Assembly (NCBI GenBank): GCA_040384765.1
Contig: JAZKIQ010000005.1
Location: 125,927 to 179,246 of the forward strand
Length of the DNA: 53,320 bases
Reading direction: 5' to 3'
Source of the DNA: Patescibacteria group bacterium
GTDB taxonomy: Bacteria > Patescibacteriota > Minisyncoccia > Phycocordibacterales > JBBUBG01
Below the pieces are notes generated by a model that searched no databases, was not told the origin of the DNA, and worked only from the letters and a program-made list of their open reading frames with translations. Below are positions 1 through 53,320 of this stretch, piece by piece; position 1 is the first letter of the stretch; each line of letters starts with the position of its first letter. The translations under genes were made by a program, and so were the position numbers.

Positions 1-748
1 TTTTTTTAAGCTCCAGGAGAAGAAATAGCGGGAACTCTTTGCGTGCAGCGTTTTCAGCTTTAGCACGAGGTCCGCTGTCGCTCTCTTTATCAGAGGTCCA
101 CTCTTCGAGGCGAGATACGACAAGCCCGGCCTTTTGGAAAGCTTTGAAATAAGCCTGGAGCGGTCGATGGAAGGAGACTGTTTTTTCGCGGCCAGTCTTA
201 CCCGGATCCATTACAATCTCTGTTCGAGACTCAGACAGGTACCCATCCAGGCGACGGTATTGCACAGTCTTTTCGGCATCCCACTCCCAGCCACTCGCTC
301 CTGGAATGCGAAATGCTGGGTGATTGATAACAAAATAGAAGGAGCCGTCCTTTTTGAGAACCCTAGCAAGTTCAACAAGCACCTCCTGATAGGGGCCAAT
401 ATTCTGCAAAGCAAGGACGCAGCTTCCTTTATCAAGCGACTCATCTTGTAAAAATGAGAGGTCTTGCCCTTTAGCAACATGGTATTCGATGCCGCTTCCC
501 TCTTTTTTCTTTGCTCGCTCGATAAGCTCCGGAGAGATGTCCGACGCGAACACCTCGCCACCAGCCTCGCTCCACGCACGCGCAAAAAAACCCTGACCGC
601 AAGCAAGGTCGAGTATTTGTTCCCCCTTTTTAATATCGAGCAGCCGCAGAAGATTCGGCAAAATAACCCGAGAGTGGTACGTATCGCCCTCCTCGAGATG
701 CTCGTCGTACCAATCTGCGACGCCGCCCCAGCTGGTATTTTTCTTCAT
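1..748 (-). CDS. Class I SAM-dependent methyltransferase (3' end runs off the window)
   Basis: Not in the ORF track because there is no stop in the window. Manual translation from the ATG at 748 gives MKKNTSWGGVADWYDEHL...ILDLACGQGFF...FASDISPELI...LARVLKKDG, with SAM motif I. The start overlaps the upstream stop (TAATG). Confidence 0.85.
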   Translation of the reverse strand, partial: MKKNTSWGGVADWYDEHLEEGDTYHSRVILPNLLRLLDIKKGEQILDLACGQGFFARAWSEAGGEVFASDISPELIERAKKKEGSGIEYHVAKGQDLSFLQDESLDKGSCVLALQNIGPYQEVLVELARVLKKDGSFYFVINHPAFRIPGASGWEWDAEKTVQYRRLDGYLSESRTEIVMDPGKTGREKTVSFHRPLQAYFKAFQKAGLVVSRLEEWTSDKESDSGPRAKAENAARKEFPLFLLLELKK

Positions 749-1110
749 TACGAAAGATGAGAACCATTAAACACTGGTTTCTCTGGCGAAAGGATCACCG
801 CTCCCCCCTCCTCTGTGTGCCCAGCTATAAGCATCCCTTGCGACTCGAGGCCAGCGAGCTTTCGGTAGGCAATATTTGCTGCCACAACGATCTGCCGCCC
901 TACGAGCGTTTCTGGAGGGTACCACTTCACAATCCCCGCCAAAATCTGGCGATGCTTTGGAACACCTGCTTCGTCTTTCTCGCCAATATCAACCATCATG
1001 CGAACCAGCTTCTCTGAGTTCGGCACCGCTTCTGCAGAAACAATCGTTCCAATCCGCATATCAAGCTTTGCAAAATCGTCGTATGAAATTGTTGGTTTTG
1101 GCTCATTCAT
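748..1110 (-). CDS. tRNA-binding OB-fold protein (MetRS C-terminal/beta subunit, Trbp111/CsaA-like)
   Basis: ISYDDFAKLDMRIGTI...RQILAGI...ESQGML, typical of the tRNA_bind domain. Confidence 0.85.
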   Translation of the reverse strand: MNEPKPTISYDDFAKLDMRIGTIVSAEAVPNSEKLVRMMVDIGEKDEAGVPKHRQILAGIVKWYPPETLVGRQIVVAANIAYRKLAGLESQGMLIAGHTEEGGAVILSPEKPVFNGSHLS

Positions 1111-2095
1111 GACTTTTCTTTAAAGAAGTTCCCGCTTTATTGAAAAACTGGGAAAGCTCCTTGGTGAGTTTTTTGAGGCTTTCATCGTCGTACACACTCA
1201 CCGATGAAAGTGGAGAAGCAATCTTCTTCATGAGGGCAAGCTTCTTCTTGAGATCGTCGGGAGAAACCAGGTCTGTTTTAGTAAGGAGAACAAACTCAGG
1301 CTTTTTGGCAAGAGTCGAATCAAACGATTCGAGCTCATCTCGAATAATGCCATAGTCGCGCGCTAAGTCGTCGCTCTCGAGCGAGAGGCAATGCACGATA
1401 AATGTTGTGCGCTTTACGTGTCGGAGAAACTTTGACCCAAGACCCTTTCCCTGCGATGCCCCTTCGATGATCCCGGGAATATCCGCCATCACAAGCGCGC
1501 CTGCGAGCATGCCGAGGGATGGGTCGAGCGTAGTAAACTTGTACGCACCCACCTTGCTCTTCGCGCCAGTGAGCGCATTAAGCAAGCTCGACTTTCCAGC
1601 ATTAGGCAAACCAACAAGCCCGATGTCAGCAATAAGCTGGAGCTCGAGATACAGCTCTGCCTGATACCCAGGTCGGCCCTCCTCGAAGCGCTGAGGCTCC
1701 GTACCCCGCGCATGAGAAAAAGCGCGGTTGCCGCGGCCGCGCAATCCGCCTTTTGCAACAAGCACTCGCTCGCCAAGCGTAAGCAACTCGAAAGGGGGCT
1801 CGCCTGTTGTCTTGTTCACAACAACCGTCCCGCGAGGCACGGGAAGAAGAATATCGTCACCATCTTCACCCTGCTTATGGCGCCTTCCGAGCTCACCATC
1901 TTCGGCCTTAAAATCTTTTTCGTATCGATACCGAGAAAGATCCCCAAGTGCAGTGGTCACTTCGAGATAGATAGAGCCACCGTTGCCGCCATCAGAACCA
2001 CTCGGTCGGTAGTCCATATTGGTCTCACCAAAGGCAACTTTTCCCGTTCCACCATTGCCTCCGCGAACCTTAATTGTTACCTCATCGATAATCAT
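1103..2095 (-). CDS. obgE: GTPase ObgE/CgtA
   Basis: Gly-rich Obg fold at the N-terminus; GLVGLPNAGKSS, FTTL, DIPG, TKTD motifs. Confidence 0.95.
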   Translation of the reverse strand: MIIDEVTIKVRGGNGGTGKVAFGETNMDYRPSGSDGGNGGSIYLEVTTALGDLSRYRYEKDFKAEDGELGRRHKQGEDGDDILLPVPRGTVVVNKTTGEPPFELLTLGERVLVAKGGLRGRGNRAFSHARGTEPQRFEEGRPGYQAELYLELQLIADIGLVGLPNAGKSSLLNALTGAKSKVGAYKFTTLDPSLGMLAGALVMADIPGIIEGASQGKGLGSKFLRHVKRTTFIVHCLSLESDDLARDYGIIRDELESFDSTLAKKPEFVLLTKTDLVSPDDLKKKLALMKKIASPLSSVSVYDDESLKKLTKELSQFFNKAGTSLKKSHE

Positions 2096-2137
2096 TGGGT
2101 CATGCTAGCACAGAAACCAAAAACGAGAGCGGACTCG

Positions 2138-2998
2138 CTACTTGGCCGAGTGGCCGCCAAACAGTGCACGCAAGAGTGAAAGTACCCTCCCCGCATAGCT
2201 TGGGTTGTCTCCGGACTGCTTACGGAATAGAAGTGATCCTTCGATAATCGGCGTTTCTACACCCAGCTCTTTTGCCGCTTCCACCGTCCACGCCCCCTCG
2301 CCAGTATGAGCAACCGTACTTGAGATATCTGCAAGCTCCGTACCATATTTTTCGTATCCTTCCAGAAGCCATCCAATGAGACGTGACTCGATGACAGAGC
2401 CACTGTTGTAGATACGCGTAATCTCATTGAGATCAAGCTTCATGGGAGACTGATGAAGCACCTCGAACCCTTCGGCGATCGCCTGCATCATGCCGTACTC
2501 GATCCCGTTGTGCACCATCTTTACAAAGTGGCCAGCACCAGCAGGGCCCAGATAGGCGTATGCGGCAGGTGCAGAGATATCACGAAACAGCTGTTCGTAT
2601 CTCAAAAACAGCTCTTTTTTTCCACCGATCATGACACACGCGCCGTTTCTCGCGCCACTCGGGCCACCAGAGATACCAGCATCGAGGAACTCGATCCCTT
2701 TCCGAGCAAGCCTCCCTGCATGTTCGACCGACTTTTTATAAAAGGAGTTTCCCCCGTCGATTACCGTATCACCCGAAGAAAGAAGGTGTGCGAGCTGATC
2801 GATAACACCGTCGGTCGCCGAAGCTGGAACCATAACCCAGATAAGCCGTGGCGCTGAAACTGCCGCCACGAGCTCTGAGAGCGACTGTGTACTACCCGAA
2901 CCACTCGTATCGTAGGTCTCGCACTCGTGCCCCTTTTCGGCAAGCCGTGCCACCATGTTCGCACCCATTTTACCCAAACCGATATATCCAAGTTTCAT
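2138..2998 (-). CDS. gnd: 6-phosphogluconate dehydrogenase, decarboxylating (short YqeC-type)
   Basis: GYIGLGKMG, IDGGNS, DAGISGG, GHFVKMVHNGIEYG; adjacent to zwf. Confidence 0.93.
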   Translation of the reverse strand: MKLGYIGLGKMGANMVARLAEKGHECETYDTSGSGSTQSLSELVAAVSAPRLIWVMVPASATDGVIDQLAHLLSSGDTVIDGGNSFYKKSVEHAGRLARKGIEFLDAGISGGPSGARNGACVMIGGKKELFLRYEQLFRDISAPAAYAYLGPAGAGHFVKMVHNGIEYGMMQAIAEGFEVLHQSPMKLDLNEITRIYNSGSVIESRLIGWLLEGYEKYGTELADISSTVAHTGEGAWTVEAAKELGVETPIIEGSLLFRKQSGDNPSYAGRVLSLLRALFGGHSAK

Positions 2999-3003
2999 TT
3001 AGA

Positions 3004-3070
3004 TAGTTACAAGTTGTTAGTTCCTAGTTCTTAGTTAAGAGCTTTCACTATCAACTATAAACTAGTAACT
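3004..3070. repeat. Inverted heptamer-repeat palindrome (TAGTT.. / ..AACTA) between zwf and gnd
   Basis: tagttac aagttgt tagttcc tagttct tagtt ... actatc aactata aactagt aact. Confidence 0.65.
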
Positions 3071-3077
3071 GTGTTTT

Positions 3078-4478
3078 CTATTTCCCCGGCCCCCACGAGC
3101 CTTTTGGATAGGTAGCAAGCGGCACCCGCTCGAGGCCCTCTACAATAGGAGCGATAAATCGCCACGAGGCAAGCACTTCATCAGTGGACGCAAAAAGCAT
3201 CTGATCTCCACGGAAGCAGTCGAACAGCACCCGTTCATACGCATCGACAAGCTCGAGTTCTGCATCACGCTCATACAAAAAGGAGAGTGTTTTTTCGACG
3301 AGATTAAATCCAAAACCCGGCTCCTTGGTCCACAAAGAAAGAGTGATACCCGCTCCAGGCTGAATACGAAAGGTAAGTCGATTTTGATGTGCACAGGTGT
3401 CACGCGCACCACAGATACACTCCTTTTTCTTAAAGAAAATCGTTATCTCCATCTTCTCCTCCGCAAGCGATTTGCCCGACTCGAGGAAGAAAGGCACCTC
3501 TTTCCATCTATCCGATTTTACCTCAAGACGAAGACGAAAGTAGGTCTCCTTTGTTGAGTCAGGATGAACATTCTTCTCCTCTCGATACCCTTCATACTGA
3601 CCTCGAGCAAGCGACTCAAGGATACCTTGCCTCGTTATCGGCTTGAGTGCGCCAAGCGCAGCGGCACGAGCAGCCTGAATCGATGAGCCCGTAAAACTAG
3701 TTGGCCGATCCATGGCAATGAGCGCGAGCATCTGGAGCATGTGATTCTGACCCACGTCGCGCAAAGCCCCCAAAGAATCATAAAAAGCGCCACGCGATCC
3801 GATGGTCTCTCGCTCAAAAAACTGAACCTCCACCTTTTCAACATGTTCATGATTCCAAAGCGGTTCAAAAATCGCATTAGAAAAACGGAACGCGATGATA
3901 TTTTGCATCGCCTCCTTGGCAAGGTAGTGATCGATACGAAAGATCTGCTCCTCGCGAAAAAGGCGGCCAAGCAGCTGGTCGAGTTTTTTTGCAGTCTTAA
4001 GATCGTTGCCAAACGGCTTTTCCACAAGCACACGAGTCCAGCCATTTTCATCGTCGCAGGCGCTGGTAAGGCCTGACTCCGCGAGATTCCTTGAGATGGT
4101 CTCGTAGAGGGTTGGGGGCACCGCGAGATAGTACAGCTTGTTTGTGCACTGGCCGATCTCATCGTCGATTGCCTTCTGTGCTTCCGCAAGCGCCCCGTAC
4201 GATGCACTCTTATCAAAATCTCCCTGTACATAGGTACATGCTTTGAGAAACTTTGTGCGAAGGTCTCCCTTTTTAACCTTTTTCTCATCAAGCACCTCCG
4301 TGATGTATCTCTGAAACTCCAGAGGAGAAAGCTCCTTTCGAGAAAATCCCACAATCCTGAACGTGAGCGGAAGCATATTTCTCTCGAACAGATGAAAGAG
4401 GGCGACCAGCAATTTTTGTTTTGCCAGATCACCTGTTACCCCGAATATGACAAAGAGTGTTGGGGTGTTCTCACGCAT
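3078..4478 (-). CDS. zwf: Glucose-6-phosphate 1-dehydrogenase
   Basis: IFGVTGDLA, YLAVPP, EKPFG, RIDHYLAKE, DVGQNH motifs. Confidence 0.96.
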   Translation of the reverse strand: MRENTPTLFVIFGVTGDLAKQKLLVALFHLFERNMLPLTFRIVGFSRKELSPLEFQRYITEVLDEKKVKKGDLRTKFLKACTYVQGDFDKSASYGALAEAQKAIDDEIGQCTNKLYYLAVPPTLYETISRNLAESGLTSACDDENGWTRVLVEKPFGNDLKTAKKLDQLLGRLFREEQIFRIDHYLAKEAMQNIIAFRFSNAIFEPLWNHEHVEKVEVQFFERETIGSRGAFYDSLGALRDVGQNHMLQMLALIAMDRPTSFTGSSIQAARAAALGALKPITRQGILESLARGQYEGYREEKNVHPDSTKETYFRLRLEVKSDRWKEVPFFLESGKSLAEEKMEITIFFKKKECICGARDTCAHQNRLTFRIQPGAGITLSLWTKEPGFGFNLVEKTLSFLYERDAELELVDAYERVLFDCFRGDQMLFASTDEVLASWRFIAPIVEGLERVPLATYPKGSWGPGK

Positions 4479-4481
4479 AGG

Positions 4482-5429
4482 CTATGCCTTCTTATCTGGT
4501 TCGCAGAGATTTACGTGCAGTTTCGTGAAGTTGTATGCACTCGTGGCGGCGACAGCCCCCATTGCAGCAGCAGTAATATCCTGCTTAAAAAAACCAAAGA
4601 GGTTAGTGGTATCCCCAGCTGCATACGCGCCCGGGATATTTGTTTCCGCAAGAGCATTTGTCTTGATATACCCTTTCTCATCAAGCCCAACACCGATCAT
4701 GCTTGCGATCTCGACATTTGGCTTAGCACCCACCTCAACAAAAATACCAGCTGCCGCAAGCTCGACATGGCCGTCGTGCGGTTTTTTCAGGACCACCTTC
4801 TCAAACTTGTTCTCCCCTACGAGCTCTGCCACTTCATTGTTCATCAAAACCTCTACCTTATCCCCGAGCTTCTGCATCTGTTCATAGTTGATCGGCTCAG
4901 CAGTTATCCCGTCCCTCACCACAAAGTAGATTTTTGAAACATACTCTGCCGCAAGGTTGATACTCTTTACCGATGAGTCGCCGCCGCCAACGATGATAAC
5001 CTCTTTTCCTGCATAAAGGGGTGCATCGCACGTTGCGCACACATGAAGACCTTTCCCCAGAAGGGCGTCTTCGTTGGGAAGACCGAGCTTGCGGTGCTTG
5101 GTGCCACACGCAAACAAGACGGTCTTTGCATGATAGATCACGCCCTTTGCGGTGGTCACCGTAAAACAGCCTCCATCATTTACGACTGACGTGACCGTGC
5201 CATCCTTCACTTCGGTCCCCACCTCCTTCGCCTGATCGCGCATGATCACCATGAGATCGTATCCATCGATCCCTTTGTTGCCCGGATAGTTCCAGATCAC
5301 GCCAGCACGCGAGGTAAGGCCACCAAACTCCTCTCCGATAATGAGCGTTTTCATCCGATAGCGGCCAGCATACAGACCGGCAGCAAGGCCAGCAGCTCCA
5401 GAACCAATGATGATGAGGTCGTAAGGCAT
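4482..5429 (-). CDS. trxB: Thioredoxin reductase-like FAD-dependent oxidoreductase
   Basis: IIGSGAAG, CATCD redox motif, VGGGDS, YAAGD. Confidence 0.88.
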   Translation of the reverse strand: MPYDLIIIGSGAAGLAAGLYAGRYRMKTLIIGEEFGGLTSRAGVIWNYPGNKGIDGYDLMVIMRDQAKEVGTEVKDGTVTSVVNDGGCFTVTTAKGVIYHAKTVLFACGTKHRKLGLPNEDALLGKGLHVCATCDAPLYAGKEVIIVGGGDSSVKSINLAAEYVSKIYFVVRDGITAEPINYEQMQKLGDKVEVLMNNEVAELVGENKFEKVVLKKPHDGHVELAAAGIFVEVGAKPNVEIASMIGVGLDEKGYIKTNALAETNIPGAYAAGDTTNLFGFFKQDITAAAMGAVAATSAYNFTKLHVNLCEPDKKA

Positions 5430-5436
5430 GGGATAC

Positions 5437-5509
5437 AGTTTATAGTTGATAGTCTATAGTTTTGAAAAATCAGGTTCTCTACAAACTACCAACTATAAAC
5501 TAAAAACTA
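5437..5509. repeat. Inverted heptamer-repeat palindrome (TAGTTTA-like / TAAACTA-like) between grx and trxB
   Basis: agtttatagttgatagtctatagttt ... aaactaccaactataaactaaaaacta; the right end coincides with the grx stop codon. Confidence 0.65.
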
Positions 5510-5761
5510 TTCTTCTTTAATTCCCAAGAGCGCGGCGAGGCGGTCTTTGTTGAATCCGACAATATACTCCTCAGAACCTTCCGTTTTCACCTTGATCACC
5601 GGTACGCCCATCTGTCCGGACTTCTCGAACATCTCAGCTCGAGCTGTTTCGTCGTGATAGACGTCCTTCTCGCCATAGGCAACGTTATGCTCCTTGAAAT
5701 ACTCTTTCGCCATCTTGCAGTAGACGCACGTAGGGGTTGTAAAGATAGTTACTTCAGCCAT
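5507..5761 (-). CDS. Glutaredoxin-like / NrdH-redoxin (YruB family)
   Basis: TPTCVYC, GQMGVPVI, VGF. Confidence 0.9.
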   Translation of the reverse strand: MAEVTIFTTPTCVYCKMAKEYFKEHNVAYGEKDVYHDETARAEMFEKSGQMGVPVIKVKTEGSEEYIVGFNKDRLAALLGIKEE

Positions 5762-5782
5762 AGCAAAATTGTTCTTAATTAT

Positions 5783-6226
5783 TTATTTCCAAGAACCGAG
5801 CAAACCTCCTACAAGAACGAGCGTAATGAGGTAGTTCAGAGAGTTGATCCAGTAGAGCTTCCACGACTTTCGCTCCCAAAACACCATGTTAAGAAACGGT
5901 ACTGCAATAAACCCAAGCCAAAGCCATGCGCCTACCTGCGAACCAAGGCCAAAGGTTGAAGGGACTCCCATTGCCATAGCAGCAAGAGCTACTGCAGCCG
6001 CAAGCACGTACGAGAGAACGATCGCTGCCAGGAAAGCGGCGAGATATGTCTTGCCCATCCCTTTCTTCTGAGCTTCCTTGATCTTGTCCTCAGTCATCCC
6101 CGAGGCCATCTGCCATGACTTTGCGAAAAGGAGCGGTGAGTACCAAAGTGCCCCAATAATCATAGCAAGCACCCCTCCGGCAAGTACCGCCCACATGTTG
6201 AGAGCCATTGTCATACCCGTATTCAT
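5783..6226 (-). CDS. DUF1761-like membrane protein
   Basis: NMWAVL...IGALWYSPLLFAKSW pattern, four hydrophobic segments. Confidence 0.75.
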   Translation of the reverse strand: MNTGMTMALNMWAVLAGGVLAMIIGALWYSPLLFAKSWQMASGMTEDKIKEAQKKGMGKTYLAAFLAAIVLSYVLAAAVALAAMAMGVPSTFGLGSQVGAWLWLGFIAVPFLNMVFWERKSWKLYWINSLNYLITLVLVGGLLGSWK

Positions 6227-6242
6227 GAATTACTTTTAGTCG

Positions 6243-6524
6243 CTACAGTATACCGCCTCTTTCAGAAAAGTGAACTCCCTCCTCACGAAGCAGCTTTTCC
6301 TTCTTTCCGGCAAGCCCGTTGTACTCACCCACGGTTCCGTCCGAGCGCACCACTCGATGACACGGTACGGAAAGGTCGGCATTCGCTTTTAAAATGCTTC
6401 CCACCGCCCGTGCAGCACCAGGCGAGCCTGCGCACAGCGCAACCTCACCATAGCTTTTGACCGATCCACGCGGAATCGCCTTTACGCACACTACTACGCG
6501 ACTTTTAAAATCCAGTTGAGTCAT
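6243..6524 (-). CDS. O6-alkylguanine DNA alkyltransferase (single-domain MGMT family)
   Basis: IPRGSVKSYGEVA, ARAVG, PCHRV active site. Confidence 0.9.
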   Translation of the reverse strand: MTQLDFKSRVVVCVKAIPRGSVKSYGEVALCAGSPGAARAVGSILKANADLSVPCHRVVRSDGTVGEYNGLAGKKEKLLREEGVHFSERGGIL

Positions 6525-6605
6525 TGAACAAATGTGTATGGCCAGTATATAGAGAAGCGGTGTTTTCCGAAAAAAGCATCTATCGCCACATGATACACTT
6601 TATCT

Positions 6606-7478
6606 ATGCGCATGCTTCTCGCTCTTCTTGTACTCCTTTTTTCTCCCAGCTTAGCCTTTGGCGCCCAGCCAGAAGCGGGCTTCGTTCCAAGTACGATCTG
6701 GTACTCAAAAAATGATTTTTACGCCGGAGATACCGTGCGTATCTATACAGTGATATTTAATGGAAGCGAAGGAGACCTCAAGGGCGAGCTACTCTTTAAA
6801 GACAACGGGGCGACCATAGGAAAAAGCTCATTTTCGCTTGTCCAAGGGAGATCAGAAACAGTTTGGACCGACTGGAAACCAGTCGCAGGAAAACATTCAG
6901 TCGAGGCCTCCATAGAAAACAGTCGCCTTTACCTACCAGGCAAGACGGAAGAGCGGGTGGAGCTCGCCTATGGAAATGCGCCCAAAAGCGAGAAGACTGT
7001 TCTCCCGCGACCAGAGCAGATCGGCAAAGAGCTTTTGGAAAGTGCTACAGAAGCAGCTAAAGAAGGAACCTCTTTTGCCCAAAGCGCCATAGCCACGTTT
7101 GCCGCGGATATGATCAAGAAACTTCCGGAACCCGCAACAGATCTGATTTTAACCGCAGGAGAGAACCTCGAGTCATTGCGCGAAAGCGCCGTGGTGACAC
7201 TCTCGGCAAGGATTGCACGAGACACCGAAACAAAGGCAGATCAGAAAATCGCTACCGAAAGCACCAAAAATAAATCTGAAGCCAACAAGACGAACGACTC
7301 ATTCGGATCTCTCCAGTCGGCCTCTCTCGTGAACGCTCTCCGAGGTGCTGGCATAGGAGCCGAGAAACTCCTCCTTATCATTCTAGAAAATGCGCTCGCC
7401 TGCTACGCCATACTTGTAGCGCTTCTCCTCTTTTCGATGCGCTATGCCTACCAACGAATGACCGCAAGACCGTTTTAA
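6606..7478 (+). CDS. Secreted/membrane-anchored hypothetical protein (possible Ig-like/CARDB domain)
   Basis: Signal peptide, beta-rich N-terminal region (AGDTVRIYTVIFN...W...AGKHSVEA), C-terminal TM segment. Confidence 0.65.
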   Translation: MRMLLALLVLLFSPSLAFGAQPEAGFVPSTIWYSKNDFYAGDTVRIYTVIFNGSEGDLKGELLFKDNGATIGKSSFSLVQGRSETVWTDWKPVAGKHSVEASIENSRLYLPGKTEERVELAYGNAPKSEKTVLPRPEQIGKELLESATEAAKEGTSFAQSAIATFAADMIKKLPEPATDLILTAGENLESLRESAVVTLSARIARDTETKADQKIATESTKNKSEANKTNDSFGSLQSASLVNALRGAGIGAEKLLLIILENALACYAILVALLLFSMRYAYQRMTARPF

Positions 7479-7524
7479 AACAACTGCGGGCGAGACCAGA
7501 TGTATGGTCCCGCCCGTGCGCAGA

Positions 7525-8103
7525 TTAGGCTGCGCGTACCGAAGAGAGTAGAGCAGAATCCCCCTTGTATCTCCTGACGATAAAATGTGCCACGATGCGC
7601 CGCACAATGCGCCCAACCGGCTCGTGTCCGGTTCTGAGCACCAGGTCGTACTGCCGCGGATCGCACACCTCCCGAATCTCGTAGAGTGCACGGTAATGCT
7701 CGGCGTCGAGAAGCTCGCGCTTCTCGGTCTTGCTTTTCGCCTCTTCGACGCTAGCGAGCCCATCCCTTTCCGCAATCCGCCGGAAGCGGACCGAATCAGG
7801 GCAGACGAGCAGCACCTTGAAGGAGTACGGCAGAAACCGCCAGGCAAGCCGGCCCTCCACGACCTGTCGTGAATCAGGTGGCAACTCGCCAAACGAGCGC
7901 ACCTCGGAGTCGACAAGGCTGTCGAGATCGCTCGAGCGCTTCTCGTACACGGATCCGGCACGCTTCTTCAGTTCTGCGCGGACAAAGTCGCCGCACGAGA
8001 AAAACTCGGCCTTCCGAGCGCGGGCGAGCGCTCTTCCCACCGAAGAAGTGCCCGTACCCCCGAGCCCACCGATCGTAATGATCTCGGGTTCAAAAATGAC
8101 CAT
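7525..8103 (-). CDS. Cytidylate kinase-like protein (archaeal-type Cmk family)
   Basis: IITIGGLGGTGTSS P-loop-like region, VEGRLA, RRIAERDG, YDLVL; SD AAGGAGG upstream; next to pyrB. Confidence 0.75.
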   Translation of the reverse strand: MVIFEPEIITIGGLGGTGTSSVGRALARARKAEFFSCGDFVRAELKKRAGSVYEKRSSDLDSLVDSEVRSFGELPPDSRQVVEGRLAWRFLPYSFKVLLVCPDSVRFRRIAERDGLASVEEAKSKTEKRELLDAEHYRALYEIREVCDPRQYDLVLRTGHEPVGRIVRRIVAHFIVRRYKGDSALLSSVRAA

Positions 8104-8169
8104 TCGTGCCCTCCTTGGTCACGCGTTGTTGCTGGCAACTTTATAACATACCCCCGAAGGTTCACAAAC

Positions 8170-9072
8170 CTACTGCGCGAGCAAAAAGTGAAGTAAGGCC
8201 ATCCGCACAGACACGCCGTTTTCAGCTTGCCTGAAATATGCAGCCTGGGGCAGATCGTCTACATCGGGAGCGATCTCATCGATGCGCGGTAGCGGGTGCA
8301 TGAGAAGCGACTCTCGCTTCATCTTCTGTGCAAGCTCCCGATCAATCCGATAGCAGCTTTTGTATTTTTCGTATTCTCCAGGATCAGTAAAACGCTCTTT
8401 TTGTATTCGAGTTTGATAGATGACATCGACAAGAGAGATAACCGGCAAAAGATCTGATACGACCGAAAGGTGAAGCGAGCCGGAAAGCTCCGACATGATT
8501 GCCTCGGGAAGCTGAAGACCTACCGGAGAAACGAGAGTTACCTGTACATCCCGAAAAAGCGCGAGCGAGCGCAACAGCGACTTCACCGTACGCCCATTTT
8601 TGAGGTCCCCTACAAATGCGACAGAGAGGCCGTCGATCGATCCTCGCTCACGCATTATCGTTGAGAGATCGGTGAGCGTTTGGGTGGGGTGCTCGCTTCC
8701 GCCATCTCCGGCATTGATAACCGGCACCCGCGAATAGGCAGCCACTCGCTTTGCTGCACCCTCTTCGGGATGACGCACCACAATAATGTCCGCATAGCCC
8801 GAGACGATGCGCGCAGTATCTTCAAGCGTCTCCCCTTTTACTGCAGATGAGCTCTGTAGCCCATTTTCTGTGGAGAGAATACCTCCCCCGAGTCGAAGCA
8901 TTGCCGACTCAAAAGAGAAACGAGTCCGGGTGCTCGCTTCAAAAAAAAGAGCCGCCATAATGCGGTCTTTCAGAATCGGCTCCCGTTTCCCGCGCAGCTC
9001 TTCCGCGCTTTTCAAAATAGCCTCGATCTCCTCTCGCGAAAAATCTCTGATACCGAGTAGGTGTCGAATCAT
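8170..9072 (-). CDS. pyrB: Aspartate carbamoyltransferase catalytic subunit
   Basis: FFEASTRT, KGETLED, NAGDG, HPTQ, HPLPR. Confidence 0.96.
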   Translation of the reverse strand: MIRHLLGIRDFSREEIEAILKSAEELRGKREPILKDRIMAALFFEASTRTRFSFESAMLRLGGGILSTENGLQSSSAVKGETLEDTARIVSGYADIIVVRHPEEGAAKRVAAYSRVPVINAGDGGSEHPTQTLTDLSTIMRERGSIDGLSVAFVGDLKNGRTVKSLLRSLALFRDVQVTLVSPVGLQLPEAIMSELSGSLHLSVVSDLLPVISLVDVIYQTRIQKERFTDPGEYEKYKSCYRIDRELAQKMKRESLLMHPLPRIDEIAPDVDDLPQAAYFRQAENGVSVRMALLHFLLAQ

Positions 9073-9097
9073 ATTTCAATAGTACGCCAAGGCCTTG

Positions 9098-9135
9098 AAA
9101 AAAAGAAACCGGTGTTGCCAGGAGGGCAACACCGG
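9098..9135 (-). terminator. Rho-independent terminator after pyrC
   Basis: Stem ccggtgttgcc/ggcaacaccgg followed by a U-tract on the minus strand. Confidence 0.8.
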
Positions 9136-9150
9136 AGTTGAGACGAACGA

Positions 9151-10278
9151 TCAGGAGCCCTCTTCGAGCTGCCAATCGAGTGTCTTGCCCCACAGGAGAG
9201 GCAGAACCTTGTCATCGAGTCCTTCGATCTCGTACCAGTCGGGCACGGTCCAGGATCTCTTCACCCACCGAAGCGTCCGGGTGGCTTTACGCTCGACCCC
9301 GTAGAAGGCAAGGAAGTTGCGCCTCCAGAACCGAACGAGGCGAGAGACCCAGTCGGAGTGGCCAGACTGCTCGAACATCTTGATCGCAGTCGGTCCTGCC
9401 ACATGAGCGCTTACTGCGCCGCACGCAGCGAGCGGCTTTGCCTTCCGAGCGGCCCACGGATGGACCGCCTGGTCAGTGCCGAGCCATACGAAGTCGTAGC
9501 CCGCCACCGCGAGTTCACGGAGATAGGCCTGGTCTTCCTCTGGATCTTGCGGCACGGGCAAGAACACGTTTGCGAGGTTGAGCTTGTCGTCGATCATGTC
9601 GTCGACGCTCGTTTCGTAGTGCTGCGGGGTGAGTTCGATCCCGACAGCGCCTCTCAGGCGGACGAGCGCTCGAGCGAGCTTCGCCGTCGAGACGTGCTTG
9701 ACGGCGATCTTGATGCCCGGCACCTGCTCGAGCAGTTCGTGAACGAGAGGCTCGGCCTCCCGCTCGCGCTCCCATCGTCGGATCTTCTTGCCGTGCAAGC
9801 ACTTCACCTCGAGATGAGGGGCAAAAATCATTCCCTCCCCCGCGATGGCGCGGAGCGTCTCGATCTTCTCGAACAGGCGATCAGGCATGATAGCCTGCTG
9901 CGCGCGCGAGTTGGTCGAGAGTCCATCGAACATACACTTCATCTCGACGACGCCGAGCTTCTTCGCTTCGACGATCATCGCGGGTGTCGTGTCTTCGGCG
10001 AGCATGATGCTCATCACGAAGTCGAGGTCGCGACCCTCGCGGTCCGCGATCCTTCGGAGATTGTCTCGGTATTCGACTGCCTCAGCACCGGTCTTGATCC
10101 AGCGGCTGAGGTTCAGAATCGGCACCGCAGTGTCAGTGTCACGCCCGACCATCCTCACGTTCCACACCTGCTCGGCTTCGGCCTCGCGGAAGTGGACGTG
10201 CGAATCAGCACGCGGCGGAGTGATGAGGACAGCAGAGTCCGGACCCGTAGATCCGAACTGGTTTTCAAGTTCGCTCAT
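9151..10278 (-). CDS. pyrC: Dihydroorotase (divergent, E. coli-type homodimeric family)
   Basis: DSHVHFRE, KHVST, ELTPQH, LGTDQAVH (cf. GTDSAPH); lies between pyrD-like and pyrB. Confidence 0.8.
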   Translation of the reverse strand: MSELENQFGSTGPDSAVLITPPRADSHVHFREAEAEQVWNVRMVGRDTDTAVPILNLSRWIKTGAEAVEYRDNLRRIADREGRDLDFVMSIMLAEDTTPAMIVEAKKLGVVEMKCMFDGLSTNSRAQQAIMPDRLFEKIETLRAIAGEGMIFAPHLEVKCLHGKKIRRWEREREAEPLVHELLEQVPGIKIAVKHVSTAKLARALVRLRGAVGIELTPQHYETSVDDMIDDKLNLANVFLPVPQDPEEDQAYLRELAVAGYDFVWLGTDQAVHPWAARKAKPLAACGAVSAHVAGPTAIKMFEQSGHSDWVSRLVRFWRRNFLAFYGVERKATRTLRWVKRSWTVPDWYEIEGLDDKVLPLLWGKTLDWQLEEGS

Positions 10279-10321
10279 CGATCACCCTTTCCTTTGAGCA
10301 CACGAGTGCTCTCATCAGAAA

Positions 10322-11260
10322 CTATGTCAGACTCTGTTCCTTGAGATCCCGTGCAACCCACCGATTCGGATCGGCCGGATTGAAGATGAACGAGGTGCCA
10401 TGAGCGATCGCTCCGGCTCCGAGGTTGCGCACCACCCGAATGTCGTCATATCCCATGACAGAGCTCGCAATGACGTTCGCCTTAGGCGCCGCCACCTTAA
10501 TCTTAGCCACCATGGGAAAGTTCCACGGCTGAGCAGGAACACCGGAGATACCTCCGCCGCCCGCACCCACCCGCTTCTCGAGCCACGCGACCGGCGTCTT
10601 CACCAGAGAGCCCTTCGGATAGGCGTGTGAGAACGGCACACTGTTGATCGTGTACGCGCTCACCTCACTCCAGGTTGCACCGGCGATCTTCTCGTACGGC
10701 TGGGCCGCAGAGAGCTTGAGGAAGATCGGGTGCCGGCAGACCAGCCTGAACGAATAGACGATGTCGTAGATCGTCTCCGGATCGAGCTGGCCGTCCTGGA
10801 TGTTCGGGCACGACACGATGAGCTGCACCGCGATGAGATCGAGTCCGTTAAGGAGCGACCCCATCTTGAGCAGCTCTTCTTTCGTACCGTAGATCGACGG
10901 CACGAGTTTGTATCGCTTCAGCTTGTCGGTCTTGCCGATGGTGTTGTACCACCAGAAGAAACCGGGATTCGAGTGTCCCACCTTGTTCACGACTCCGCGT
11001 TCGCCGAAGTAGCGCACGCAGGAGGTCGGAAAGGCAGGAATGTAGGTCCACGGTTTCCGGAGATCGAGATTTCCGATCACCGGATCCCACTGGATGGTCT
11101 TGGTGATGTTCGCATCGAATGCCGATGGGTCAAGACGACCCAGCAACCGATGCGGCCACTCCCATGGCCACCCCCTGCCGTCGAAGCTGAGAGCTCCACC
11201 GGCGGTAACATGCCGAACGGGATACCCGTTCGGCAGCACAATCTCAGACAAAAAGCCCAC
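10322..11260 (-). CDS. pyrD: Dihydroorotate dehydrogenase-like FMN enzyme (divergent class 1)
   Basis: ITKT, VSCPN catalytic loop, FLKLS, TINS, GGISG. Start reassigned to the GTG at 11260, behind SD AAGGAGG. Confidence 0.75.
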   Translation of the reverse strand: MGFLSEIVLPNGYPVRHVTAGGALSFDGRGWPWEWPHRLLGRLDPSAFDANITKTIQWDPVIGNLDLRKPWTYIPAFPTSCVRYFGERGVVNKVGHSNPGFFWWYNTIGKTDKLKRYKLVPSIYGTKEELLKMGSLLNGLDLIAVQLIVSCPNIQDGQLDPETIYDIVYSFRLVCRHPIFLKLSAAQPYEKIAGATWSEVSAYTINSVPFSHAYPKGSLVKTPVAWLEKRVGAGGGGISGVPAQPWNFPMVAKIKVAAPKANVIASSVMGYDDIRVVRNLGAGAIAHGTSFIFNPADPNRWVARDLKEQSLT

Positions 11261-11327
11261 GAACTGACACCTCCTTGGAAACAAACCGTTGTTGATGCTG
11301 CCTCGCGCATACTATCTGAACTCGAGG

Positions 11328-11370
11328 AAAAGAAAAAGCCGGGTCCAAACGGACCCGGCTTTTTCTTTTT
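11328..11370. terminator. Bidirectional intrinsic terminator
   Basis: aaaagaaaaagccgggtcc aaac ggacccggctttttctttt. Confidence 0.85.
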
Positions 11371-11385
11371 ACTCTCTGTTCTGCC

Positions 11386-12210
11386 TTACTGCGTTACCGT
11401 CGTCGATGCGTTTCCAGAAGCGTTGATCTTCATCGCTTTGATTGCACGAACGATCTCGTTTCCAAGCTTGCGTGCAGCCTTAAGCGACTCATTCGATGTG
11501 CGGATTTTTGCGCGAGCATCCATGAGCGCCTTGTGGTTTGCTTCCATCTTAGCTTTGTCTCCGTTGTCAGGCTTGAGGCTTGCAACGAGCGACACCGCTG
11601 CATCAGACTGTACTTTTGCATCAGCAAGCTTTACATCCATATCGGTACGAAGCTTCATCACTGCGGTCACATCTTTGCCTGCATTCTTTGCCTCAGCAAT
11701 ACGAACATCGAGCTTCGCCTTGAGGTCGACAAACTGACCAGCAAGTTCGTTTGCACGATCTGCTGCAGCAAGAATCGTGATCTGCGGCATGATAAGTGCG
11801 TAGATGCGGTACGAGTTGGTGATCGACTGAGCATCAGTCTTCAAAAGCTCAATAGTCGTATCAGCGGCAATCTTTACTTTAAGGGCAGCGAGCGAGTCAA
11901 TCTGGGCCTGTACGGTCGCCGAAAGTCCTGCTTTCTGTTCCGCTGTAATACGCTTCATCTCGCCAATGCGAGTCTTGAGCTTTGTGAGCGCAGAGACACG
12001 GCGATCGATCTCCTGGTTGGCACGAGTACGCACCTTATCCATGCGAGTGGCATCTACTTTCGCCTTGGCATCAGCTTTATTGGTGCCCACCTCTGCAGTC
12101 ACTCCAACAGTGGCGTTTATGTCGGTCTGGGCAAATGCGGGCATTGCTCCCGAGAGCAAGAGGACACTTGCGCAGAGAGAGCTTGCTGCGATCTTTGTTT
12201 TAATAGTCAT
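11386..12210 (-). CDS. Secreted Ala/Lys-rich coiled-coil hypothetical protein
   Basis: Signal peptide ending PAFA-Q; helical heptad composition. Confidence 0.75.
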   Translation of the reverse strand: MTIKTKIAASSLCASVLLLSGAMPAFAQTDINATVGVTAEVGTNKADAKAKVDATRMDKVRTRANQEIDRRVSALTKLKTRIGEMKRITAEQKAGLSATVQAQIDSLAALKVKIAADTTIELLKTDAQSITNSYRIYALIMPQITILAAADRANELAGQFVDLKAKLDVRIAEAKNAGKDVTAVMKLRTDMDVKLADAKVQSDAAVSLVASLKPDNGDKAKMEANHKALMDARAKIRTSNESLKAARKLGNEIVRAIKAMKINASGNASTTVTQ

Positions 12211-12262
12211 AATATGTGGTTATTTCTTTCTACGGTTGTGCTTACACTCAGTATGACGGAGC

Positions 12263-12529
12263 TTACTCTCCCTGTGTGACCGGCTTGTCAGAGAGGCTTG
12301 CATCAGCGTTTGCACTGTCAGCATCAAATGCCTTCAGCGATGCGTCGATACTTGCCAAATCCTTGTCGAGCGAATCATCTGAAGTACTGGAATACTGCTG
12401 GCCACCCCCTACCTGCTCCGAAGAGCCTGTGTTATCGAGCGGCGCTTGTGCAGAATCCTTGTTTGCGTACCAAGCCCCAAGGAAGATAATCACGATCGCT
12501 ACGATACCCACCTTCATTCCGTTTGACAT
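12263..12529 (-). CDS. Small membrane-anchored hypothetical protein
   Basis: N-terminal TM segment, acidic tail (SLDKDLASID). Confidence 0.7.
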   Translation of the reverse strand: MSNGMKVGIVAIVIIFLGAWYANKDSAQAPLDNTGSSEQVGGGQQYSSTSDDSLDKDLASIDASLKAFDADSANADASLSDKPVTQGE

Positions 12530-12621
12530 ATAAAATAGATTGATTTGTAACTATGGTGCGAACCTTTTCCCGTTCACTCTAGCGCAAAAGTGTCTTGATT
12601 TCAATCCTTTTCCTCGAGATC

Positions 12622-12747
12622 TAGCGAATGCTTTAAAACCCCAGATCCGCGAAGCTGAGGAAGAAAAAAAGCGAGCTGTACATTGGGTACAGTGAGTGTT
12701 TTTCGACCGATGGCGACAAAGGAGGTGGGGTTTTAAAGCATTCGCTA
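12622..12747. repeat. Stop-codon-anchored palindromic element, copy A
   Basis: 22-bp perfect arms tagcgaatgctttaaaacccca / tggggttttaaagcattcgcta around a core shared with copies B-F. Confidence 0.85.
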
Positions 12748-13494
12748 CGTAAGGGCTTCAGGATGCTGAACGCTCCACGCATAGAGCGTTACGGCAGCAG
12801 CTGCGCCCACATTTAGGGATTCACACCCCGGATGCATCGGTACCGAAAGAAGGATATCGCAATGCTCTCGCGTCTTTTCGCGGATACCCTTTCCCTCGTT
12901 GCCGAGCACGAAAACTGCAGGCTGGGTAAACTCTTCTTTCGAGAGGCTTGTCGCACCTTCCCCCGCAAGACCGTATATCCAAAAGCCACGCTTCTTTAGA
13001 TCTTCGAGCGTATGATTCACATTACCGATCTCTACGAGCGGCACGCGAAAAGCCATGCCGGCAGACACCTTCACAACAGTCCCCGTCACCGGCGCCTGAT
13101 TGTGCGGCGGGATAAGCACTGCACCAATCCCAAAGGCGGCGGCAGAACGAATTATTGCACCCACATTGTGCGGATCTTGGACTTCGTTAAGTACGATGAG
13201 AGCTTTGTTTGGCGTCGGCTCAAGCGTTTTTACAAAGTCGTCGTACGTGCTCACAAGACCCGAGAGAGAGATCTCGGCGATTACCCCCTGATGAGCAGCA
13301 TCCTCCTCTACTCCGCCAGGGTTTTTGCCGCTCCCAAGCGAAGCCACTGCAACCTTTGCTTTAAGAAGTGCATCGCGAAGAGCAGGATCGGTCACCGTCG
13401 GAGCAAGATACACCTTGCGAACAACATGGGGTGCAAACGCCATCGCCTCCTCGAGTGCATGCTTGCCGTAGATAAACAGTTTTTTGTCAGACAT
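12745..13494 (-). CDS. rlmB: TrmH/SpoU-family RNA 2'-O-methyltransferase (23S G2251 RlmB-like)
   Basis: IYGKHAL, QDPHNVGAIIRS, VLGNEGKG, ESLNV; start taken at MSDKK. Confidence 0.85.
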   Translation of the reverse strand: MSDKKLFIYGKHALEEAMAFAPHVVRKVYLAPTVTDPALRDALLKAKVAVASLGSGKNPGGVEEDAAHQGVIAEISLSGLVSTYDDFVKTLEPTPNKALIVLNEVQDPHNVGAIIRSAAAFGIGAVLIPPHNQAPVTGTVVKVSAGMAFRVPLVEIGNVNHTLEDLKKRGFWIYGLAGEGATSLSKEEFTQPAVFVLGNEGKGIREKTREHCDILLSVPMHPGCESLNVGAAAAVTLYAWSVQHPEALT

Positions 13495-13523
13495 AGATCG
13501 TTTCCCCACTGTAGCGCGCGGGG

Positions 13524-14096
13524 CTACTCGGAGCAAACATCCGGGTTCCAAAGACCGCGCTTGGCCTCTCGCGCATCTTCCTCGGCCTTCTTAAACTCTG
13601 CCTGATATCTGTACGGAAGACGATACGTATATTCATGCGCATACCCCTCTTCAACCATCAGCTTGTTTACAAAAATACCATCGGCCAAGAAAAGGTACAC
13701 AAGCATGCGACCATACTTATCACGCTCGCCCTGGGTCTCATCAACCTCTACGCGCACATATTTTCCGAGCACAAGCTGTTTCATCTTTTCGCTCGCCTCT
13801 TTTCCAAAACACTGCACGGGCTTTCGCGGATCAACAGTCTCGGGCGTATCGATGCCAATGAGACGCACCGTCTCTGTAGTAGTTCCAAGCAATAGCTTCA
13901 CCGTGTCTCCGTCGACAACCTTAGTCACCAAAGAGAGGCCCGTCTGCTTGGATGAGGTGGCCGCGGTCTCTCCGACAGAAGCAACAAGTGGAGAGATATC
14001 GGCATCGAAGGGCACTGGCCTCCCCTCTGCAAGGAAGAGCTGCGCGACGAGCACACACAGAGCGCTGAAAAATAGAACGGATCTTTTGCGGGACAT
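13524..14096 (-). CDS. Thermonuclease (SNase-like) family protein, membrane-anchored
   Basis: VVDGDT, VRLIGIDTPE, DKYGR, AREAKRGLW; start taken at MSRKR. Confidence 0.92.
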   Translation of the reverse strand: MSRKRSVLFFSALCVLVAQLFLAEGRPVPFDADISPLVASVGETAATSSKQTGLSLVTKVVDGDTVKLLLGTTTETVRLIGIDTPETVDPRKPVQCFGKEASEKMKQLVLGKYVRVEVDETQGERDKYGRMLVYLFLADGIFVNKLMVEEGYAHEYTYRLPYRYQAEFKKAEEDAREAKRGLWNPDVCSE

Positions 14097-14098
14097 GG

Positions 14099-14698
14099 CT
14101 ATAAAAATTTTTTTACCATAGCAAAATCTTTGATAAGTGTCTCTTTGAGGGCGCGCTGGTAAATAGCGGCAGCCGGGTGATAGAGCGGAAGAATAGACAC
14201 GGCTCGGCCATCGGGAGTGGCGCCTTTGAACAGATTTCCGTGGACAGCGCTGATCGGACACAGCTCATCTGTGAGTCCGCAACGCTCCATGATGTAGCGC
14301 GTAGAGTAGCGGCCAAGTGTAACCAGCACCTCTGGCTTGATTATCTCGATCTCCCGATCAAGATATGGCCCATACACTTTGACCTCCTCGGGAAGCGGGT
14401 CACGGTTTTCCGGCGGACGATCCTTCACAATATTGGTGATATAGATATCCTTCCGCAAAAGGCCGATTGAAGCGAGAAGCTCGTCAAAAATCTTTCCTGC
14501 AGCGCCGCAAAACGGGCGGCCTGTCTTTGCTTCATTTTTTCCGGGAGCTTCCCCGATAAACACCATTTTTGCATCATGGCTTCCCTCTCCGATGACGGGG
14601 TAGTAGTTGCCCGAAGTGCGGTAGCTATAGAGTGGTGAGCTTTCGAGAGCAAGCACCTCCTCGCGAATCTCACGCATCTTGTCTGCCTTAGAACTCAT
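14099..14698 (-). CDS. Uracil-DNA glycosylase family 4
   Basis: GEAPG, GRPF, RPPENRDP, YHPAA; start taken at MSSKA. Confidence 0.9.
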   Translation of the reverse strand: MSSKADKMREIREEVLALESSPLYSYRTSGNYYPVIGEGSHDAKMVFIGEAPGKNEAKTGRPFCGAAGKIFDELLASIGLLRKDIYITNIVKDRPPENRDPLPEEVKVYGPYLDREIEIIKPEVLVTLGRYSTRYIMERCGLTDELCPISAVHGNLFKGATPDGRAVSILPLYHPAAAIYQRALKETLIKDFAMVKKFL

Positions 14699-15321
14699 TG
14701 CAAAGTGATAACCAGGAGCGCGAGCGCAGCCATCCCAAAATCTTCGATCAGCGTTATATACGTAAGCGGCACTTTGAGCACCGTCCCAAGACAAACACAG
14801 TGTACCGGCTCCCTTCGCGCAATCTTTATCACAACACCCACGCCTGAGAAGAGCATCACACCGACCTCGATCCAAAGAAGCGATGGATTATGCACTCCGA
14901 CTAGCATTGCAAGGCCAAAAGAAAGCTCGATGAATGGGTAGAGGTATCCATATGCTGGCAGCCGCTCGGCAAGAAGGTCGTACGTGGCGTACCCTTCGGC
15001 AAAGCCAGGTAGGTCAAGGAGCTTAAACCCTGAAAATACAAGAAAGAAGCCGGTCATAAAGTATACGATCGACTGCTCGACAGAAAAGAGTCCAGCCTGC
15101 ATATCAGTCCACGACAAAACGAATGTCGCAAGCAGGAGGATCGAAAAAATAACAATAAGCGGAAGATAGCTACGCCACGTAAGCGGACCAAGACCCTTAT
15201 CGTCCACGCTTTTCTTGGGTAGTGCTACGAGGCTCGAAGCAACTACGAGCGCCATGCCACACTTCGGGCATCGGCCGGGAGTATCTGCGCGCACCTCAGG
15301 ATGCATGGGGCAGGTGTACAT
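14695..15321 (-). CDS. Heavy-metal-binding domain fused to a MauE/DoxX-like membrane domain
   Basis: YTCPMHPEV...CPKCGM at the N-terminus; YDLLA...YPFIE...CVCLG...ED at the C-terminus. Confidence 0.8.
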   Translation of the reverse strand: MYTCPMHPEVRADTPGRCPKCGMALVVASSLVALPKKSVDDKGLGPLTWRSYLPLIVIFSILLLATFVLSWTDMQAGLFSVEQSIVYFMTGFFLVFSGFKLLDLPGFAEGYATYDLLAERLPAYGYLYPFIELSFGLAMLVGVHNPSLLWIEVGVMLFSGVGVVIKIARREPVHCVCLGTVLKVPLTYITLIEDFGMAALALLVITLQ

Positions 15322-15330
15322 ACCCCTACT

Positions 15331-15834
15331 TTACTCCCATCTTTGATAGGCGCAATACAAAAAATAAAGCGTCCCTCCTACAAAAATACCGATGGTGTTG
15401 CTCGAAAGGTCGAGCCACGTGTCTGTTACGCTTGATGCAAAAAGATAGTGGATGAAATGCTGGAGGATAAACTCGAGGATCTCATTTGCAACGCCAAGTG
15501 CCGTGACAACAAGGCCGCTGAACACAAAAAACTGAAACGGGCGAAGTACGATATTCGTATCGCGAACGGCTCGATAGCATACATAGAAAGAGAGCAGGCC
15601 GCCGCCAAGCATATGCAAAAAACGGTTACCCAGTTCACGGTCACGGATGTGAAAAGAAAAAAGAGAGATGCCAATGGAAAGGAGCGCTACGCAGAACATC
15701 GACCAGAGCGACCGGCGCGTAAACACAGGGCGACGATTTTCGAAAAACTGCGCAAACAAAAAACTAAGCACGATATACGCAAGTGCCATGAGAAGCGCTA
15801 CAACCAAAATATATACAACGAGGTAGGTTCGCAC
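15331..15834 (-). CDS. Polytopic membrane hypothetical protein
   Basis: Five hydrophobic segments; H..GG, NEILEF, DTWLDL..N motif. Confidence 0.65.
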   Translation of the reverse strand: MRTYLVVYILVVALLMALAYIVLSFLFAQFFENRRPVFTRRSLWSMFCVALLSIGISLFSFHIRDRELGNRFLHMLGGGLLSFYVCYRAVRDTNIVLRPFQFFVFSGLVVTALGVANEILEFILQHFIHYLFASSVTDTWLDLSSNTIGIFVGGTLYFLYCAYQRWE

Positions 15835-15899
15835 GAAATTATCCTAAGATTATTCGGATTGTACTGCCAAAGTACCCTAAGAGCCAAGCGAGGTCGGGT

Positions 15900-16475
15900 T
15901 TAATAGATACCAGGAAACAGTCGCGCCGTACGCGCCCTATATGCGGGATAGTCTGCCGGAAAAAGCCTTAGCATAAATGCCTCTTCAAGCGGAAACTTAT
16001 ATAGAAAGCTGCCAAGCGCGAGCACAACGGCCAGATAGCCTCCCACAGTGCCGACAGCAAACGATGTGCCAAGAAACATAAGGACTACTGCCGTGTAAAT
16101 CGGATGGAGTACATAAGCGTACGGCCCTCCTGTTATGAGCTCGTGATCCTCTTTGACGGTAACGCTCGAGCTCCAGTCTACTCCAATCGTCATGCGAGCC
16201 CAGATCGCAAGCAAAAGACCAGAAAGCGTAACGAGAGAGCCCAGGAAGACAAAGCCACTGCCATGGAAAAATATGGGCATATCAATAAACGGCACATGCG
16301 AAACGCCTTTAATGACTGGATGGAAAAGAAGGATCGCAGCAACGGCAAGAGGCACTCCAAATCGTAGCCGATTTCTGGCACCCACCTCCTCTACATTCTG
16401 CTTATTCCCTACCGCGCTACCGATCCAAAAAGAAACAAACACACCCCAGAAAAAAAGTATCGCGGACAGAATCAT
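15900..16475 (-). CDS. Isoprenylcysteine carboxyl methyltransferase (Ste14/ICMT) family membrane protein
   Basis: HELITGGPY..V.HPIY, EE..., YPAYR..T.R.FP. Confidence 0.85.
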   Translation of the reverse strand: MILSAILFFWGVFVSFWIGSAVGNKQNVEEVGARNRLRFGVPLAVAAILLFHPVIKGVSHVPFIDMPIFFHGSGFVFLGSLVTLSGLLLAIWARMTIGVDWSSSVTVKEDHELITGGPYAYVLHPIYTAVVLMFLGTSFAVGTVGGYLAVVLALGSFLYKFPLEEAFMLRLFPADYPAYRARTARLFPGIY

Positions 16476-16497
16476 ATATGTGCACTACAGTGTACAC

Positions 16498-16534
16498 AAA
16501 AAACAAAGCCCAGCCACCTTGTCGATGGCTGGGC
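16498..16534 (-). terminator. Intrinsic terminator
   Basis: Stem gcccagcca/tggctgggc with a U-rich tail on the minus strand. Confidence 0.7.
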
Positions 16535-16572
16535 GGTCCTCTTTTGTAAGCCGACGGGGTTAGTACCCTGTA

Positions 16573-17049
16573 CTATTCCGCCGCGAGTGCTTCCCTGTTC
16601 TTCTCGTTATCGACCTTCTCCCATCGTTCGTAGAACCGACGGAATCCTGCGCAAGAGTGGCTGATCAATCGCCCGTACTCTGGAAGACCCAGAAGTGGCG
16701 GATACTTCTCGAAGAGATCTGGATCCTTAGGCGAGAGCATCTTGGGAAGGCTCTCGGACACGCACACGAGCTCGATTTGGTGGCCTTCATCCGATGAGGG
16801 AAACGAGATCGCGTCGAACGAGTAGACGCCGAACTCATGTTTCTGCATCGAGATCACGAGCTGGTCGTCGTGCGGCCAGTTGCTCGGAGTGACGAATGCC
16901 TGGAAGTTCCCCTCGACGTCCAGGTTGGAATACTCGATATAGATCGAGGGGCTATCCTTCCACTGCTCGAGGCCCGCGAAGAGCTGCTGCATCGCCACGA
17001 ACACATAACCGACCAGCGCCTGGCGGGCATCGATCTCAGACTTTTCCAT
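16573..17049 (-). CDS. Hypothetical protein (GC3-rich, SD-led)
   Basis: 158-aa ORF, SD GGGAGG, own terminator; no recognisable motif. Confidence 0.7.
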   Translation of the reverse strand: MEKSEIDARQALVGYVFVAMQQLFAGLEQWKDSPSIYIEYSNLDVEGNFQAFVTPSNWPHDDQLVISMQKHEFGVYSFDAISFPSSDEGHQIELVCVSESLPKMLSPKDPDLFEKYPPLLGLPEYGRLISHSCAGFRRFYERWEKVDNEKNREALAAE

Positions 17050-17138
17050 ACGAGTCCTCCCTGCTCTCGAAAAGAGCTCCAGCGATTTCTACAAACCTCC
17101 TACAAGTTCACAATTAAATGCCTATATGTCAAGGAATA

Positions 17139-18955
17139 CTACGCCTGCTGCTGGAGCGCATACAACTTAGCGAGCTCGCTCTCGGGCTCTTGGAGCAGCT
17201 CCTGGAAGCCTCCTTTTTCCACGATAAGTCCATCGTGAATCACAATTACCGCATCTGCATTTTGAAGAGTAGAGAGGCGATGCGCCACAATAAGAAATGT
17301 CTTATCGCGCCCGAGCTCTCCAAAAAGACGATCGATTATGTTTTTCTCAGTCTTACTATCGAGGGCAGAAGTCGCCTCGTCGAGCAAGATAATCGGACAG
17401 TCTTTGTAAATTGCACGGCAATACCAATACGCTGGCGCTCTCCACCCGAAAGCGCATACCCTCGCTCGCCTATCTCCGTATCAAGCCCCTCGGGAAGCCG
17501 AGCAATGACGTCGCGGAGGTCCGCCACATCAATGGCGCGCTCAAGCAGCAGCGGGTCAACATCGCGCATAACCGTAACATTGTCCCGGAATGAAAGGTTG
17601 AAAAGCTCTGTTTCCTGCAGGACGACCGCTATATGCTTCGCGATCTCGGCATGGTCAATAGCGTAAAAATCAGTCGAGCCAATCTTAAACGCTCCTCGAT
17701 CGAGCTCATACAGTCCAAGGAAAAGCTTGAGCAATGTCGATTTTCCAGCACCCGAGCTCCCTGCTATGCCGATACGCGCTCCTCGATCGATCGCAAGCGA
17801 GATGTTGTGCAGCCCTCGCTCCCCTTTAGGGTATGAAAAGTGCGCATCTTTGAGGGTGATCTTCTTCCATCCTTCTGGAAACCCTTTGCTTCCTGTGCGC
17901 GTAGGAGGCTGTTCATCAAAAAGAGGTACCAATCGCGCAAGATCTGCTTTCACAGAGATCAGCGTTGTACTGATATCGTTCGTATCATTGGCAGACTCAC
18001 GGAGCTTGTTGAAATAGGTGTAGAGCACAAGGATCGCCCCGACACTAATAGTGCCCGCAACGACCCCTCTGCCGACGAGCAGCAGGAATATAGCAAACGA
18101 ACACGCATTCCACAGCTGGAAGGATCGCCATTTGTTAGTATTTTGGGCGGAAATGGAAAGCTGGTACCCCTTGGCAGTCTCCTCATCGGTAGCAACCCGT
18201 GAGTGCATATGCTTTTCTGCACCTATCGCTTTGATCGATAGAATATTCCCCGTTGCCTCGAAAAAGGTACCACTTGAGCGCTCGATGGCTTTATTATACG
18301 AAAGAGAGAGGCGCTCGATTCGCTCGTTGAAGAAAAACTGGATCGAAAAAAAGACAAGATTGTAGGCAAGAAGAAAGAGGAGAAGTGATGGACTCGTCGT
18401 AAAAAAGAAAAGAGTTACGCCAATAAAGTTTGCAGCGATGGGATAGAGATTGCTGCTCGATATTTTTATCGCTTCGAAAAACGCCTGGCTTCCCGTGAGA
18501 ATGCGCTGCACTTTGTTGCCCGTGTTCTCTTCGGCATGCCATGCAAGGGATGCGTCGGTGAGCCGTTCAAATCCAGCAACTTTCACGCGGGAGCGCAGAG
18601 CAATTCCAATTCGGGTAAGCTGACTTTTACACCACTGACGAACAAGAGAAACGACACCCCAAGTAACTGAAAGAAACGCTACATAGCCATAGAACGGCTC
18701 GAGCGACATGCCGGGCCGATACACTGCAAAGAAGTCGACAATTTTTCCTACAATAAACGGCGGAACAAGCTCATAGAAAAACACAGCAAAAAGAAGGACG
18801 TTGAAAAAGGCAAATCGGCGCCTGTCGCCGTCCAAAAAGCGCCAGATCGTTTTTGGTACGGCTGTCCATGGCAAACGTTTGTTTTCTGGGTCAGCCTTCT
18901 TCTGTGCGCGCTCGCTATTTCGGGAGCTGCGTCTATATTCAACAGAGATGCTCAT
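17139..18955 (-). pseudogene. ABC exporter (TMD+NBD) with a 1-bp frameshift near 17417
   Basis: Walker A GSSGAGKST and signature LSGGERQR are in one frame; Walker B LLDEATSALD and AHRLST are in another. Adding one C (gcc[c]gtgca) restores ...GIARAIYKDCPIILLDEAT. Confidence 0.8.
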
Positions 18956-19020
18956 AATAGAAATACTATAGCACCATGAGCATCTATTGATGAGGCAGTG
19001 TGGGCCGATGCTTCATACAA

Positions 19021-19044
19021 AAAACACCCCGTACGGGGTGTTTT
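19021..19044. terminator. Intrinsic terminator
   Basis: aaaacacccc gtac ggggtgtttt. Confidence 0.7.
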
Positions 19045-19051
19045 CTTGAAG

Positions 19052-19564
19052 CTACTTATTATCCTTTGAGCCGGTAGTCTCCTTATGATTCCCTTTGACT
19101 CTCTCCAGGATATTTTTAAACGCCGGCTTTGCTTGCTCTGGGGCCTTATCATGCACGAGGGTCAGCACCTCCTCATTTTTTACGCTGTTATCATCGAGCT
19201 TTTGAGAAAGCTTAGGAGCATCCACTTCTTTCTCACGACTTCCTATATACCCCTTTGCTTTTGACTGATTTTCTTCAAAAGAAGCTTCCACTTTTTCAAT
19301 GGTTTCAAGTGAAGCATTTTTGTCTGAAAGCTCCTCAAGCTCTCGAAGCTTATCTGCCGCAATAGAAAGATGCGTTTTAGCCTTGTTTTCGTCAGAGAGG
19401 GCGATAGCAAGCCGCGCACGCTCGGTAGCGGTCTTGATGCCGTATAAAGGACTGCCAGGCAGTGAAATCTGAGCGGTGGCAACAGTGCCGCCCATGAGGG
19501 CAACAAGGCCGATGATGACCGCAGGGACGATTGGGGCGAACCCGCGATTGTGGCGTGTATTCAT
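19052..19564 (-). CDS. DUF5667-like membrane-anchored protein
   Basis: SLPGSPLYGIK..E motif after an N-terminal TM segment; prepilin-like RGF leader. Confidence 0.7.
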   Translation of the reverse strand: MNTRHNRGFAPIVPAVIIGLVALMGGTVATAQISLPGSPLYGIKTATERARLAIALSDENKAKTHLSIAADKLRELEELSDKNASLETIEKVEASFEENQSKAKGYIGSREKEVDAPKLSQKLDDNSVKNEEVLTLVHDKAPEQAKPAFKNILERVKGNHKETTGSKDNK

Positions 19565-19585
19565 AGAGGGAGTATAGCTTAGTTG

Positions 19586-20929
19586 TTACTTTATATCTGT
19601 GAGACCGGTCCGCTTCCACGACTGCCACTTGATGGCCTTGTTTGCATACAAGCTATAGAGAGACTTACCCATCGCGTTTATCTCGATAAAGGTGACGAGA
19701 TAAAACATGAGCCAGCCGATAGGAGCAAGAAGATACACGTTAGTTTTGTTGTACTTTCTGTCCGGAGTAAATATTTGCATCACGAACACAAATACAACGA
19801 TCAGGAGTGCGGCCACAAATGCTGAGTAATCATGGGTAATAAATGATGTGATATACAGAAAGGCAATAAATGGTATTTCGAGAAGAAGCTCGCTGTCACC
19901 GAGCACCGCAAATGGCAGTACGAACCACGAGAGGAATCGATTGTGACCCTCCTTCGTACTGAAGAACAGCTTTTTATACTTAATAAATGTATCGATGCGA
20001 CCTCGCTTCCATCTGAGGCGCTGCTTCATGAGGCTTCTTATATCATTCGCTCCTTCCGTGTACACCACCGCCTCAGCAGCATAGACGATTTTCATGCCAG
20101 CAACCTGTATACGGACAGAAAGCTCAATATCCTCAGTAATATTTGTCTGGTCGTATAGTCCGAGCTTTTCAAATACTTCTCGTCTAAATGCTCCCGCTGC
20201 CCCGCCGATAATATAGATAGAACCTAGAACCGAGTCTGCCCGCTTGAAATAGAATGAAAAAAGGAACTCGAGCGATTGGACCGTCGCAACAAACGACGAA
20301 GTATTTCCGATCTTCACATTGCCGACAGCTGCCATGACTTTCGGATTGGCAAAATGTGACACGAACTGTGTCATCGCCTCAGGATGCGCGATACTGTCTG
20401 CATCGATCGTCACAATGATCTCTCCGGTCGAGAGCCCTATACCGCGATTGAGCGCGCTTCCCTTGCCCCCATTCTCCTGGTAGTGGTACACAATCGTTTT
20501 TTCCCCTTCTCTCTTCTCCTCCTCAAATCGAGCGACAAACTCCTTCATAACAGCGTCGGAGTTGTCCGTTGACCCATCATTGATAACGATAACCTCAATG
20601 TTGTCATAGGTGCTTGCCAAGATGCTTTTTACCGTTGAGAGCACGCCCACCTCCTCATTCCATGCCGGAATAAGTACGGATACTTTTGGGCGATACGATT
20701 CTACCCATGCGCGATTTCGCTTTTTCCATACGTTCCATAGCGCGTCATGCCACGGATTGATGATCATGTAGATCAAATACTTGGTGAGAAATACAAACGA
20801 AGAAAAAATAATGATCGTCTGTATCCACGAAATGCGCACCGTGCTTTTTTGCACCAAGAAAATCGAACCTACCAGCGCAAAACTGATAAGGTACAGAGCG
20901 AAATAGATGAAGAGGCTTCGAGCTTTCAT
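19586..20929 (-). CDS. Processive GT2 glycosyltransferase (PgaC/IcaA/CESA-like)
   Basis: IPAWNEE, DGSTD, DADS, TED, QRLRW, TM segments at both ends; start taken at MKARS. Confidence 0.9.
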   Translation of the reverse strand: MKARSLFIYFALYLISFALVGSIFLVQKSTVRISWIQTIIIFSSFVFLTKYLIYMIINPWHDALWNVWKKRNRAWVESYRPKVSVLIPAWNEEVGVLSTVKSILASTYDNIEVIVINDGSTDNSDAVMKEFVARFEEEKREGEKTIVYHYQENGGKGSALNRGIGLSTGEIIVTIDADSIAHPEAMTQFVSHFANPKVMAAVGNVKIGNTSSFVATVQSLEFLFSFYFKRADSVLGSIYIIGGAAGAFRREVFEKLGLYDQTNITEDIELSVRIQVAGMKIVYAAEAVVYTEGANDIRSLMKQRLRWKRGRIDTFIKYKKLFFSTKEGHNRFLSWFVLPFAVLGDSELLLEIPFIAFLYITSFITHDYSAFVAALLIVVFVFVMQIFTPDRKYNKTNVYLLAPIGWLMFYLVTFIEINAMGKSLYSLYANKAIKWQSWKRTGLTDIK

Positions 20930-20933
20930 ATCT

Positions 20934-21146
20934 CTATTTTTCGGTAAGCTCGTACATCTTGGCGACCATATTTGAGTAGATAACAAGGGCAAAAATGATG
21001 CCCATTACGTCATATGCCCTGCTCGCATCGCTATAGTAGATAAACTGAACAAGGTACAGCAAACCACCGGTCATGAGGAGAACGGGAAAGCCGAAAACAA
21101 GGTTACGAACAAGGCGTTCCATAGGACCTGCCAGTATACTAGACAA
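20934..21146 (-). CDS. Small 2-TM membrane protein upstream of the GT2
   Basis: Two hydrophobic segments; ends 4 nt before the GT2 start. Confidence 0.55.
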   Translation of the reverse strand: MSSILAGPMERLVRNLVFGFPVLLMTGGLLYLVQFIYYSDASRAYDVMGIIFALVIYSNMVAKMYELTEK

Positions 21147-21164
21147 ACTCGTGAATACCTATTG

Positions 21165-21404
21165 TTATGATGAAATCAAAGCCATCTTCTGCTCCTTCTT
21201 ATACCCTTTGATCTCATGCTCGCGCTTCTGTGCCTCTGACCTGCTTGGGCATTTTTCTGTATACACGATGCGAACAACTGTGTGCGATCTCGTATAATGC
21301 CCACCCTTGCCCGCGAGGTGCTCCCGAAAGCGACGCTTCACGTCTGTTGTTATGCCCGTGTACAAAGACCCATCCTTGCACTCGAGAATATAGAGGTAAT
21401 ACAC
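21165..21404 (-). CDS. GIY-YIG nuclease (YhbQ/UPF0213-like)
   Basis: YLYILECKDGSLYTGITTD..RR..H..GKG..YT...RE..IK; GTG start at 21404. Confidence 0.88.
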   Translation of the reverse strand: MYYLYILECKDGSLYTGITTDVKRRFREHLAGKGGHYTRSHTVVRIVYTEKCPSRSEAQKREHEIKGYKKEQKMALISS

Positions 21405-21457
21405 GAAACAAGCATATCCTTTCTGCGCATGGTGGCAAAACCTGATAGTATTGCCGC

Positions 21458-22735
21458 ATGCAAAAACGAGCCACCACAGAGGCAATCGATGCAATCTGGG
21501 ACGTTGCCGTAATCGGCGGCGGGCCCGCTGGCATGATGGCGGCAGGACAAGCAGCAAGCCGAGGTGCTCGCGTAGTACTTCTTGAGAAAAATGACCAGCT
21601 CGGCAAAAAGCTTCTCATCACGGGCGGAGGCAGGTGCAACGTCACCAATGCCGAATCTGATAATAAAAAGCTCCTAGCGAAATTCAAGGAGAGCGGCAAA
21701 TATCTTTTCTCACCATTCTCGCAGTGGAGCGTGCAAGAGACGCTCGATTTTTTTCACGAAAAGCAGATGCCGACGAAAGTCGAGGCAGAACAGCGCGTGT
21801 TCCCGCTTTCCAACAAATCCCAATCCGTCTGGGATACACTCGTGGCCTTTCTCAAAGATTCCGGCGTCACCGTCATCTCCAACGCCCCGGTCATAAAACT
21901 TCACGCAAAAAACAATCTGGTAAGTTCAGCCGAGCTTAGAAAAGGGCGCCAGATCCATGCAAAAAATTTCATCTTGGCCACAGGTGGCACTTCACATCCC
22001 GAAACTGGCTCCACGGGTGATGGCTATGTGTGGCTCCGTGAGCTTGGCCACACGGTAAGCGAAGCCTCGGCTGCACTCGTGCCAATAGCGCTCAGGGAGC
22101 CCGCCAAAAATGCGTCAGGCGTCGCACTTTCAAACGTAAAAATTACACTCTTTCAAAATGAGGTAAAGCAGGGCCAGCGTGTCGGCAAAATGCTTTTTAC
22201 CCATGTCGGGATGAGCGGTCCTGCAATCCTCAACATGAGCCGCGATATTGGTGAGCTCCTCAAGTACGGCCAACTTTTTATCGAAATCGACCTTCTACCC
22301 GAGATGGGCTACGAAGTCGTAAACGAAAAACTCCAACAGATGTTTGCACTGCACGCCAACAAAAAGGTCAAAAACGCTCTCCCCGACCTTGTGCCCACCG
22401 CACTCACTCCCCTTTTGTTCGAACGCGCTGAGATAGACCCAGAAACCCCGTGCAATAGTGTCACCAGAGACGCGCGCATCCGACTCATGAAAATCCTTAA
22501 GCATTTACGCTTCGAAGCAAAAGGCCTCCTTGGCATGAACAAAGCGGTCATTACTGCGGGCGGCGTGTCGCTCGACGAAGTGGACCTCAAAACAATGCGA
22601 TCCTTGAAAGTTGAAAACCTCTTCCTCGTCGGAGATATCTTAAATGTAGATCGCCCCTCCGGCGGCTACAGCCTCCAGCTCTGCTGGACGACAGGATATG
22701 TGGCGGGGGTGGCGGCTAGCGGGAAGCAGGACTAG
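21458..22735 (+). CDS. HI0933/YhiN-family flavoprotein oxidoreductase
   Basis: IGGGPAG, KLLITGGGRCNVTN, ATGG, GSTGDG, TAGGV, GGYSLQ. Confidence 0.92.
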   Translation: MQKRATTEAIDAIWDVAVIGGGPAGMMAAGQAASRGARVVLLEKNDQLGKKLLITGGGRCNVTNAESDNKKLLAKFKESGKYLFSPFSQWSVQETLDFFHEKQMPTKVEAEQRVFPLSNKSQSVWDTLVAFLKDSGVTVISNAPVIKLHAKNNLVSSAELRKGRQIHAKNFILATGGTSHPETGSTGDGYVWLRELGHTVSEASAALVPIALREPAKNASGVALSNVKITLFQNEVKQGQRVGKMLFTHVGMSGPAILNMSRDIGELLKYGQLFIEIDLLPEMGYEVVNEKLQQMFALHANKKVKNALPDLVPTALTPLLFERAEIDPETPCNSVTRDARIRLMKILKHLRFEAKGLLGMNKAVITAGGVSLDEVDLKTMRSLKVENLFLVGDILNVDRPSGGYSLQLCWTTGYVAGVAASGKQD

Positions 22736-22752
22736 CCATTTCGAAATCTCAA

Positions 22753-23394
22753 CTAAAATTCCACAACATATATATCAGGAAACGATTCCTGTAGGTGTGT
22801 TAAACGTTCTTGTGATTCCTTTGCTGCATGTACAGCAAAATCCAAGAAATTATCTTTTAGTTTTCCAAGTTCGCCACTGCGAATAAAGTGATCTACATCT
22901 TTTTGGGATACGAGAGCCCAAAAGTCCCTCGGGAGACCGGTAGTACCCGTGGCAGCTCCATCAACGAATCGTGCTTCTATCCTCTTGGCATACACCTCAA
23001 TGTTACGAGGCAAAAGATATACAAACAGAAGATCGTCGAGGTAATCAGAAAAAACCTCTTTAAAAATCCAATCCTTTGCTATTGCTCCCTCTGTGACCAG
23101 CCGAGACCCACTCAGACACTCTAAGTGAATCACCTTCCGTGCTTCGGTAATAAAAGCTGTAGTGTGCGCCTCGGGACCCTGTCCACGATACGCCGCAAGA
23201 AAGGCCTCACTGCTAGAAGTAACATTAAACGCATGCATCACTGCGCGCTCCACGATCTTGTCTAGCTCAATCTTTTTGTAGTCCAAATTCTCTATCTCAC
23301 GTGAGAGGGTTGTTTTTCCAGAACAGGTTCTGCCTGATATGTATATTAACTTCGGCTTGTTTGCAGAGATGTGCTCAAATAGCTTATTTTGCAT
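22753..23394 (-). CDS. P-loop NTPase/kinase-like hypothetical protein
   Basis: ISGRTCSGKTT Walker A. Confidence 0.65.
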   Translation of the reverse strand: MQNKLFEHISANKPKLIYISGRTCSGKTTLSREIENLDYKKIELDKIVERAVMHAFNVTSSSEAFLAAYRGQGPEAHTTAFITEARKVIHLECLSGSRLVTEGAIAKDWIFKEVFSDYLDDLLFVYLLPRNIEVYAKRIEARFVDGAATGTTGLPRDFWALVSQKDVDHFIRSGELGKLKDNFLDFAVHAAKESQERLTHLQESFPDIYVVEF

Positions 23395-23470
23395 ATTCGT
23401 ATCGAAGTCTCTCTTTTAACTAAATACTATATACACAATTATCCGAAGCCCAATGAGAAGATCGCTATAA

Positions 23471-23541
23471 CTGCCAGACTTGGACTCGAACCAAGATACT
23501 CGCCTCCAGAGGGCGATGTCCTACCATTAGACGATCTGGCA
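23471..23541 (-). tRNA. tRNA-Gln (anticodon CTG)
   Basis: Cloverleaf TGCCAGA...TCGCC CT CTG GA GGCGA...TTCGAGT...TCTGGCA G. Confidence 0.93.
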
Positions 23542-23600
23542 AAGTGTAAAAATAGTACCATGCATGAGCAAAACAGAAAAGCATGGCTCTTTTGTCTGCT

Positions 23601-23724
23601 TCGGACGCAGGAAAAATCTTTGAAGGCGAGGCGGGCAGGAGCAACGAGCGGGGTTGTACATGGGGTACTACCCCGCAAGTAGCGCAGTGCCCAACGAAGC
23701 ATACAAAGATTTTAACCAGTCCGA
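23601..23724. repeat. Stop-codon-anchored palindromic element, copy F (divergent)
   Basis: Arms tcggac..aaaatctttg / caaagatttt..gtccga; core gaaggcgaggcg..ttgtacatggggtacta..caacgaag; abuts the ftsX stop. Confidence 0.7.
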
Positions 23725-24651
23725 CTACACCTTCAGGTAGCGCTGTGTAGCAAGCCAGCTGGATACAGTACCGAGAAGCGATCCCGAAAGAAGAAGAATC
23801 GCAAGGAGCTCAAAGAAGTTTGAGCGATAGTACGTGAGCAGATTAATCCCTCCAAAGAACCCTTCGGTCGCGCTGCCCACCCACAGGGCAACGGGATAAA
23901 AGAGGACCACCACGATCAACGCTGAAAGCACTCCGTACATAAGTCCCTCTACGATAAAGGGCCCGCGTACATAGTTTGAGGAAGCGCCTACAAGCTTCAT
24001 CACCGAAATCTCTTCACGTGCTGTGTAGATGGCAAGGCGAATCGTACCGATAGTGACCGTCACCGACATCAGGATAAAAAGAAGCGTGAGGGCGTACCCG
24101 AGCGTGTGCGCAGAATCAATAATGTTAGTAAGCCGATCGATAATGAGCTTGTTCTGGCGGTAGTTTACCTTGTCGATAATCGAAGCACCCCCTGGCGCAA
24201 GCGCGCTATCAGACTCGAGAAACTTTGCGATATTTTCGTACTCAGACGGATCTTTTGCCTTTATGTTGAGCGTTGCCCCCAATGGATTCCCTCCCACCTC
24301 CTCGAGAGACTCCAAGATAAGGGTGTTATCCTTGTGGCGCTCTTTAAACTCAGCAAGAGCCTCTTCGCTTGAGACATACTCTACCTTTGACACCTGAGGC
24401 AGCTTTGAAAGTGAATCGCGAAGAGCCAAGATATCGGGCTCTTTTGCATCGACACGCATATACACATTTACATCCACCTTCTCCTTGATCTCATCAAGTG
24501 CTGCTTTGGTAAGGGCATTTCCAAGGACAATCGATCCGATCACAAAAAGGGTTGCCGAAACCACGAGCATCGCCGCAAGCGACACCACGCCATTGCGCCA
24601 AAAATTGATGAAGCCTGATTTAAAAACTCGTTTGAGTTTGGTCCAAAACAT
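23725..24651 (-). CDS. ftsX: Cell division permease FtsX
   Basis: Four-TM layout, EISVMKLVGAS..YVRGPFIVEG; downstream of ftsE. Confidence 0.9.
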   Translation of the reverse strand: MFWTKLKRVFKSGFINFWRNGVVSLAAMLVVSATLFVIGSIVLGNALTKAALDEIKEKVDVNVYMRVDAKEPDILALRDSLSKLPQVSKVEYVSSEEALAEFKERHKDNTLILESLEEVGGNPLGATLNIKAKDPSEYENIAKFLESDSALAPGGASIIDKVNYRQNKLIIDRLTNIIDSAHTLGYALTLLFILMSVTVTIGTIRLAIYTAREEISVMKLVGASSNYVRGPFIVEGLMYGVLSALIVVVLFYPVALWVGSATEGFFGGINLLTYYRSNFFELLAILLLSGSLLGTVSSWLATQRYLKV

Positions 24652-24657
24652 ATCGTT

Positions 24658-25338
24658 TTATAGTATATATCCTCCCTTCTTGTCGTCCCTGATCACCTTC
24701 CCTTTTTCAAGCGTTATCACCCGCTTCTTAAGCGAATCGATCACCCCTTTGTTGTGGGTAGTGAGGATGACCGTAGTACCAAGCTCATTAATCTTTTGAA
24801 GAATATCGACAATCTCATGCGTGTTAAGCGGGTCCAGATTTCCCGTTGGCTCATCGGCAATAATGAGGTCCGGCTGGTTGATGATGGCACGGGCAATGGC
24901 GAGACGCTGCTTCTCGCCCCCCGAGAGCTCTCCGGGAAAGTTCCAGATCTTATTCTCAAGCCCCACAAGCTCAAGCACGTCAGGAACAGAAGCCTCGATC
25001 TCTTTATCATGCTTTCCTGCCGCCTCCATAGCAAAAGCAATATTTTCGTACGCAGTCCTACCCGAGAGGAGGCGAAAATCTTGGAAAATAGCACCGATCT
25101 TTCTACGATAGTCGGTCATTCCACGACTCTTAAGCTCGTGAACATTTTGAGACTCGTAGAAAACAGTCCCCGTGCTTGGCTTTTCTTCAGCCAGGAGGAG
25201 CTTGAGAAGCGTCGTTTTTCCTGCACCGGAGTGTCCGACAATAGAGACAAACTCCCCCTCCTCGATCGGAAAGCTTACCGAGTCGAGAGCGATTGAGTTG
25301 TCCGGGTATACTTTGCTAACTTTGTCGAAATAGATCAT
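24658..25338 (-). CDS. ftsE: Cell division ATP-binding protein FtsE
   Basis: GHSGAGKTT, FQDFRLL, LSGGEKQR, ADEPTGNLDP. Confidence 0.92.
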   Translation of the reverse strand: MIYFDKVSKVYPDNSIALDSVSFPIEEGEFVSIVGHSGAGKTTLLKLLLAEEKPSTGTVFYESQNVHELKSRGMTDYRRKIGAIFQDFRLLSGRTAYENIAFAMEAAGKHDKEIEASVPDVLELVGLENKIWNFPGELSGGEKQRLAIARAIINQPDLIIADEPTGNLDPLNTHEIVDILQKINELGTTVILTTHNKGVIDSLKKRVITLEKGKVIRDDKKGGYIL

Positions 25339-25341
25339 TCG

Positions 25342-25410
25342 TTTTAGAGCTCAGAGCTCAGCTTTTAGAGTTCAGTCCAACTAAACTCTAAGCTCTGGAC
25401 TCTAAACTCT
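25342..25410. repeat. Inverted heptamer-repeat palindrome overlapping the prfB 3' end
   Basis: ttttagagctcagagctcag..tttagagttcag / ctaaactctaagctctggactctaaactct. Confidence 0.65.
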
Positions 25411-26272
25411 TTTCTGCGGCTATAAATTCGTCGATTTCTCCTTCGAGCACGGCATCAACCTTTGAAGTCTCCACGCCCGTTCGGTGATCTTTGACCATCT
25501 TGTACGGATGAAGCACGTACGAACGAATCTGATTTCCCCATTCAATAGAGGTCGTACTCGAGATCTGCATCCCTTTCTCTTTCGCAATCCGCTCCTCCTC
25601 GAGACGCTTATATAGTTTACCACGAAGAATCTCCATGGCGCGATCGCGGTTTGCCCCTTGGCTGCGCTCTTCGGTTGCATGTACGGAAAGACCCGTAGGC
25701 TTGTGCACAATACGCACGGCCGTCTCACGCTTATTTACGTTTTGCCCGCCTGGTCCTCCTGAGCGTGCAAACTCCACCTCAAGGTCGGCCTCCGGAATCT
25801 CGAGGTCAGCGGTCTTGGGAAACTTTGGAATCACCTCAACCATAGAAAAGCTCGTGTGACGCTGGCTCTTTGAGTTAAATGGCGAAACGCGTACAAGACG
25901 ATGTACTCCAGACTCGCCCTTGAGCGAGCCATACGCATCACGGCCACTCACCTCAAAGGTGATATTGCGGAACCCGCCATGGTCATTCTGATTTTCGTGA
26001 ATGAGCACTGTCCCCCACCCCATTCGACCCGCGTACTTTTGATACATCAAAAAAAGCATCCCAGAGAAATCTTCTGCATCATCTCCACCTGCGCCCGAAA
26101 AGATAGTCACGATTGCCGGACCCTTGTCATATTTGTCCTTTCCTTCGAGCTCATCCTTTGCTGCTTGGATCTCGCGAATCACCTCCTGTGCATGCACTTT
26201 ATTTTGCCAGAAATCCGGGCTCATCATTTCGGCCTCAAGATCGGCAATTTTTTTGGAGAGATCAGAAGACAT
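25388..26272 (-). CDS. prfB: Peptide chain release factor 2 (short form, no frameshift site seen)
   Basis: [11 protein letters not shown] (SPF motif), [19 protein letters not shown]. Confidence 0.9.
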
Positions 26273-26315
26273 ATATATCAAGCCTATACGACTAACTCAA
26301 AACTGCAAGAAGCTT

Positions 26316-26435
26316 GGACTTTCTAAAATCCCCAGATCCGAGGCGCCGAGGAGAGATAAAGCGGAGTTGTAGATTGGCTACTACGAGGCTTTTCTTGACG
26401 AAGGCAACAAAGGAGGTGGGGATTTTAGAAAGTCC
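26316..26435. repeat. Stop-codon-anchored palindromic element, copy B
   Basis: 19-bp perfect arms ggactttctaaaatcccca / tggggattttagaaagtcc; core gaggagagataaagc..gcttttcttgacg..caacaaagg. Confidence 0.85.
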
Positions 26436-27220
26436 TAGTTGAGTTTTACAAGACCTCGATCAAGCACGACCCTAAAACTACTTCTAAAAAAGAGTAGGGC
26501 TAGCACTATGTACACCAAACTGAGAGCGAAACTCACGCCAAGAGTGCGGTAGTCAATCAGGCCGCTTGAAATATATGTACGCGCCGCTTCAAACACATAG
26601 CTTGAAGGTACAGCCTCTGCAACTACCTGGGCCCACTCTGGAAGTACAGAAACAGGAAAATAGATCGCACTGAATGGAGAGAAGACCCAAGCAAGTGTCC
26701 AGGCTAGAGTTTGCACCCGCGTACCGTACCGCATGATAAACGCAGCGATAATAAGACCCATCCACCAGCCACACATGAGGAGAAGAAAAATGAACGGGAT
26801 AAGATGCAGACCAAAAAAAGTGATATTAAATGCGTAAAGTCCGTACGCAATTGCCGAAGCAACCGCAAAACTGATAACACCCTTTACGATACCTACCAGA
26901 AAATACGAAGCGACCAGCTCACCAATCGTGAGCGGGGTGACAAAGAGGTTCACCAAATTTCTGTTCCACAGCTCTTCGAGCACACTAATAGACACCTCCT
27001 GCTGGCCACGATGTACCACTGTCCAAAGCAGGACACCTGCCAAGATTGGCACCGAAGCAGACTGCGTTTCGGCAGAAAGCGTTGAAAAGTAAAGACTCGT
27101 GAGTCCCCAGAGCACGAGATCAGTAGCTGGCCAATAGAACATATCCGCCGCACGATCGAGGCTGTGTCGAAGGTTGAACATGATACGCACAATCACCCCA
27201 TACATTCGGGTAAGGCTCAT
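26435..27220 (-). CDS. ABC-2 type transporter permease
   Basis: Six TM segments, FPVSVLPEW; overlaps the ATPase gene. Confidence 0.88.
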   Translation of the reverse strand: MSLTRMYGVIVRIMFNLRHSLDRAADMFYWPATDLVLWGLTSLYFSTLSAETQSASVPILAGVLLWTVVHRGQQEVSISVLEELWNRNLVNLFVTPLTIGELVASYFLVGIVKGVISFAVASAIAYGLYAFNITFFGLHLIPFIFLLLMCGWWMGLIIAAFIMRYGTRVQTLAWTLAWVFSPFSAIYFPVSVLPEWAQVVAEAVPSSYVFEAARTYISSGLIDYRTLGVSFALSLVYIVLALLFFRSSFRVVLDRGLVKLN

Positions 27221-28140
27221 AGTTTTTCGCTTATCTGTTTGCTTGCGACCTGAAGGAAGTAGTCCTCGAGACTCGGCTTTTCGATGCTTATTTCGATATA
27301 GGAAAGTGAAGCATGGGTAAGCTCTTGGAGAAAGCCTGCGATCGCGGGCTCGGGCAGCGCCACTACCACCCTCTCTCCCTTCACTTCCGATTGGAAACTT
27401 TTCTTCTCCCCGAGCGCAGCGATCTCGGCTGCATGCTCGGGAGAGAAGAGATCCAGGTGGGCGATTCGGATAGAACGAGCGAGATTCTCTGGAGTATCAT
27501 CAGCCACAATGTTGCCATCAGCGATAAAAATGATGCGCTCGCACATCTCCTCCACCTCGGGCATGTTATGCGAAGTAAACACAATGGAGATACCCGAGCG
27601 CTCCTGCTCCTCTCGCAAAAAAGCACGCAGATAGGCAGCTACTTCTGGGTCGAGGGAAGCAGTAGGCTCGTCAAGAAGGATCACTTTGGGTGAATTGATG
27701 AATGCTTTCGCCAGATTTACCCGCGTAGACTGGCCGGCTGAAAGCTCTTTGATCTGTTCATGCCAAAGATCTTCAAGACGAAACTGCTTCACCACCTCGG
27801 CAAGCCGCTTGCGGCGATTAGAGATATTGTATAGATACGAAATAAACGTGAGATTCTCGCGTACGGTCAGCTCCCACGGCAGATTGGTGTAGGTGGAGGA
27901 GAAGCTTACCTCTTCCATAATCTCGGAGCGGTGGGTTCGCAGATCCTTTCCGAAATAGGTCACCGAGCCTTCGGTCGGAGTCATAATACCAAGGAGGCAC
28001 TGCATCAGAGTAGTCTTCCCCGCTCCGTTTGGACCAAGAAGGCCAAGAATTTCACCCTCTCCAAGCGACAAAGAAACACCGTCAAGCGCGGTGAACGGCC
28101 CAAATTTTTTTACGATGTTTTTTGCCTCGAGAATGGGCAT
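27217..28140 (-). CDS. ABC transporter ATP-binding protein
   Basis: GPNGAGKTT, LSAGQ, LLDEPT, SH. Confidence 0.92.
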   Translation of the reverse strand: MPILEAKNIVKKFGPFTALDGVSLSLGEGEILGLLGPNGAGKTTLMQCLLGIMTPTEGSVTYFGKDLRTHRSEIMEEVSFSSTYTNLPWELTVRENLTFISYLYNISNRRKRLAEVVKQFRLEDLWHEQIKELSAGQSTRVNLAKAFINSPKVILLDEPTASLDPEVAAYLRAFLREEQERSGISIVFTSHNMPEVEEMCERIIFIADGNIVADDTPENLARSIRIAHLDLFSPEHAAEIAALGEKKSFQSEVKGERVVVALPEPAIAGFLQELTHASLSYIEISIEKPSLEDYFLQVASKQISEKL

Positions 28141-28152
28141 AGCGAGCGATAG

Positions 28153-28353
28153 TTACTCCACGAAATAGGTAATGCGGACCTCAGGATCTTCTTCCCGATC
28201 AAAAAATTCCACCGTTTTTTCAGTGACTACATACTCTTGAACTCCATCTTTGGAGTGAAAACTGATCTTTTCTCCTTTTGACAACGGAATCCCTCCCCCT
28301 TCTTCAAGTTCCCGGCCATCCTTAAAAATGACCTTGGTTATTTTTTTAATCAT
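28153..28353 (-). CDS. Small hypothetical protein (66 aa)
   Basis: Fills the gap between the tRNA and the ABC operon; start moved to the ATG outside the tRNA. Confidence 0.55.
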   Translation of the reverse strand: MIKKITKVIFKDGRELEEGGGIPLSKGEKISFHSKDGVQEYVVTEKTVEFFDREEDPEVRITYFVE

Positions 28354-28359
28354 GAAAAG

Positions 28360-28435
28360 TGGAGCCACCTCCCGGATTTGAACCGGGGACCCTTCGCTTA
28401 CGATGCGAATGCTCTACCAACTGAGCTAAGGTGGC
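28360..28435 (-). tRNA. tRNA-Thr (anticodon CGT), CCA encoded
   Basis: GCCACCT...TTCGC AT CGT AA GCGAA...TTCAAAT...AGGTGGC T CCA. Confidence 0.93.
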
Positions 28436-28484
28436 ACAAACGAACTATTTGATAGTACGTTTTTTACTAGCCCAGAGCAAGAAA

Positions 28485-29384
28485 CTACTCCTTGCTCTCA
28501 AACGCGGCGATCATCTGCTGGGTGAGATCTTTTGTCTTGCCAATACTCGAGTCCATAAAGATTACCTTGCTTCCCGAAGCGCTCCCAATCGACTTCATAG
28601 TATCGAGATACTGAGTAAGAGTAAGGAGCGCGATGATCTCTTCGCTTTTTTGGCCGGTGGCATGCTTCACAATTTCGATTGAATCCCTAAGACCCTTTGC
28701 AATCGCCTCGCGCTCAAGAGCGATACCCTCACCCTGAAGACGCTTGCGCTCCTTTTCGGCCTCAGCCTCCTTGATCGACTGAATCTTCACGGCCTCTCCC
28801 TTGTTTTCAGCTGCCTTTTTGAGCTGCTCGCTAGCTACCACCTCACTCATCGCCTGAGTGATTGTAGCGGGAAACGATACTTCAGTGATCTGGAAAGAGG
28901 CGATAAGCATTCCCCACTCTGAGAACTGCTTTTCAAGATCGCCTCGGATATGGGTAGCAAGCTCATCTTTTTTCTCAAGAATCCCCTCGTGGGTTTCTCT
29001 TGCTACGTATGTACGAAGAGAGTTCTCGATAATCGCACCGATCGACTGATTGCGGTTGGTGAGAGAATAGGTAAACTGCTTTACCCCATCTTCGGAAGGA
29101 TCCACATTGAAAATGAGGTTGGTGGAGATATCAACGATCACCTTATCCTTTGAAGGGTAGGTATTCTTGATGGCAAAGTTCTGCTGGCGAAGCGTCACCT
29201 TCTCTGCGACACGCTCAAGAAGTGGCAGTTTAAAGTTGAGGCCGGCGTTCATGATGCGCCTAAACTTTCCAAAGAACTCGATTACGTACACCGTGTTCTG
29301 CTGAACAATGCGAATTGACGAAAGAAACAGGATAAACAAAAATCCTGCGCCAAAGAGTACAAAGATTGCTTGAATATCAGACAT
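28485..29384 (-). CDS. SPFH/band 7 domain protein
   Basis: N-terminal TM, IRIVQQ..FGKF..GLNFKLP, C-terminal EAEAE coiled coil. Confidence 0.9.
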   Translation of the reverse strand: MSDIQAIFVLFGAGFLFILFLSSIRIVQQNTVYVIEFFGKFRRIMNAGLNFKLPLLERVAEKVTLRQQNFAIKNTYPSKDKVIVDISTNLIFNVDPSEDGVKQFTYSLTNRNQSIGAIIENSLRTYVARETHEGILEKKDELATHIRGDLEKQFSEWGMLIASFQITEVSFPATITQAMSEVVASEQLKKAAENKGEAVKIQSIKEAEAEKERKRLQGEGIALEREAIAKGLRDSIEIVKHATGQKSEEIIALLTLTQYLDTMKSIGSASGSKVIFMDSSIGKTKDLTQQMIAAFESKE

Positions 29385-29399
29385 GGAAATAGATTAATG

Positions 29400-29558
29400 G
29401 GGTCAATGATCGGGATATGCTCGCTTCACTTCGCTTTAGAAACCCACGGTTTCTAACGGCTACGCCTTTTCCTCCACGGGAAGGGATACTCTCCCTTCCC
29501 GACCCCATCCCCGCAATCCCGATCATCAACTCCTCATTTCGTTTAAACTTCACTTCGG
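29400..29558 (-). repeat. tRNA-Thr 3' flanking element (antisense copy + core + direct copy of the tRNA 3' end)
   Basis: Inverted copy caatcccgatcat at 29514-29526 and direct copy at 29404-29416; GGGGTC-hairpin core between them. Confidence 0.75.
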
Positions 29559-29631
29559 AGCCAATGATCGGGATTGAACCGATGACCCCCACCTTACCAT
29601 GGTGGTGCTCTACCAGCTGAGCTACATTGGC
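29559..29631 (-). tRNA. tRNA-Thr (anticodon GGT)
   Basis: GCCAATG...CCACC AT GGT AA GGTGG...TTCAATC...CATTGGC T. Confidence 0.93.
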
Positions 29632-29722
29632 GTAGTGAGTGAGCGAAAAGAAAAAGAAATAATAATTTATTTTTCTGAATCGCGAAGGAGCGCCCCCAAT
29701 GTATGGTAATCCATACATTGGG
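29632..29722 (-). repeat. tRNA-Thr 5' flanking element
   Basis: ccaatgta/tacattgg hairpin matching the tRNA 5' end, plus a core shared with the element at 30773-30865. Confidence 0.7.
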
Positions 29723-29827
29723 GAGGCCCTTTTCTCCCCCAACTAACAAAGTCGATACTACAGGAAAAATGCCGTATTTTCAATGACGCCCGATCAAGCA
29801 AGGCGTTCGTGGTATTCTATCCGCATC

Positions 29828-30418
29828 ATGGAAAACAGCTCATTTCTGCCCCCAGAATTTATTCTATTTGATACGGAATACACTACATGGGAAGGCACTC
29901 ATGAACGCAACTGGAGCGGGCCAAATGAATATCGTGAAATCGTACAGATAGGAGCGATCCGCATAAAGGGAGCTGCCATGCTCGAGGTAGATAGCTGTCT
30001 CCTGTACACAAAACCCCTCAAAAACCCTATTCTTTCAGCTTACTTTACAGAGCTTACAGGAATATCACAGGAAACCGTGGAGAAAGAAGGACTTCCTTTT
30101 GCTGCAGCACTTGATCGCTTCAAAACATGGTGCGGTGAAACAACGCTCTATTCGTATGGTAACGATGGGACTATTCTGGAAGAAAACTGCGTTCTTATAG
30201 ATACACGAAATCCCTTTTCACCCTCGGACTTTTCTGATATTCGAACCGTATTCGAGCAAAATGGGATAGATACGAAAGGATATATCTCAAGCACCATCGT
30301 ACGAGCATTTGGAAAAGAGCCAACGCGAAGGGGCCACGATGCACTCAGCGATGCACGGCTCATCTTGGATGCTTTGCATGAGCTAGCCGTTTTCCGAAAA
30401 CGCTCCGCCATAAACTAA
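29828..30418 (+). CDS. DEDDh 3'-5' exonuclease (ERI-1/KapD-like)
   Basis: FDTEYT, EIVQIGA, LTGISQ, HDALSDA. Confidence 0.88.
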   Translation: MENSSFLPPEFILFDTEYTTWEGTHERNWSGPNEYREIVQIGAIRIKGAAMLEVDSCLLYTKPLKNPILSAYFTELTGISQETVEKEGLPFAAALDRFKTWCGETTLYSYGNDGTILEENCVLIDTRNPFSPSDFSDIRTVFEQNGIDTKGYISSTIVRAFGKEPTRRGHDALSDARLILDALHELAVFRKRSAIN

Positions 30419-30450
30419 AAACCAAAAAGGCCCGAAGGCCTTTGTTGGTA
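30418..30450. terminator. Terminator hairpin between the convergent exonuclease and tRNA-Asp
   Basis: accaaaaaggcc cgaa ggcctttgttggt. Confidence 0.65.
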
Positions 30451-30516
30451 CAACACATGTATCCCAGGCGGGATACATCACTTGAGACGCCGCTCGCAAA
30501 ACCTGCTTACACTCTG

Positions 30517-30590
30517 CGCGGTCAACCGGGGTCGAACCGGCAACCTCTCCCGTGACAGGGGAGTGCTCTAACCAGTTGAGCTATGACCGC
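30517..30590 (-). tRNA. tRNA-Asp (anticodon GTC)
   Basis: GCGGTCA...CTCCC CT GTC AC GGGAG...TTCGACC...TGACCGC G. Confidence 0.93.
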
Positions 30591-30701
30591 AAGTGAGATA
30601 CGAAAAGCATGCTAGCATGCTTTTCTATCGAACGCCGCGGACATACGACTGAGTATGACCGCAACTCTGACAATCTAACAGACACACGACAAACTGTCAG
30701 G

Positions 30702-30772
30702 TGCCGCTGGATGGAATCGGACCATCGTCTAAGGCTTATGAGTCCTCCGTTCTACCATTGAACTACAGCGGC
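30702..30772 (-). tRNA. tRNA with CAT anticodon (elongator Met or Ile2)
   Basis: GCCGCTG...GAGGA CT CAT AA GCCTT...TCCGATT...CAGCGGC A; paired 1-72, so not an initiator. Confidence 0.85.
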
Positions 30773-30865
30773 AAGCGAAGGAGTGGTGAGGAAAAAGAGT
30801 AGCAATTCTTTTTCTGACATAGCGACTGAGCGCCGCCGCTGTATTGTACCCAGTTATACAGCGGC
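30773..30865 (-). repeat. tRNA(CAT) 5' flanking element
   Basis: gccgctgta/tacagcggc hairpin identical to the tRNA 5' 9 nt, plus the shared core. Confidence 0.7.
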
Positions 30866-30978
30866 GAAAACCGTACTGCTTCCCCCTTCGGTGCGAGCAA
30901 AATTATACTTTTTTGTAAGGAAATTGTCCACGAAACATCTTTACAAACAGCGGCGAAGGGGTATTATGAAATCTCCAT

Positions 30979-31049
30979 CGCGGGGTAGAGTAACGGTAAC
31001 TCATGGGGCTCATAACCCCAGCATGCGGGTTCGATTCCCGCCCCCGCAA
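30979..31049 (+). tRNA. Initiator tRNA-fMet (CAT)
   Basis: C1:A72 mismatch, GGG/CCC pairs in the anticodon stem, CT CAT AA loop. Confidence 0.93.
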
Positions 31050-31240
31050 CAAAGATACAAAGCAGGGCCCCGTAAGGGGCGTTTTGCTTTGTATCTTTGT
31101 TGCGGGGAGCAAGGTGCTTCTGCACCTTACGTGCGGGAATCGAAAGGCACAAGCATATTTTCGCACTAGCGAAAATGCCGAGCCGGGGTCGCGGAAAGTT
31201 TTTGTGACAACAAAAACTTATCTGTGACCGATTCCCGCCC
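31050..31240 (+). repeat. tRNA-fMet 3' flanking element (antisense copy + core + direct copy)
   Basis: gttgcgggg and gcgggaatcgaa are antisense to the tRNA; core ggggtcgcggaaag..tgtgacc; direct copy gattcccgccc. Confidence 0.8.
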
Positions 31241-31280
31241 TTGTAAGGAAACATCCGCGACCGATGAACCCGAATCGTAC

Positions 31281-31856
31281 CTAAATCTTCCGGATTAGCC
31301 CAAACTCGAGGAAAACGCGTTCGAAACGGTCGATTGCCAGCCGAGCTTCTCTTTTGGTAAGCCCGAAGTTTAGTCCCTCATGCGCAATTTTATTGCGCAC
31401 CTTATGCGCCTCCCACGCGTCATCTAAAGTTCGGAAGTCACCCGGCACTACGTTCTTAAGCTTCTCACCTACCGTCTCCCCGGGAATGGCAAGCGAGCGT
31501 AGAAGCTCATCGAGAATCGTATCCGCCTCGAGAATGGCCAGTTTCCAATCCGAAGGATTTTCACTCCCTGCGTGTTTCTTCACCTCTTCCCACTGACCCT
31601 GTCGTGGAGGGCGTTCCTCATCCGGGGTAAGAGTTGGCACGACGAATGAAGATTTTTTGCGAACTTCCCTAAGCTTGATAAGCGCGTACACCAGCCCCAC
31701 CAGAAACGCACCCCCAAGGAAAATACAAAAAAGCCGCAACAGCACTAAAAACTGAGAGAAGACAAGGCTCGAGCCCGAGGGTATGCCGCTTACCGGCTCA
31801 AATACCCACGAGTAGATACGATAAAAAAGATACTGAAGGTTGAGAAAGCGAAACAC
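31281..31856 (-). CDS. Conserved hypothetical membrane protein
   Basis: TM segment then WKLAILEAD..LD...GETVGEKLK...AWEAHKVRNKIAH. Confidence 0.75.
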   Translation of the reverse strand: MFRFLNLQYLFYRIYSWVFEPVSGIPSGSSLVFSQFLVLLRLFCIFLGGAFLVGLVYALIKLREVRKKSSFVVPTLTPDEERPPRQGQWEEVKKHAGSENPSDWKLAILEADTILDELLRSLAIPGETVGEKLKNVVPGDFRTLDDAWEAHKVRNKIAHEGLNFGLTKREARLAIDRFERVFLEFGLIRKI

Positions 31857-31892
31857 TGTAGATTTAGTGTATCACGAACACAAAAGGCGCCC

Positions 31893-33356
31893 TTAGCGAT
31901 CCTGTGAAAAATCTTTTGCGATAGAAAAGAGCGTCGCTTCATCTCCCCACGCGCCCATAAGTTGAATGCCAAACGGTAGCTGTTTGCCATCACGCAGAAG
32001 CGTTCCGGCTGGAACCGAAATAGCAGGAACGCCGGCTATGTTGGCAGGAACAGTAAAAATATCTTCAAGATACATCATAAGCGGATCGGCGGTTTTCTCT
32101 CCAAGCTTGAAGGCTGGAGAGGGTGTGGTAGGCGTCAGAATGGCATCAATCGCAGGAGTATCCTTTGTTCCTGCAAAAACAGAAGCAAATTCGCGCCGGA
32201 TCATATCGCGCACCGCAGTAGCCTTTTTGTAATACGCATCATAATATCCCGCAGAAAGCACGTAGGTTCCCAAAAGAATGCGACGGCGAACCTCGGGCCC
32301 AAAACCCTCCCCACGCGACTCCAAGTACTCATCAAGGAGCGTTGCCGCTTCCTTATGAAAGCCGTAGCGCATGCCATCGTAGCGCGCAAGATTCGTCGAG
32401 GCTTCCGCGGGCATCAAAATGTAATACACCGCCAAGGAGTATGGCATGTGCGGTAAATCGATCGGCACAATTTCATATCCCAGAGTCTTCAGTCGTGTTT
32501 GTGCATCTTGAAATCGGACGAGAGCATCAGGGTCGATCCCTTTTTTAAGAAAGTCCACGGGCACCCCAATTCGCCTAGTTGTGCGAGCAGGTGCACCGTA
32601 TCGGTCGTTAGGTAGCGAAGTGCTATCCATCGGATCATGCTGATTGAGGGCACGGAAAAGAATCTCAACATCTTCGACTGTTTTACCGATAGGGCCAATG
32701 ACATCGAGCGACGATGCCATCGCAATCAATCCATGGCGTGAGATGCTGCCGTACGTTGGCTTGAGACCCACAACCCCGCACAGCGCTGCTGGTTGGCGCA
32801 CCGAACCACCGGTGTCCGAGCCTAGCGCGACAAGCGCCATATGTGCCGCGACAGCAGCCGCAGAACCTCCCGAGCTTCCACCTGGCACACGCTCGAGGTC
32901 ATGGGGATTTTTTGTCGGCCCATACACCGAACTCTCCGTTGAGCTTCCCATTGCGGCATCGTCCATATTGGTCCGACCAAGAAGGACCGCACCCGCAGAT
33001 CGAAGGAGTGCCGTGGCCGTAGCATCGTACGTGGCTCTGTGGTTGCGAAGAATATTCGAAGCAGCCGAGGCAATCTCACCCTCAACAAGAATGTTGTCCT
33101 TAAGAGCTATCGGAATTCCTGCGAGCGGCGAAAGCTTTTTTTCGAGATCAATACGGGAGCTATTTTTGAGGGTGCTGTCCACCTCTTCAGCTGATCTTCG
33201 GGCAGACTCATACAGCTCAACATAGGCGTGAATATCACCGTCGCGCCGAGTAATCTCAGCATGGTACGCATCAAAAAGCTCTCCGGCGGAAAAAAGGCGG
33301 TTTTTTAGACCGTCGTGAGCCTTTTTAATTGAAAGTGTCGAGAGGTCGATACTCAT
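31893..33356 (-). CDS. gatA: Asp/Glu-tRNA amidotransferase subunit A
   Basis: Amidase signature PGGSSGGS, GSDTGGSVRQP, RRRILLGTYVLSAGYYDAYY. Confidence 0.96.
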   Translation of the reverse strand: MSIDLSTLSIKKAHDGLKNRLFSAGELFDAYHAEITRRDGDIHAYVELYESARRSAEEVDSTLKNSSRIDLEKKLSPLAGIPIALKDNILVEGEIASAASNILRNHRATYDATATALLRSAGAVLLGRTNMDDAAMGSSTESSVYGPTKNPHDLERVPGGSSGGSAAAVAAHMALVALGSDTGGSVRQPAALCGVVGLKPTYGSISRHGLIAMASSLDVIGPIGKTVEDVEILFRALNQHDPMDSTSLPNDRYGAPARTTRRIGVPVDFLKKGIDPDALVRFQDAQTRLKTLGYEIVPIDLPHMPYSLAVYYILMPAEASTNLARYDGMRYGFHKEAATLLDEYLESRGEGFGPEVRRRILLGTYVLSAGYYDAYYKKATAVRDMIRREFASVFAGTKDTPAIDAILTPTTPSPAFKLGEKTADPLMMYLEDIFTVPANIAGVPAISVPAGTLLRDGKQLPFGIQLMGAWGDEATLFSIAKDFSQDR

Positions 33357-33637
33357 TTTTCCAGAATCTTTTTCACTGCAATATATGATCCTTCCCGGTC
33401 GGGTGCCTGCGACAAAATCGACTCACTAAATCGCCCTTTTTCATAGGCATCTGTATCCGAGCGCATCACATTGCGAAGGTCACTATCCGCGAGCACCTCG
33501 GCAGGTCCAGCACCAACAGCTTCAAGCTCAGACACGTATCCAAGAATGCTCGAAAGATCTTTTTTAATTTTTGCCATCTCCTCAGCACGAATAGCCACTC
33601 TGGCCAAACGCGAAAGATGTGCGATATCAATTTCCAT
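33353..33637 (-). CDS. gatC: Asp/Glu-tRNA amidotransferase subunit C
   Basis: HLSRLARV..ILGYV..L..NVMR.D..AP; overlaps gatA. Confidence 0.9.
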   Translation of the reverse strand: MEIDIAHLSRLARVAIRAEEMAKIKKDLSSILGYVSELEAVGAGPAEVLADSDLRNVMRSDTDAYEKGRFSESILSQAPDREGSYIAVKKILEK

Positions 33638-33652
33638 CTGTTCGATACTACC

Positions 33653-35665
<2,013 letters not shown>

Positions 35666-35681
35666 CTACACGCCCCAGTGG

Positions 35682-35803
35682 CCAGTTGTTCGTAAAATCT
35701 GTGAAGGCGAGGCGACGAGGAGTAAAAGACTGAGATGTTACGGTACATTGAAGTTTTTTACGACGAAGTCAACGACGCATGCGCAGATTTTACGGGCAAC
35801 TGG
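35682..35803. repeat. Stop-codon-anchored palindromic element, copy E
   Basis: Arms ccagttgttcgtaaaatctg / cagattttacgggcaactgg; the right arm includes the last codons and stop of the pilX-like gene. Confidence 0.75.
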
Positions 35804-36608
35804 AAGCGCCGCAGTACTTTTGGACAAGTGTTCTTTCGACGCGTCTCGTCGATGCCGCATCACACACGCTATAGCCTTGCGAATCGATCTCGGTTGTAAT
35901 TTCACCCGGCTCTACCACCCCGTTAGCGTTGTCCGTCCACGTTTTCTTTACGTTCACCTGGACGCATGCCGTGCGGAGTTTTTGCGCTGGGGTAAGCGCT
36001 CCTACATTTTCATCTATATAGATAAAGTCCGACGTCGCCAGAGCAGTCAGCGGAAGAGCGGCACTCCACACCGGAGTCGGCGGAGCGTATGAGATGAAAT
36101 TAACCCCGAGTGGCTGGCCATAGCAGGAGATGAGATTTGAGGTGGGAGCAGAGTAAGGGGCATAAACGGTACCCGGAACCGGAAAGGGGTTTTCGGGGAA
36201 GATAGCTTGGCCAGCCGTGTTTGGTGCACCGCGCTCAACATCATCGTGGTGAAGATCCCAGTAGAGCACGCACTCCACTCCTGCATCTGCCGCATAAAAG
36301 GCACGCACCGAGTCGTTTTGTGTCAACGACAAAAGCTGCTCCTTGTATGCAACATTTGCAAGGGCGAGGCCAATCGCAAGCACGATGCTCGAGATGAGAA
36401 CCGAGATAAGGAGAACTACTCCCTGCTTTTTATTGCCTAGTGAAGTGAGCGTCGCGAAAGTGTACTCACTTTCATGACCAAACGAGCGACGGCAAAAAAG
36501 GTGAATACCCCGTCGGCTTTGCCGCGGACCCGCGTAGTGCGTACTCGCACACTGGGGCCGGGGGCTTGCTACGGGGTTAATACCCTTTTTATTCTTTACC
36601 TTGAACAT
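35790..36608 (-). CDS. PilX-like minor pilin with an extended leader
   Basis: KKQG|VVLLISVL hydrophobic helix, AFYAADAGVEC. Confidence 0.8.
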   Translation of the reverse strand: MFKVKNKKGINPVASPRPQCASTHYAGPRQSRRGIHLFCRRSFGHESEYTFATLTSLGNKKQGVVLLISVLISSIVLAIGLALANVAYKEQLLSLTQNDSVRAFYAADAGVECVLYWDLHHDDVERGAPNTAGQAIFPENPFPVPGTVYAPYSAPTSNLISCYGQPLGVNFISYAPPTPVWSAALPLTALATSDFIYIDENVGALTPAQKLRTACVQVNVKKTWTDNANGVVEPGEITTEIDSQGYSVCDAASTRRVERTLVQKYCGASSCP

Positions 36609-36609
36609 A

Positions 36610-37269
36610 TTAATTTCTTAAAAGAGCGCTACGCAAAATATATGAGCGTGCCGGAGCGTTGGCGCGCTCAGGCGGCCACGACACCGTGACCGTAAGCCAC
36701 AGCTCATGATCAGCCGCAGACGAAACCTGCTTAAGCGTAAAGGTGCGCGTGAAGACAGTTGGTGAACAGTCCCCGGGAGGGCACCCTGTCTGATAAAAAA
36801 GTCCGGCGGACGTGCTTCGAGCAAGAGGCGTGCACGAGCTTCCACAGGTCGCCACCGTCCTATTCACTGAGTCCACCGTGCACACGGCAGTGCTCGGCGC
36901 TCCTGCGAGTGTCACACATGAGCTAAACGTAGGGCTGCTGGTCGGCCACCGGCCTCCTGGTACGGAGCTGTTCAAAAGATCGTTGTCACGCAAGTTGCGA
37001 ATTGCTTCGACCCCTTCCTGTGCAAGAAATGTAGCGGTAGCGCTATTTTGAATATAAACAGAATTTGATACGTTGCGTGCAGCAACTGAGAGCGGGCCAA
37101 CAACACCAATAAGGAGTATCGTGAGCGCCACCAGTGTTTCAACCAAAGTAAATCCCGCGCGTGAAGATCTTGGAGCTTGAAACCTGTAGCTTGAAACTTT
37201 TGATGCCGAATCGCCTTTGGCGACTCGGCCAAGCTTCAAGATATAGGTTTCAAGTTTCAAGAATGTCAT
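36610..37269 (-). CDS. PilV-like minor pilin with an extended leader
   Basis: RAG|FTLVE, ATFLAQEGVEAIRN.RD. Confidence 0.85.
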   Translation of the reverse strand: MTFLKLETYILKLGRVAKGDSASKVSSYRFQAPRSSRAGFTLVETLVALTILLIGVVGPLSVAARNVSNSVYIQNSATATFLAQEGVEAIRNLRDNDLLNSSVPGGRWPTSSPTFSSCVTLAGAPSTAVCTVDSVNRTVATCGSSCTPLARSTSAGLFYQTGCPPGDCSPTVFTRTFTLKQVSSAADHELWLTVTVSWPPERANAPARSYILRSALLRN

Positions 37270-37271
37270 GG

Positions 37272-37955
37272 CTAGTTTTCCAAAACGCGCTGAGAGAGCG
37301 TGGTTTGAAGCGTAAAAATAGTGGCGTCACCAGCCGCGGCCTTAGCAGAGTTTGCCGCGACAACCTTTCCCTCCACAACAATAAGGACACGCGGCTGCAG
37401 TTGGTTGTCTTTCAGAACACTGTTGTCGGCAAAGAAGGTAAGCTTTGTGATCTCCACGTCTGGCGCTGTCAGATCATAAAAAGAGGGGGTGCACGCACCC
37501 TGACATGACCCTGCCTGAATTCTTTTTGTGGCGGTATTGAGCTTGTACTCAACATGAGTCGAGCCGTCTGCCGCAAGAAAACCGAAAGAGTTGGCGCCAC
37601 TCGAGCACGCCTTCGGATCTGTTATCGGTGGAGGCGTAGCCGAGCCGGATGTCACGTCACAGTGGTAGCTGGTCCCCACTTTTATTTTGCGTGACATCGT
37701 CTCAAGCGCAAAGTGTACGTTGTCCACAACCGCTCGCTTAGCGGCGGCGGATCGCGCCAGATTACCCACAGCAATAACTGAAGAGATGGCAAACGTCGAC
37801 ACGACAGAAAAAAGAGTCATCGCAACAAGAAACTCCGGCAGGGTAAAACCCGCTCTACCACATGAATCATGAAGCATAAAACATGAAGCAGGGCCTTTTT
37901 GCCTGCGGCAAAAAGGCTTCCCTGGATGATTCATGTTTCGTGTTTTATGGTTCAT
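37272..37955 (-). CDS. PilW/PulJ-like minor pilin with an extended leader
   Basis: RAG|FTLPE, C-terminal LQTTLSQR; start at ATG 37955 or TTG 37970. Confidence 0.82.
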   Translation of the reverse strand: MNHKTRNMNHPGKPFCRRQKGPASCFMLHDSCGRAGFTLPEFLVAMTLFSVVSTFAISSVIAVGNLARSAAAKRAVVDNVHFALETMSRKIKVGTSYHCDVTSGSATPPPITDPKACSSGANSFGFLAADGSTHVEYKLNTATKRIQAGSCQGACTPSFYDLTAPDVEITKLTFFADNSVLKDNQLQPRVLIVVEGKVVAANSAKAAAGDATIFTLQTTLSQRVLEN

Positions 37956-37959
37956 GAAC

Positions 37960-38637
37960 TTACTTAACATAGATCTGTCCTGGGAGTGTCACATGTACCT
38001 CCCTTTTAAGCGACCCGTCAACATTTGCAAGAACAACGACCGCTTCTACAAAGGGTGTTCCCGAAGTCGACGCAATACCATTCACATTCATATCCGGCTC
38101 GGGGCGGCGGAACACCACATCGAGCGATGTTACGAGAGGCCCCGTACCGCTTGCGATACACCCAGGCAAAGCAGCTATCTGCGCTTGGGTCGCTGCACAC
38201 AGGCGCAAAATACGCACCGAAGATGGAAGCGTGCCCGTGCCCGCAGGAGGAGTGTCATTTGGGTTAGTCGGCGGGAGCGTATAGAGAAAATCCCCTGGTG
38301 GCACCGGAGCTACGTTTACGGGCGCAGTGTCAGCAAAAAGCACGTATCCTTGGGCTTCCTGCGGCGTAGCTGTACTAAAATGTATCCCGTATGAGACCGA
38401 TACGCTCGGCGCCCCAACACGCTGCACTGCACCAAGAGCATACTGCTGCGCCTGGCGCACTGAGAGCGCCACATCGTTTGCCACGAGCCCAAGAGTAAGC
38501 TGACTGTTTAGCTTTGGATAGTTTGCAAGAACGACCGATGTTAAAACCAGAAAGATGGAAACTACCACCATCATCTCGATCAAGGTGAAGCCCGCACGTT
38601 TAATGCTATCCATTTTGCGATTCGCGATTTTCACCAT
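37960..38637 (-). CDS. FimT/FimU-like minor pilin
   Basis: RAG|FTLIE, RQAQQYA, YGIHF. Confidence 0.82.
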   Translation of the reverse strand: MVKIANRKMDSIKRAGFTLIEMMVVVSIFLVLTSVVLANYPKLNSQLTLGLVANDVALSVRQAQQYALGAVQRVGAPSVSVSYGIHFSTATPQEAQGYVLFADTAPVNVAPVPPGDFLYTLPPTNPNDTPPAGTGTLPSSVRILRLCAATQAQIAALPGCIASGTGPLVTSLDVVFRRPEPDMNVNGIASTSGTPFVEAVVVLANVDGSLKREVHVTLPGQIYVK

Positions 38638-39398
38638 AACGGCACGTAATAGAGATAGGAAACAAGGGTACCCAACACCAGAAACGGCGCAAACGGGATC
38701 ACTGTCCCAACCCCTGTCTCATGTGTGCCTTTTTTATTCTTCCGTGAAATGCGGCGAACTGCCTGCACGAGAAGCATAAGCACCCCAATAGCTGCGCCGA
38801 ACCAGAAGCCAAAAATCACCGCATTGACATTGCGCGGAAACGGGAGAAAAAGCCCCATCCCGAGAACAAGCTTTGCGTCCCCAAAACCCATCCAACGCCC
38901 TCCCGAGACGGCCCACAATAAAACAAAGAAGAGGGCGAGCCCGAGCGCTGATGCAAGGTCAGGTAAAAATGCTGCGCGCGCCACAAATGAGACAGCACCG
39001 AGAAAAATGAAGGCGTACACGAGACCATCAGGGATGATGAAGTGCCGGTAGTCGTACACAGCGATAACAAGCAGGATTGAAAATACGAGCCAGGAGAACG
39101 CGACCGCATACGGGTCCGCACTCTGGTGCGCGAGCAGTGCAAAGAGCAGACCGCTTGCGAGCTCGACCAAGGGATACTGAGTCGAGATGGAGGAGAGGCA
39201 TCTCCTGCATCGGCCACCCTGAAAGAGAAAAGAGAAGACAGGAATAAGCTCATACCATGCAAGTGTCCGAACACACGAGAAGCACTCGGACCTTCCCCCT
39301 ATCCCCTTTCCGGTGTTGTAGCGAAAGATCACCACATTGAGAAAGCTTCCGACGATTGTGCCAAACAGAAAAAAGACGATATCGAGCACCGAAATCAT
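38631..39398 (-). CDS. pilD: Prepilin peptidase
   Basis: GSFLNVVI.R, two CxxC pairs, YD, MGFGD.K, IPFAPFL. Confidence 0.92.
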   Translation of the reverse strand: MISVLDIVFFLFGTIVGSFLNVVIFRYNTGKGIGGRSECFSCVRTLAWYELIPVFSFLFQGGRCRRCLSSISTQYPLVELASGLLFALLAHQSADPYAVAFSWLVFSILLVIAVYDYRHFIIPDGLVYAFIFLGAVSFVARAAFLPDLASALGLALFFVLLWAVSGGRWMGFGDAKLVLGMGLFLPFPRNVNAVIFGFWFGAAIGVLMLLVQAVRRISRKNKKGTHETGVGTVIPFAPFLVLGTLVSYLYYVPLW

Positions 39399-39454
39399 AC
39401 ATATATTGTAGCACGACCTTTTCAAAGAAAACGCCAAAATCTCCCCGTGTACTT

Positions 39455-39502
39455 AGTCTAAAACAAAAGCCCGCTCTTGGAGCGGGCTTTTGTTTTAGAC
39501 TA
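39455..39502. terminator. Strong terminator after the major pilin
   Basis: tagtctaaaacaaaagcccgctc ttg gagcgggcttttgttttagacta. Confidence 0.85.
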
Positions 39503-39513
39503 TACGAGAGAAC

Positions 39514-40008
39514 CTATCTGCACTTCACCGCTCCACTAGCCGCACTTACGATACCCGTAGTGAGCGTATTGCCTGCAAAGCCGTTGCTATCAACACAGTA
39601 CGTTTCTGTAGCAATGTTGTTCTGGAGCCTAACAAATGTTACGTATGTCGCGCCACTAATACCAACTGAGCAGGTTGCTGGATTTCCTCCCTGAGCTGCA
39701 GCTGCAGTAACAAGCTTCGCTACATCCGCGTCAAGACACGCGCCTGTAAAGGCAGGACTGACCGCACCCGTCGCAGATACTGTTCCCAAGCCTGGGGCAC
39801 CATACGAACCATTACCTGTGCCTCCATAAAACACCTCAGCTGCTGTGCGAACGGAGCTGAGTGAGCCCTGTGCGCTCGTGTCCTTTGCCTTCGATCGCGT
39901 TGTCGAGAGCGATGCGAGCACAATCGAGGAAAGGATTCCGATGATTGCGATCACAACGAGAAGCTCGATGAGCGTAAAACCTTTTGTAAACCGATTTGTT
40001 CGTGACAT
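39514..40008 (-). CDS. Type IV pilin (likely major pilin)
   Basis: KG|FTLIELLVVIAIIGILSS, YCVDS; followed by a terminator. Confidence 0.9.
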   Translation of the reverse strand: MSRTNRFTKGFTLIELLVVIAIIGILSSIVLASLSTTRSKAKDTSAQGSLSSVRTAAEVFYGGTGNGSYGAPGLGTVSATGAVSPAFTGACLDADVAKLVTAAAAQGGNPATCSVGISGATYVTFVRLQNNIATETYCVDSNGFAGNTLTTGIVSAASGAVKCR

Positions 40009-40070
40009 AAATTACCTGCTACTAATAATTTTTAAATCTTACGTACTGATACTCTCTATGCTATCACATC

Positions 40071-40580
40071 CTATGGAATGATGTCATAGCAGTTATCAAC
40101 TGCGCCTGCTGCGCCGACTGCCGGAGCAGTTGCGGAATATGCACATCCGCCTGATGAAGGGTGCCCTTCGAAGTCACCCGACACCGCTGGCACCGCTGTT
40201 CCGCCAGCACGCCATAGTGCGTTTGCACCTTTGGTGGTAGCAAGCTCCATGGTCGCTCCCAGATGATATTTCTGGCACGCCTGTATGCATACATACGAGT
40301 AGGCAGCTCCCTGAGGATTGTTTGGAATTTCGGTAATAATATTTGGAGTTTGACCGAGAAGGTTGCCCAACCCAGCTGGGTAAACACCGTTGCGCAATTG
40401 ATATATCTCAAGAGCTTTCTGAATCTCGGCCATATGGCGAAATCGCTGTGCATCGCGTGTGCGCGGGCGCGTATTGGTAAGAGCGGCAAGGACGATGGCC
40501 CCCAAGATACCGATAAGCCCGATTACTACAAGGAGCTCGATCAAGGTGAACCCTCTATTTTTTTGAAAGATCTGTTTCAT
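40071..40580 (-). CDS. Type IV pilin / GspG-like pseudopilin
   Basis: RG|FTLIELLVVI, RDAQR..ALEIY..NGVYP. Confidence 0.88.
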   Translation of the reverse strand: MKQIFQKNRGFTLIELLVVIGLIGILGAIVLAALTNTRPRTRDAQRFRHMAEIQKALEIYQLRNGVYPAGLGNLLGQTPNIITEIPNNPQGAAYSYVCIQACQKYHLGATMELATTKGANALWRAGGTAVPAVSGDFEGHPSSGGCAYSATAPAVGAAGAVDNCYDIIP

Positions 40581-40583
40581 GAT

Positions 40584-41789
40584 TTAAATTCCTGACGTTA
40601 CGCTATAAATCGGACCGAGCACTGACACAAGGAGGAAACCTACTCCCAAACCGAGCGTTACGATCATCACTGGCTCGATCAAGCTTACGATACCATCGAT
40701 CGCACTATCAACCTCTCGCTTGTAGAAGCGAGCAATCGTTTTAAGCACGTATCCAAGCTTGCCTGTCTCTTCACCGATCCTTGTCATCTGCACGACAATT
40801 GCCGGCATCTGAGAAAACCGGGAGAAAGCATTCGAGAGTGGGTAGCCTGCCTTTACCATCTCCATCGACTGCAGGAGGATATCTTTGTACACCTCGCTAT
40901 CTACCACCGATGCTGATATCTCGAGCGCACGAAGCATCGAGATGCCGGAAGAAAGCATGGTATCCATGTTGTCGGAGATACGCGAAAGGTACAGCTTCCT
41001 GTAGAGCGAACCGACGTATGGCGTCGCGAGCTTTGCCTGAGAAAATGCATAGCGGCCAGCGGGTGTCTTGCCATACTGCCATGCCACGAAGCCCAAGATG
41101 ACCAGAAGAATCAGAATAAATATCCCGTAGTCGAGGAGCGCAGCAGAAAGGCCGAGCACAATCTTGGTATAAAACGGAAGCTCTTGGCCTGTATCAGTGA
41201 GAATGGTCGAGAGCTTCGGAATCACCACGGTGAGCATCACCACCATTACGCCGATGAACGAGAGGATAACGAAAGCCGGATACGCGAGTGCACTGCGTAC
41301 TTTTGTCGTAATTTCGTAGTTGCGCTCAAGGTAATCTGCAAGATACGAAAATGATTCAGACAGCTTTCCTGCTTCTTCACCTGCGCGCACCATGTTTACA
41401 TAAAAAGGACTAAAAGCGTTTGGGTGCTTCGCCATCGAGTTTGAGATCGTCATACCGGTCTGGATATCATCCACCAGCTCGGAGAGGACATCACGCAGGT
41501 TTGCGGACTCACTTTCTGCAGCAAGAAGCTTGAAGATACTGAGCACCGATACCTTTGCCTCAAAAAGGGTAGCGAGCTGGCGCGACACAATAACCATGTC
41601 GCGGTTTGAGACACGCGTCGTAAAACGAATATTAGAAAAGAGGTTCGTGCGATTGATAGCCTCCTCAATGGAAATAATCGTAAATCCCCGACTCTGGAGC
41701 GTGGTGATCGCGGTATCTTGAGAGTTGGTATCGATGCTTCCCTCCTCGATCCGACCCTCTTTGGTTGTGACTTTATACGAGTACAGCAT
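40584..41789 (-). CDS. pilC: Type IV pilus platform protein (GspF family)
   Basis: RQLATL, VRAGEEAGKL, ALAYP, GEETGKL, LIEP. Confidence 0.93.
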   Translation of the reverse strand: MLYSYKVTTKEGRIEEGSIDTNSQDTAITTLQSRGFTIISIEEAINRTNLFSNIRFTTRVSNRDMVIVSRQLATLFEAKVSVLSIFKLLAAESESANLRDVLSELVDDIQTGMTISNSMAKHPNAFSPFYVNMVRAGEEAGKLSESFSYLADYLERNYEITTKVRSALAYPAFVILSFIGVMVVMLTVVIPKLSTILTDTGQELPFYTKIVLGLSAALLDYGIFILILLVILGFVAWQYGKTPAGRYAFSQAKLATPYVGSLYRKLYLSRISDNMDTMLSSGISMLRALEISASVVDSEVYKDILLQSMEMVKAGYPLSNAFSRFSQMPAIVVQMTRIGEETGKLGYVLKTIARFYKREVDSAIDGIVSLIEPVMIVTLGLGVGFLLVSVLGPIYSVTSGI

Positions 41790-41795
41790 TCGAGT

Positions 41796-42863
41796 TTAGA
41801 CCAATCTTTGCAACCCTTTTGGATTAAAGGAGTGGTGATGGGCATTTTCAAGCGTAATCTCTCCTCTCCGCACGAGCTCTGCGAGCGAATGGTTCATGTC
41901 GATCATCCCTTCGTTTGAGCCCGTTTCGATCATCACGTTTATTTCAGTCGTTCGCTTCTCTCGGATAAGGTTTGAAACCGCGGGTGTATTTATCAAAAGC
42001 TCATATGCAGGCACAAGCCCACCCGACACCCGAGGGATGAGGCGCTGCGAGAAGATACCCAGAAGTGAACCCGCGAGTTGAATGCGAATCTGATCTTGCT
42101 GCCCCGCAGGAAACGAGTCGATAATACGGTCGATCGTTTGCGCAGCGTTGTTTGTATGGAGCGTTGAAAAGATAAGGTGGCCCGTTTCCGCAGCAGTAAC
42201 AGCCGTCGCAATGGTTTCCGGGTCGCGCATCTCCCCCACAAGGCCCACGTTTACATCCTGGCGAAACATCGAGCGGAGGGCAGCATGAAAACTTGTCGTA
42301 TCAAAACGCACTTCGCGCTGATCGATAATCGATTTGTCAGGAGTAAAGAGATACTCGATAGGATCTTCGATCGTCACGATATGCTGAGCCCGGTCGCGAT
42401 TGATACATTCGATCATCGCCGCAAGCGTGGTTGATTTTCCTTGCCCGACAGGCCCCACGACCATAAAAAAGCCTTGTGGCTTGAAACAAAAATCTCTGAG
42501 TATGGCGGGGAGATTGAGCTCCTCAATCGTTTTCAGGTGCTTTGGAATCGAGCGCAGAGCGGAGCCCACATACCCTTTCTGGAAAAATGCATTGCCTCGA
42601 AAACGATCTCCGTTCGCTGTCGAATAAGCAAAGTCCATCTCTTTGTTCTCGAGAAACTGCTTCTGGGCATCTGGCGAAAGAAGTGCGAGGGAGATACCCC
42701 GAGCGTCCTCAGGAGAAAGTACCGGCTCTCGCACAAGCGGAATGAGAGTTCCTGAAACTCGAATGGTGGGACTATGCTCTGCTGTGATATGCAGGTCGGA
42801 CGCCCCTTCTTTGAGCGTTATCTCGACAAGCCGCTCTGCTGTTTTTTGATAATCAGTTGCCAT
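41796..42863 (-). CDS. pilT: Type IV pilus retraction ATPase
   Basis: ASDLHI, GPVGQGKSTT, TIEDPIE, GEMRD, AETGHL, NLIRE. Confidence 0.93.
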   Translation of the reverse strand: MATDYQKTAERLVEITLKEGASDLHITAEHSPTIRVSGTLIPLVREPVLSPEDARGISLALLSPDAQKQFLENKEMDFAYSTANGDRFRGNAFFQKGYVGSALRSIPKHLKTIEELNLPAILRDFCFKPQGFFMVVGPVGQGKSTTLAAMIECINRDRAQHIVTIEDPIEYLFTPDKSIIDQREVRFDTTSFHAALRSMFRQDVNVGLVGEMRDPETIATAVTAAETGHLIFSTLHTNNAAQTIDRIIDSFPAGQQDQIRIQLAGSLLGIFSQRLIPRVSGGLVPAYELLINTPAVSNLIREKRTTEINVMIETGSNEGMIDMNHSLAELVRRGEITLENAHHHSFNPKGLQRLV

Positions 42864-42875
42864 GCAAATAAAAAG

Positions 42876-43277
42876 CTATCTCTTCGCGTGCTTCTCAACG
42901 ATCTCCCCTACCTTTTTGGTCACTTCGGTCGGCGTGCAGCTCGCTTTAATAATGTAGCCGTCCACCCCAAGCGCCACCCCCTTGTCGATATCTTCTTTTT
43001 GTCCAAGGTTGGAGAGAACAATGAGCGAGCTATCTTTAGCAAGCTTGCGTTTTTTGATCTCCGTGAGCAGCTCAAAGCCATCCATTCCTGGCATTACGAT
43101 ATCAAGCATTACAATATCTGGAGCAGCCTCATCCTTCGAAAGACGCTCGAGCGCTTCTTGAGCATTAGGGGCAGTCGCAACCGTATATCCCGTCTCGGTA
43201 AACTTCATCGCATACATGTCGAGCAGAAATTTATCGTCGTCAACGATAAGGATGGAATGTTTTTTCGGAGTGTCCAT
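42876..43277 (-). CDS. Single-domain response regulator (receiver only)
   Basis: LIVDDD, LDIVMPGMDG, LSN, YIIK. Confidence 0.9.
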   Translation of the reverse strand: MDTPKKHSILIVDDDKFLLDMYAMKFTETGYTVATAPNAQEALERLSKDEAAPDIVMLDIVMPGMDGFELLTEIKKRKLAKDSSLIVLSNLGQKEDIDKGVALGVDGYIIKASCTPTEVTKKVGEIVEKHAKR

Positions 43278-43320
43278 GGAGCGGATATTATTCTTGTTCT
43301 ATATAGTACACCATTTGACG

Positions 43321-43450
43321 CTCTAGAGTGGATTAGAAATCCCCAGATTCGAGGCGTCGAGGAGAGATAAAGCCAAGCTGTAGAGACCTACAGCTTGGCT
43401 TTTCTTGACGACGACAACGAAGAAGGTGGGGATTTTAAACATCTCTAGAG
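43321..43450. repeat. Stop-codon-anchored palindromic element, copy C
   Basis: Arms ctctagag..aaatcccca / tggggattt..ctctagag; core gattcgaggcgtcgaggagagataaagccaagctgta..tacagcttggcttttcttgacg. Confidence 0.85.
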
Positions 43451-45085
43451 CCTGTTGACTTCCTCAAATGGGACTATCCCCTTAAACGCCTTCAACATCG
43501 CATCCTCCTTCATCGTGAGCATCCCCTTTGCGCGAGCAGTTTTATAAATCTCCTGCTCCGTCGGATTTTTGAGAATGACCGTCTGAAGATCTTTATCGAT
43601 AGGAAGCATCTCAAATACGGCTAGTCGGCCTTTTGTACCAGAAGAGCATGTCGGCGAAGGGATCGCACGATACACCTCCTTTGGATATTCGATCTCCTTC
43701 TGAAACTCAAGCGGCAGATCAGCAAACTCTTTTTCGAGAATAAGCTTTGTTGCCCCCTCCACCGCAAGAGGCGACTTCGAATCTTCGCACAACACGCGCA
43801 CAAGGCGCTGGCCGATCGCGAGAATAAGTGTTGGAGCAATAAGATAGGGATCAACACCCATATCAATAAGTCGGGGGATAACGCCAATAGCGTTGTTGGT
43901 GTGGAGCGTCGAAAACACCAAGTGCCCCGTAAGCGCAGCCTGGATTGCGAGCTGAGCAGTCTCCTTGTCGCGAATCTCACCCACCATGATCACATCGGGG
44001 TCTTGGCGAAGGATAGAGCGAAGTCCGTTGGCAAATGTATATTCGATCTCTGGCCGCACCGAAGACTGGTTTACTCCAGCAATGTTGTACTCCACCGGGT
44101 CTTCAAGCGACACAATGTTCTCGCCCTCTCGGTCGAGCTCGGTAAGCATGGAGTAGAGGGTTGTCGATTTTCCTGATCCAGTCGGACCCGTAATGAGAAT
44201 GAGGCCATAAGGCGCAGCAAGCGCATCGCGAATAGCTTTGAGATTTTTTGCCGTAAGGCCGATCTGGTCGAGCTTTTTCACCCCCTTATCTTGGTCGAGA
44301 ATACGGATCACCACCTTCTCTCCAAAAAAGGTCGGCAAAGTGGAGACGCGAAAATCTACTCGACGACCACCAATAGTGGCAGAGAAGCGTCCGTCTTGCG
44401 GTTTTCGCTTTTCATCAAGCTTCATGTTGGTAAGAATCTTGATGCGCGCCACCACCGCCTCATGCACACTTATCGGAAGCGAAAGGCTTGTATAGAGAAC
44501 CCCATCGACACGAAATCGGACACGAACGCGCTCGCCAATCGGCTCAATGTGCACATCAGAGGCGTTGCCCTCAGTCGCGTGCTGGATGATTACCGCAACA
44601 ATCTTCGTAATAGGCGCCTCCTCTGTAATCGACGCCTTTTCACCGCCTTTAATAGCCCCACCCACCTCCTTTTCAAGCTCAGACGCCGCAGCCTCCTGCT
44701 TTGTTGAACCCGCAGCTTCTGGCACAGCAGCTCCTTGCGTAGAGTTCGGAAGATCTCCTATCGCCGAGCCGAGCTGTCCAAGCGCTTTTCCCACCTGACT
44801 TGAAAGTCCCTTGAACTGCTTTAACACTTCCGTGAAATCTTCTTCTGAAATAAGAAAAAAGGTGTACGGAAGACCAATCTGCGATGCGATAAACGCAACC
44901 GCATCACGGCCTTCAATATTGTCCTGATCTACGATACCTACTTCGAGAACACCGTCTTTGAGCCCAAGCGGAACAAATCGATAATGAACGACCGACTCTT
45001 CGGGAATAAGCTTAAGAACCTCAAAAGGAATTTGATACCCCTTGAGATCTCGTTTTGGGATTCTGGTAGTAGAAGGTTCTGCCAT
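43445..45085 (-). CDS. pilB: Type IV pilus assembly ATPase (GspE/PilB)
   Basis: ASDVHIEP, PQDGR, GPTGSGKSTT, LRQDPD, GEIRD; start taken at MAEPS. Confidence 0.93.
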   Translation of the reverse strand: MAEPSTTRIPKRDLKGYQIPFEVLKLIPEESVVHYRFVPLGLKDGVLEVGIVDQDNIEGRDAVAFIASQIGLPYTFFLISEEDFTEVLKQFKGLSSQVGKALGQLGSAIGDLPNSTQGAAVPEAAGSTKQEAAASELEKEVGGAIKGGEKASITEEAPITKIVAVIIQHATEGNASDVHIEPIGERVRVRFRVDGVLYTSLSLPISVHEAVVARIKILTNMKLDEKRKPQDGRFSATIGGRRVDFRVSTLPTFFGEKVVIRILDQDKGVKKLDQIGLTAKNLKAIRDALAAPYGLILITGPTGSGKSTTLYSMLTELDREGENIVSLEDPVEYNIAGVNQSSVRPEIEYTFANGLRSILRQDPDVIMVGEIRDKETAQLAIQAALTGHLVFSTLHTNNAIGVIPRLIDMGVDPYLIAPTLILAIGQRLVRVLCEDSKSPLAVEGATKLILEKEFADLPLEFQKEIEYPKEVYRAIPSPTCSSGTKGRLAVFEMLPIDKDLQTVILKNPTEQEIYKTARAKGMLTMKEDAMLKAFKGIVPFEEVNRL

Positions 45086-45098
45086 TTGTAAACATAAT

Positions 45099-45440
45099 CT
45101 AGCGGTCGAGAGAGGATTCTGAAGCGGAAGGTGCAACACCAAACGGAAGGAACGGATTGCTATTGCGCACCGGCTGTGGAGTCAGAGGCACCCCAAAGTC
45201 AACAAGCTGAGTAAAGGCAGGGTTGGTAAAAATGCTGGTGTCTATCGAGATAGTACGGAGCCCTGCAACAATCGAAAGAAAGTCGCTCGACTCTTTGGAG
45301 ATAGCTCCTCCTGCGCCAAGCGCCCCCGTTTGGGTAACTGACGATGAAGAGTCGCCCCCTCCAAAGCCAAACAGATATGCCGCTCCTCCGAGAAGAGCGA
45401 GCGCGACGATGGCAATGATGATGATATTTTTCTTCGGCAT
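45099..45440 (-). CDS. Membrane-anchored hypothetical protein in the PilP position
   Basis: N-terminal TM, C-terminal R.NPF.P; located after pilO. Confidence 0.7.
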   Translation of the reverse strand: MPKKNIIIIAIVALALLGGAAYLFGFGGGDSSSSVTQTGALGAGGAISKESSDFLSIVAGLRTISIDTSIFTNPAFTQLVDFGVPLTPQPVRNSNPFLPFGVAPSASESSLDR

Positions 45441-45468
45441 AGGAGTGTGGTCGACTTAAAGAGTATGT

Positions 45469-46014
45469 TTAAGACTTGCGCCAGTAAGTGCGCAACTTAA
45501 TCGCATAGTCATTCTGATCTTTGTCACCCGCCTTAAACTTCAGATCAACGATATCCACAACGCGCAAGCTTCGATCGAGGTCTGCGAGAAAACGTTTGAG
45601 GTTTTGGTACGAACCGCGAACACCGAAAGCAAGGGTGACGCTCGAGTATCGCTTTCCATCAGGGCCGATCGGTGCGTTATCTTTGAGCGCCGACTCATTG
45701 CCCACCTCAGCATCACGCAAGCTCATGCCGTAGCGGCCTGCGATAGTATCCACATCGATAATAAGACGCACGTTGTCCACTTGATCAGGAATCGCTTTGT
45801 CGAGGCGAGCACGATCGTTGGGATCGATGGCGTTGTACTGCTTGAGGAGGCCGTCACGCACCGTTGCAAGCTCGGATGCGCTCGAGAGCACCTGCTCGAA
45901 GCTCGCATTGTCGGTCTTGATAAAAGCGATCTCATCCATGAGCGGCTGAGTAAAACCGAAAAAGAGTCCGGCTGCAATCGCTATTAGCAAAAATGGGATA
46001 AGGAATCGGCTCAT
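45469..46014 (-). CDS. pilO: PilO-like protein
   Basis: TM, coiled coil, GSYQNLKRFLADL..SLRV; synteny. Confidence 0.8.
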   Translation of the reverse strand: MSRFLIPFLLIAIAAGLFFGFTQPLMDEIAFIKTDNASFEQVLSSASELATVRDGLLKQYNAIDPNDRARLDKAIPDQVDNVRLIIDVDTIAGRYGMSLRDAEVGNESALKDNAPIGPDGKRYSSVTLAFGVRGSYQNLKRFLADLDRSLRVVDIVDLKFKAGDKDQNDYAIKLRTYWRKS

Positions 46015-46685
46015 TGTTCTATTGTTTCTTCTGTGGAGCTATTTTCCGCGGACTCAGCTCCCGCCGGCTCTGCTACAGCTGGCACCCCAGCAGAGGCCCC
46101 AGCAAGCACCGGCACCACAAGGAGTGAAGGGTCGACAGTTGCCGACATCAAAAACTGCACCCTACCTTTGTCATCAAGCCGAAGCTCGGAAAATACAATA
46201 TTCTTGAATTTTCCTGTCTTGCTAAAGGAGTCTGACTGGAGAGCGATAGCCGCGTAGCCGTTTGAGTCGCCGGTAAGACGAATCTCCGGAGCTCTTCCGT
46301 CCTGTACTGCGTAGTCGAACGAGCGAAAGCGAACCGCCTGCAAAGTAGACGCTTCGAGAAGAGCGAAGAGCGGTGTAAGGCTCGTATGCTGACCAAGAAG
46401 CTCCTTGAGCGAAACGATCTTTGCATCGATACGGGACAGCTCTTCGAGTGTTCCCGGCTCAAACTTGCTTTTAGCAATCTCGATCGATCCTTTAAGCGAC
46501 TCCGCTTGCCCAAGCAGAGTAAATTTATAGAGATACTGCCCACCGAAAAGGAGCACTGATGCTACGAATACAATTACGGAAAGAATAATAAGCAAGCCAA
46601 ACCGCCGCTTTTTTGTAGGGACAGCAGGAGTAAAACTTTTTCTCGTACCAAACGAATCTGAAGATGAAGGAACAAATGGCTCCAT
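46011..46685 (-). CDS. pilN: PilN-like protein
   Basis: Single TM, coiled coil, ferredoxin-like C-terminus; lies between pilM and pilO. Confidence 0.7.
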   Translation of the reverse strand: MEPFVPSSSDSFGTRKSFTPAVPTKKRRFGLLIILSVIVFVASVLLFGGQYLYKFTLLGQAESLKGSIEIAKSKFEPGTLEELSRIDAKIVSLKELLGQHTSLTPLFALLEASTLQAVRFRSFDYAVQDGRAPEIRLTGDSNGYAAIALQSDSFSKTGKFKNIVFSELRLDDKGRVQFLMSATVDPSLLVVPVLAGASAGVPAVAEPAGAESAENSSTEETIEQ

Positions 46686-46789
46686 TGCTCTTTTAGTGTA
46701 TCACGCAAGGAAAAGAAAGCGTGTCAAAAAGATGTGGATTGAGGACAACCGTGACCCCGGTTCGCTGTTAGGAAGAGATAGGTATATCG

Positions 46790-47006
46790 AGAATCGTCTT
46801 GTAAGGTCCAGATTCGAGGCTTTATTGGGAATACCTGGAGCAATAAAGAGCCGTAAGGAGCGAAGGCGACTGAGGCGGGGCCGAGAGATTTTCTACCAAG
46901 AAAATACTCGTGGCTCGAGGAGAGATAAAGCCAAGCTGTAGCTAACTTACTGCGAGGCTTTTCTCGACGATGGCAACGAAGAAGGTGGACCTTACAAGAC
47001 GATTCT
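46790..47006. repeat. Stop-codon-anchored palindromic element, copy D, with a nested insert
   Basis: 21-bp perfect arms agaatcgtcttgtaaggtcca / tggaccttacaagacgattct; about 95-nt insert at 46821-46914. Confidence 0.85.
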
Positions 47007-48117
47007 ATTTTGAGTCTTGAAGACGGCGAAGAGCAAGGCCCACTGCAACCGCAAATTCAGGACCTGCCCGCGAAAGTACCTGCTCAAGAAATGCTGGAGT
47101 TTCTGTCTTCGTAAAAGGGGTGCCGAGATGCGCATCTACGCCAAAACGCTTCTTGGCCTCTTCTGCAAGACCTGGCAAAAGTGCTCCTCCGCCGACAAGG
47201 TACACCTTTCCAATCGAGCGCTGATATTTTTTCTGATAGCTTGAAATAACCTGACTTGCCTCGTAAAAAAGAAACTCGAGAATCGATCCAATGACATCGC
47301 TTGAGCCGATCACGCCTGGCGTGCGCTTTTTCTCTTCCGCCTCATCAAACGTGATCCCAAGCGATTTCGAGAGTGCAAGCGTGATATCCTGCCCACCTTT
47401 TGATACAACATGCGAAATGCGCACGATTCCATAGTCAACGATAATGATCTTGGTACTCGCCGCACCGATATCAAGAAGGAGCGTAGGAGTAAGCTCATCG
47501 CCCATGACAGAGCGAACAGCACTAAAGCTTTCTATCTCGAACAGCCCGCTTTCAAACGCAGCATCTGCAACAATTGATTTTACGCGATCAAGCATCGCGT
47601 TATGGATCGCCACCAAAAGCACCTCGCTCGTTTTCGCTTTTTTATCTTCTTCGGGAGTTTTTTCAGCTGAAAGAGAATCGTCAAAACCGTTCTGACGCTT
47701 TGGGATTACCCACCAGTCGAGTGTTACCTCAGATACGGGCACGGGGATATATTTACGTGCCTCGAGAGGGATCATCTGAGCAAGATTCGCATCTGGAGGG
47801 AGCGGAATATCCACAAGCGAAACAAGGCTTGCTTGGAGCGGCACAGAGAGGGCCGCTTTGCGCGCTGTCACATTCGCCTCTTTGCACACATCCTTGAGGG
47901 CAGTTGCGACAACATCCGGCGGAAGATTGGTGGCCTGCCCTATCGAAAGCTGTGCATACGGGCCAAGCGCCACCTCTCCATACGTCTCAAGCACGGCTTT
48001 GCCTTTTTTCTTTTTGAGCTGCACCACCTTTATACTCGAGGCGCCAAGGTCAACACCAAGGACGCTTTCACCATCTTTTTGAAAAAAACCAGAGAGAAAA
48101 GAGAGCGGGTTTGCCAT
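47005..48117 (-). CDS. pilM: Type IV pilus assembly protein PilM
   Basis: GVDLGASSIKVV, EARKYIP, LDIGA, LVGGGA, AVAVGLALR. Confidence 0.93.
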   Translation of the reverse strand: MANPLSFLSGFFQKDGESVLGVDLGASSIKVVQLKKKKGKAVLETYGEVALGPYAQLSIGQATNLPPDVVATALKDVCKEANVTARKAALSVPLQASLVSLVDIPLPPDANLAQMIPLEARKYIPVPVSEVTLDWWVIPKRQNGFDDSLSAEKTPEEDKKAKTSEVLLVAIHNAMLDRVKSIVADAAFESGLFEIESFSAVRSVMGDELTPTLLLDIGAASTKIIIVDYGIVRISHVVSKGGQDITLALSKSLGITFDEAEEKKRTPGVIGSSDVIGSILEFLFYEASQVISSYQKKYQRSIGKVYLVGGGALLPGLAEEAKKRFGVDAHLGTPFTKTETPAFLEQVLSRAGPEFAVAVGLALRRLQDSK

Positions 48118-48151
48118 ACAACGAAAGTTTCCCCCAGTATATCATGAGAGC

Positions 48152-48820
48152 ATGGTACGAAATCTACTCAGAAAGAGCCTGGAAACTGTTTTGGAGGTAC
48201 TCTTCCCGCTTTCATGTGCTCTCTGTGGCAAAAAAGAGGGCCTGGCTCTGTGCGTCGAGTGCGGCGTAGCGCTTGTCCGCACGAGGTGGTCAGAGGATCA
48301 GCTGTTCTCTTTTTTCTCGTATCAAAACTCGGACGTGCAAAAGCTTGTCCACGCGCTCAAGTACGAAAAGTATCAAGCAGTCGGAAAGCGTTTGGGTGAG
48401 CTCGTCGAAGAAGAGCTCACGGAAACACTCTTTGAAACAGGCCAGGGCTACTCAGAAGGAGAGCCTATCATTCTGCTCCCGATACCTCTCTCACACTCCC
48501 GCCTCCGAGATCGGGGGTTCAATCAGTCGCTTCGGATAGCAGAAGGAGTTTCAGAGACAAACCCATCGACCTATAGAGTAGAGTCGAAAGTCCTTTATAA
48601 AATAAAGGACACGGAAAGCCAAGTTTCAGTAAAAGACAAGCAAGCGCGTCTTCAAAACCTTAAAGGGACCTTTACTGTCCGCAACAAAGAGAAGCTCGCG
48701 GGAAAGGTTGTCATCATAATCGATGACGTATCCACCACAGGGGCCACAATGCAGGAAGCCTTTCGAGCGGTAAGCGAAGGCGCGCCTGCCAAAATAGTAG
48801 GCGTGACCTTTGCCCACTAA
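48152..48820 (+). CDS. comF: ComF family competence protein (Zn ribbon + PRTase fold)
   Basis: C..C..C..C, RGFNQ, IIDDVSTTGAT. Confidence 0.9.
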   Translation: MVRNLLRKSLETVLEVLFPLSCALCGKKEGLALCVECGVALVRTRWSEDQLFSFFSYQNSDVQKLVHALKYEKYQAVGKRLGELVEEELTETLFETGQGYSEGEPIILLPIPLSHSRLRDRGFNQSLRIAEGVSETNPSTYRVESKVLYKIKDTESQVSVKDKQARLQNLKGTFTVRNKEKLAGKVVIIIDDVSTTGATMQEAFRAVSEGAPAKIVGVTFAH

Positions 48821-48821
48821 G

Positions 48822-49124
48822 CTACCCTTCGATCCTCACATGAACACCATTTTCGATCTTGAACTTTCGCTTCTTGTTCTTTGCGATCTTTTGCACGATC
48901 TCCTTTTCAAGGTCAACACCGAGCATCTGTGCAAGCGACACGAGGTAGATAAATACATCGGCAAGCTCCTCCCCTACATCCGGTAGCTTTTTAACATATG
49001 CGTTAAACGCCTCGGAAAGCTCACCGTGAGTGAGACTAAACTCAAGGCCTACATCCGTCGTATTAAACTTCTTCTCGAGCTTGTTGCTCCAGATCTGTTT
49101 TTGTACTTTTTTAAAATCGAGCAT
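48822..49124 (-). CDS. MazG-like nucleotide pyrophosphohydrolase
   Basis: GELSEA..GEELADV..L..GVDL..KI.KN..R. Confidence 0.82.
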   Translation of the reverse strand: MLDFKKVQKQIWSNKLEKKFNTTDVGLEFSLTHGELSEAFNAYVKKLPDVGEELADVFIYLVSLAQMLGVDLEKEIVQKIAKNKKRKFKIENGVHVRIEG

Positions 49125-49165
49125 ATTTTTTAGGTAGTTTGCTTGCTTACCTTTCTTGCTTCATA

Positions 49166-49252
49166 CGGAGGAGGTGAGATTCGAACTCACGGAACTCTTG
49201 CGAGCTCGGCAGTTTAGTAAACTGCTACCTTAAACCACTCGGTCACTCCTCC
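49166..49252 (-). tRNA. tRNA-Ser with the unusual anticodon ACT
   Basis: GGAGGAG acceptor strand, GCAGT TT ACT AA ACTGC, long variable arm gagctc-gcaa-gagttc, TTCGAAT, G73. Confidence 0.9.
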
Positions 49253-49315
49253 CCAGGACCACCGTATCAAACTGTTTGAAAAAGCACCATGAGTACAGTA
49301 TAGTAAAACCTCATT

Positions 49316-49402
49316 GGAGGCGTGTCAGAGTGGTCGAATGTGCCCCCTTGCTAAGGGGGTAGGGTCTTAAAGCCCTCGGAGGTTCGAATCCTCCCGCCTC
49401 CG
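49316..49402 (+). tRNA. tRNA-Ser (anticodon GCT)
   Basis: GGAGGCG acceptor strand, CCCCC TT GCT AA GGGGG, long variable arm, G73. Confidence 0.93.
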
Positions 49403-49556
49403 TAATGATCCAAACAAAAGCGTTTTTATAGCTTTTTTTGGGTAATCATTACGATGAGGCGGGAGGATTCGAAAGCCGGAGCGCGGCGGCGCGAGGCGGG
49501 GTCGCAAAATTTTTCACGAGAAAAATATTTGTGACCGAATCCCAAGGAAGCCTCCG
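49403..49556 (+). repeat. tRNA-Ser 3' flanking element (antisense copy + core + direct copy)
   Basis: 18-nt antisense copy gaggcgggaggattcgaa at 49456-49473; core ggggtcgcaaaa..tgtgacc; direct copy gaatccc..gcctccg. Confidence 0.8.
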
Positions 49557-49579
49557 TTTTAGCAAAAAATCCTGAAATC

Positions 49580-49786
49580 ATGAACAAAGCACTTGTGGCA
49601 GTTATAGCGATTCTTGTCATCCTCGGTGGTGTAGCACTCTGGCAGCGACCAACCAGCTCAACAGCTCTCGATCTTTCAGACCCCGAGGCAGCTAAAAAAG
49701 CTGGCCTTGATATAACCAACCTCGAACAGGCGACCTCGACCTCTGGACTTCCTGAAGTACAGATCGACACCACAACAGGCCGCTAG
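49580..49786 (+). CDS. Small membrane-anchored hypothetical protein
   Basis: MNK followed by a TM segment; upstream of ahpC. Confidence 0.6.
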   Translation: MNKALVAVIAILVILGGVALWQRPTSSTALDLSDPEAAKKAGLDITNLEQATSTSGLPEVQIDTTTGR

Positions 49787-49806
49787 GAAGCTTCGCAACC
49801 ATTCTG

Positions 49807-50388
49807 ATGCTCAAAATCAACGACAAACTGCCTGCATTCGAAGCACGAGCATTCGTAAACGGAAAAGAGAAGACGCTCAAGATCCCTGCGGATTTTAAGG
49901 GCAAATGGCTCGCCTTTGTGTTCTACCCTGCAGACTTTACGTTTGTGTGCCCTACAGAGCTCGAAGACCTCGCTGACCACTATGCCGCATTCAAGAAAGA
50001 GGGTGCTGAGATTTTTTCGGTATCGACTGACACTGTTTTTGTGCACAAAGCGTGGCATGACCACTCGGAGGCAATCAAAAAAGTAGAATACCCAATGCTT
50101 GCCGACCCAAGTGGAGCTATCTGCAAGATGTTCGGCACGTACATAGAAAATCCAGCGGACGAAGACGCCGGTCTCTCACTCCGCGGATCGTTTCTCGTAG
50201 ACCCGGATGGCCATGTAAAAACGATTGAGATTCACGCAAATGGCATCGGCCGCTCGGCAGCAGAGCTTCTCCGCAAGCTCCAAGCAGCGAAATTCGTAAA
50301 GGAGCACAAAGGCCAGGTGTGCCCCGCAAACTGGAAACCAGGAGAAAAGACCCTGAAGCCCGGTATGGATCTGGTAGGAAAAATCTAA
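49807..50388 (+). CDS. ahpC: Typical 2-Cys peroxiredoxin
   Basis: FYPADFTFVCPTE, VCPANW. Confidence 0.95.
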   Translation: MLKINDKLPAFEARAFVNGKEKTLKIPADFKGKWLAFVFYPADFTFVCPTELEDLADHYAAFKKEGAEIFSVSTDTVFVHKAWHDHSEAIKKVEYPMLADPSGAICKMFGTYIENPADEDAGLSLRGSFLVDPDGHVKTIEIHANGIGRSAAELLRKLQAAKFVKEHKGQVCPANWKPGEKTLKPGMDLVGKI

Positions 50389-50425
50389 ACAAAAAGAACC
50401 GCCCTCCGGGCGGTTCTTTTTGTTT
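50387..50425 (+). terminator. Intrinsic terminator after ahpC
   Basis: aaacaaaaagaaccgccc tcc gggcggttctttttgttt. Confidence 0.85.
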
Positions 50426-50459
50426 AACGCAAACTGCTCAAACCTTATATACTGAAACC

Positions 50460-50675
50460 ATGTTAAAGAAACCTCTTTTTTGGGTACTTCTAATGCTCTC
50501 TGGGGCTTTGTTGCCCTACCTTGTAGCCATCATCAAATGCTACAACGTCCACCCATGCATCGCTCGAAGTGGCGACTACACGCTTATGTTTACTCTTTAC
50601 AGCATCGCCTTTATTGGCCTCGTTGGCACGATCATCACCACGATACGCAGCCTCCTTCGCAAAAAAGATCGGTAA
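50460..50675 (+). CDS. Small 2-TM membrane protein
   Basis: MLKKPLFWVLL...; -10 box TATACT 6 nt upstream. Confidence 0.6.
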   Translation: MLKKPLFWVLLMLSGALLPYLVAIIKCYNVHPCIARSGDYTLMFTLYSIAFIGLVGTIITTIRSLLRKKDR

Positions 50676-50689
50676 GGTAAGCTTATCCG

Positions 50690-52858
50690 ATGCACCCTTC
50701 CGACCCTCTTTCCAAACATTTCCCCCGCCTCAACCCGATTCAGAAAAAAGCGCTTGAGAAGATGGGTCTTGAAACAGTTCGCGACCTTCTCTTCACTTTT
50801 CCCTCTCGCTATGGCGAAAAGATCGAGACGAGGCGCATCGCCGACCTCGCAAAAGGCGACACCGCGAGCATTATCGGGCGCGTCTCAAAAGTAAAGACTG
50901 GGAAGGCGTTTAAAAAGCGCTTCCCTATTGGCGAGATGATCATCACCGACGACTCGGGCTCGATCAAGGCATTTTGGTACCACCAGGTGTACCTCGCAAA
51001 AAAGGTACCCGAGGGCGAGCTCGCGCGCATCTCGGGCCCGGTGAGCCAGCGTAAAGCAAAAGAGGGCTCAGAGTTCCCCGGCGAGCTCTACTTTTCAAAC
51101 CCCGAGATCGAGGCGGTCAGCGGACCCGAAGTGGCCACCGCTGGCTCGCTCTTTGGCGATGGGAAAGAGTTTCAGATCCCTGTCTATCCAGAAACGCGAG
51201 GGCTTTCCTCAAGCTGGTTTCACCATGCCATAGACCGTGTGCTCCGTGGCCGCGCTCACGAAGCGCTCGAAGACCCACTCCCTCCTCATATCCTCAAAAA
51301 ATATCACCTTCCTTCTCTCGCGACGGCCCTCATCTGGATCCATGCTCCCCAATCGCCCGAAAATGCCGAAGTGGCCCGCAAACGATTCTCTTTCGAAGAG
51401 ATTTTTAGCATCCAGCTTGCCCGACAAAAAGATCGCCTGGCCTACCTCGACAACCCAAGCTTCACAATCAAAGCAACAGATGCCGTGCTCAACGACTTCC
51501 TTTCGCGACTGCCCTTTCCACTCACCAGCGCACAGAGGCGTGCCGTGGATGCGATAGCAAAAGATGTCAGAGGCGAGCGGCCGATGGCGAGGCTCCTCGA
51601 AGGAGATGTAGGCTCCGGCAAAACAGCGGTCGCGGCCGCAGTTTCATATCTCATCGTCCACGCATCTGCAAAAGGCCAACCTCTTCAAGTGGCATACATG
51701 GCTCCCACTGAAATATTGGCCCGCCAACAGTACGCCTCGTTTATTCAAAACTTCAAACACCTAGGCCTCCCCATTGGCCTCATCACTGGCGCAGGCGCGC
51801 AAAAGTTCCCATCGAAAATCTCCCCCGGTATGCCGACAGATGTCTCCCGCACTCAGATTCTCAAATGGGTGGCCTCTGGAGAGATGCCGATCGTTGTAGG
51901 CACACATGCGCTCATTCAAAAAACTGTCCAGTTTAAAAACCTCGCGCTCGTCGTGATCGACGAGCAGCATCGTTTTGGCCTTGCACAGCGCGCGCGGCTC
52001 GCAAAAAAGCACGAGCGTGTACCGCATCTCCTTTCGATGACCGCCACCCCGATTCCCCGCACACTCGCCCTCACTATCTATGGCGATCTCGATCTGTCAG
52101 TGCTCGACGAGCTTCCACCAGGAAGGAAACAGGTCCTCACGGAGATTGTTCCTCCCACAAAAAGAGACGCCACCTACGAAGCGATCCGCAAAGAGCTCAA
52201 AACTGGCCGCCAGCTTTTTGTGATCTGTCCTCGAGTCGCAGAGCCTGACCCAACAAAAGAGATGGCGCTTCTTGCGAAGTCGGCCACCGAAGAAGCAAAG
52301 CGCCTCAAAAAAGAGGTGTTCCGCGAGTTTGAAATAGGACTTGTTACCGGCAAGCAAAAGCCTGATGACAAAGAGCGCGCGATGCGCGACTTTGCATCAG
52401 GCAAAACACAGATTCTTGTAGCGACGTCCGTGATTGAAGTAGGTGTAAACATACCGAACGCAACGATGATTATCATTGAAGGATCGGAACGATTTGGCCT
52501 GGCACAGCTCCACCAGCTCCGCGGCCGTGTGGTGCGCTCCTCGCATCAGGCATACTGCTATCTGTTTACCGAAACAAAATCGCCGAAAAGCATGGAGCGC
52601 CTCAAAGCGCTCGCAACAGCAAAAAACGGCTTCGAGCTTGCTGAGCTCGACTTGGCCATGCGCGGCGCAGGAGAGCTCTCAGGTACGAAGCAGTGGGGTA
52701 TCTCCGACCTTGGCATGGAAGCGATCAAGAATATAAAAATGGTGGAGGCGGCCCGCGCCGAAGCACAGGAGCTTGTTCGGAAAGATCCAGAGCTCAGTGG
52801 ACACCCATTGTTGCGAGAAAAAATGGAAAAAGAGACGGGAGAAATCCATTTTGAGTAG
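50690..52858 (+). CDS. recG: ATP-dependent DNA helicase RecG
   Basis: GDVGSGKT, MAPTEILA, DEQH, MTATPIPR, QLRGRV. Confidence 0.96.
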   Translation: MHPSDPLSKHFPRLNPIQKKALEKMGLETVRDLLFTFPSRYGEKIETRRIADLAKGDTASIIGRVSKVKTGKAFKKRFPIGEMIITDDSGSIKAFWYHQVYLAKKVPEGELARISGPVSQRKAKEGSEFPGELYFSNPEIEAVSGPEVATAGSLFGDGKEFQIPVYPETRGLSSSWFHHAIDRVLRGRAHEALEDPLPPHILKKYHLPSLATALIWIHAPQSPENAEVARKRFSFEEIFSIQLARQKDRLAYLDNPSFTIKATDAVLNDFLSRLPFPLTSAQRRAVDAIAKDVRGERPMARLLEGDVGSGKTAVAAAVSYLIVHASAKGQPLQVAYMAPTEILARQQYASFIQNFKHLGLPIGLITGAGAQKFPSKISPGMPTDVSRTQILKWVASGEMPIVVGTHALIQKTVQFKNLALVVIDEQHRFGLAQRARLAKKHERVPHLLSMTATPIPRTLALTIYGDLDLSVLDELPPGRKQVLTEIVPPTKRDATYEAIRKELKTGRQLFVICPRVAEPDPTKEMALLAKSATEEAKRLKKEVFREFEIGLVTGKQKPDDKERAMRDFASGKTQILVATSVIEVGVNIPNATMIIIEGSERFGLAQLHQLRGRVVRSSHQAYCYLFTETKSPKSMERLKALATAKNGFELAELDLAMRGAGELSGTKQWGISDLGMEAIKNIKMVEAARAEAQELVRKDPELSGHPLLREKMEKETGEIHFE

Positions 52859-52865
52859 AGGGCTC

Positions 52866-53040
52866 GCGCTTTTTGCCCTGAGAAGCGGCTTCGAAACCTA
52901 AAAGGAAATAGTCGCAATTGGCTTCTTCAAAATGGTCGCGGTTCCCGTGAGCACTTCGTGTCTCACGACCACTATTTTGAGAATCCGATGCTCCTTTTCC
53001 TTAAAAGTTTTCTGCAGATGCTTCTCAGGGCAAAAAGCGC
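52866..53040. repeat. Long imperfect palindrome downstream of recG
   Basis: Outer arms gcgctttttgccctgagaagc / gcttctcagggcaaaaagcgc; inner stems tcaaaat/attttga and gtgag/ctcac. Confidence 0.75.
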
Positions 53041-53072
53041 TCGCTGACCGGAAACAGTTCGGGATATTTTAT

Positions 53073-53108
53073 AAAAGAAAAAGCGCAGGTTGTTTTCACA
53101 ACCTGCGC
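53073..53108 (-). terminator. Intrinsic terminator of the small minus-strand gene
   Basis: Stem gcgcaggttg/caacctgcgc with a U-tract on the minus strand. Confidence 0.75.
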
Positions 53109-53142
53109 CGAGCGCGAGGATCTTTGCGATCCGCGCTATCTA

Positions 53143-53283
53143 CTACATCACGAGGAGGAGAATCCCTCCCACGAGGAGCACCAGGCCGGCGACGACCACG
53201 ATGATCGCCTTCCATTCGCCCTTGTCCTGCTGCGCCTGCACCGCTTCCCAAGCCTTGCTCTCGGGACCATTCGACTTGCTCAT
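53143..53283 (-). CDS. 46-aa single-TM small protein
   Basis: MSKSNGPESKAWEAVQAQQDKGEWKAIIVVVAGLVLLVGGILLLVM; SD AAGGAAGG, GC3-rich codons, tandem TAG TAG stops, terminator downstream. Confidence 0.7.
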   Translation of the reverse strand: MSKSNGPESKAWEAVQAQQDKGEWKAIIVVVAGLVLLVGGILLLVM

Positions 53284-53320
53284 CTCAAACCTTCCTTGTT
53301 TCGCCTTGTTGGTTGTTGTC

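What the first reader, a model, noticed from the sequence alone, without database searches (positions are those of the whole stretch)
29632..30865. Mirror-image 5'-leader elements duplicating each tRNA's 5' end
Seen in sequence: upstream of tRNA-Thr(GGT) the transcript strand reads ccaatgta-loop-tacattgg, then a core (gcgctc..cgc..tcagaaaaa..tctttttc), then the tRNA starting GCCAATGTA. Upstream of tRNA(CAT) it reads gccgctgta-loop-tacagcggc, then the same type of core (gcgctcagtcgctatgtcagaaaaaga..tctttttc), then GCCGCTGTA. Upstream of tRNA-Asp (30591-30664) an 11-nt direct copy ttgcggtcata precedes a related core (ctcagtcgtatgtc), with no clear antisense arm. Inference: the antisense arm can pair either with the upstream copy or with the real acceptor 5' strand, so two folds compete. 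tRNA-Thr(GGT) carries both a 5' and a 3' element.
Basis: partly seen in the sequence, partly recalled or inferred. Interest (0 to 1): 0.78.

Follow-up and report, generated by a model that had tools for sequence, protein, structure and literature searches.

The report
Small repeat elements inside tRNA leaders
Five tRNA genes of this tiny bacterial genome are preceded by a small repeated DNA element that carries a forward and a backward copy of the tRNA's own first nine bases, an arrangement that looks like a tolerated, self-neutralising insertion of a mobile element rather than a purpose-built switch.

Summary
Upstream of tRNA-Thr(GGT), elongator tRNA-Met(CAT) and tRNA-Asp(GTC) in the window, and of two tRNA-Ala genes elsewhere in the genome, the order is: copy of tRNA bases 1-9, loop, exact complement, a 60-nt core, then the tRNA. 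Cognate hairpins occur at 4 of 43 tRNAs; non-cognate at 2 of 1806 pairs, and both of those are a neighbour's element.

The elements are not tRNA-specific devices. They belong to an ~80-nt repeat family of Patescibacteria: a conserved 13-mer, closing stem P1, conserved pyrimidine-rich loops and hairpin P2. It occurs in 23 of 151 genomes of the order, at 1-17 copies. It forms tandem arrays, lies inside tRNA anticodon loops, and is missing at the orthologous tRNA-Met locus of a same-family genome. Elsewhere P1 is element-internal; only here is it written in tRNA sequence.

Predicted promoters lie upstream, so the element sits in the leader RNA. Folding predicts that the antisense arm would take over the acceptor 5' strand unless the upstream copy holds it.

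A far commoner 3' core (127 of 151 genomes) has the mirror layout at tRNA 3' ends.

Best reading: a MITE/REP-like mobile element with target-derived arms. Nothing matched in Rfam or in the papers searched.

The parts
29714..29723 (-). Thr(GGT) leader: upstream direct copy (outer X) CCCCAATGTA of tRNA positions 2-9
   Evidence: Read directly; 8-nt exact match; hairpin test
29704..29713 (-). Thr leader loop TGGATTACCA, a mini-hairpin variant of the family's conserved loop
   Evidence: the same TGGATTACCA / TCGATTACGA loops occur in copies in genome G063
29694..29703 (-). Thr leader antisense arm TACATTGGGG (5' strand of family stem P1)
29632..29693 (-). Thr leader core: gcgctccttcgcgattc, an A/T hairpin (P2), then the CT-rich tail cttttcgctcactcactac abutting tRNA +1
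   Evidence: alignment A1; model R1 match at C5:155549-155641 = window 29623-29715, E 0.026
29557..29631 (-). tRNA-Thr(GGT); its first 9 nt act as the 3' strand of P1
   Evidence: ARAGORN; Rfam tRNA, 66.3 bits
29755..29783 (-). Promoter-like site TTGAAA-17-TAGTAT upstream of the Thr element
   Evidence: 9 of 12 matches; a consensus match only
29404..29527 (-). Thr 3' trailer element: antisense copy GATGATCGGGAT (29527-29516), a structured middle part, and direct copy ATCCCGATCATTG (29416-29404) of the tRNA T-arm/3' end
   Evidence: 13-nt inverted and 13-nt direct matches
30857..30865 (-). Met(CAT) leader: upstream direct copy GCCGCTGTA of tRNA positions 1-9
30844..30856 (-). Conserved 13-mer TAACTGGGTACAA, the family signature
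   Evidence: 3 copies in G000; widespread in Patescibacteria contigs
30835..30843 (-). Met leader antisense arm TACAGCGGC (P1 5' strand)
30773..30834 (-). Met leader core: ggcgctcagtcgctatgtc, hairpin agaaaaaga..tctttttc (30815-30791), then ctcaccactccttcgctt
   Evidence: R1 match at C5:156690-156784 = window 30764-30858, E 1.3e-8
30700..30772 (-). Elongator tRNA-Met(CAT)
   Evidence: the other CAT tRNA (30979-31050 +) has initiator features (C1-A72, three G-C pairs in the anticodon stem), read using recalled criteria
30902..30930 (-). Promoter-like site TGGACA-17-TATAAT, 36 nt upstream of the outer copy
   Evidence: 11 of 12 matches
30634..30665 (-). Asp(GTC) leader hairpin: direct copy TTGCGGTCATA (30664-30654), a short loop, and the imperfect antisense arm GTATGTCCGCGGC (30646-30634)
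   Evidence: 12-bp hairpin with 1 mismatch in the predicted fold
30591..30633 (-). Asp leader core with the palindromic hairpin gaaaagcatgctagcatgcttttc (30625-30602) and the tail gtatctcactt
   Evidence: alignment A1; not matched by model R1
30516..30590 (-). tRNA-Asp(GTC), the only Asp tRNA found in the genome
30672..30700 (-). Promoter-like site CTGACA-17-TAGATT just upstream of the Asp leader hairpin
   Evidence: 9 of 12 matches, TG-extended
31125..31248 (+). CORE-A 3' element of the initiator tRNA-Met (30979-31050 +): antisense T-arm copy, conserved core, direct copy. This is the mirror-layout partner family.
   Evidence: nhmmer; model R2 match at C5:157051-157174; read

Best explanation
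These are copies of a small (about 80-95 nt), non-coding, palindromic repeat element of Patescibacteria that behaves like a MITE or REP-type mobile element. In this genome the copies have landed in the first 9-10 bp of tRNA genes.

**Shown.**
- The family consensus is TATAACTGGGTACAATA, P1 5' strand, CTGCGYTCGCTCGG, variable hairpin P2, CTCNCTCACTT, then P1 3' strand ending in ATA.
- Its distribution is patchy, its copy number varies, and it forms tandem arrays.
- It lies inside tRNA anticodon loops at TA/TATA.
- It is absent at an orthologous tRNA-Met locus.

**Shown only in this genome.** The 3' strand of P1 is the tRNA's own positions 1-9. The 5' strand of P1 is their exact complement. A third copy, in sense orientation, lies just upstream of the 13-mer.

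**Inferred mechanism.** The element inserted after tRNA position 9. Its right end carries a copy of the target, so the gene is rebuilt downstream, and the original bases 1-9 stay upstream next to the old promoter. This layout, with a flank copy, a linker, a complementary 'guide' and a hairpin followed by a second copy at the element's end, is the logic by which IS200/IS605-type single-strand elements recognise their left flank and right end. The difference is 8-10 Watson-Crick pairs here instead of about 4.

**Inferred consequence.** The element is transcribed as part of a leader of roughly 120 nt. The upstream hairpin forms first and holds the antisense arm. The tRNA can then fold and be trimmed by RNase P. 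The arrangement is therefore a tolerated, self-insulated insertion in essential tRNA genes.
For: 1. **The arms are specific.** Cognate hairpins occur at 4 of 43 tRNAs, against 2 of 1806 non-cognate pairs, both of which are a neighbour's element. In the two tRNA-Ala copies the antisense arm complements the 5' strand exactly (G3:C), whereas the real tRNA has G3:U70. So the arm is a copy of the 5' strand, not a remnant of a deleted tRNA.
2. **Family membership.** Model R1 finds exactly the four tRNA leaders as full-length matches in G000, at E 1.3e-8 to 0.035. Three further partial G000 copies have an internal P1 of TTGCC/GGCAA.
3. **Mobile-element behaviour.**
   - 23 of 151 genomes of the order have a match, at 1-17 copies.
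   - Tandem arrays occur in L021 and in G140.
   - Copies split tRNA genes at the anticodon loop, with the tRNA halves on either side (L078; G074 L165, G048 and G049).
   - P1 differs between copies by paired changes: in the selected alignment A2, 7 pairs have 0-1 breaks across 32 sequences.
4. **Presence or absence at one locus.** Same-family genome G003 has the same divergent pair of tRNA-Met genes 73 nt apart with no element. The gap in G000 is 206 nt.
5. **The element lies inside the transcript.** Promoter-like sites sit upstream of all three window elements and none lies between an element and its tRNA.
6. **Insulation.** The acceptor stem forms in 4 of 5 full leaders and in 0 of 5 once the outer copy is removed.
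7. **Candidate enzyme class.** Y1/HUH transposase genes (PF01797) are found in 91 of 151 genomes of the order. They are present in 19 of the 22 other genomes that have the element, against 72 of the remaining 128.
8. **Guide logic.** The guide/cleavage-site logic of IS608, and its engineered extension to 12/17-nt targets, come from the abstracts of PMC3201880 and PMC5934647.
Against: - G000 itself has no Y1 transposase and no reverse transcriptase, only one tyrosine recombinase. No enzyme for the move is at hand.
- No element lies next to 12 Y1-like ORFs examined in 6 genomes: R1 gave 0 matches, R2 three weak ones at 9-11 bits. The co-occurrence count uses related genomes, and the two samples of 151 may differ slightly.
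- In other genomes P1 is element-internal and most copies have only TA/ATA in common with their left flank. A long guide-target match is therefore not the rule. How P1 came to be rewritten in four or five different tRNA sequences is not explained by any observed intermediate.
- No tRNA-linked 5' copy was found outside G000: 0 of 63 tRNAs in fetched loci, and only chance matches in the metagenome scan.
- No exact empty site of the same species was found.
- The outer copies here are all perfect, which could equally mean selection for function.
- The A2 alignment was chosen for having P1, so its covariation count is partly circular.
- Promoter calls are consensus matches only: 4 found against 2.0 +/- 1.4 in shuffles.
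Confidence: 0.55

Rival explanations
1. The leader is a selected cis-regulatory RNA switch. The antisense arm either sequesters the acceptor 5' strand (family stem P1), which blocks RNase P and tRNA folding, or is held by the upstream copy. The conserved 13-mer or core acts as the site where a protein or ligand sets the balance. Together with the 3' elements this would give two-sided control of tRNA maturation.
For: - The two folds are mutually exclusive and close enough in energy that the outcome flips with the outer arm. For tRNA-Ala(tgc) the sequestered fold is already the minimum-energy one.
- The elements lie inside the predicted transcripts.
- All outer arms in G000 are perfect at 8-10 bp, whereas outer copies decay elsewhere.
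- The 13-mer and the loop sequences are strongly conserved across distant genomes.
- At tRNA 3' ends the analogous antisense arm tracks its tRNA across genera. For tRNA-Leu(caa), the tRNA ends of G000 and L219 differ at 4 positions, and in L219 the arm is the exact 20-nt complement of its own tRNA end.
Against: - Only 5 of 43 tRNAs carry it.
- The family mostly sits away from tRNAs, with an internal P1.
- It is absent from the orthologous Met locus in G003 and was not seen at tRNA 5' ends elsewhere: 0 of 63.
- The conserved internal loops are pyrimidine-rich on both sides and cannot pair, and no pseudoknot partner for the 13-mer was seen. That fits protein-bound DNA better than a folded RNA sensor.
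- There is no Rfam match and no RNA data.
Confidence: 0.2
2. The triple copies are by-products of DNA hairpin chemistry, not of a guided insertion. The element landed at the TA of tRNA positions 8-9. Fold-back (template-switch) synthesis at its palindromes then rewrote the neighbouring arm sequences from the flanking tRNA. Survivors are those events that rebuilt an intact tRNA.
For: - Family copies start and end with TA/TATA and sit at TA/TATA targets.
- Some copies are flanked by 15-20 bp inverted repeats of unique flank sequence (L018, L031, L055).
- In 3' elements the antisense copy follows directly on the terminator hairpin, giving one long near-perfect palindrome, for example at tRNA-Leu(caa).
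- Duplications reach from the insertion point back to the tRNA's first base, with lengths of 9 nt here and about 35 nt in G074 L165. That looks like rescue of the gene rather than a fixed stagger.
Against: - The non-complementary internal loops between P2 and the arms were not copied, as a simple fold-back would have done.
- Several independent, exact events in essential single-copy tRNAs would be needed.
- The flank inverted repeats share a consensus (GTATAnnATACG..ATAGT), so they may be part of a longer element rather than copied flank.
Confidence: 0.12
3. These are remnants of site-specific integration (att-site duplication) by a tyrosine-recombinase element that targets tRNA genes, as with genomic islands, later reduced to a miniature form.
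For: - Direct repeats of tRNA ends flanking inserted DNA are the hallmark of tRNA-targeting integrative elements.
- G000 has one tyrosine recombinase.
- tRNA-Ile(gat) on contig C7 has a 30+ nt direct repeat of its 3' half 79 nt downstream.
Against: - Integrases target the 3' part of tRNA genes, not positions 1-9.
- Conservative recombination does not make an inverted copy.
- Each of five tRNAs would need its own cognate element.
- The single recombinase is probably the chromosomal Xer enzyme; it was not examined further.
- The family elsewhere shows no such repeats.
Confidence: 0.05

Closest known systems
IS200/IS605-family ends and their non-autonomous derivatives (single-strand 'peel and paste' elements with a Y1/HUH transposase)
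   Same: - The ends are asymmetric, with a subterminal hairpin.
- A short 'guide' 5' of the hairpin pairs either with the flank just left of the element or with the element's own right end.
- There is no classical target duplication.
- The target can be reprogrammed by changing the guide, and has been extended by engineering to 12/17 nt.

These points come from the abstracts of PMC3201880 and PMC5934647. The layout here, X | linker | complement | hairpin | X' |, and the head-to-tail arrays fit that logic. Y1 genes are common in the order.
   Different: - Pairing is 8-10 Watson-Crick bp, not about 4 nt mixed with non-canonical contacts.
- One hairpin and one guide would have to serve both ends.
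- There is no transposase in G000, and no element was found beside the Y1 genes examined.
- Most family copies elsewhere lack a matching left flank.
- Cleavage has not been tested.
REP / REPIN sequences with RAYT transposases, and bacterial MITEs in general
   Same: - They are short, non-coding, palindromic and intergenic.
- They occur at many copies per genome, with a patchy distribution.
- They often abut gene ends and sit between convergent genes.
- They can supply stop codons or terminators. Here the RpoD reading frame runs 2 codons into the element in several genomes.
   Different: - There are no terminal inverted repeats of fixed sequence.
- The closing stem varies from copy to copy, and in G000 it is made of the neighbouring tRNA's sequence.
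- A conserved single-stranded 13-mer sits at one end only.
- Linkage to a RAYT gene was not found.
tRNA-gene-targeting integrative elements (att duplication) and position-specific retrotransposons near tRNA genes (Ty3, Dictyostelium TRE; both recalled, not looked up)
   Same: tRNA genes serve as safe, conserved landing sites in compact genomes, and a duplicated tRNA segment keeps the gene intact.
   Different: - The target here is the 5' end of the gene (positions 1-9).
- An inverted copy is made as well as a direct one.
- The insert is under 100 nt and non-coding.
- G000 has no integrase-type or reverse-transcriptase partner for it.
Leader/trailer processing stems and alternative-fold leaders (rRNA processing stems, attenuators, T-box leaders; recalled)
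   Same: A leader segment complementary to the mature RNA's end gives two mutually exclusive folds.
   Different: - No conserved ligand-binding or tRNA-binding domain was recognised, and there is no Rfam match.
- The antisense arm is pre-neutralised by its own upstream partner.
- The element is a dispersed repeat found mostly away from tRNAs.

Membership tests
MITE / small dispersed palindromic repeat | Short, non-coding, several similar copies per genome | tested here: met
   An ~80-nt consensus. There are 4 full and 3 partial copies in G000 and up to 17 in G063. The elements lie in the non-coding stretches between the called tRNAs and ORFs of the window; coding potential within them was not tested separately.
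MITE / small dispersed palindromic repeat | Patchy distribution and presence/absence at orthologous sites | tested here: met
   23 of 151 genomes of the order. The G003 tRNA-Met pair lacks the element.
MITE / small dispersed palindromic repeat | Fixed terminal inverted repeats and a fixed-length target-site duplication | tested here: not met
   The ends are asymmetric (13-mer on one side only). The stem sequence varies per copy. Flank repeats range from 2-3 nt (TA/ATA) to 12 nt.
IS200/IS605-type (Y1/HUH) single-strand element | Subterminal hairpin with a 5' guide complementary to the left flank and the right end | tested here: inconclusive
   The layout fits in G000 and in some other copies (the rpoD-end site, the DnaA-box-like site, the tandem arrays). 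Many copies lack a matching left flank.
IS200/IS605-type (Y1/HUH) single-strand element | A Y1 transposase that mobilises it (autonomous partner, or linked in the genome) | tested here: not met
   PF01797 is absent from G000. It is present in 19 of 22 other element-bearing genomes, but no element flanks 12 Y1-like ORFs.
IS200/IS605-type (Y1/HUH) single-strand element | Strand-specific cleavage at the predicted junctions | not testable with these tools
   Needs an in-vitro assay with single-stranded oligonucleotides.
REP/REPIN-RAYT | RAYT gene flanked by inverted REP copies | tested here: not met
   No R1 match at E<=1 in 12 loci around Y1-like ORFs.
Any Rfam RNA family (ribozyme, riboswitch, leader) | A covariance-model match | tested here: not met
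   Only tRNAs reach the gathering score across the whole window. Nothing credible appears at E<=10 in 29300-31400.
tRNA-targeting integrase att duplication | Direct repeat of the tRNA 3' part bounding an element with an integrase | tested here: not met
   The repeats are of the 5' end and include an inverted copy. The one tyrosine recombinase of G000 lies on another contig, at C4:42940.
Regulatory alternative-fold leader | Two mutually exclusive folds, one of which blocks the downstream RNA | tested here: met
   Minimum-energy folds with and without the outer arm. This is prediction only.
Regulatory alternative-fold leader | Conservation of the leader at orthologous genes, and a response to a signal | tested here: not met
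   Absent in G003. 0 of 63 tRNAs from other genomes have it. A response to a signal cannot be tested here.

The most novel reading that the evidence does not exclude
The 5' elements and the very widespread 3' CORE-A elements together form a tRNA-specific, two-sided control or quality system of Patescibacteria. Each tRNA gene carries, in cis, an antisense copy of its own end that can seize the acceptor or T-arm, and a decoy copy that releases it. The conserved module in the decoy helix (the 13-mer, or the three-helix CORE-A) would be the place where a protein or metabolite decides between the two states. A second, related reading is also not excluded: these are naturally programmable, long-guide single-strand DNA elements that rewrite their guide for each tRNA end.
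Probability: 0.15. Interest if true: 0.9.

Novelty: new variant of a known kind. Interest (0 to 1): 0.68.

Why it matters
If the reading is right, these reduced genomes tolerate mobile DNA inside essential, single-copy tRNA genes. The insert brings both a replacement copy of the bases it displaces and an internal partner that keeps its own antisense arm harmless. That would be a neat rule for how compact genomes and their parasites coexist.

The layout also suggests a natural element that recognises 8-20 nt targets by base pairing. So far that has only been engineered (IS608). It would be of interest for programmable DNA insertion.

The work also turned up two repeat or RNA families with no Rfam match and no mention in the papers searched:
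- the 13-mer family, in 23 of 151 genomes of the order;
- CORE-A, in 127 of 151 genomes, at up to 26 copies, mostly behind tRNA genes and with arms that match the tRNA.

These will confuse tRNA-flank annotation, promoter and terminator calls, and assembly in Patescibacteria. They also offer a direct test of whether tRNA maturation is controlled in cis in these organisms.

Tried and rejected
- **Rfam.** Only tRNAs reach the gathering score in the whole window. At E<=10 in 29300-31400 there are only weak microRNA-like or chance matches.
- **Literature.**
  - A CPR + tRNA genes + inverted repeat search gave 2 unrelated papers, seen as a listing only.
  - A search for the 13-mer string on both strands, as DNA and RNA, gave 5 papers (4 listed), all unrelated.
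  - CPR terms combined with MITE/REP terms showed nothing on such elements among the 20 listed. Supplements are closed, so an element described only there would be missed.
- **Sequencing runs.** No RNA holder was listed. Only contigs could be laid, so nothing can be said about expression or transcript ends. One soil-metagenome contig joins near-identical tRNA-Asp and tRNA-Met genes through 37 nt instead of 108 nt. This is a hint that a relative has a shorter Asp leader, but the contig could not be read.
- **Metagenome scans.** A hypothetical empty-site 25-mer for the Met locus gave 0 matches. The GTA..TAC form of the loop gave 5 matches, all of which look like chance hits in coding sequence.
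- **Enzymes in G000.** No reverse transcriptase and no Y1 transposase; one tyrosine recombinase.
- **RAYT-style linkage.** Rejected for the 12 loci looked at.
- **Recurrent neighbouring genes.** None were found around elements apart from the synteny at the rpoD site.
- **'Deleted tRNA remnant' for the hairpin.** Rejected, because the Ala hairpins have G3:C, not G3:U.
- **'The rpoD gene end templates the stem'.** Rejected. The same stem sequence occurs in copies elsewhere, and G000 RpoD ends two codons earlier without an element.
- **Hammerhead or other small ribozyme readings of CORE-A.** Considered from the sequence and dropped: the conserved boxes do not fit (recalled consensus) and there is no Rfam match.
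- **Homology between the reverse complement of the 5' core and the 3' cores.** Only 10-16-nt similarities turned up in 48 comparisons, with 0-6 of 200 shuffles reaching each score.
- **Not used.** Structure, protein-homology and complex tools were not used, because the feature is non-coding.
Full report
**Setting.** The window is contig C5:125927-179246 of a 0.82-Mb, 51% G+C genome in 12 contigs, rated 99.8% complete. The records that share its repeat families are named Patescibacteria: Paceibacterota, Nomurabacteria, Yonathbacteria and Saccharibacteria. ARAGORN finds 43 tRNAs in the genome and 8 in the window.

**The observation.** On the minus strand, upstream of tRNA-Thr(GGT), the sequence reads CCCCAATGTA-TGGATTACCA-TACATTGGGG, then a 62-nt core, then the tRNA beginning GCCAATGTA. 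Upstream of tRNA-Met(CAT) it reads GCCGCTGTA-TAACTGGGTACAA-TACAGCGGC, then a 62-nt core, then GCCGCTGTA.
- Two tRNA-Ala genes on contig C1 have the same build with the same 13-mer loop.
- tRNA-Asp has the direct copy TTGCGGTCATA.
- An explicit test asked for an 8-mer from tRNA positions 1-3 onward, followed within 25 nt by its reverse complement, in the 200 nt upstream. It scores 4 of 43 cognate cases and 2 of 1806 non-cognate pairs. Both non-cognate cases arise because a divergent neighbour's element lies in the flank.
- In the two Ala hairpins the antisense arm is the exact complement of the 5' strand (G3:C), although the tRNA itself has G3:U70. The arm is therefore copied from the 5' strand and is not what is left of a deleted tRNA.

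**What the elements are.** About 139 matches are expected by chance in 596 Gb, but the hits are heavily enriched for Patescibacteria.
- Of 84 loop matches in the 80 loci returned, and after adding four more loci of my own (88 matches in all), 52 have a complement to the bases right after the loop further downstream. In 32 distinct cases that complement lies at a fixed 53-67 nt and directly behind a conserved CACTT-type motif.
- The consensus is an ~80-nt element: TATAACTGGGTACAATA, stem P1 (5' strand), CTGCGYTCGCTCGG, a variable hairpin P2, CTCNCTCACTT, then P1 (3' strand) ending in ATA.
- P1 shows many paired changes and almost no breaks. The sequences were picked for having P1, so that count is partly circular. 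The constant spacing and the conserved neighbours are independent of the selection.
- A covariance model of the family (R1) finds in G000 exactly the four tRNA leaders as full-length matches. It also finds three partial copies that lack the 13-mer and share an internal stem TTGCC/GGCAA.
- In 151 genomes of the order it finds matches in 23, with 1 to 17 copies each.

**Behaviour elsewhere.** In the element-rich genomes P1 is AT-rich, element-internal and related between copies by compensated changes, for example GTCAATATA, GTCATTATA and GTTGATATA in G063.
- The loop comes in variants. One is the TGGATTACCA mini-hairpin seen in the Thr leader here.
- Copies begin and end with TA/TATA, and most share only those bases with their left flank.
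- There are head-to-tail arrays (L021, G140).
- Some copies have an extra outer helix of 15-20 bp.
- Some copies sit in the TATA of tRNA anticodon loops, with the tRNA halves on either side and a complete tRNA beside or inside the element (L078; G074 L165, G048 and G049).
- A recurrent site between two convergent genes at first looked as if the gene end templated the stem. However, the same stem sequence occurs in copies at unrelated sites. RpoD of G000, which has no element there, ends two codons earlier (..LLNY*) than the RpoD proteins that read into the element (..KNYFD*). At that site the gene borrows its last codons from the element.
- At the orthologous locus of a same-family genome (G003), the same divergent pair of tRNA-Met genes is 73 nt apart with no element, against 206 nt in G000.

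All of this is the behaviour of a small mobile or once-mobile repeat, not of a tRNA-dedicated leader.

**What is special here.** Only in G000 is P1 written in tRNA sequence. Its 3' strand is tRNA positions 1-9, its 5' strand is their complement, and a third, perfect copy lies just upstream of the loop.
- Among 63 tRNAs with enough flank in loci fetched from other genomes, none has such a hairpin. This is a biased sample.
- The carriers include the only tRNA-Asp and the only elongator tRNA-Met of the genome, so the arrangement must be compatible with function.
- Consensus scans place promoter-like sites upstream of each window element: TGGACA-17-TATAAT for Met, TTGAAA-17-TAGTAT for Thr, CTGACA-17-TAGATT for Asp. 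None lies between an element and its tRNA. The scan found 4 sites against 2.0 +/- 1.4 in shuffles, so this is modest evidence.
- The element should therefore be part of a 75-125-nt leader.
- Folding the leaders with their tRNAs gives, in 4 of 5 cases, the upstream hairpin plus a complete acceptor stem. Removing the upstream copy makes the antisense arm pair with the tRNA 5' end and abolishes the acceptor stem in 5 of 5.

As built, it is resolved in favour of the tRNA, because the insulating hairpin is transcribed first.

**The mirror image.** About 17 tRNAs of G000 carry, behind a terminator-like hairpin, an antisense copy of their T-arm/3' end, a conserved core (CORE-A) and a direct copy.
- CORE-A has invariant junction bases, two variable hairpins and a 3-bp helix that covaries: GCC/GGC, GGC/GCC, GTC/GAC.
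- Its model (R2) matches 127 of 151 genomes of the order, at up to 26 copies, with more than 1000 matches in all.
- In other genomes, 20 copies lying within 260 nt behind a same-strand tRNA were examined. 13 have an inverted copy of at least 10 nt and 16 a direct copy of at least 8 nt of that tRNA's end. Non-cognate pairings give 7 of 358 and 17 of 358.
- CORE-A also occurs behind protein genes with arms taken from those gene ends, for example the rplL end.
- Read outward from the gene, both systems have the same order: gene end, hairpin, inverted copy, conserved module, direct copy.
- The likeness is one of layout. The reverse complement of the 5' core shares only short motifs such as GCGACTGAG with the 3' cores, and the CORE-A profile does not hit the 5' elements.

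**Mechanism.** The flank copy, linker, complementary segment, hairpin and second copy at the element's own end reproduce the logic of IS200/IS605 ends. There, a guide 5' of the hairpin pairs with the left flank and with the right end. Changing the guide retargets the element, and engineered versions reach 12/17-nt targets (abstracts of PMC3201880 and PMC5934647).
- Such a model explains three things. Removing the element would leave one intact tRNA. Arrays are head-to-tail. The old promoter stays next to the outer copy.
- Y1/HUH transposase genes occur in 91 of 151 genomes of the order. They are in 19 of the 22 other genomes with the element and in 72 of the remaining 128. These are related genomes and the samples may differ slightly.
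- Against it: G000 has no such gene, no reverse transcriptase and only one tyrosine recombinase. Twelve Y1-like ORFs in six genomes have no element beside them. Most copies elsewhere lack a matching left flank. No intermediate shows how the stem was rewritten for four or five different tRNAs.
- Fold-back copying at palindromes followed by selection for an intact tRNA is a live alternative.
- A selected regulatory switch cannot be excluded, because the outer arms are all perfect and the loops are highly conserved.

**Comparison and novelty.** The nearest known kinds are MITE/REP-type repeats and the non-autonomous relatives of IS200/IS605 elements.
- The defining features of those families are only partly met: there are no fixed terminal repeats, no fixed duplication and no linked transposase.
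- No Rfam family matches.
- The papers searched mention neither the motif nor such elements in these bacteria. These were listings and abstracts only, and supplements were closed.

I rate it a new variant of a known kind. The target-derived direct-inverted-direct arms at the ends of tRNA genes are the unusual part, and the abundant CORE-A family is the larger, still unexplained phenomenon.

**Verdict.**
- The best explanation is a tolerated, self-insulated insertion of a mobile repeat, at about 0.55. A functional switch stands at about 0.2, and other DNA-level origins take most of the remainder.
- Interest is 0.68.

Noticed in passing
window 31125-31248 (+), and about 25 other places in G000 (e.g. 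C2:17185-17290, C4:49010-49115, C9:14177-14814, C10:6941-7046): CORE-A is a ~100-nt three-helix conserved element (..GCCGGA-hairpin-GAGGCGGGGTCGC-hairpin-GTGAC). It is flanked by an inverted and a direct copy of the preceding tRNA's T-arm/3' end, or of a protein gene's end. It matches 127 of 151 genomes of the order, at up to 26 copies, and has no Rfam match. It is probably the bigger finding.
   Followed up: partly
G000 contig C4:124250-124500 (outside the window): tRNA-Pro(CGG) lies between the 5' half (positions 1-31) and the 3' half of a second, broken tRNA-Pro gene. The inner gene is bracketed by a 12-nt inverted repeat (GTCGAATCTTTT / AAAAGATTTGAC).
   Followed up: no
G000 contig C7:1170-1355 (outside the window): tRNA-Ile(GAT) is followed 79 nt downstream by a direct repeat of at least 30 nt of its own 3' half, including the CCA. 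A CORE-A copy lies upstream of the gene.
   Followed up: no
G000 contig C1:118058-118200 (outside the window): Upstream of tRNA-Ala(CGC) lies a degenerate direct copy of that tRNA's first ~30 nt (a 14-nt exact match at -71).
   Followed up: no
window 49166-49252 (-): ARAGORN calls a tRNA-Ser with anticodon ACT, next to a divergent tRNA-Ser(GCT). This is an unusual anticodon that may be a miscall or a pseudogene.
   Followed up: no
L078 (named genome contigs record, Paceibacterota); G074 L165; G048 L137; G049 L145: Family elements are inserted at the TA/TATA of tRNA-Ile anticodon loops. The tRNA halves lie on either side, with a complete tRNA copy nested in the element's P2 loop or lying beside it.
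   Followed up: partly
L053, L024, G074 L161: One recurrent insertion site of the family has TGTGGATA on both sides of the element. The downstream copy reads TGTGGATAA, which is the DnaA-box consensus as I recall it, so the site may be at a replication origin.
   Followed up: no
order-wide: Y1/HUH transposase-like ORFs of 215-290 aa match only the C-terminal two thirds of PF01797. They are frequent (91 of 151 genomes, up to 13 per genome) in these very small genomes.
   Followed up: partly
G002 locus L246, upstream of tRNA-Met(CAT): The hairpin GTCAAT-TGGTACG-ATTGAC followed by GTCAC lies about 35 nt upstream of the orthologous tRNA-Met. It is possibly a decayed element of the same family, with arms that are not tRNA-derived.
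   Followed up: no

What the first reader, a model, noticed from the sequence alone, without database searches (positions are those of the whole stretch)
30979..31240. tRNA 3'-trailer elements carrying an antisense copy and a direct copy of their own tRNA's 3' end around a shared core
Seen in sequence: three different tRNAs share one architecture, namely tRNA, then an inverted copy of its T-arm/acceptor 3' strand, then a conserved core, then a direct copy of the T-arm 3' strand. fMet: antisense gttgcgggg and gcgggaatcgaa, core GAGCCGGGGTCGCGGAAAG-hairpin-TGTGACC, direct gattcccgccc. Ser(GCT) at 49403-49556: perfect 18-nt antisense gaggcgggaggattcgaa, core GAGGCGGGGTCGCAAAA-hairpin-TGTGACC, direct gaatccc..gcctccg. 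Thr(GGT) at 29400-29558 (minus strand): antisense atgatcgggattg, a more divergent core GGGGTCGGGAAGGGA-hairpin, direct atcccgatcattg. The arms track the identity of the host tRNA while the core is shared. Established knowledge: integrase-type att sites give only a direct repeat and carry an integrase gene; neither an inverted copy nor a geneless core fits that. Inference: this is either a non-autonomous element whose insertion copies the target in inverted orientation, or a cis-antisense switch that can block cloverleaf folding and maturation of the pre-tRNA. I do not recognise it as a described element.
Basis: partly seen in the sequence, partly recalled or inferred. Interest (0 to 1): 0.88.

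Follow-up and report, generated by a model that had tools for sequence, protein, structure and literature searches.

The report
Structured repeat element behind tRNA genes
Behind many tRNA genes and some protein genes of these tiny bacteria sits a small, strongly folded repeat whose closing stem is built from an inverted and a direct copy of the end of the gene in front of it, and it matches no RNA family catalogued in Rfam.

Summary
All three sites show: tRNA, then an antisense copy of its 3' end (A'), then a folded core, then a direct copy (A).

The fMet and Ser(GCT) cores belong to one family. It is a three-way junction with strong covariation (92% of cells paired against 70.6% when shuffled, in 118 distinct copies). 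No Rfam family matches it. The Thr(GGT) core is a different family with the same layout.

A covariance model finds 44 matches in this 0.82-Mb genome (E ≤ 1; 38 at E ≤ 0.001). It also hits 36 of 41 genomes of the order, but only 7 of 151 across the phylum. An exact 28-mer occurs in at least 118 stretches of Parcubacteria-type genomes.

The layout is not specific to tRNAs. The same A–A'–core–A pattern follows rplL, uvrB and other genes.

The genome has no integrase apart from one Xer-type recombinase. Searches for Y1 transposase, reverse transcriptase, TnpB and IS110 found nothing.

My best reading is a non-autonomous, mobile, structure-dependent repeat. It inserts at gene ends with duplication of the target, and it is co-oriented with the upstream gene. 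A functional 3'-trailer RNA remains a serious rival. The mechanism that makes the arms is unresolved.

The parts
30979..31050 (+). tRNA-Met (initiator type, CAT). Its last ~20 nt (from the T-loop to the 3' end) are the sequence 'A' that is copied downstream.
   Evidence: ARAGORN; Rfam tRNA, 62.2 bits; promoter-like site at 30940-30967
31051..31099 (+). Hairpin T1, which resembles an intrinsic terminator. With the tRNA end and A' it forms a long palindrome.
   Evidence: Terminator-like site at 31067-31080; sequence; fold
31100..31107 (+). A'(acc): antisense copy of the acceptor 3' strand. It is complementary to A72, where the tRNA's own 5' base is a mismatched C. It is therefore a reverse complement of the 3' strand, not a copy of the 5' strand.
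   Evidence: Sequence
31108..31130 (+). hp0: a conserved hairpin module that splits A' exactly at the boundary between the acceptor and T-stem parts
   Evidence: Similar hairpins at the Tyr, LeuTAA, GlyTCC, AlaTGC and His sites and in other genomes; fold
31131..31144 (+). A'(T): antisense copy of the T-stem 3' strand plus T-loop; 5' strand of closing helix P1
   Evidence: Sequence; fold
31145..31229 (+). Type A core, a three-way junction. P2 has a 3-bp base (GNC/GN'C) and a GGAG/CGA loop. P3 is GGTCGC...GTGACC, with an AT-rich upper stem, a bulged A and a conserved G-U pair.
   Evidence: Alignments and pair counts; model R1 hit at 31132-31241 = C5:157058-157167, 79.9 bits
31230..31240 (+). A: direct copy of the tRNA T-loop and T-stem 3' strand; 3' strand of P1
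   Evidence: Sequence; score against controls
49315..49403 (+). tRNA-Ser (GCT)
   Evidence: promoter-like site at 49276-49304
49404..49455 (+). AT-rich hairpin spacer between the tRNA and A'
   Evidence: Sequence; fold
49456..49473 (+). A': perfect 18-nt antisense copy of the tRNA-Ser 3' end
   Evidence: Sequence; score 18 against a best non-cognate score of 10
49474..49536 (+). Type A core (short P2 form)
   Evidence: R1 hit, 88.5 bits; fold
49537..49556 (+). A: degenerate direct copy of the tRNA-Ser 3' end
   Evidence: Sequence; direct score 8, not above controls
29557..29631 (-). tRNA-Thr (GGT)
29401..29530 (-). Thr(GGT) trailer element. A' is at 29526-29514 and A at 29416-29404, forming a closing stem of about 17 bp. 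The multi-hairpin core between them belongs to a different family.
   Evidence: Sequence; fold with z = -5.5; not hit by R1; one paralogue at C5:92147-92236
46849..46915 (+). A further type A core in the window, not next to a tRNA. It is preceded by a conserved hairpin module.
   Evidence: R1 hit C5:172775-172841, E = 1.2e-11; sequence

Best explanation
This is a family of small (about 85-200 nt), geneless, structure-dependent repeat elements that spread within and between Parcubacteria-type genomes. They settle just behind genes, on the same strand as the gene.

Each unit has a conserved three-way-junction core closed by a stem that is specific to the copy. The stem's 3' strand (A) is a direct duplicate of the last 10-30 nt of the upstream gene. 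The stem's 5' strand (A') is the reverse complement of that sequence. The locus therefore reads: gene end A, then a spacer or terminator, then A', core, A.

**Shown**
- The core fold and its covariation.
- The copy numbers and the distribution among genomes.
- The orientation relative to the upstream gene.
- That the arms follow the upstream gene, whether it is a tRNA or a protein gene.

**Inferred**
- The direct repeat arises from a duplicative insertion at the gene end. This could be a Campbell-type or 'ends-in' recombination of a unit that carries its own copy of the gene end.
- A' is kept perfectly complementary by copying templated on the hairpin (a replication template switch), or is carried by the unit so that it can fold on itself.
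- The conserved fold is what the unknown propagation machinery recognises, as single-stranded DNA or as RNA.
For: **Core structure**
- 11 copies: 93.4% of cells paired against 77.4% in shuffles, and 14 pairs changed on both sides; 0 of 500 shuffles reach the paired share, those 14 pairs or the covariation score, 1 of 500 the pair-type count.
- 118 distinct copies from 80 loci: 92.0% against 70.6%, and 22 of 25 pairs changed on both sides. One G-U pair is kept in 109 of 117 copies, so the fold belongs to one strand.

**Copy number and spread**
- 44 matches in this genome.
- 36 of 41 genomes of the order have matches, with 1-52 matches each. Only 7 of 151 genomes do in a phylum-wide sample.
- An exact 28-mer occurs in at least 118 stretches of many named Parcubacteria lineages.
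- One locus holds a tandem array of five 149-bp units.

**Signs of mobility**
- Near-identical type C cores sit at unrelated loci. Each has different, perfect arms of 23-30 paired positions (22 in a related copy). The P2 and P3 variants occur in all four combinations.

**Arms follow the neighbouring gene**
- 13 of 42 tRNAs in this genome pass the strict test.
- In other species, the direct copy scores ≥10 at 25 of 52 sites against 1.6% of non-cognate pairs. The antisense copy does so at 17 of 52 against 2.6%.
- The same layout follows rplL in 5 of 54 genomes, with arms matching each genome's own rplL end. It also follows uvrB and a membrane-protein gene.
- The orthologous fMet trailer in genus g2 has the same architecture. 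Its arms changed in step with that genome's T-stem.

**Direct repeats look like insertion scars**
- Their length varies from 11 to about 70 nt, and some extend past the tRNA end.
- Displaced gene ends that differ from the resident gene occur at ProCGG and at rplL of G015, and there the arms match the displaced copy.
- Copies of a tRNA 5' end flank elements that lie upstream of Ile(GAT) and Thr(TGT).

**Orientation**
- 51 cores lie behind a same-strand tRNA, against 2 that are inverted.

**Published mechanism**
- Template switching that creates reverse-complement copies is described in the abstract of PMC8794818. The DUP/INV/DUP layout ('small inverted triplication') is described in the abstract of PMC13334657.
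Against: - No enzyme that could move the element was found in a genome rated 99.8% complete. There is one Xer-type recombinase only. There is no Y1 transposase, reverse transcriptase, TnpB or IS110.
- No filled-versus-empty pair at a clean orthologous site was obtained. G003 has an unrelated AT-rich palindrome at the fMet site.
- Contigs of the source sample showed no variant lacking an element.
- Loop and junction bases are conserved while the stems covary, across deep lineages. That is typical of a functional RNA under selection.
- The same sites (the fMet trailer, the rplL end, the Cys-Leu-Lys-Leu tRNA cluster) are occupied in distant genomes. This could mean long retention for a function rather than repeated insertion.
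- hp0 interrupts A' exactly at the acceptor/T-stem boundary but is not mirrored in A. A simple copying model does not explain this.
- How A' comes to match a new target is not explained by any step I could show.
Confidence: 0.5

Rival explanations
1. This is a functional cis-acting RNA in the 3' trailer or 3' UTR. The conserved three-way junction would be bound by a host factor, or would itself act in forming, protecting or regulating the 3' end. A' can pair either with the end of the upstream gene (disrupting the cloverleaf or covering the stop codon) or with the downstream copy A (closing P1). That gives a two-state switch. This includes the first reader's cis-antisense idea.
For: - The fold is strand-specific and has a conserved G-U pair.
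- Junction and loop bases are conserved across lineages.
- Cores are co-oriented with the upstream tRNA in 51 cases against 2 inverted. About 28 of the 40 best matches in this genome (E ≤ 0.0022) lie just downstream of a co-oriented gene (my count, using crude ORFs).
- Occupancy recurs at the same genes in distant genomes.
- The arms covary with the tRNA at an orthologous locus.
- Minimum-energy folds of the full precursors pair the tRNA 3' end with A'. The elements alone fold into the closed junction, with z-scores from -3.9 to -10.4.
Against: - At several tRNAs a terminator-like hairpin lies between the tRNA and the element, so the element may rarely be transcribed there.
- Five identical units in tandem, 0-52 matches per genome, a patchy spread across the phylum, and near-identical cores at unrelated loci all look like a selfish repeat.
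- The upstream genes have no common theme: uvrB, valS, murA-like, a secretion ATPase, membrane proteins (the names are my reading of the sequences).
- About 12 of the 40 copies are antisense or upstream relative to their neighbours.
- At ProCGG and at rplL of G015 the arms match a displaced gene-end copy, not the resident gene.
- No RNA data were available.
Confidence: 0.3
2. The sites are scars or miniature derivatives of ordinary integrase-type elements that target the T-loop-to-3'-end part of tRNA genes. The direct repeat would be attL/attR. The core would be a conserved part of the attP region of a family of phages or plasmids of these bacteria.
For: - The direct repeat starts in the T-loop and runs to, or past, the tRNA 3' end.
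- Divergent displaced 3' halves occur at ProCGG and Ile(GAT).
- Units accumulate in tandem.
- The abstract of PMC4383910 (seen in a search listing) says that integration splits the tRNA gene and that the island restores it, leaving a displaced fragment.
Against: - No integrase was found other than one Xer-type gene, which lies 4 kb from the nearest copy.
- 27 of the 44 matches are not at tRNAs.
- Every unit is tiny, and no long version was seen.
- The core is absent from viral contigs as the exact 28-mer. Only 1 of 5 loci found with a looser pattern is a true hit.
- The structural covariation and the inverted copy are not features of attP arms.
Confidence: 0.12
3. The three sites resemble one another by chance or through low-complexity sequence.
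For: None beyond the short length of some arms. For example, the Ser direct copy scores 8, which is within the control range.
Against: In addition, 144 of 151 phylum-sample genomes have no hit at E ≤ 1e-6, so the model is specific.
Confidence: 0.01

Closest known systems
Genomic islands and prophages integrated in tRNA genes by tyrosine integrases (Islander-type; abstract of PMC4383910 seen in a search listing; the T-loop sublocation is recalled from Williams 2002, which I did not read)
   Same: A direct repeat of the tRNA 3' part, starting in the T-loop. An intact tRNA is kept upstream and a displaced fragment lies downstream. Units accumulate in tandem, and some displaced fragments are divergent.
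   Different: The elements are 85-200 nt long and carry no gene or integrase. They have a conserved folded core and an extra inverted copy of the target. They also occur at the ends of protein genes and in plain intergenic DNA, with dozens of copies per 0.8-Mb genome.
Bacterial small structured repeats: MITEs, REP/BIME, ERIC and Correia-type elements (reviews PMC10969869 and PMC3184786, seen only in a search listing)
   Same: Short, geneless, multi-copy and intergenic. They can fold into a stable stem-loop, occur in both orientations, and have modular variants.
   Different: In those families the terminal inverted repeats are the conserved part and the target duplication is short and of fixed length. 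Here the outer stem is specific to each copy and is taken from the neighbouring gene. The direct repeat is 11-70 nt long. The interior is conserved and shows RNA-like covariation. No RAYT/Y1 transposase and none of the other transposase families searched (TnpB, IS110) was found.
Folded single-strand recombination sites (integron attC, CTX-phage attP); recalled, not tested against any tool library
   Same: The structure is conserved rather than the stem sequence. There are conserved extrahelical or wobble positions, the fold is strand-specific, and the site lies at the 3' end of genes and is co-oriented with them. Only a Xer-type recombinase is present.
   Different: The fold is a three-way junction rather than a simple bulged hairpin. 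There is no cassette array, no integron integrase and no recognisable dif-like or R-box sequence. The stems copy the neighbouring core gene.
Template-switch products: quasi-palindrome perfection and small inverted triplications (abstracts of PMC8794818 and PMC13334657 read)
   Same: The layout is A, then A', then A, with the middle copy inverted and spacers at the two junctions. The reverse-complement copies are perfect, as if made in one event.
   Different: Here one junction always holds a conserved, widely shared core. The layout recurs at dozens of loci and in many species, and at several loci the copies are shorter (8-20 nt) than in the reported triplications.
T-box leader RNAs (recalled)
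   Same: A multi-copy cis-RNA with a conserved scaffold plus short segments tailored to one tRNA, and mutually exclusive helices.
   Different: T-boxes lie in the 5' leaders of aminoacyl-tRNA-related genes and read the anticodon and the NCCA end. This element lies behind the tRNA gene itself, copies its T-stem and acceptor 3' strand, and also occurs behind unrelated protein genes. No Rfam T-box match was found.

Membership tests
Any Rfam 15 family | Covariance-model match at the gathering score | tested here: not met
   The window yields only 8 tRNA hits at gathering score. E-value scans of both trailers give only tRNA plus sub-threshold miRNA-like matches to the long hairpin, and tmRNA_permuted at E = 0.27 and 0.49.
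tRNA-targeting integrative element (tyrosine integrase) | Direct repeat of the tRNA 3' part flanking the insert | tested here: met
   (25 of 52 sites have a direct copy scoring ≥10).
tRNA-targeting integrative element (tyrosine integrase) | Integrase gene inside or next to the insert | tested here: not met
   The inserts are 85-200 nt long. The whole genome has one Phage_integrase-domain gene, of Xer type, at C4:42538-43509.
MITE | Terminal inverted repeats conserved among copies, and a short target duplication of fixed length | tested here: not met
   The outer arms differ in every copy. Only types C and D have a short conserved inner repeat. The direct repeats are 11-70 nt long.
MITE | A related autonomous insertion sequence with a transposase | tested here: not met
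   This genome has no Y1_Tnp, TnpB or IS110 DEDD domain. DDE families were not searched.
REP/BIME with RAYT | Short GC-rich palindromes plus a Y1 (RAYT) transposase gene | tested here: not met
   No PF01797 match. The element is a three-way junction of about 90 nt.
Integron attC | An integron integrase and cassette arrays with R''/R' boxes | tested here: not met
   The only recombinase scores below the integron-integrase cut-offs (148.6 against 265 bits). The neighbouring genes are core genes. R-box motifs were not searched.
Self-cleaving ribozyme classes in Rfam (hammerhead, twister, twister-sister, pistol, hatchet, HDV-like) | Match to the class model | tested here: not met
   None is listed at E ≤ 10. 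Catalysis cannot be tested with these tools.
Template-switch / small inverted triplication product | Three copies of one segment with the middle one inverted | tested here: met
Template-switch / small inverted triplication product | Junction microhomology, and an ancestral state without the copies | not tested
   No clean empty orthologous site was obtained.

The most novel reading that the evidence does not exclude
The element is a new kind of self-propagating or self-processing nucleic acid that is retargeted by base pairing. Its conserved three-way junction would be the active or recognised module. The copy-specific strand A' would act as a guide that pairs with the 3' end of whatever gene lies upstream. 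That pairing would direct either insertion of the unit (as folded single-stranded DNA or RNA, using only host enzymes) or cleavage and processing of the upstream transcript. The downstream copy A would be the product or the internal competitor.
Probability: 0.15. Interest if true: 0.92.

Novelty: new variant of a known kind. Interest (0 to 1): 0.72.

Why it matters
- These are among the smallest bacterial genomes, about 90% coding by my crude ORF count. Yet they hold tens of copies of a ~90-nt element whose fold is conserved across many Parcubacteria lineages and which is not in Rfam. That alone gives a new RNA or DNA motif to catalogue.
- It also explains why assemblies of such genomes break just after tRNA genes (one search shows two contigs ending there).
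- The closing stem built from the neighbouring gene's end is not a feature of the repeat families I compared it with. If it reflects a pairing-guided insertion or a processing mechanism, it would be a simple, protein-poor targeting system.
- If it reflects template switching, it is a large natural data set on how perfect RNA/DNA stems are created and kept in step with a gene.
- The minimum-energy folds suggest that read-through would misfold the tRNA. These elements may therefore bear on tRNA supply in organisms with a single copy of most tRNA genes.

Tried and rejected
- **Rfam.** Searches at the gathering score and at E ≤ 10 found no family for the core.
- **Known ribozymes, group II intron domain V/VI, K-turn.** I compared these by eye from memory. 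None fitted, and I make no claim from this.
- **RNA evidence.** No RNA holder was listed for the window stretch.
- **Population variants.** I laid the three listed DNA runs (contigs) on window 30900-49700. The source-sample contigs cover the elements without differences, and no joint removes an element. The joints between 31193 and 49516-49519 come from other organisms' copies of the core. Contigs cannot show rare variants.
- **Filled versus empty sites.**
  - The Ser(GCT) orthologues in G001 and G003 lie at contig ends.
  - The fMet site in G003 holds an unrelated AT-rich palindrome rather than a clean empty site.
- **A third copy of the long arms of types C, D and E.** In the rows that I could see (the output was cut), only each arm and its inverted partner appear. 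These copies therefore lack the upstream direct copy.
- **Viral contigs.** The exact 28-mer has 0 matches. Five loci match a looser pattern, about what chance would give by my rough estimate, and one of them is a true model hit.
- **Promoters.** The scan found none inside the two type A elements of the window.
- **Literature.** Four searches listed no paper that describes such an element in Parcubacteria or Patescibacteria. I saw titles and abstract starts only. Supplements are closed and could hold repeat catalogues that I did not see.
Full report
**1. Checking the observation**

The window holds eight tRNA genes.

- **fMet.**
  - The tRNA (30979-31050) is followed by a terminator-like hairpin.
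  - Next comes an 8-nt reverse complement of the acceptor 3' strand (31100-31107), then a small hairpin.
  - Then comes a 14-nt reverse complement of the T-stem 3' strand plus T-loop (31131-31144).
  - The core ends in GTGACC at 31229, and an 11-nt direct copy lies at 31230-31240.
  - The 8-mer pairs with A72, where the tRNA's own first base is a mismatched C. It is therefore a copy of the 3' strand turned round, not a copy of the 5' strand.
- **Ser(GCT).** A perfect 18-nt antisense copy lies at 49456-49473. The direct copy is degenerate.
- **Thr(GGT).** 13-nt copies are present in both senses.

I scored each trailer against the 24-nt tails of all 43 tRNAs of the genome. The cognate inverted copy beats every non-cognate tail at all three sites. 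The direct copy does so at fMet and Thr but not at Ser. Genome-wide, 13 of 42 tRNAs pass this strict test in at least one orientation.

**2. The core is a real, conserved fold**

- A simple motif for the core occurs 10 times in the 822,710-base genome, each time just 3' of a tRNA on the same strand.
- Eleven copies align to a three-way junction:
  - P1 is the closing stem, made of the two arms.
  - P2 has a 3-bp base (G-N-C with G-N'-C, the middle pair seen as C-G, G-C, U-A and U-G), a GGAG/CGA internal loop and a variable hairpin.
  - P3 is GGTCGC paired with GTGACC, below an AT-rich stem with a bulged A.
- On these 11 copies, 93.4% of cells pair against 77.4% in shuffles. 14 pairs change on both sides. 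0 of 500 shuffles reach the paired share, those 14 pairs or the covariation score (1 of 500 reaches the pair-type count), and sliding the partner drops pairing to 36-50%.
- On 121 matches from 80 loci of other species (118 distinct), 92.0% pair against 70.6%, and 22 of 25 pairs change on both sides. One G-U pair is kept in 109 of 117 copies. That alignment was fitted to the model, which favours the structure. The G-U pair means the fold belongs to the strand that carries the upstream gene.
- Single elements fold into the closed junction with z-scores from -3.9 to -10.4.
- No Rfam family matches the core.

**3. Not one family, and not only at tRNAs**

- Model R1 finds 44 matches in this genome at E ≤ 1, of which 38 are at E ≤ 0.001. 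Their positions are as follows:

| Position of the match | Matches |
|---|---|
| Within 300 nt behind a same-strand tRNA | 12 |
| Behind an apparent tRNA-Cys cut by a contig end (my reading) | 1 |
| Inverted behind tRNA-Gly(GCC) | 1 |
| In tRNA 5' flanks only | 3 |
| Not near a tRNA | 27 |

- The Thr(GGT) core is not among the hits. It has one paralogue of its own.
- A third core type (GAAAAGTAC motif) sits behind Gly(TCC) and Pro(CGG). It also forms a second unit behind Tyr and Leu(CAA).
- Variants I call C, D and E have near-identical cores at unrelated loci. Each is closed by a different, perfect inverted repeat, of 13-30 paired positions.
- In type C, the two P2 variants and the two P3 variants occur in all four combinations.
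- By a crude ORF map (90% coding), about 28 of the 40 best matches (E ≤ 0.0022) lie just downstream of a co-oriented gene or tRNA (my count).

**4. The general architecture**

The layout recurs behind protein genes.

- **rplL in this genome.** The stop codon is followed by a 9-nt near-complement of the last codons, then the core, then a near-copy of the last 17 nt including a stop codon, then a terminator.
- **rplL elsewhere.**
  - The same is seen in G015 and G037, with arms that match their own rplL ends.
  - Model hits also abut rplL in G014 and G032 (coordinates).
  - That makes 5 of the 54 genomes in which rplL was found.
  - In others the rplL stop is followed by an inverted copy of the gene's end and a different core.
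- **Other genes.** A and A' derived from the coding end are also seen behind uvrB and a membrane-protein gene.
- **The rule.** Gene end A, then a spacer or terminator, then A', then the core, then A.
- **Variations.**
  - Direct repeats can run past the tRNA end, reaching 33 nt and about 70 nt in one locus.
  - At Pro(CGG), and at rplL of G015, the arms match a displaced, divergent copy of the gene end rather than the resident gene.
  - Upstream of Ile(GAT) and Thr(TGT), a copy of the tRNA 5' end precedes the element.

**5. Distribution**

- R1 hits 36 of 41 genomes of the order (families differ), with 1-52 matches each.
- In an even sample of the phylum it hits 7 of 151 genomes, this one included.
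- An exact 28-mer of the core is in at least 118 stretches of the species-representative genome collection. The record titles name Nomura-, Kaiser-, Taylor-, Yonath-, Taga- and Campbellbacteria and 'Paceibacterota'.
- In the 80 stored loci there are 85 such cores. 54 have a same-strand tRNA ending within 400 nt upstream, covering 24 tRNA species.
- Counting tRNAs within 250 nt: 51 cores have a same-strand tRNA upstream, 2 are inverted behind a tRNA, 5 have an opposite-strand tRNA upstream, and 27 have none.
- 52 tRNA-linked sites could be scored:
  - The 3' arm is a direct copy of the cognate tail (score ≥10) at 25 sites, against 1.6% of non-cognate pairs.
  - The 5' arm is antisense to it at 17 sites, against 2.6%.
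  - Both hold at 11 sites.
  - Many of the remaining sites have only 5-6-nt arms.
- One locus has five units in tandem at 149-bp spacing.

**6. An orthologous pair**

- In G001 (same family, another genus) the fMet trailer has the same order of parts: terminator hairpin, A'(acc), hp0, A'(T), a core with the long P2 form, then an 18-nt A.
- Its arms follow G001's own T-stem (ACAGG/CCTGT, where this genome has GCGGG/CCCGC).
- So the arms are kept in step with the tRNA, either by renewal or by re-insertion.
- G003 has an AT-rich palindrome there instead, and no model hit.

**7. What could move or use it**

- The genome is rated 99.8% complete.
- It has one tyrosine recombinase, which scores as XerA/XerC/XerD-like and falls below the integron-integrase cut-offs.
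- It has no Y1 transposase, reverse transcriptase, TnpB-type or IS110-type domain. DDE transposases were not searched.
- The core is essentially absent from viral contigs.
- No RNA run holds the region. Contigs of the source sample show no allele lacking an element.

**8. Reading**

- **For a mobile, non-autonomous repeat:**
  - the wide range in copy number;
  - the patchy spread across the phylum, set against an identical 28-mer in many lineages;
  - tandem arrays;
  - near-identical cores at unrelated loci;
  - shuffled modules;
  - direct repeats of variable length;
  - displaced, divergent gene ends.
- **Origin of the direct repeats.** Together with the 5'-flank cases, these are what a Campbell-type or 'ends-in' insertion would leave, if the unit carries a copy of the gene end.
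- **The inverted copy.** It makes the unit self-complementary. One possibility is that it is carried with the unit. The other is that it is made and refreshed by hairpin-templated copying. Replication template switching is a published way to create perfect reverse-complement copies (abstract of PMC8794818), and a DUP/INV/DUP layout has been described as small inverted triplication (abstract of PMC13334657).
- **What I cannot show.**
  - I cannot show which of these operates.
  - No step explains how A' would match a new target.
  - hp0 splits A' at the acceptor/T-stem boundary without being mirrored in A, and this remains unexplained.
- **For a functional RNA:**
  - the conserved junction bases;
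  - the strand-specific fold;
  - the 51:2 orientation bias;
  - the repeated occupancy of the same sites.
Minimum-energy folds of full precursors pair the tRNA's own 3' end with A' in a duplex of about 40 bp. That makes the switch physically plausible, but it also makes read-through harmful.

I put the mobile-repeat reading at 0.5, the functional trailer RNA at 0.3, the integrase scar at 0.12 and chance at 0.01.

**9. Novelty**

The pieces are all known kinds: small structured repeats, duplication of tRNA gene ends, and template-switch palindromes. What differs is the combination. A conserved, covarying junction is closed by a stem copied from the neighbouring gene in both senses, at dozens of loci and across many lineages. 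This matches none of the families tested and appeared in none of the paper listings I saw. I file it as a new variant of a known kind, with a bolder reading kept at 0.15.

Noticed in passing
window 49166-49252 (-): ARAGORN calls a tRNA-Ser with anticodon ACT. It lies divergent from tRNA-Ser(GCT), about 60 nt away. An A at position 34 in a Ser tRNA is unusual. Rfam also scores it as a tRNA (54.1 bits).
   Followed up: no
G000:C10:6948-7039 (L031/L039), L042, L051; also L118 and L125: The rplL (L7/L12) stop codon is a recurrent site for the element. The arms copy the last codons, and a second copy ending in a stop codon follows the core. In other genomes a 15-21-bp perfect hairpin spans the rplL stop codon.
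   Followed up: partly
L142:3556-4179: Five tandem units at exactly 149-bp spacing behind tRNA-Leu(CAA). The 3' arms are the same in the four units whose arms were printed.
   Followed up: no
own genome and rplL loci L040-L068: Terminators in this lineage are long perfect palindromes (18-21 bp) that take in the A-tract and the T-tract. They are much longer than typical intrinsic terminators.
   Followed up: no
G000:C4:50136-50560 (L008): The Pro(TGG) trailer holds a divergent core, a run of 10 N, and then two further partial copies of the tRNA end. This looks like a scaffold gap inside a repeat array.
   Followed up: no
G000:C4:10331 and C4:12729: Two stretches of at least 120 nt, about 2.4 kb apart, are identical. 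This is a duplicated segment unrelated to the element.
   Followed up: no
G000:C1:80594-80759 (L033): A type A core upstream of tRNA-Thr(TGT) is split by a nested insert of about 110 nt. It is preceded by a diverged copy of the tRNA's first 25 nt.
   Followed up: partly
L027, L029 (G003:C3, G001:C1): Contigs of two related genome bins end right after tRNA-Ser(GCT). This fits assemblies breaking at these repeats.
   Followed up: no
L187:2845-3188 (IMG/VR contig): One contig labelled viral carries two tandem model hits (60.6 and 19.7 bits). I did not check whether it is a true virus or a misfiled genome fragment.
   Followed up: no
window 49083-49700: Summed contig depth here is about 105 in run X1, against about 6-7 elsewhere in the window. 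Many other organisms in that sample share the tRNA and core sequences.
   Followed up: no

Follow-up and report, generated by a model that had tools for sequence, protein, structure and literature searches.

The window, the whole stretch of 53,320 nucleotides analysed here (GCA_040384765.1 JAZKIQ010000005.1:125927-179246), contains eight tRNA genes according to ARAGORN, among them a tRNA-Ser(ACT) gene on the minus strand and a tRNA-Ser(GCT) gene on the plus strand that stand back to back (Table 1). Both are matched over their full length by Rfam RF00005, with 54.1 bits for the ACT gene and 51.6 bits for the GCT gene against a gathering score of 29, and the ACT gene spans model positions 1-71. 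In the minus-strand reading, the acceptor stem of the ACT gene has 7 bp, including G1-C72, G2-C71 and A3-U70, and is followed by the discriminator G73. This is the serine identity set known from work on E. coli. The D stem has 3 bp and the D loop contains GG. The anticodon stem is GCAGU/ACUGC (5 bp) with the loop U-U-A-C-U-A-A, the 18 nt variable arm forms a 6-bp stem in the minimum free energy (MFE) fold, and the T arm is GUGAG-UUCGAAU-CUCAC with a 5-bp T stem. The MFE of the gene is -36.2 kcal/mol (z = -4.35), and none of 200 shuffled sequences folds as well. An earlier note, made from the sequence alone, had described an intact class II cloverleaf with serine identity elements and the loop TT-ACT-AA, and the gene calls, the fold and direct reading of the sequence, in which the anticodon site (49216-49218) is AGT on the plus strand, bear out both descriptions.

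Table 1. Features of the divergent tRNA-Ser locus, in window positions
Feature	Position	Strand	Basis or remark
tRNA-Ser(ACU) gene, class II, 87 nt, no encoded CCA	49166..49252	-	ARAGORN, Rfam, fold, covarying homologues
Anticodon ACT (A34 at 49218, C35 at 49217, U36 at 49216)	49216..49218	-	Direct sequence; gene position 35 in ARAGORN
Divergent spacer between the ACT and GCT genes, 62 nt	49253..49314		Promoter-like hexamers for both genes
tRNA-Ser(GCU) gene, canonical AGY reader, conserved partner of the ACT gene	49315..49403	+	ARAGORN, Rfam
Long hairpin, about 93 nt, with a T-run in the loop	49382..49474		Sequence; just downstream of tRNA-Ser(GCT)

The two genes are identical at 59 of 90 aligned positions (66%), thus the ACT gene is not a one-base variant of its neighbour, and the divergent, sequence-distinct arrangement that had been noted before stands. 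The acceptor stem and T arm of the ACT gene match those of the tRNA-Ser(UGA) of the same genome exactly, which fits an ordinary elongator tRNA handled by the same SerRS and EF-Tu. Within the spacer, matches to the sigma-70 consensus are present for both genes: TTGAAA-17-TATAGT on the plus strand (49276-49304) and CTGACA-17-TACTAT on the minus strand (49328-49300), the latter extending into the GCT gene. A consensus scan thus finds two promoter-like sites, as against 0.5 expected in shuffled sequence. The neighbours recognized by a Pfam scan, PilM, a ComF-like PRTase, a MazG-like protein, a peroxiredoxin and RecG, are ordinary chromosomal genes, and no mobile-element context was seen among them.

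The hairpin downstream of tRNA-Ser(GCT) includes an inverted copy of the 3' end of that tRNA at 49441-49474, running from the T loop to the 3' strand of the acceptor stem with 8 nt more. It also accounts for spurious Rfam matches to miRNA precursors at 49382-49474. The hairpin may serve as a terminator or in processing, or may be a trace of recombination, and its tie to the ACT gene is uncertain. A similar inverted copy, in this case of the 3' end of a tRNA-Met, lies beside that tRNA in one relative (L038, about 1400-1480). Directly beyond the hairpin of the window, at 49479-49519, the summed contig depth in sequencing run X1 rises to about 192 from about 6.5 in the flanks, and several short contigs of other organisms end there. 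This segment therefore seems to be common to many genomes in the sample; it has no Rfam family match. L038 also contains a conserved tRNA-like element (about 1480-1640, minus strand) that has a TT[G/A]CTAA loop on a 6-7-bp stem, a GTTCGA T-loop-like sequence and an acceptor-like closing stem. It was also matched in six other places (G269:C42, G345:C6, G042:C2, G325:C15, G277:C2 and G163:C2), and in G203 such an element directly follows two tRNA-Met genes. It is called by neither ARAGORN nor Rfam.

The source genome has 822,710 bases in 12 contigs and is 99.8% complete. Its relatives include members of the Patescibacteria group, Candidatus Paceibacteria, Zambryskibacteria, Taylorbacteria and Lloydbacteria, and the organism is a Parcubacteria-type CPR bacterium. 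Run X1, a DNA run kept as contigs, holds the window sequence almost in full, whereas run X2 was left out as it shares only a small part of the sequence words, on conserved parts of tRNAs. A Logan contig of 1832 nt from X1 covers 48700-49504 with no differences at a depth of about 6.5, and so no differing letter is found at 49218, where read support had been called for. As X1 is probably the source sample, this contig is not independent biological support. No RNA run was listed among the sequencing runs that carry the sequence.

A search of 401 genomes of the order with the pattern TTACTAA-N18-30-GTTCRANTC, which combines the ACT anticodon loop with the T loop, found matches in 91, while the reversed control pattern gave about 23 matches. 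The class II Ser(ACT) form, TTACTAA-AC[CT]G[CT]C-(variable arm)-GTTCGAATC, is present in 86 of the 401 genomes and in 38 of 118 families, as counted by hand. ARAGORN was run on 26 of these 86 loci and called tRNA-Ser(act) in every one, the other 60 genomes being judged from the matched string alone; it called none at four fetched loci where the match was not tRNA-like. In some families nearly every genome has the gene (f60, 6 of 6; f12, 5 of 6; f55, 5 of 6; f44, 3 of 3). In the family of the source genome it is present in that genome alone out of four, the other three being 89-91% complete. About four fifths of the genomes of the order (315 of 401) are without the ACT form. Beyond the order, in a phylum sample of 401 genomes, it occurs in 13 of 377 genomes of other classes, including one locus (L070) confirmed by ARAGORN, and in 1 of 16 from other orders of the same class. 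The survey of relatives that the earlier note had proposed thus finds the gene conserved, with 86 carriers in the order and 14 more elsewhere in the phylum. Ser(ACT) is widespread in the Parcubacteria/Patescibacteria and is not a private oddity of the source genome.

Of the 86 ACT-bearing genomes of the order, 84 have a Ser(GCT) that could be detected: 69 by the loop pattern, two by ARAGORN calls adjoining the ACT gene (L045 and L056), and 13 of the remaining 15 by a relaxed pattern. Two genomes, G175 and G397, have no Ser(GCT) under either the loop or the relaxed pattern. Ser(ACT) therefore supplements Ser(GCT) and does not replace it. By comparison of coordinates, the GCT gene is within 2 kb of the ACT gene on the same contig in 58 of the 86 genomes; the distance is often no more than 90-300 nt, and both orientations occur. 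The back-to-back pair in the window thus represents a conserved arrangement. In several named Parcubacteria records (L077, L079-L082, L087 and L092), tRNA-Ser(GCT) lies upstream of recG; the tRNA-recG neighbourhood of the window is therefore conserved as well. The Ser(GCT) tRNAs of the order come in two distinct body types. The one with the anticodon stem CCUCU/AGAGG is typical of ACT-bearing genomes. The other, with ACGGU/ACCGU, is found mostly in genomes without the ACT gene, and its anticodon arm resembles that of the ACT tRNA.

Covariation was assessed in an alignment of 26 distinct ACT copies on which the cloverleaf was imposed, giving 25 pairs and 650 cells. Of the 650 stem cells, 99.5% pair, and 15 of the 25 pairs have changed on both sides, with all five helices involved. 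The covariation score is 0.53, compared with 0.18 for shuffled partners, none of 500 shuffles reaching 0.53, and with at most 0.11 for slid partners. The five pairs tested in the variable arm are paired in 97.7% of cells, with double changes in four of the five, whereas acceptor pairs 1-4 are invariant in all 26 copies. That the anticodon loop does not vary among the homologues follows in part from the search itself, since its pattern demanded TTACTAA. Judged from these homologous sequences, the ACT gene is a genuine tRNA gene with clear signs of purifying selection.

A tree of 99 Ser tRNAs was built from 84 columns, the anticodon columns having been removed. In it, 25 of 27 ACT copies form a single supported clade (96/97) nested among UGA-type bodies, while the copy from the source genome and one from another class fall outside this clade. 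A single clade for all 27 is not rejected by the AU test (p = 0.715), and the likelihood of the constrained tree is higher. With only 84 columns and a poorly resolved tree, no firm claim can be made on the donor isoacceptor. The tree would be compatible with a single old origin followed by many losses.

The earlier note had raised the absence of tadA as one way in which A34 could stay unmodified. In the 99.8% complete source genome, the TadA model NF008113 has no match at E<=10, the control being positive in 12 of 14 reference genomes, and no ADAR/ADAT1-type domain (PF02137) is present. The sole CDA-fold deaminase of this genome (PF00383, 49.6 bits) is best matched by the dCTP/dCMP deaminase models of NCBIfam, all five of its PDB matches are dCMP (or CMP/dCMP-type) deaminases, and its gene adjoins that for thymidylate synthase (thyA). 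PF14437 scores 25.4 bits at most, on this same dCMP-deaminase-like ORF. The family models, the PDB matches and the thyA neighbourhood together rule out this lone deaminase as TadA. Its deaminase domain forms the C-terminal half of a 313-aa open frame (C10:43286-44230; L062 1432-2373, minus strand), which runs opposite to the thymidylate synthase gene and overlaps it. Translation probably starts within this frame, and no Pfam family matches its N-terminal portion.

Arg(ACG) is the universal TadA substrate. The 43 tRNAs of the source genome include Arg with the anticodons GCG, TCG, CCG, TCT and CCT, and ARAGORN finds no Arg(ACG) among them. In all fetched loci of relatives, ARAGORN called Arg(gcg) 12 times and Arg(acg) not once, and no ANN tRNA besides Ser(act). 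TadA is reported, in the text of PMC11066159, to be specific for the ACG loop; the UUACUAA loop of the ACT tRNA has U36, unlike the Arg2-type ACG loop, which has G36. On the gene content, A-to-I editing is apparently absent from the source organism.

None of five complete ACT-bearing genomes has a TadA match. Of 121 genomes in the order with a completeness of 95% or more, nine match the TadA model at E<=1e-5 and none is above the curated cut-off; the only ACT carrier of the nine is G154, and its matching protein is RibD. Outside the order, 13 of the 14 ACT-bearing genomes are without a TadA match, compared with a match in 48 of 151 phylum-sample genomes; none of these counts is corrected for relatedness. 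Since related deaminases match the model too, TadA itself would be present in at most 48 of the 151. The ACT-bearing genome outside the order that does have a match, G506, encodes a 170-aa protein (74 bits) that is equally close to guanine deaminase and TadA; it has no match to the Arg(ACG) pattern, which is a narrow one. In other classes, the TadA-model matches of G499, G576, G475, G428 and G401 each contain one in-frame TAA. This may reflect alignment past the end of the gene, or may be a matter of genetic code or gene integrity.

The meaning of the AGN codons was assessed by aligning crude ORFs from 40 relatives (20 kb each) with the ORFs of the source genome, giving 385 best matches, of which 311 HSPs with at least 35% identity were used. 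Over these 311 HSPs, AGT codons of the source genome are aligned with Ser in 32% of cases and AGC codons in 36%. AGA is aligned with Arg in 43% and Lys in 20%, Ser being outside its six commonest partners, and AGG is aligned with Arg in 58%. In the ACT-bearing relatives the alignment with Arg is 72% for AGA and 67% for AGG. Recoding of AGA or AGG is thus ruled out: both align mainly with Arg, and tRNA-Arg(TCT) and tRNA-Arg(CCT) are present. The suggestion of unusual AGN decoding in this lineage, put forward in the earlier note as an alternative, is not supported, on the same grounds and in view of the alignment of AGT with Ser.

AGT is the rarest Ser codon of the source genome, with 1363 of 15595 Ser codons (8.7%) in 717 ORFs, and AGT makes up a smaller share of AGY (AGT/AGY = 0.33) than NNT does in any of the other NNT/NNY pairs there. 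Codon demand is therefore rejected as the reason for the retention of the ACT gene in this genome. Across genomes there is a weak link between the gene and AGT use, to which the source genome is an exception. Pooled AGT/(AGT+AGC) is 0.65 in 20 ACT-bearing genomes and 0.51 in 20 genomes lacking it; after adjustment for the other NNT/NNY ratios the difference is +0.076 +/- 0.033 (Mann-Whitney p = 0.03), based on 20 kb per genome and uncorrected for phylogeny. The source genome keeps many CNN tRNAs, which hints at a decoding style that would favour Watson-Crick readers. It also has Ile(TAT) beside Ile(GAT). ARAGORN found no tRNA-Asn, Val(GAC) or tmRNA in this genome, whose completeness of 99.8% is based on marker genes. 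In a genome of the same order (G013), it calls a tRNA with the anticodon TTA, one expected to decode UAA, a stop codon (L128, 15792-15864).

Taken together, the observations make it probable that the ACT gene encodes a serine elongator tRNA with an unmodified A34, maintained by selection, that reads AGU by Watson-Crick pairing and is tolerated as editing is absent; its expression, the state of A34 and the specificity for AGU are predicted from sequence. SerRS would charge Ser(ACU) through the class II identity elements, independently of the anticodon. A34 would stay adenosine in an organism without a tRNA adenosine deaminase, and the ACU anticodon would then read AGU through a Watson-Crick A34-U3 pair. 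The hazard associated with I34, the reading of AGA as Ser, does not arise when no deaminase is present. GCU alone reads AGU in most bacteria, and here the neighbouring tRNA-Ser(GCU) would read AGC and could wobble on AGU, while AGA and AGG would stay with tRNA-Arg(UCU/CCU). Ser(ACU) would thus be a supplementary, AGU-specific isoacceptor, made tolerable by the loss of TadA. Of the alternatives offered in the earlier note, the findings favour that of a dedicated AGU decoder in which A34 is predicted to be unmodified. A wider reading is more tentative, and we hold it with a little less than even confidence: that this is an old extra Ser isoacceptor, probably of single origin, and the first natural split-box A34 tRNA under selection across a large bacterial radiation, which became possible after the loss of TadA and Arg(ACG).

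The simplest objection to the dedicated AGU reader is that the ACT gene is an artefact of assembly or binning, or a decaying pseudogene of Ser(GCT). The coverage of about 6.5, in the single run with the sequence, is low. Against this, a second assembler produced the identical sequence, a homologous body with the same anticodon recurs in 86 genomes within the order and 14 beyond it, the gene is only 66% identical to the adjoining GCT gene, and its cloverleaf is intact with covariation. These points effectively refute the objection, the chance of which is negligible, and answer in the negative both the assembly error and the lack of conservation in relatives that the earlier note had allowed for. 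A role outside the ribosome, such as that of a seryl donor for aminoacylation of the cell envelope or of a sensor tRNA, with a rare anticodon that keeps it out of bulk translation, is very improbable. Specialised, non-proteinogenic tRNA isoacceptors do exist in Gram-positive bacteria, and AGT being the rarest Ser codon of the source genome would suit such a role. However, in acceptor stem and T arm the tRNA is identical with the canonical Ser(UGA) elongator of this genome, AGT is used throughout its ORFs and more so in other ACT-bearing genomes, and no Fem/MprF-type gene is beside the ACT gene.

Two further alternatives accept a functional tRNA. If A34 were modified, to inosine by an unrecognized deaminase or in some other way at the wobble position, decoding would be broader or different. 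Such a modification is suggested by the statement in PMC11066159 that A34 in cellular tRNAs is nearly always modified, by the long N-terminal extension of the CDA-fold deaminase ORF and by the TadA/guanine-deaminase-like protein of G506. It is nevertheless improbable in view of the affinity of the only deaminase in the source genome with dCMP/dCTP deaminases, its pairing with thyA, the failure of the TadA search there even at E<=10 and the replacement of Arg(ACG) by Arg(GCG); moreover, a tRNA with I34 would read AGA, a codon that is aligned here with Arg and Lys. The remaining alternative, somewhat less improbable but still unlikely, is that Ser(ACT) is a nearly neutral, redundant isoacceptor, kept since it does little harm and not for any need of AGU. 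The retention of GCU in nearly all ACT-bearing genomes, the many genomes of the order without the ACT form and the rarity of AGT in the source genome all accord with neutrality, as does the report in the main text of a preprint that single-copy ANN tRNAs have no fitness cost in E. coli (bioRxiv 10.64898/2026.05.15.725136). A neutral gene would, however, be expected to decay in streamlined genomes of roughly 0.6-1 Mb. Instead, all five stems keep pairing through compensatory changes over 38 families and several classes, ACT and GCT remain linked in 58 of 86 genomes, and a single origin, which would imply long retention, is not rejected.

An A-starting anticodon for a codon box that is split between two amino acids is, to our knowledge, almost never kept by bacteria. 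The near-absence of A-starting anticodons in bacteria is termed a paradox in the same preprint (bioRxiv 10.64898/2026.05.15.725136), which describes a survey of GtRNAdb. As given there, split-box ANN tRNAs are sporadic among the cultured bacteria surveyed and always accompanied by a GNN partner, clade-wide retention of ANN tRNAs is confined to four-fold boxes, and a TadA homologue is present in 88% of species with a non-ACG ANN tRNA. The main text of the preprint makes no mention of CPR or Patescibacteria. It also reports that overexpression of Ser-tRNA(ACU) in E. coli leads to better growth, this being among the few split-box ANN tRNAs to do so. In Table 1 of PMC11066159, an orthogonal tRNA with an unmodified ACU anticodon in E. 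coli gives 9.4% at AGU and 0.36% at AGG, with AGC and AGA below detection. In the openly accessible literature searched, neither a natural Ser(ACU) tRNA of bacteria nor A34 tRNAs of CPR are described, and a split-box A34 tRNA kept throughout a clade is not reported. The same holds for PMC5424206 and PMC8629427, where looking up the terms returned no natural Ser(ACU) or CPR A34 tRNA.

If the wider reading, of an old Ser(ACT) made possible by the loss of TadA and Arg(ACG), is true, the avoidance of ANN anticodons in split boxes would be contingent on A-to-I editing and not due to an intrinsic defect of A34, and the decoding scheme of these organisms would lean on Watson-Crick readers. They would provide a natural system in which to ask whether misreading driven by inosine is the real barrier to split-box ANN tRNAs, and whether a Watson-Crick reader of AGU brings a translational benefit. 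For pipelines that annotate CPR genomes or model their codon use, Ser(ACT) should not be dropped as a prediction error.

The closest ordinary counterpart of the ACT tRNA is the bacterial tRNA-Ser(GCU) of the E. coli serV type, which is likewise class II, serves the AGY half-box and has the same identity features. The ACT tRNA differs in having A34 rather than G34, in a distinct body that is closer to the Ser(UGA) type, and in its expected reading of AGU only, where Ser(GCU) reads both AGC and AGU. Allo-tRNAs, which are defined by an 8/4 or 9/3 geometry of acceptor and T stem together with an anticodon for a non-serine codon, are also comparable. Mukai et al. in 2017 reportedly described them from metagenomes as tRNAs of Ser identity with odd anticodons. 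They share with the ACT tRNA the long variable arm, the Ser identity, an unexpected anticodon and an origin in uncultured bacteria. The ACT tRNA, however, has the canonical 7/5 cloverleaf, and its ACU anticodon pairs with a serine codon, AGU, and thus implies no recoding.

Natural tRNAs with an unmodified A34 are described in section 4.3 of PMC11066159, namely tRNA-Thr(AGU) of Mycoplasma and the yeast mitochondrial tRNA-Arg(ACG). As presented there, they resemble Ser(ACT) in that A34 is encoded, and presumed unmodified, in a reduced genome where A-to-I editing is missing or not used; their codon boxes are four-fold ones, of which they are often the main reader or the only one, by super-wobble. 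Ser(ACT), in contrast, belongs to a split box, in which a misread codon would mean a different amino acid, and coexists with a GNN reader. Leu(AAG) and Thr(AGU), which are conserved in the Lactobacillales and Mollicutes, are further non-ACG ANN anticodons in bacteria, again in four-fold boxes. The sporadic split-box ANN tRNAs of the GtRNAdb survey, as far as its main text describes them, also co-occur with a GNN partner, but Ser(ACT) differs from those cases in being kept across many families in which TadA is mostly not found. The engineered ACU tRNAs of E. coli, in the published accounts cited above, have the same anticodon, are unmodified and specific for AGU, and are well tolerated or beneficial when charged with Ser. 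These are laboratory constructs in a host that contains TadA, whereas Ser(ACT) is a natural, inherited gene.
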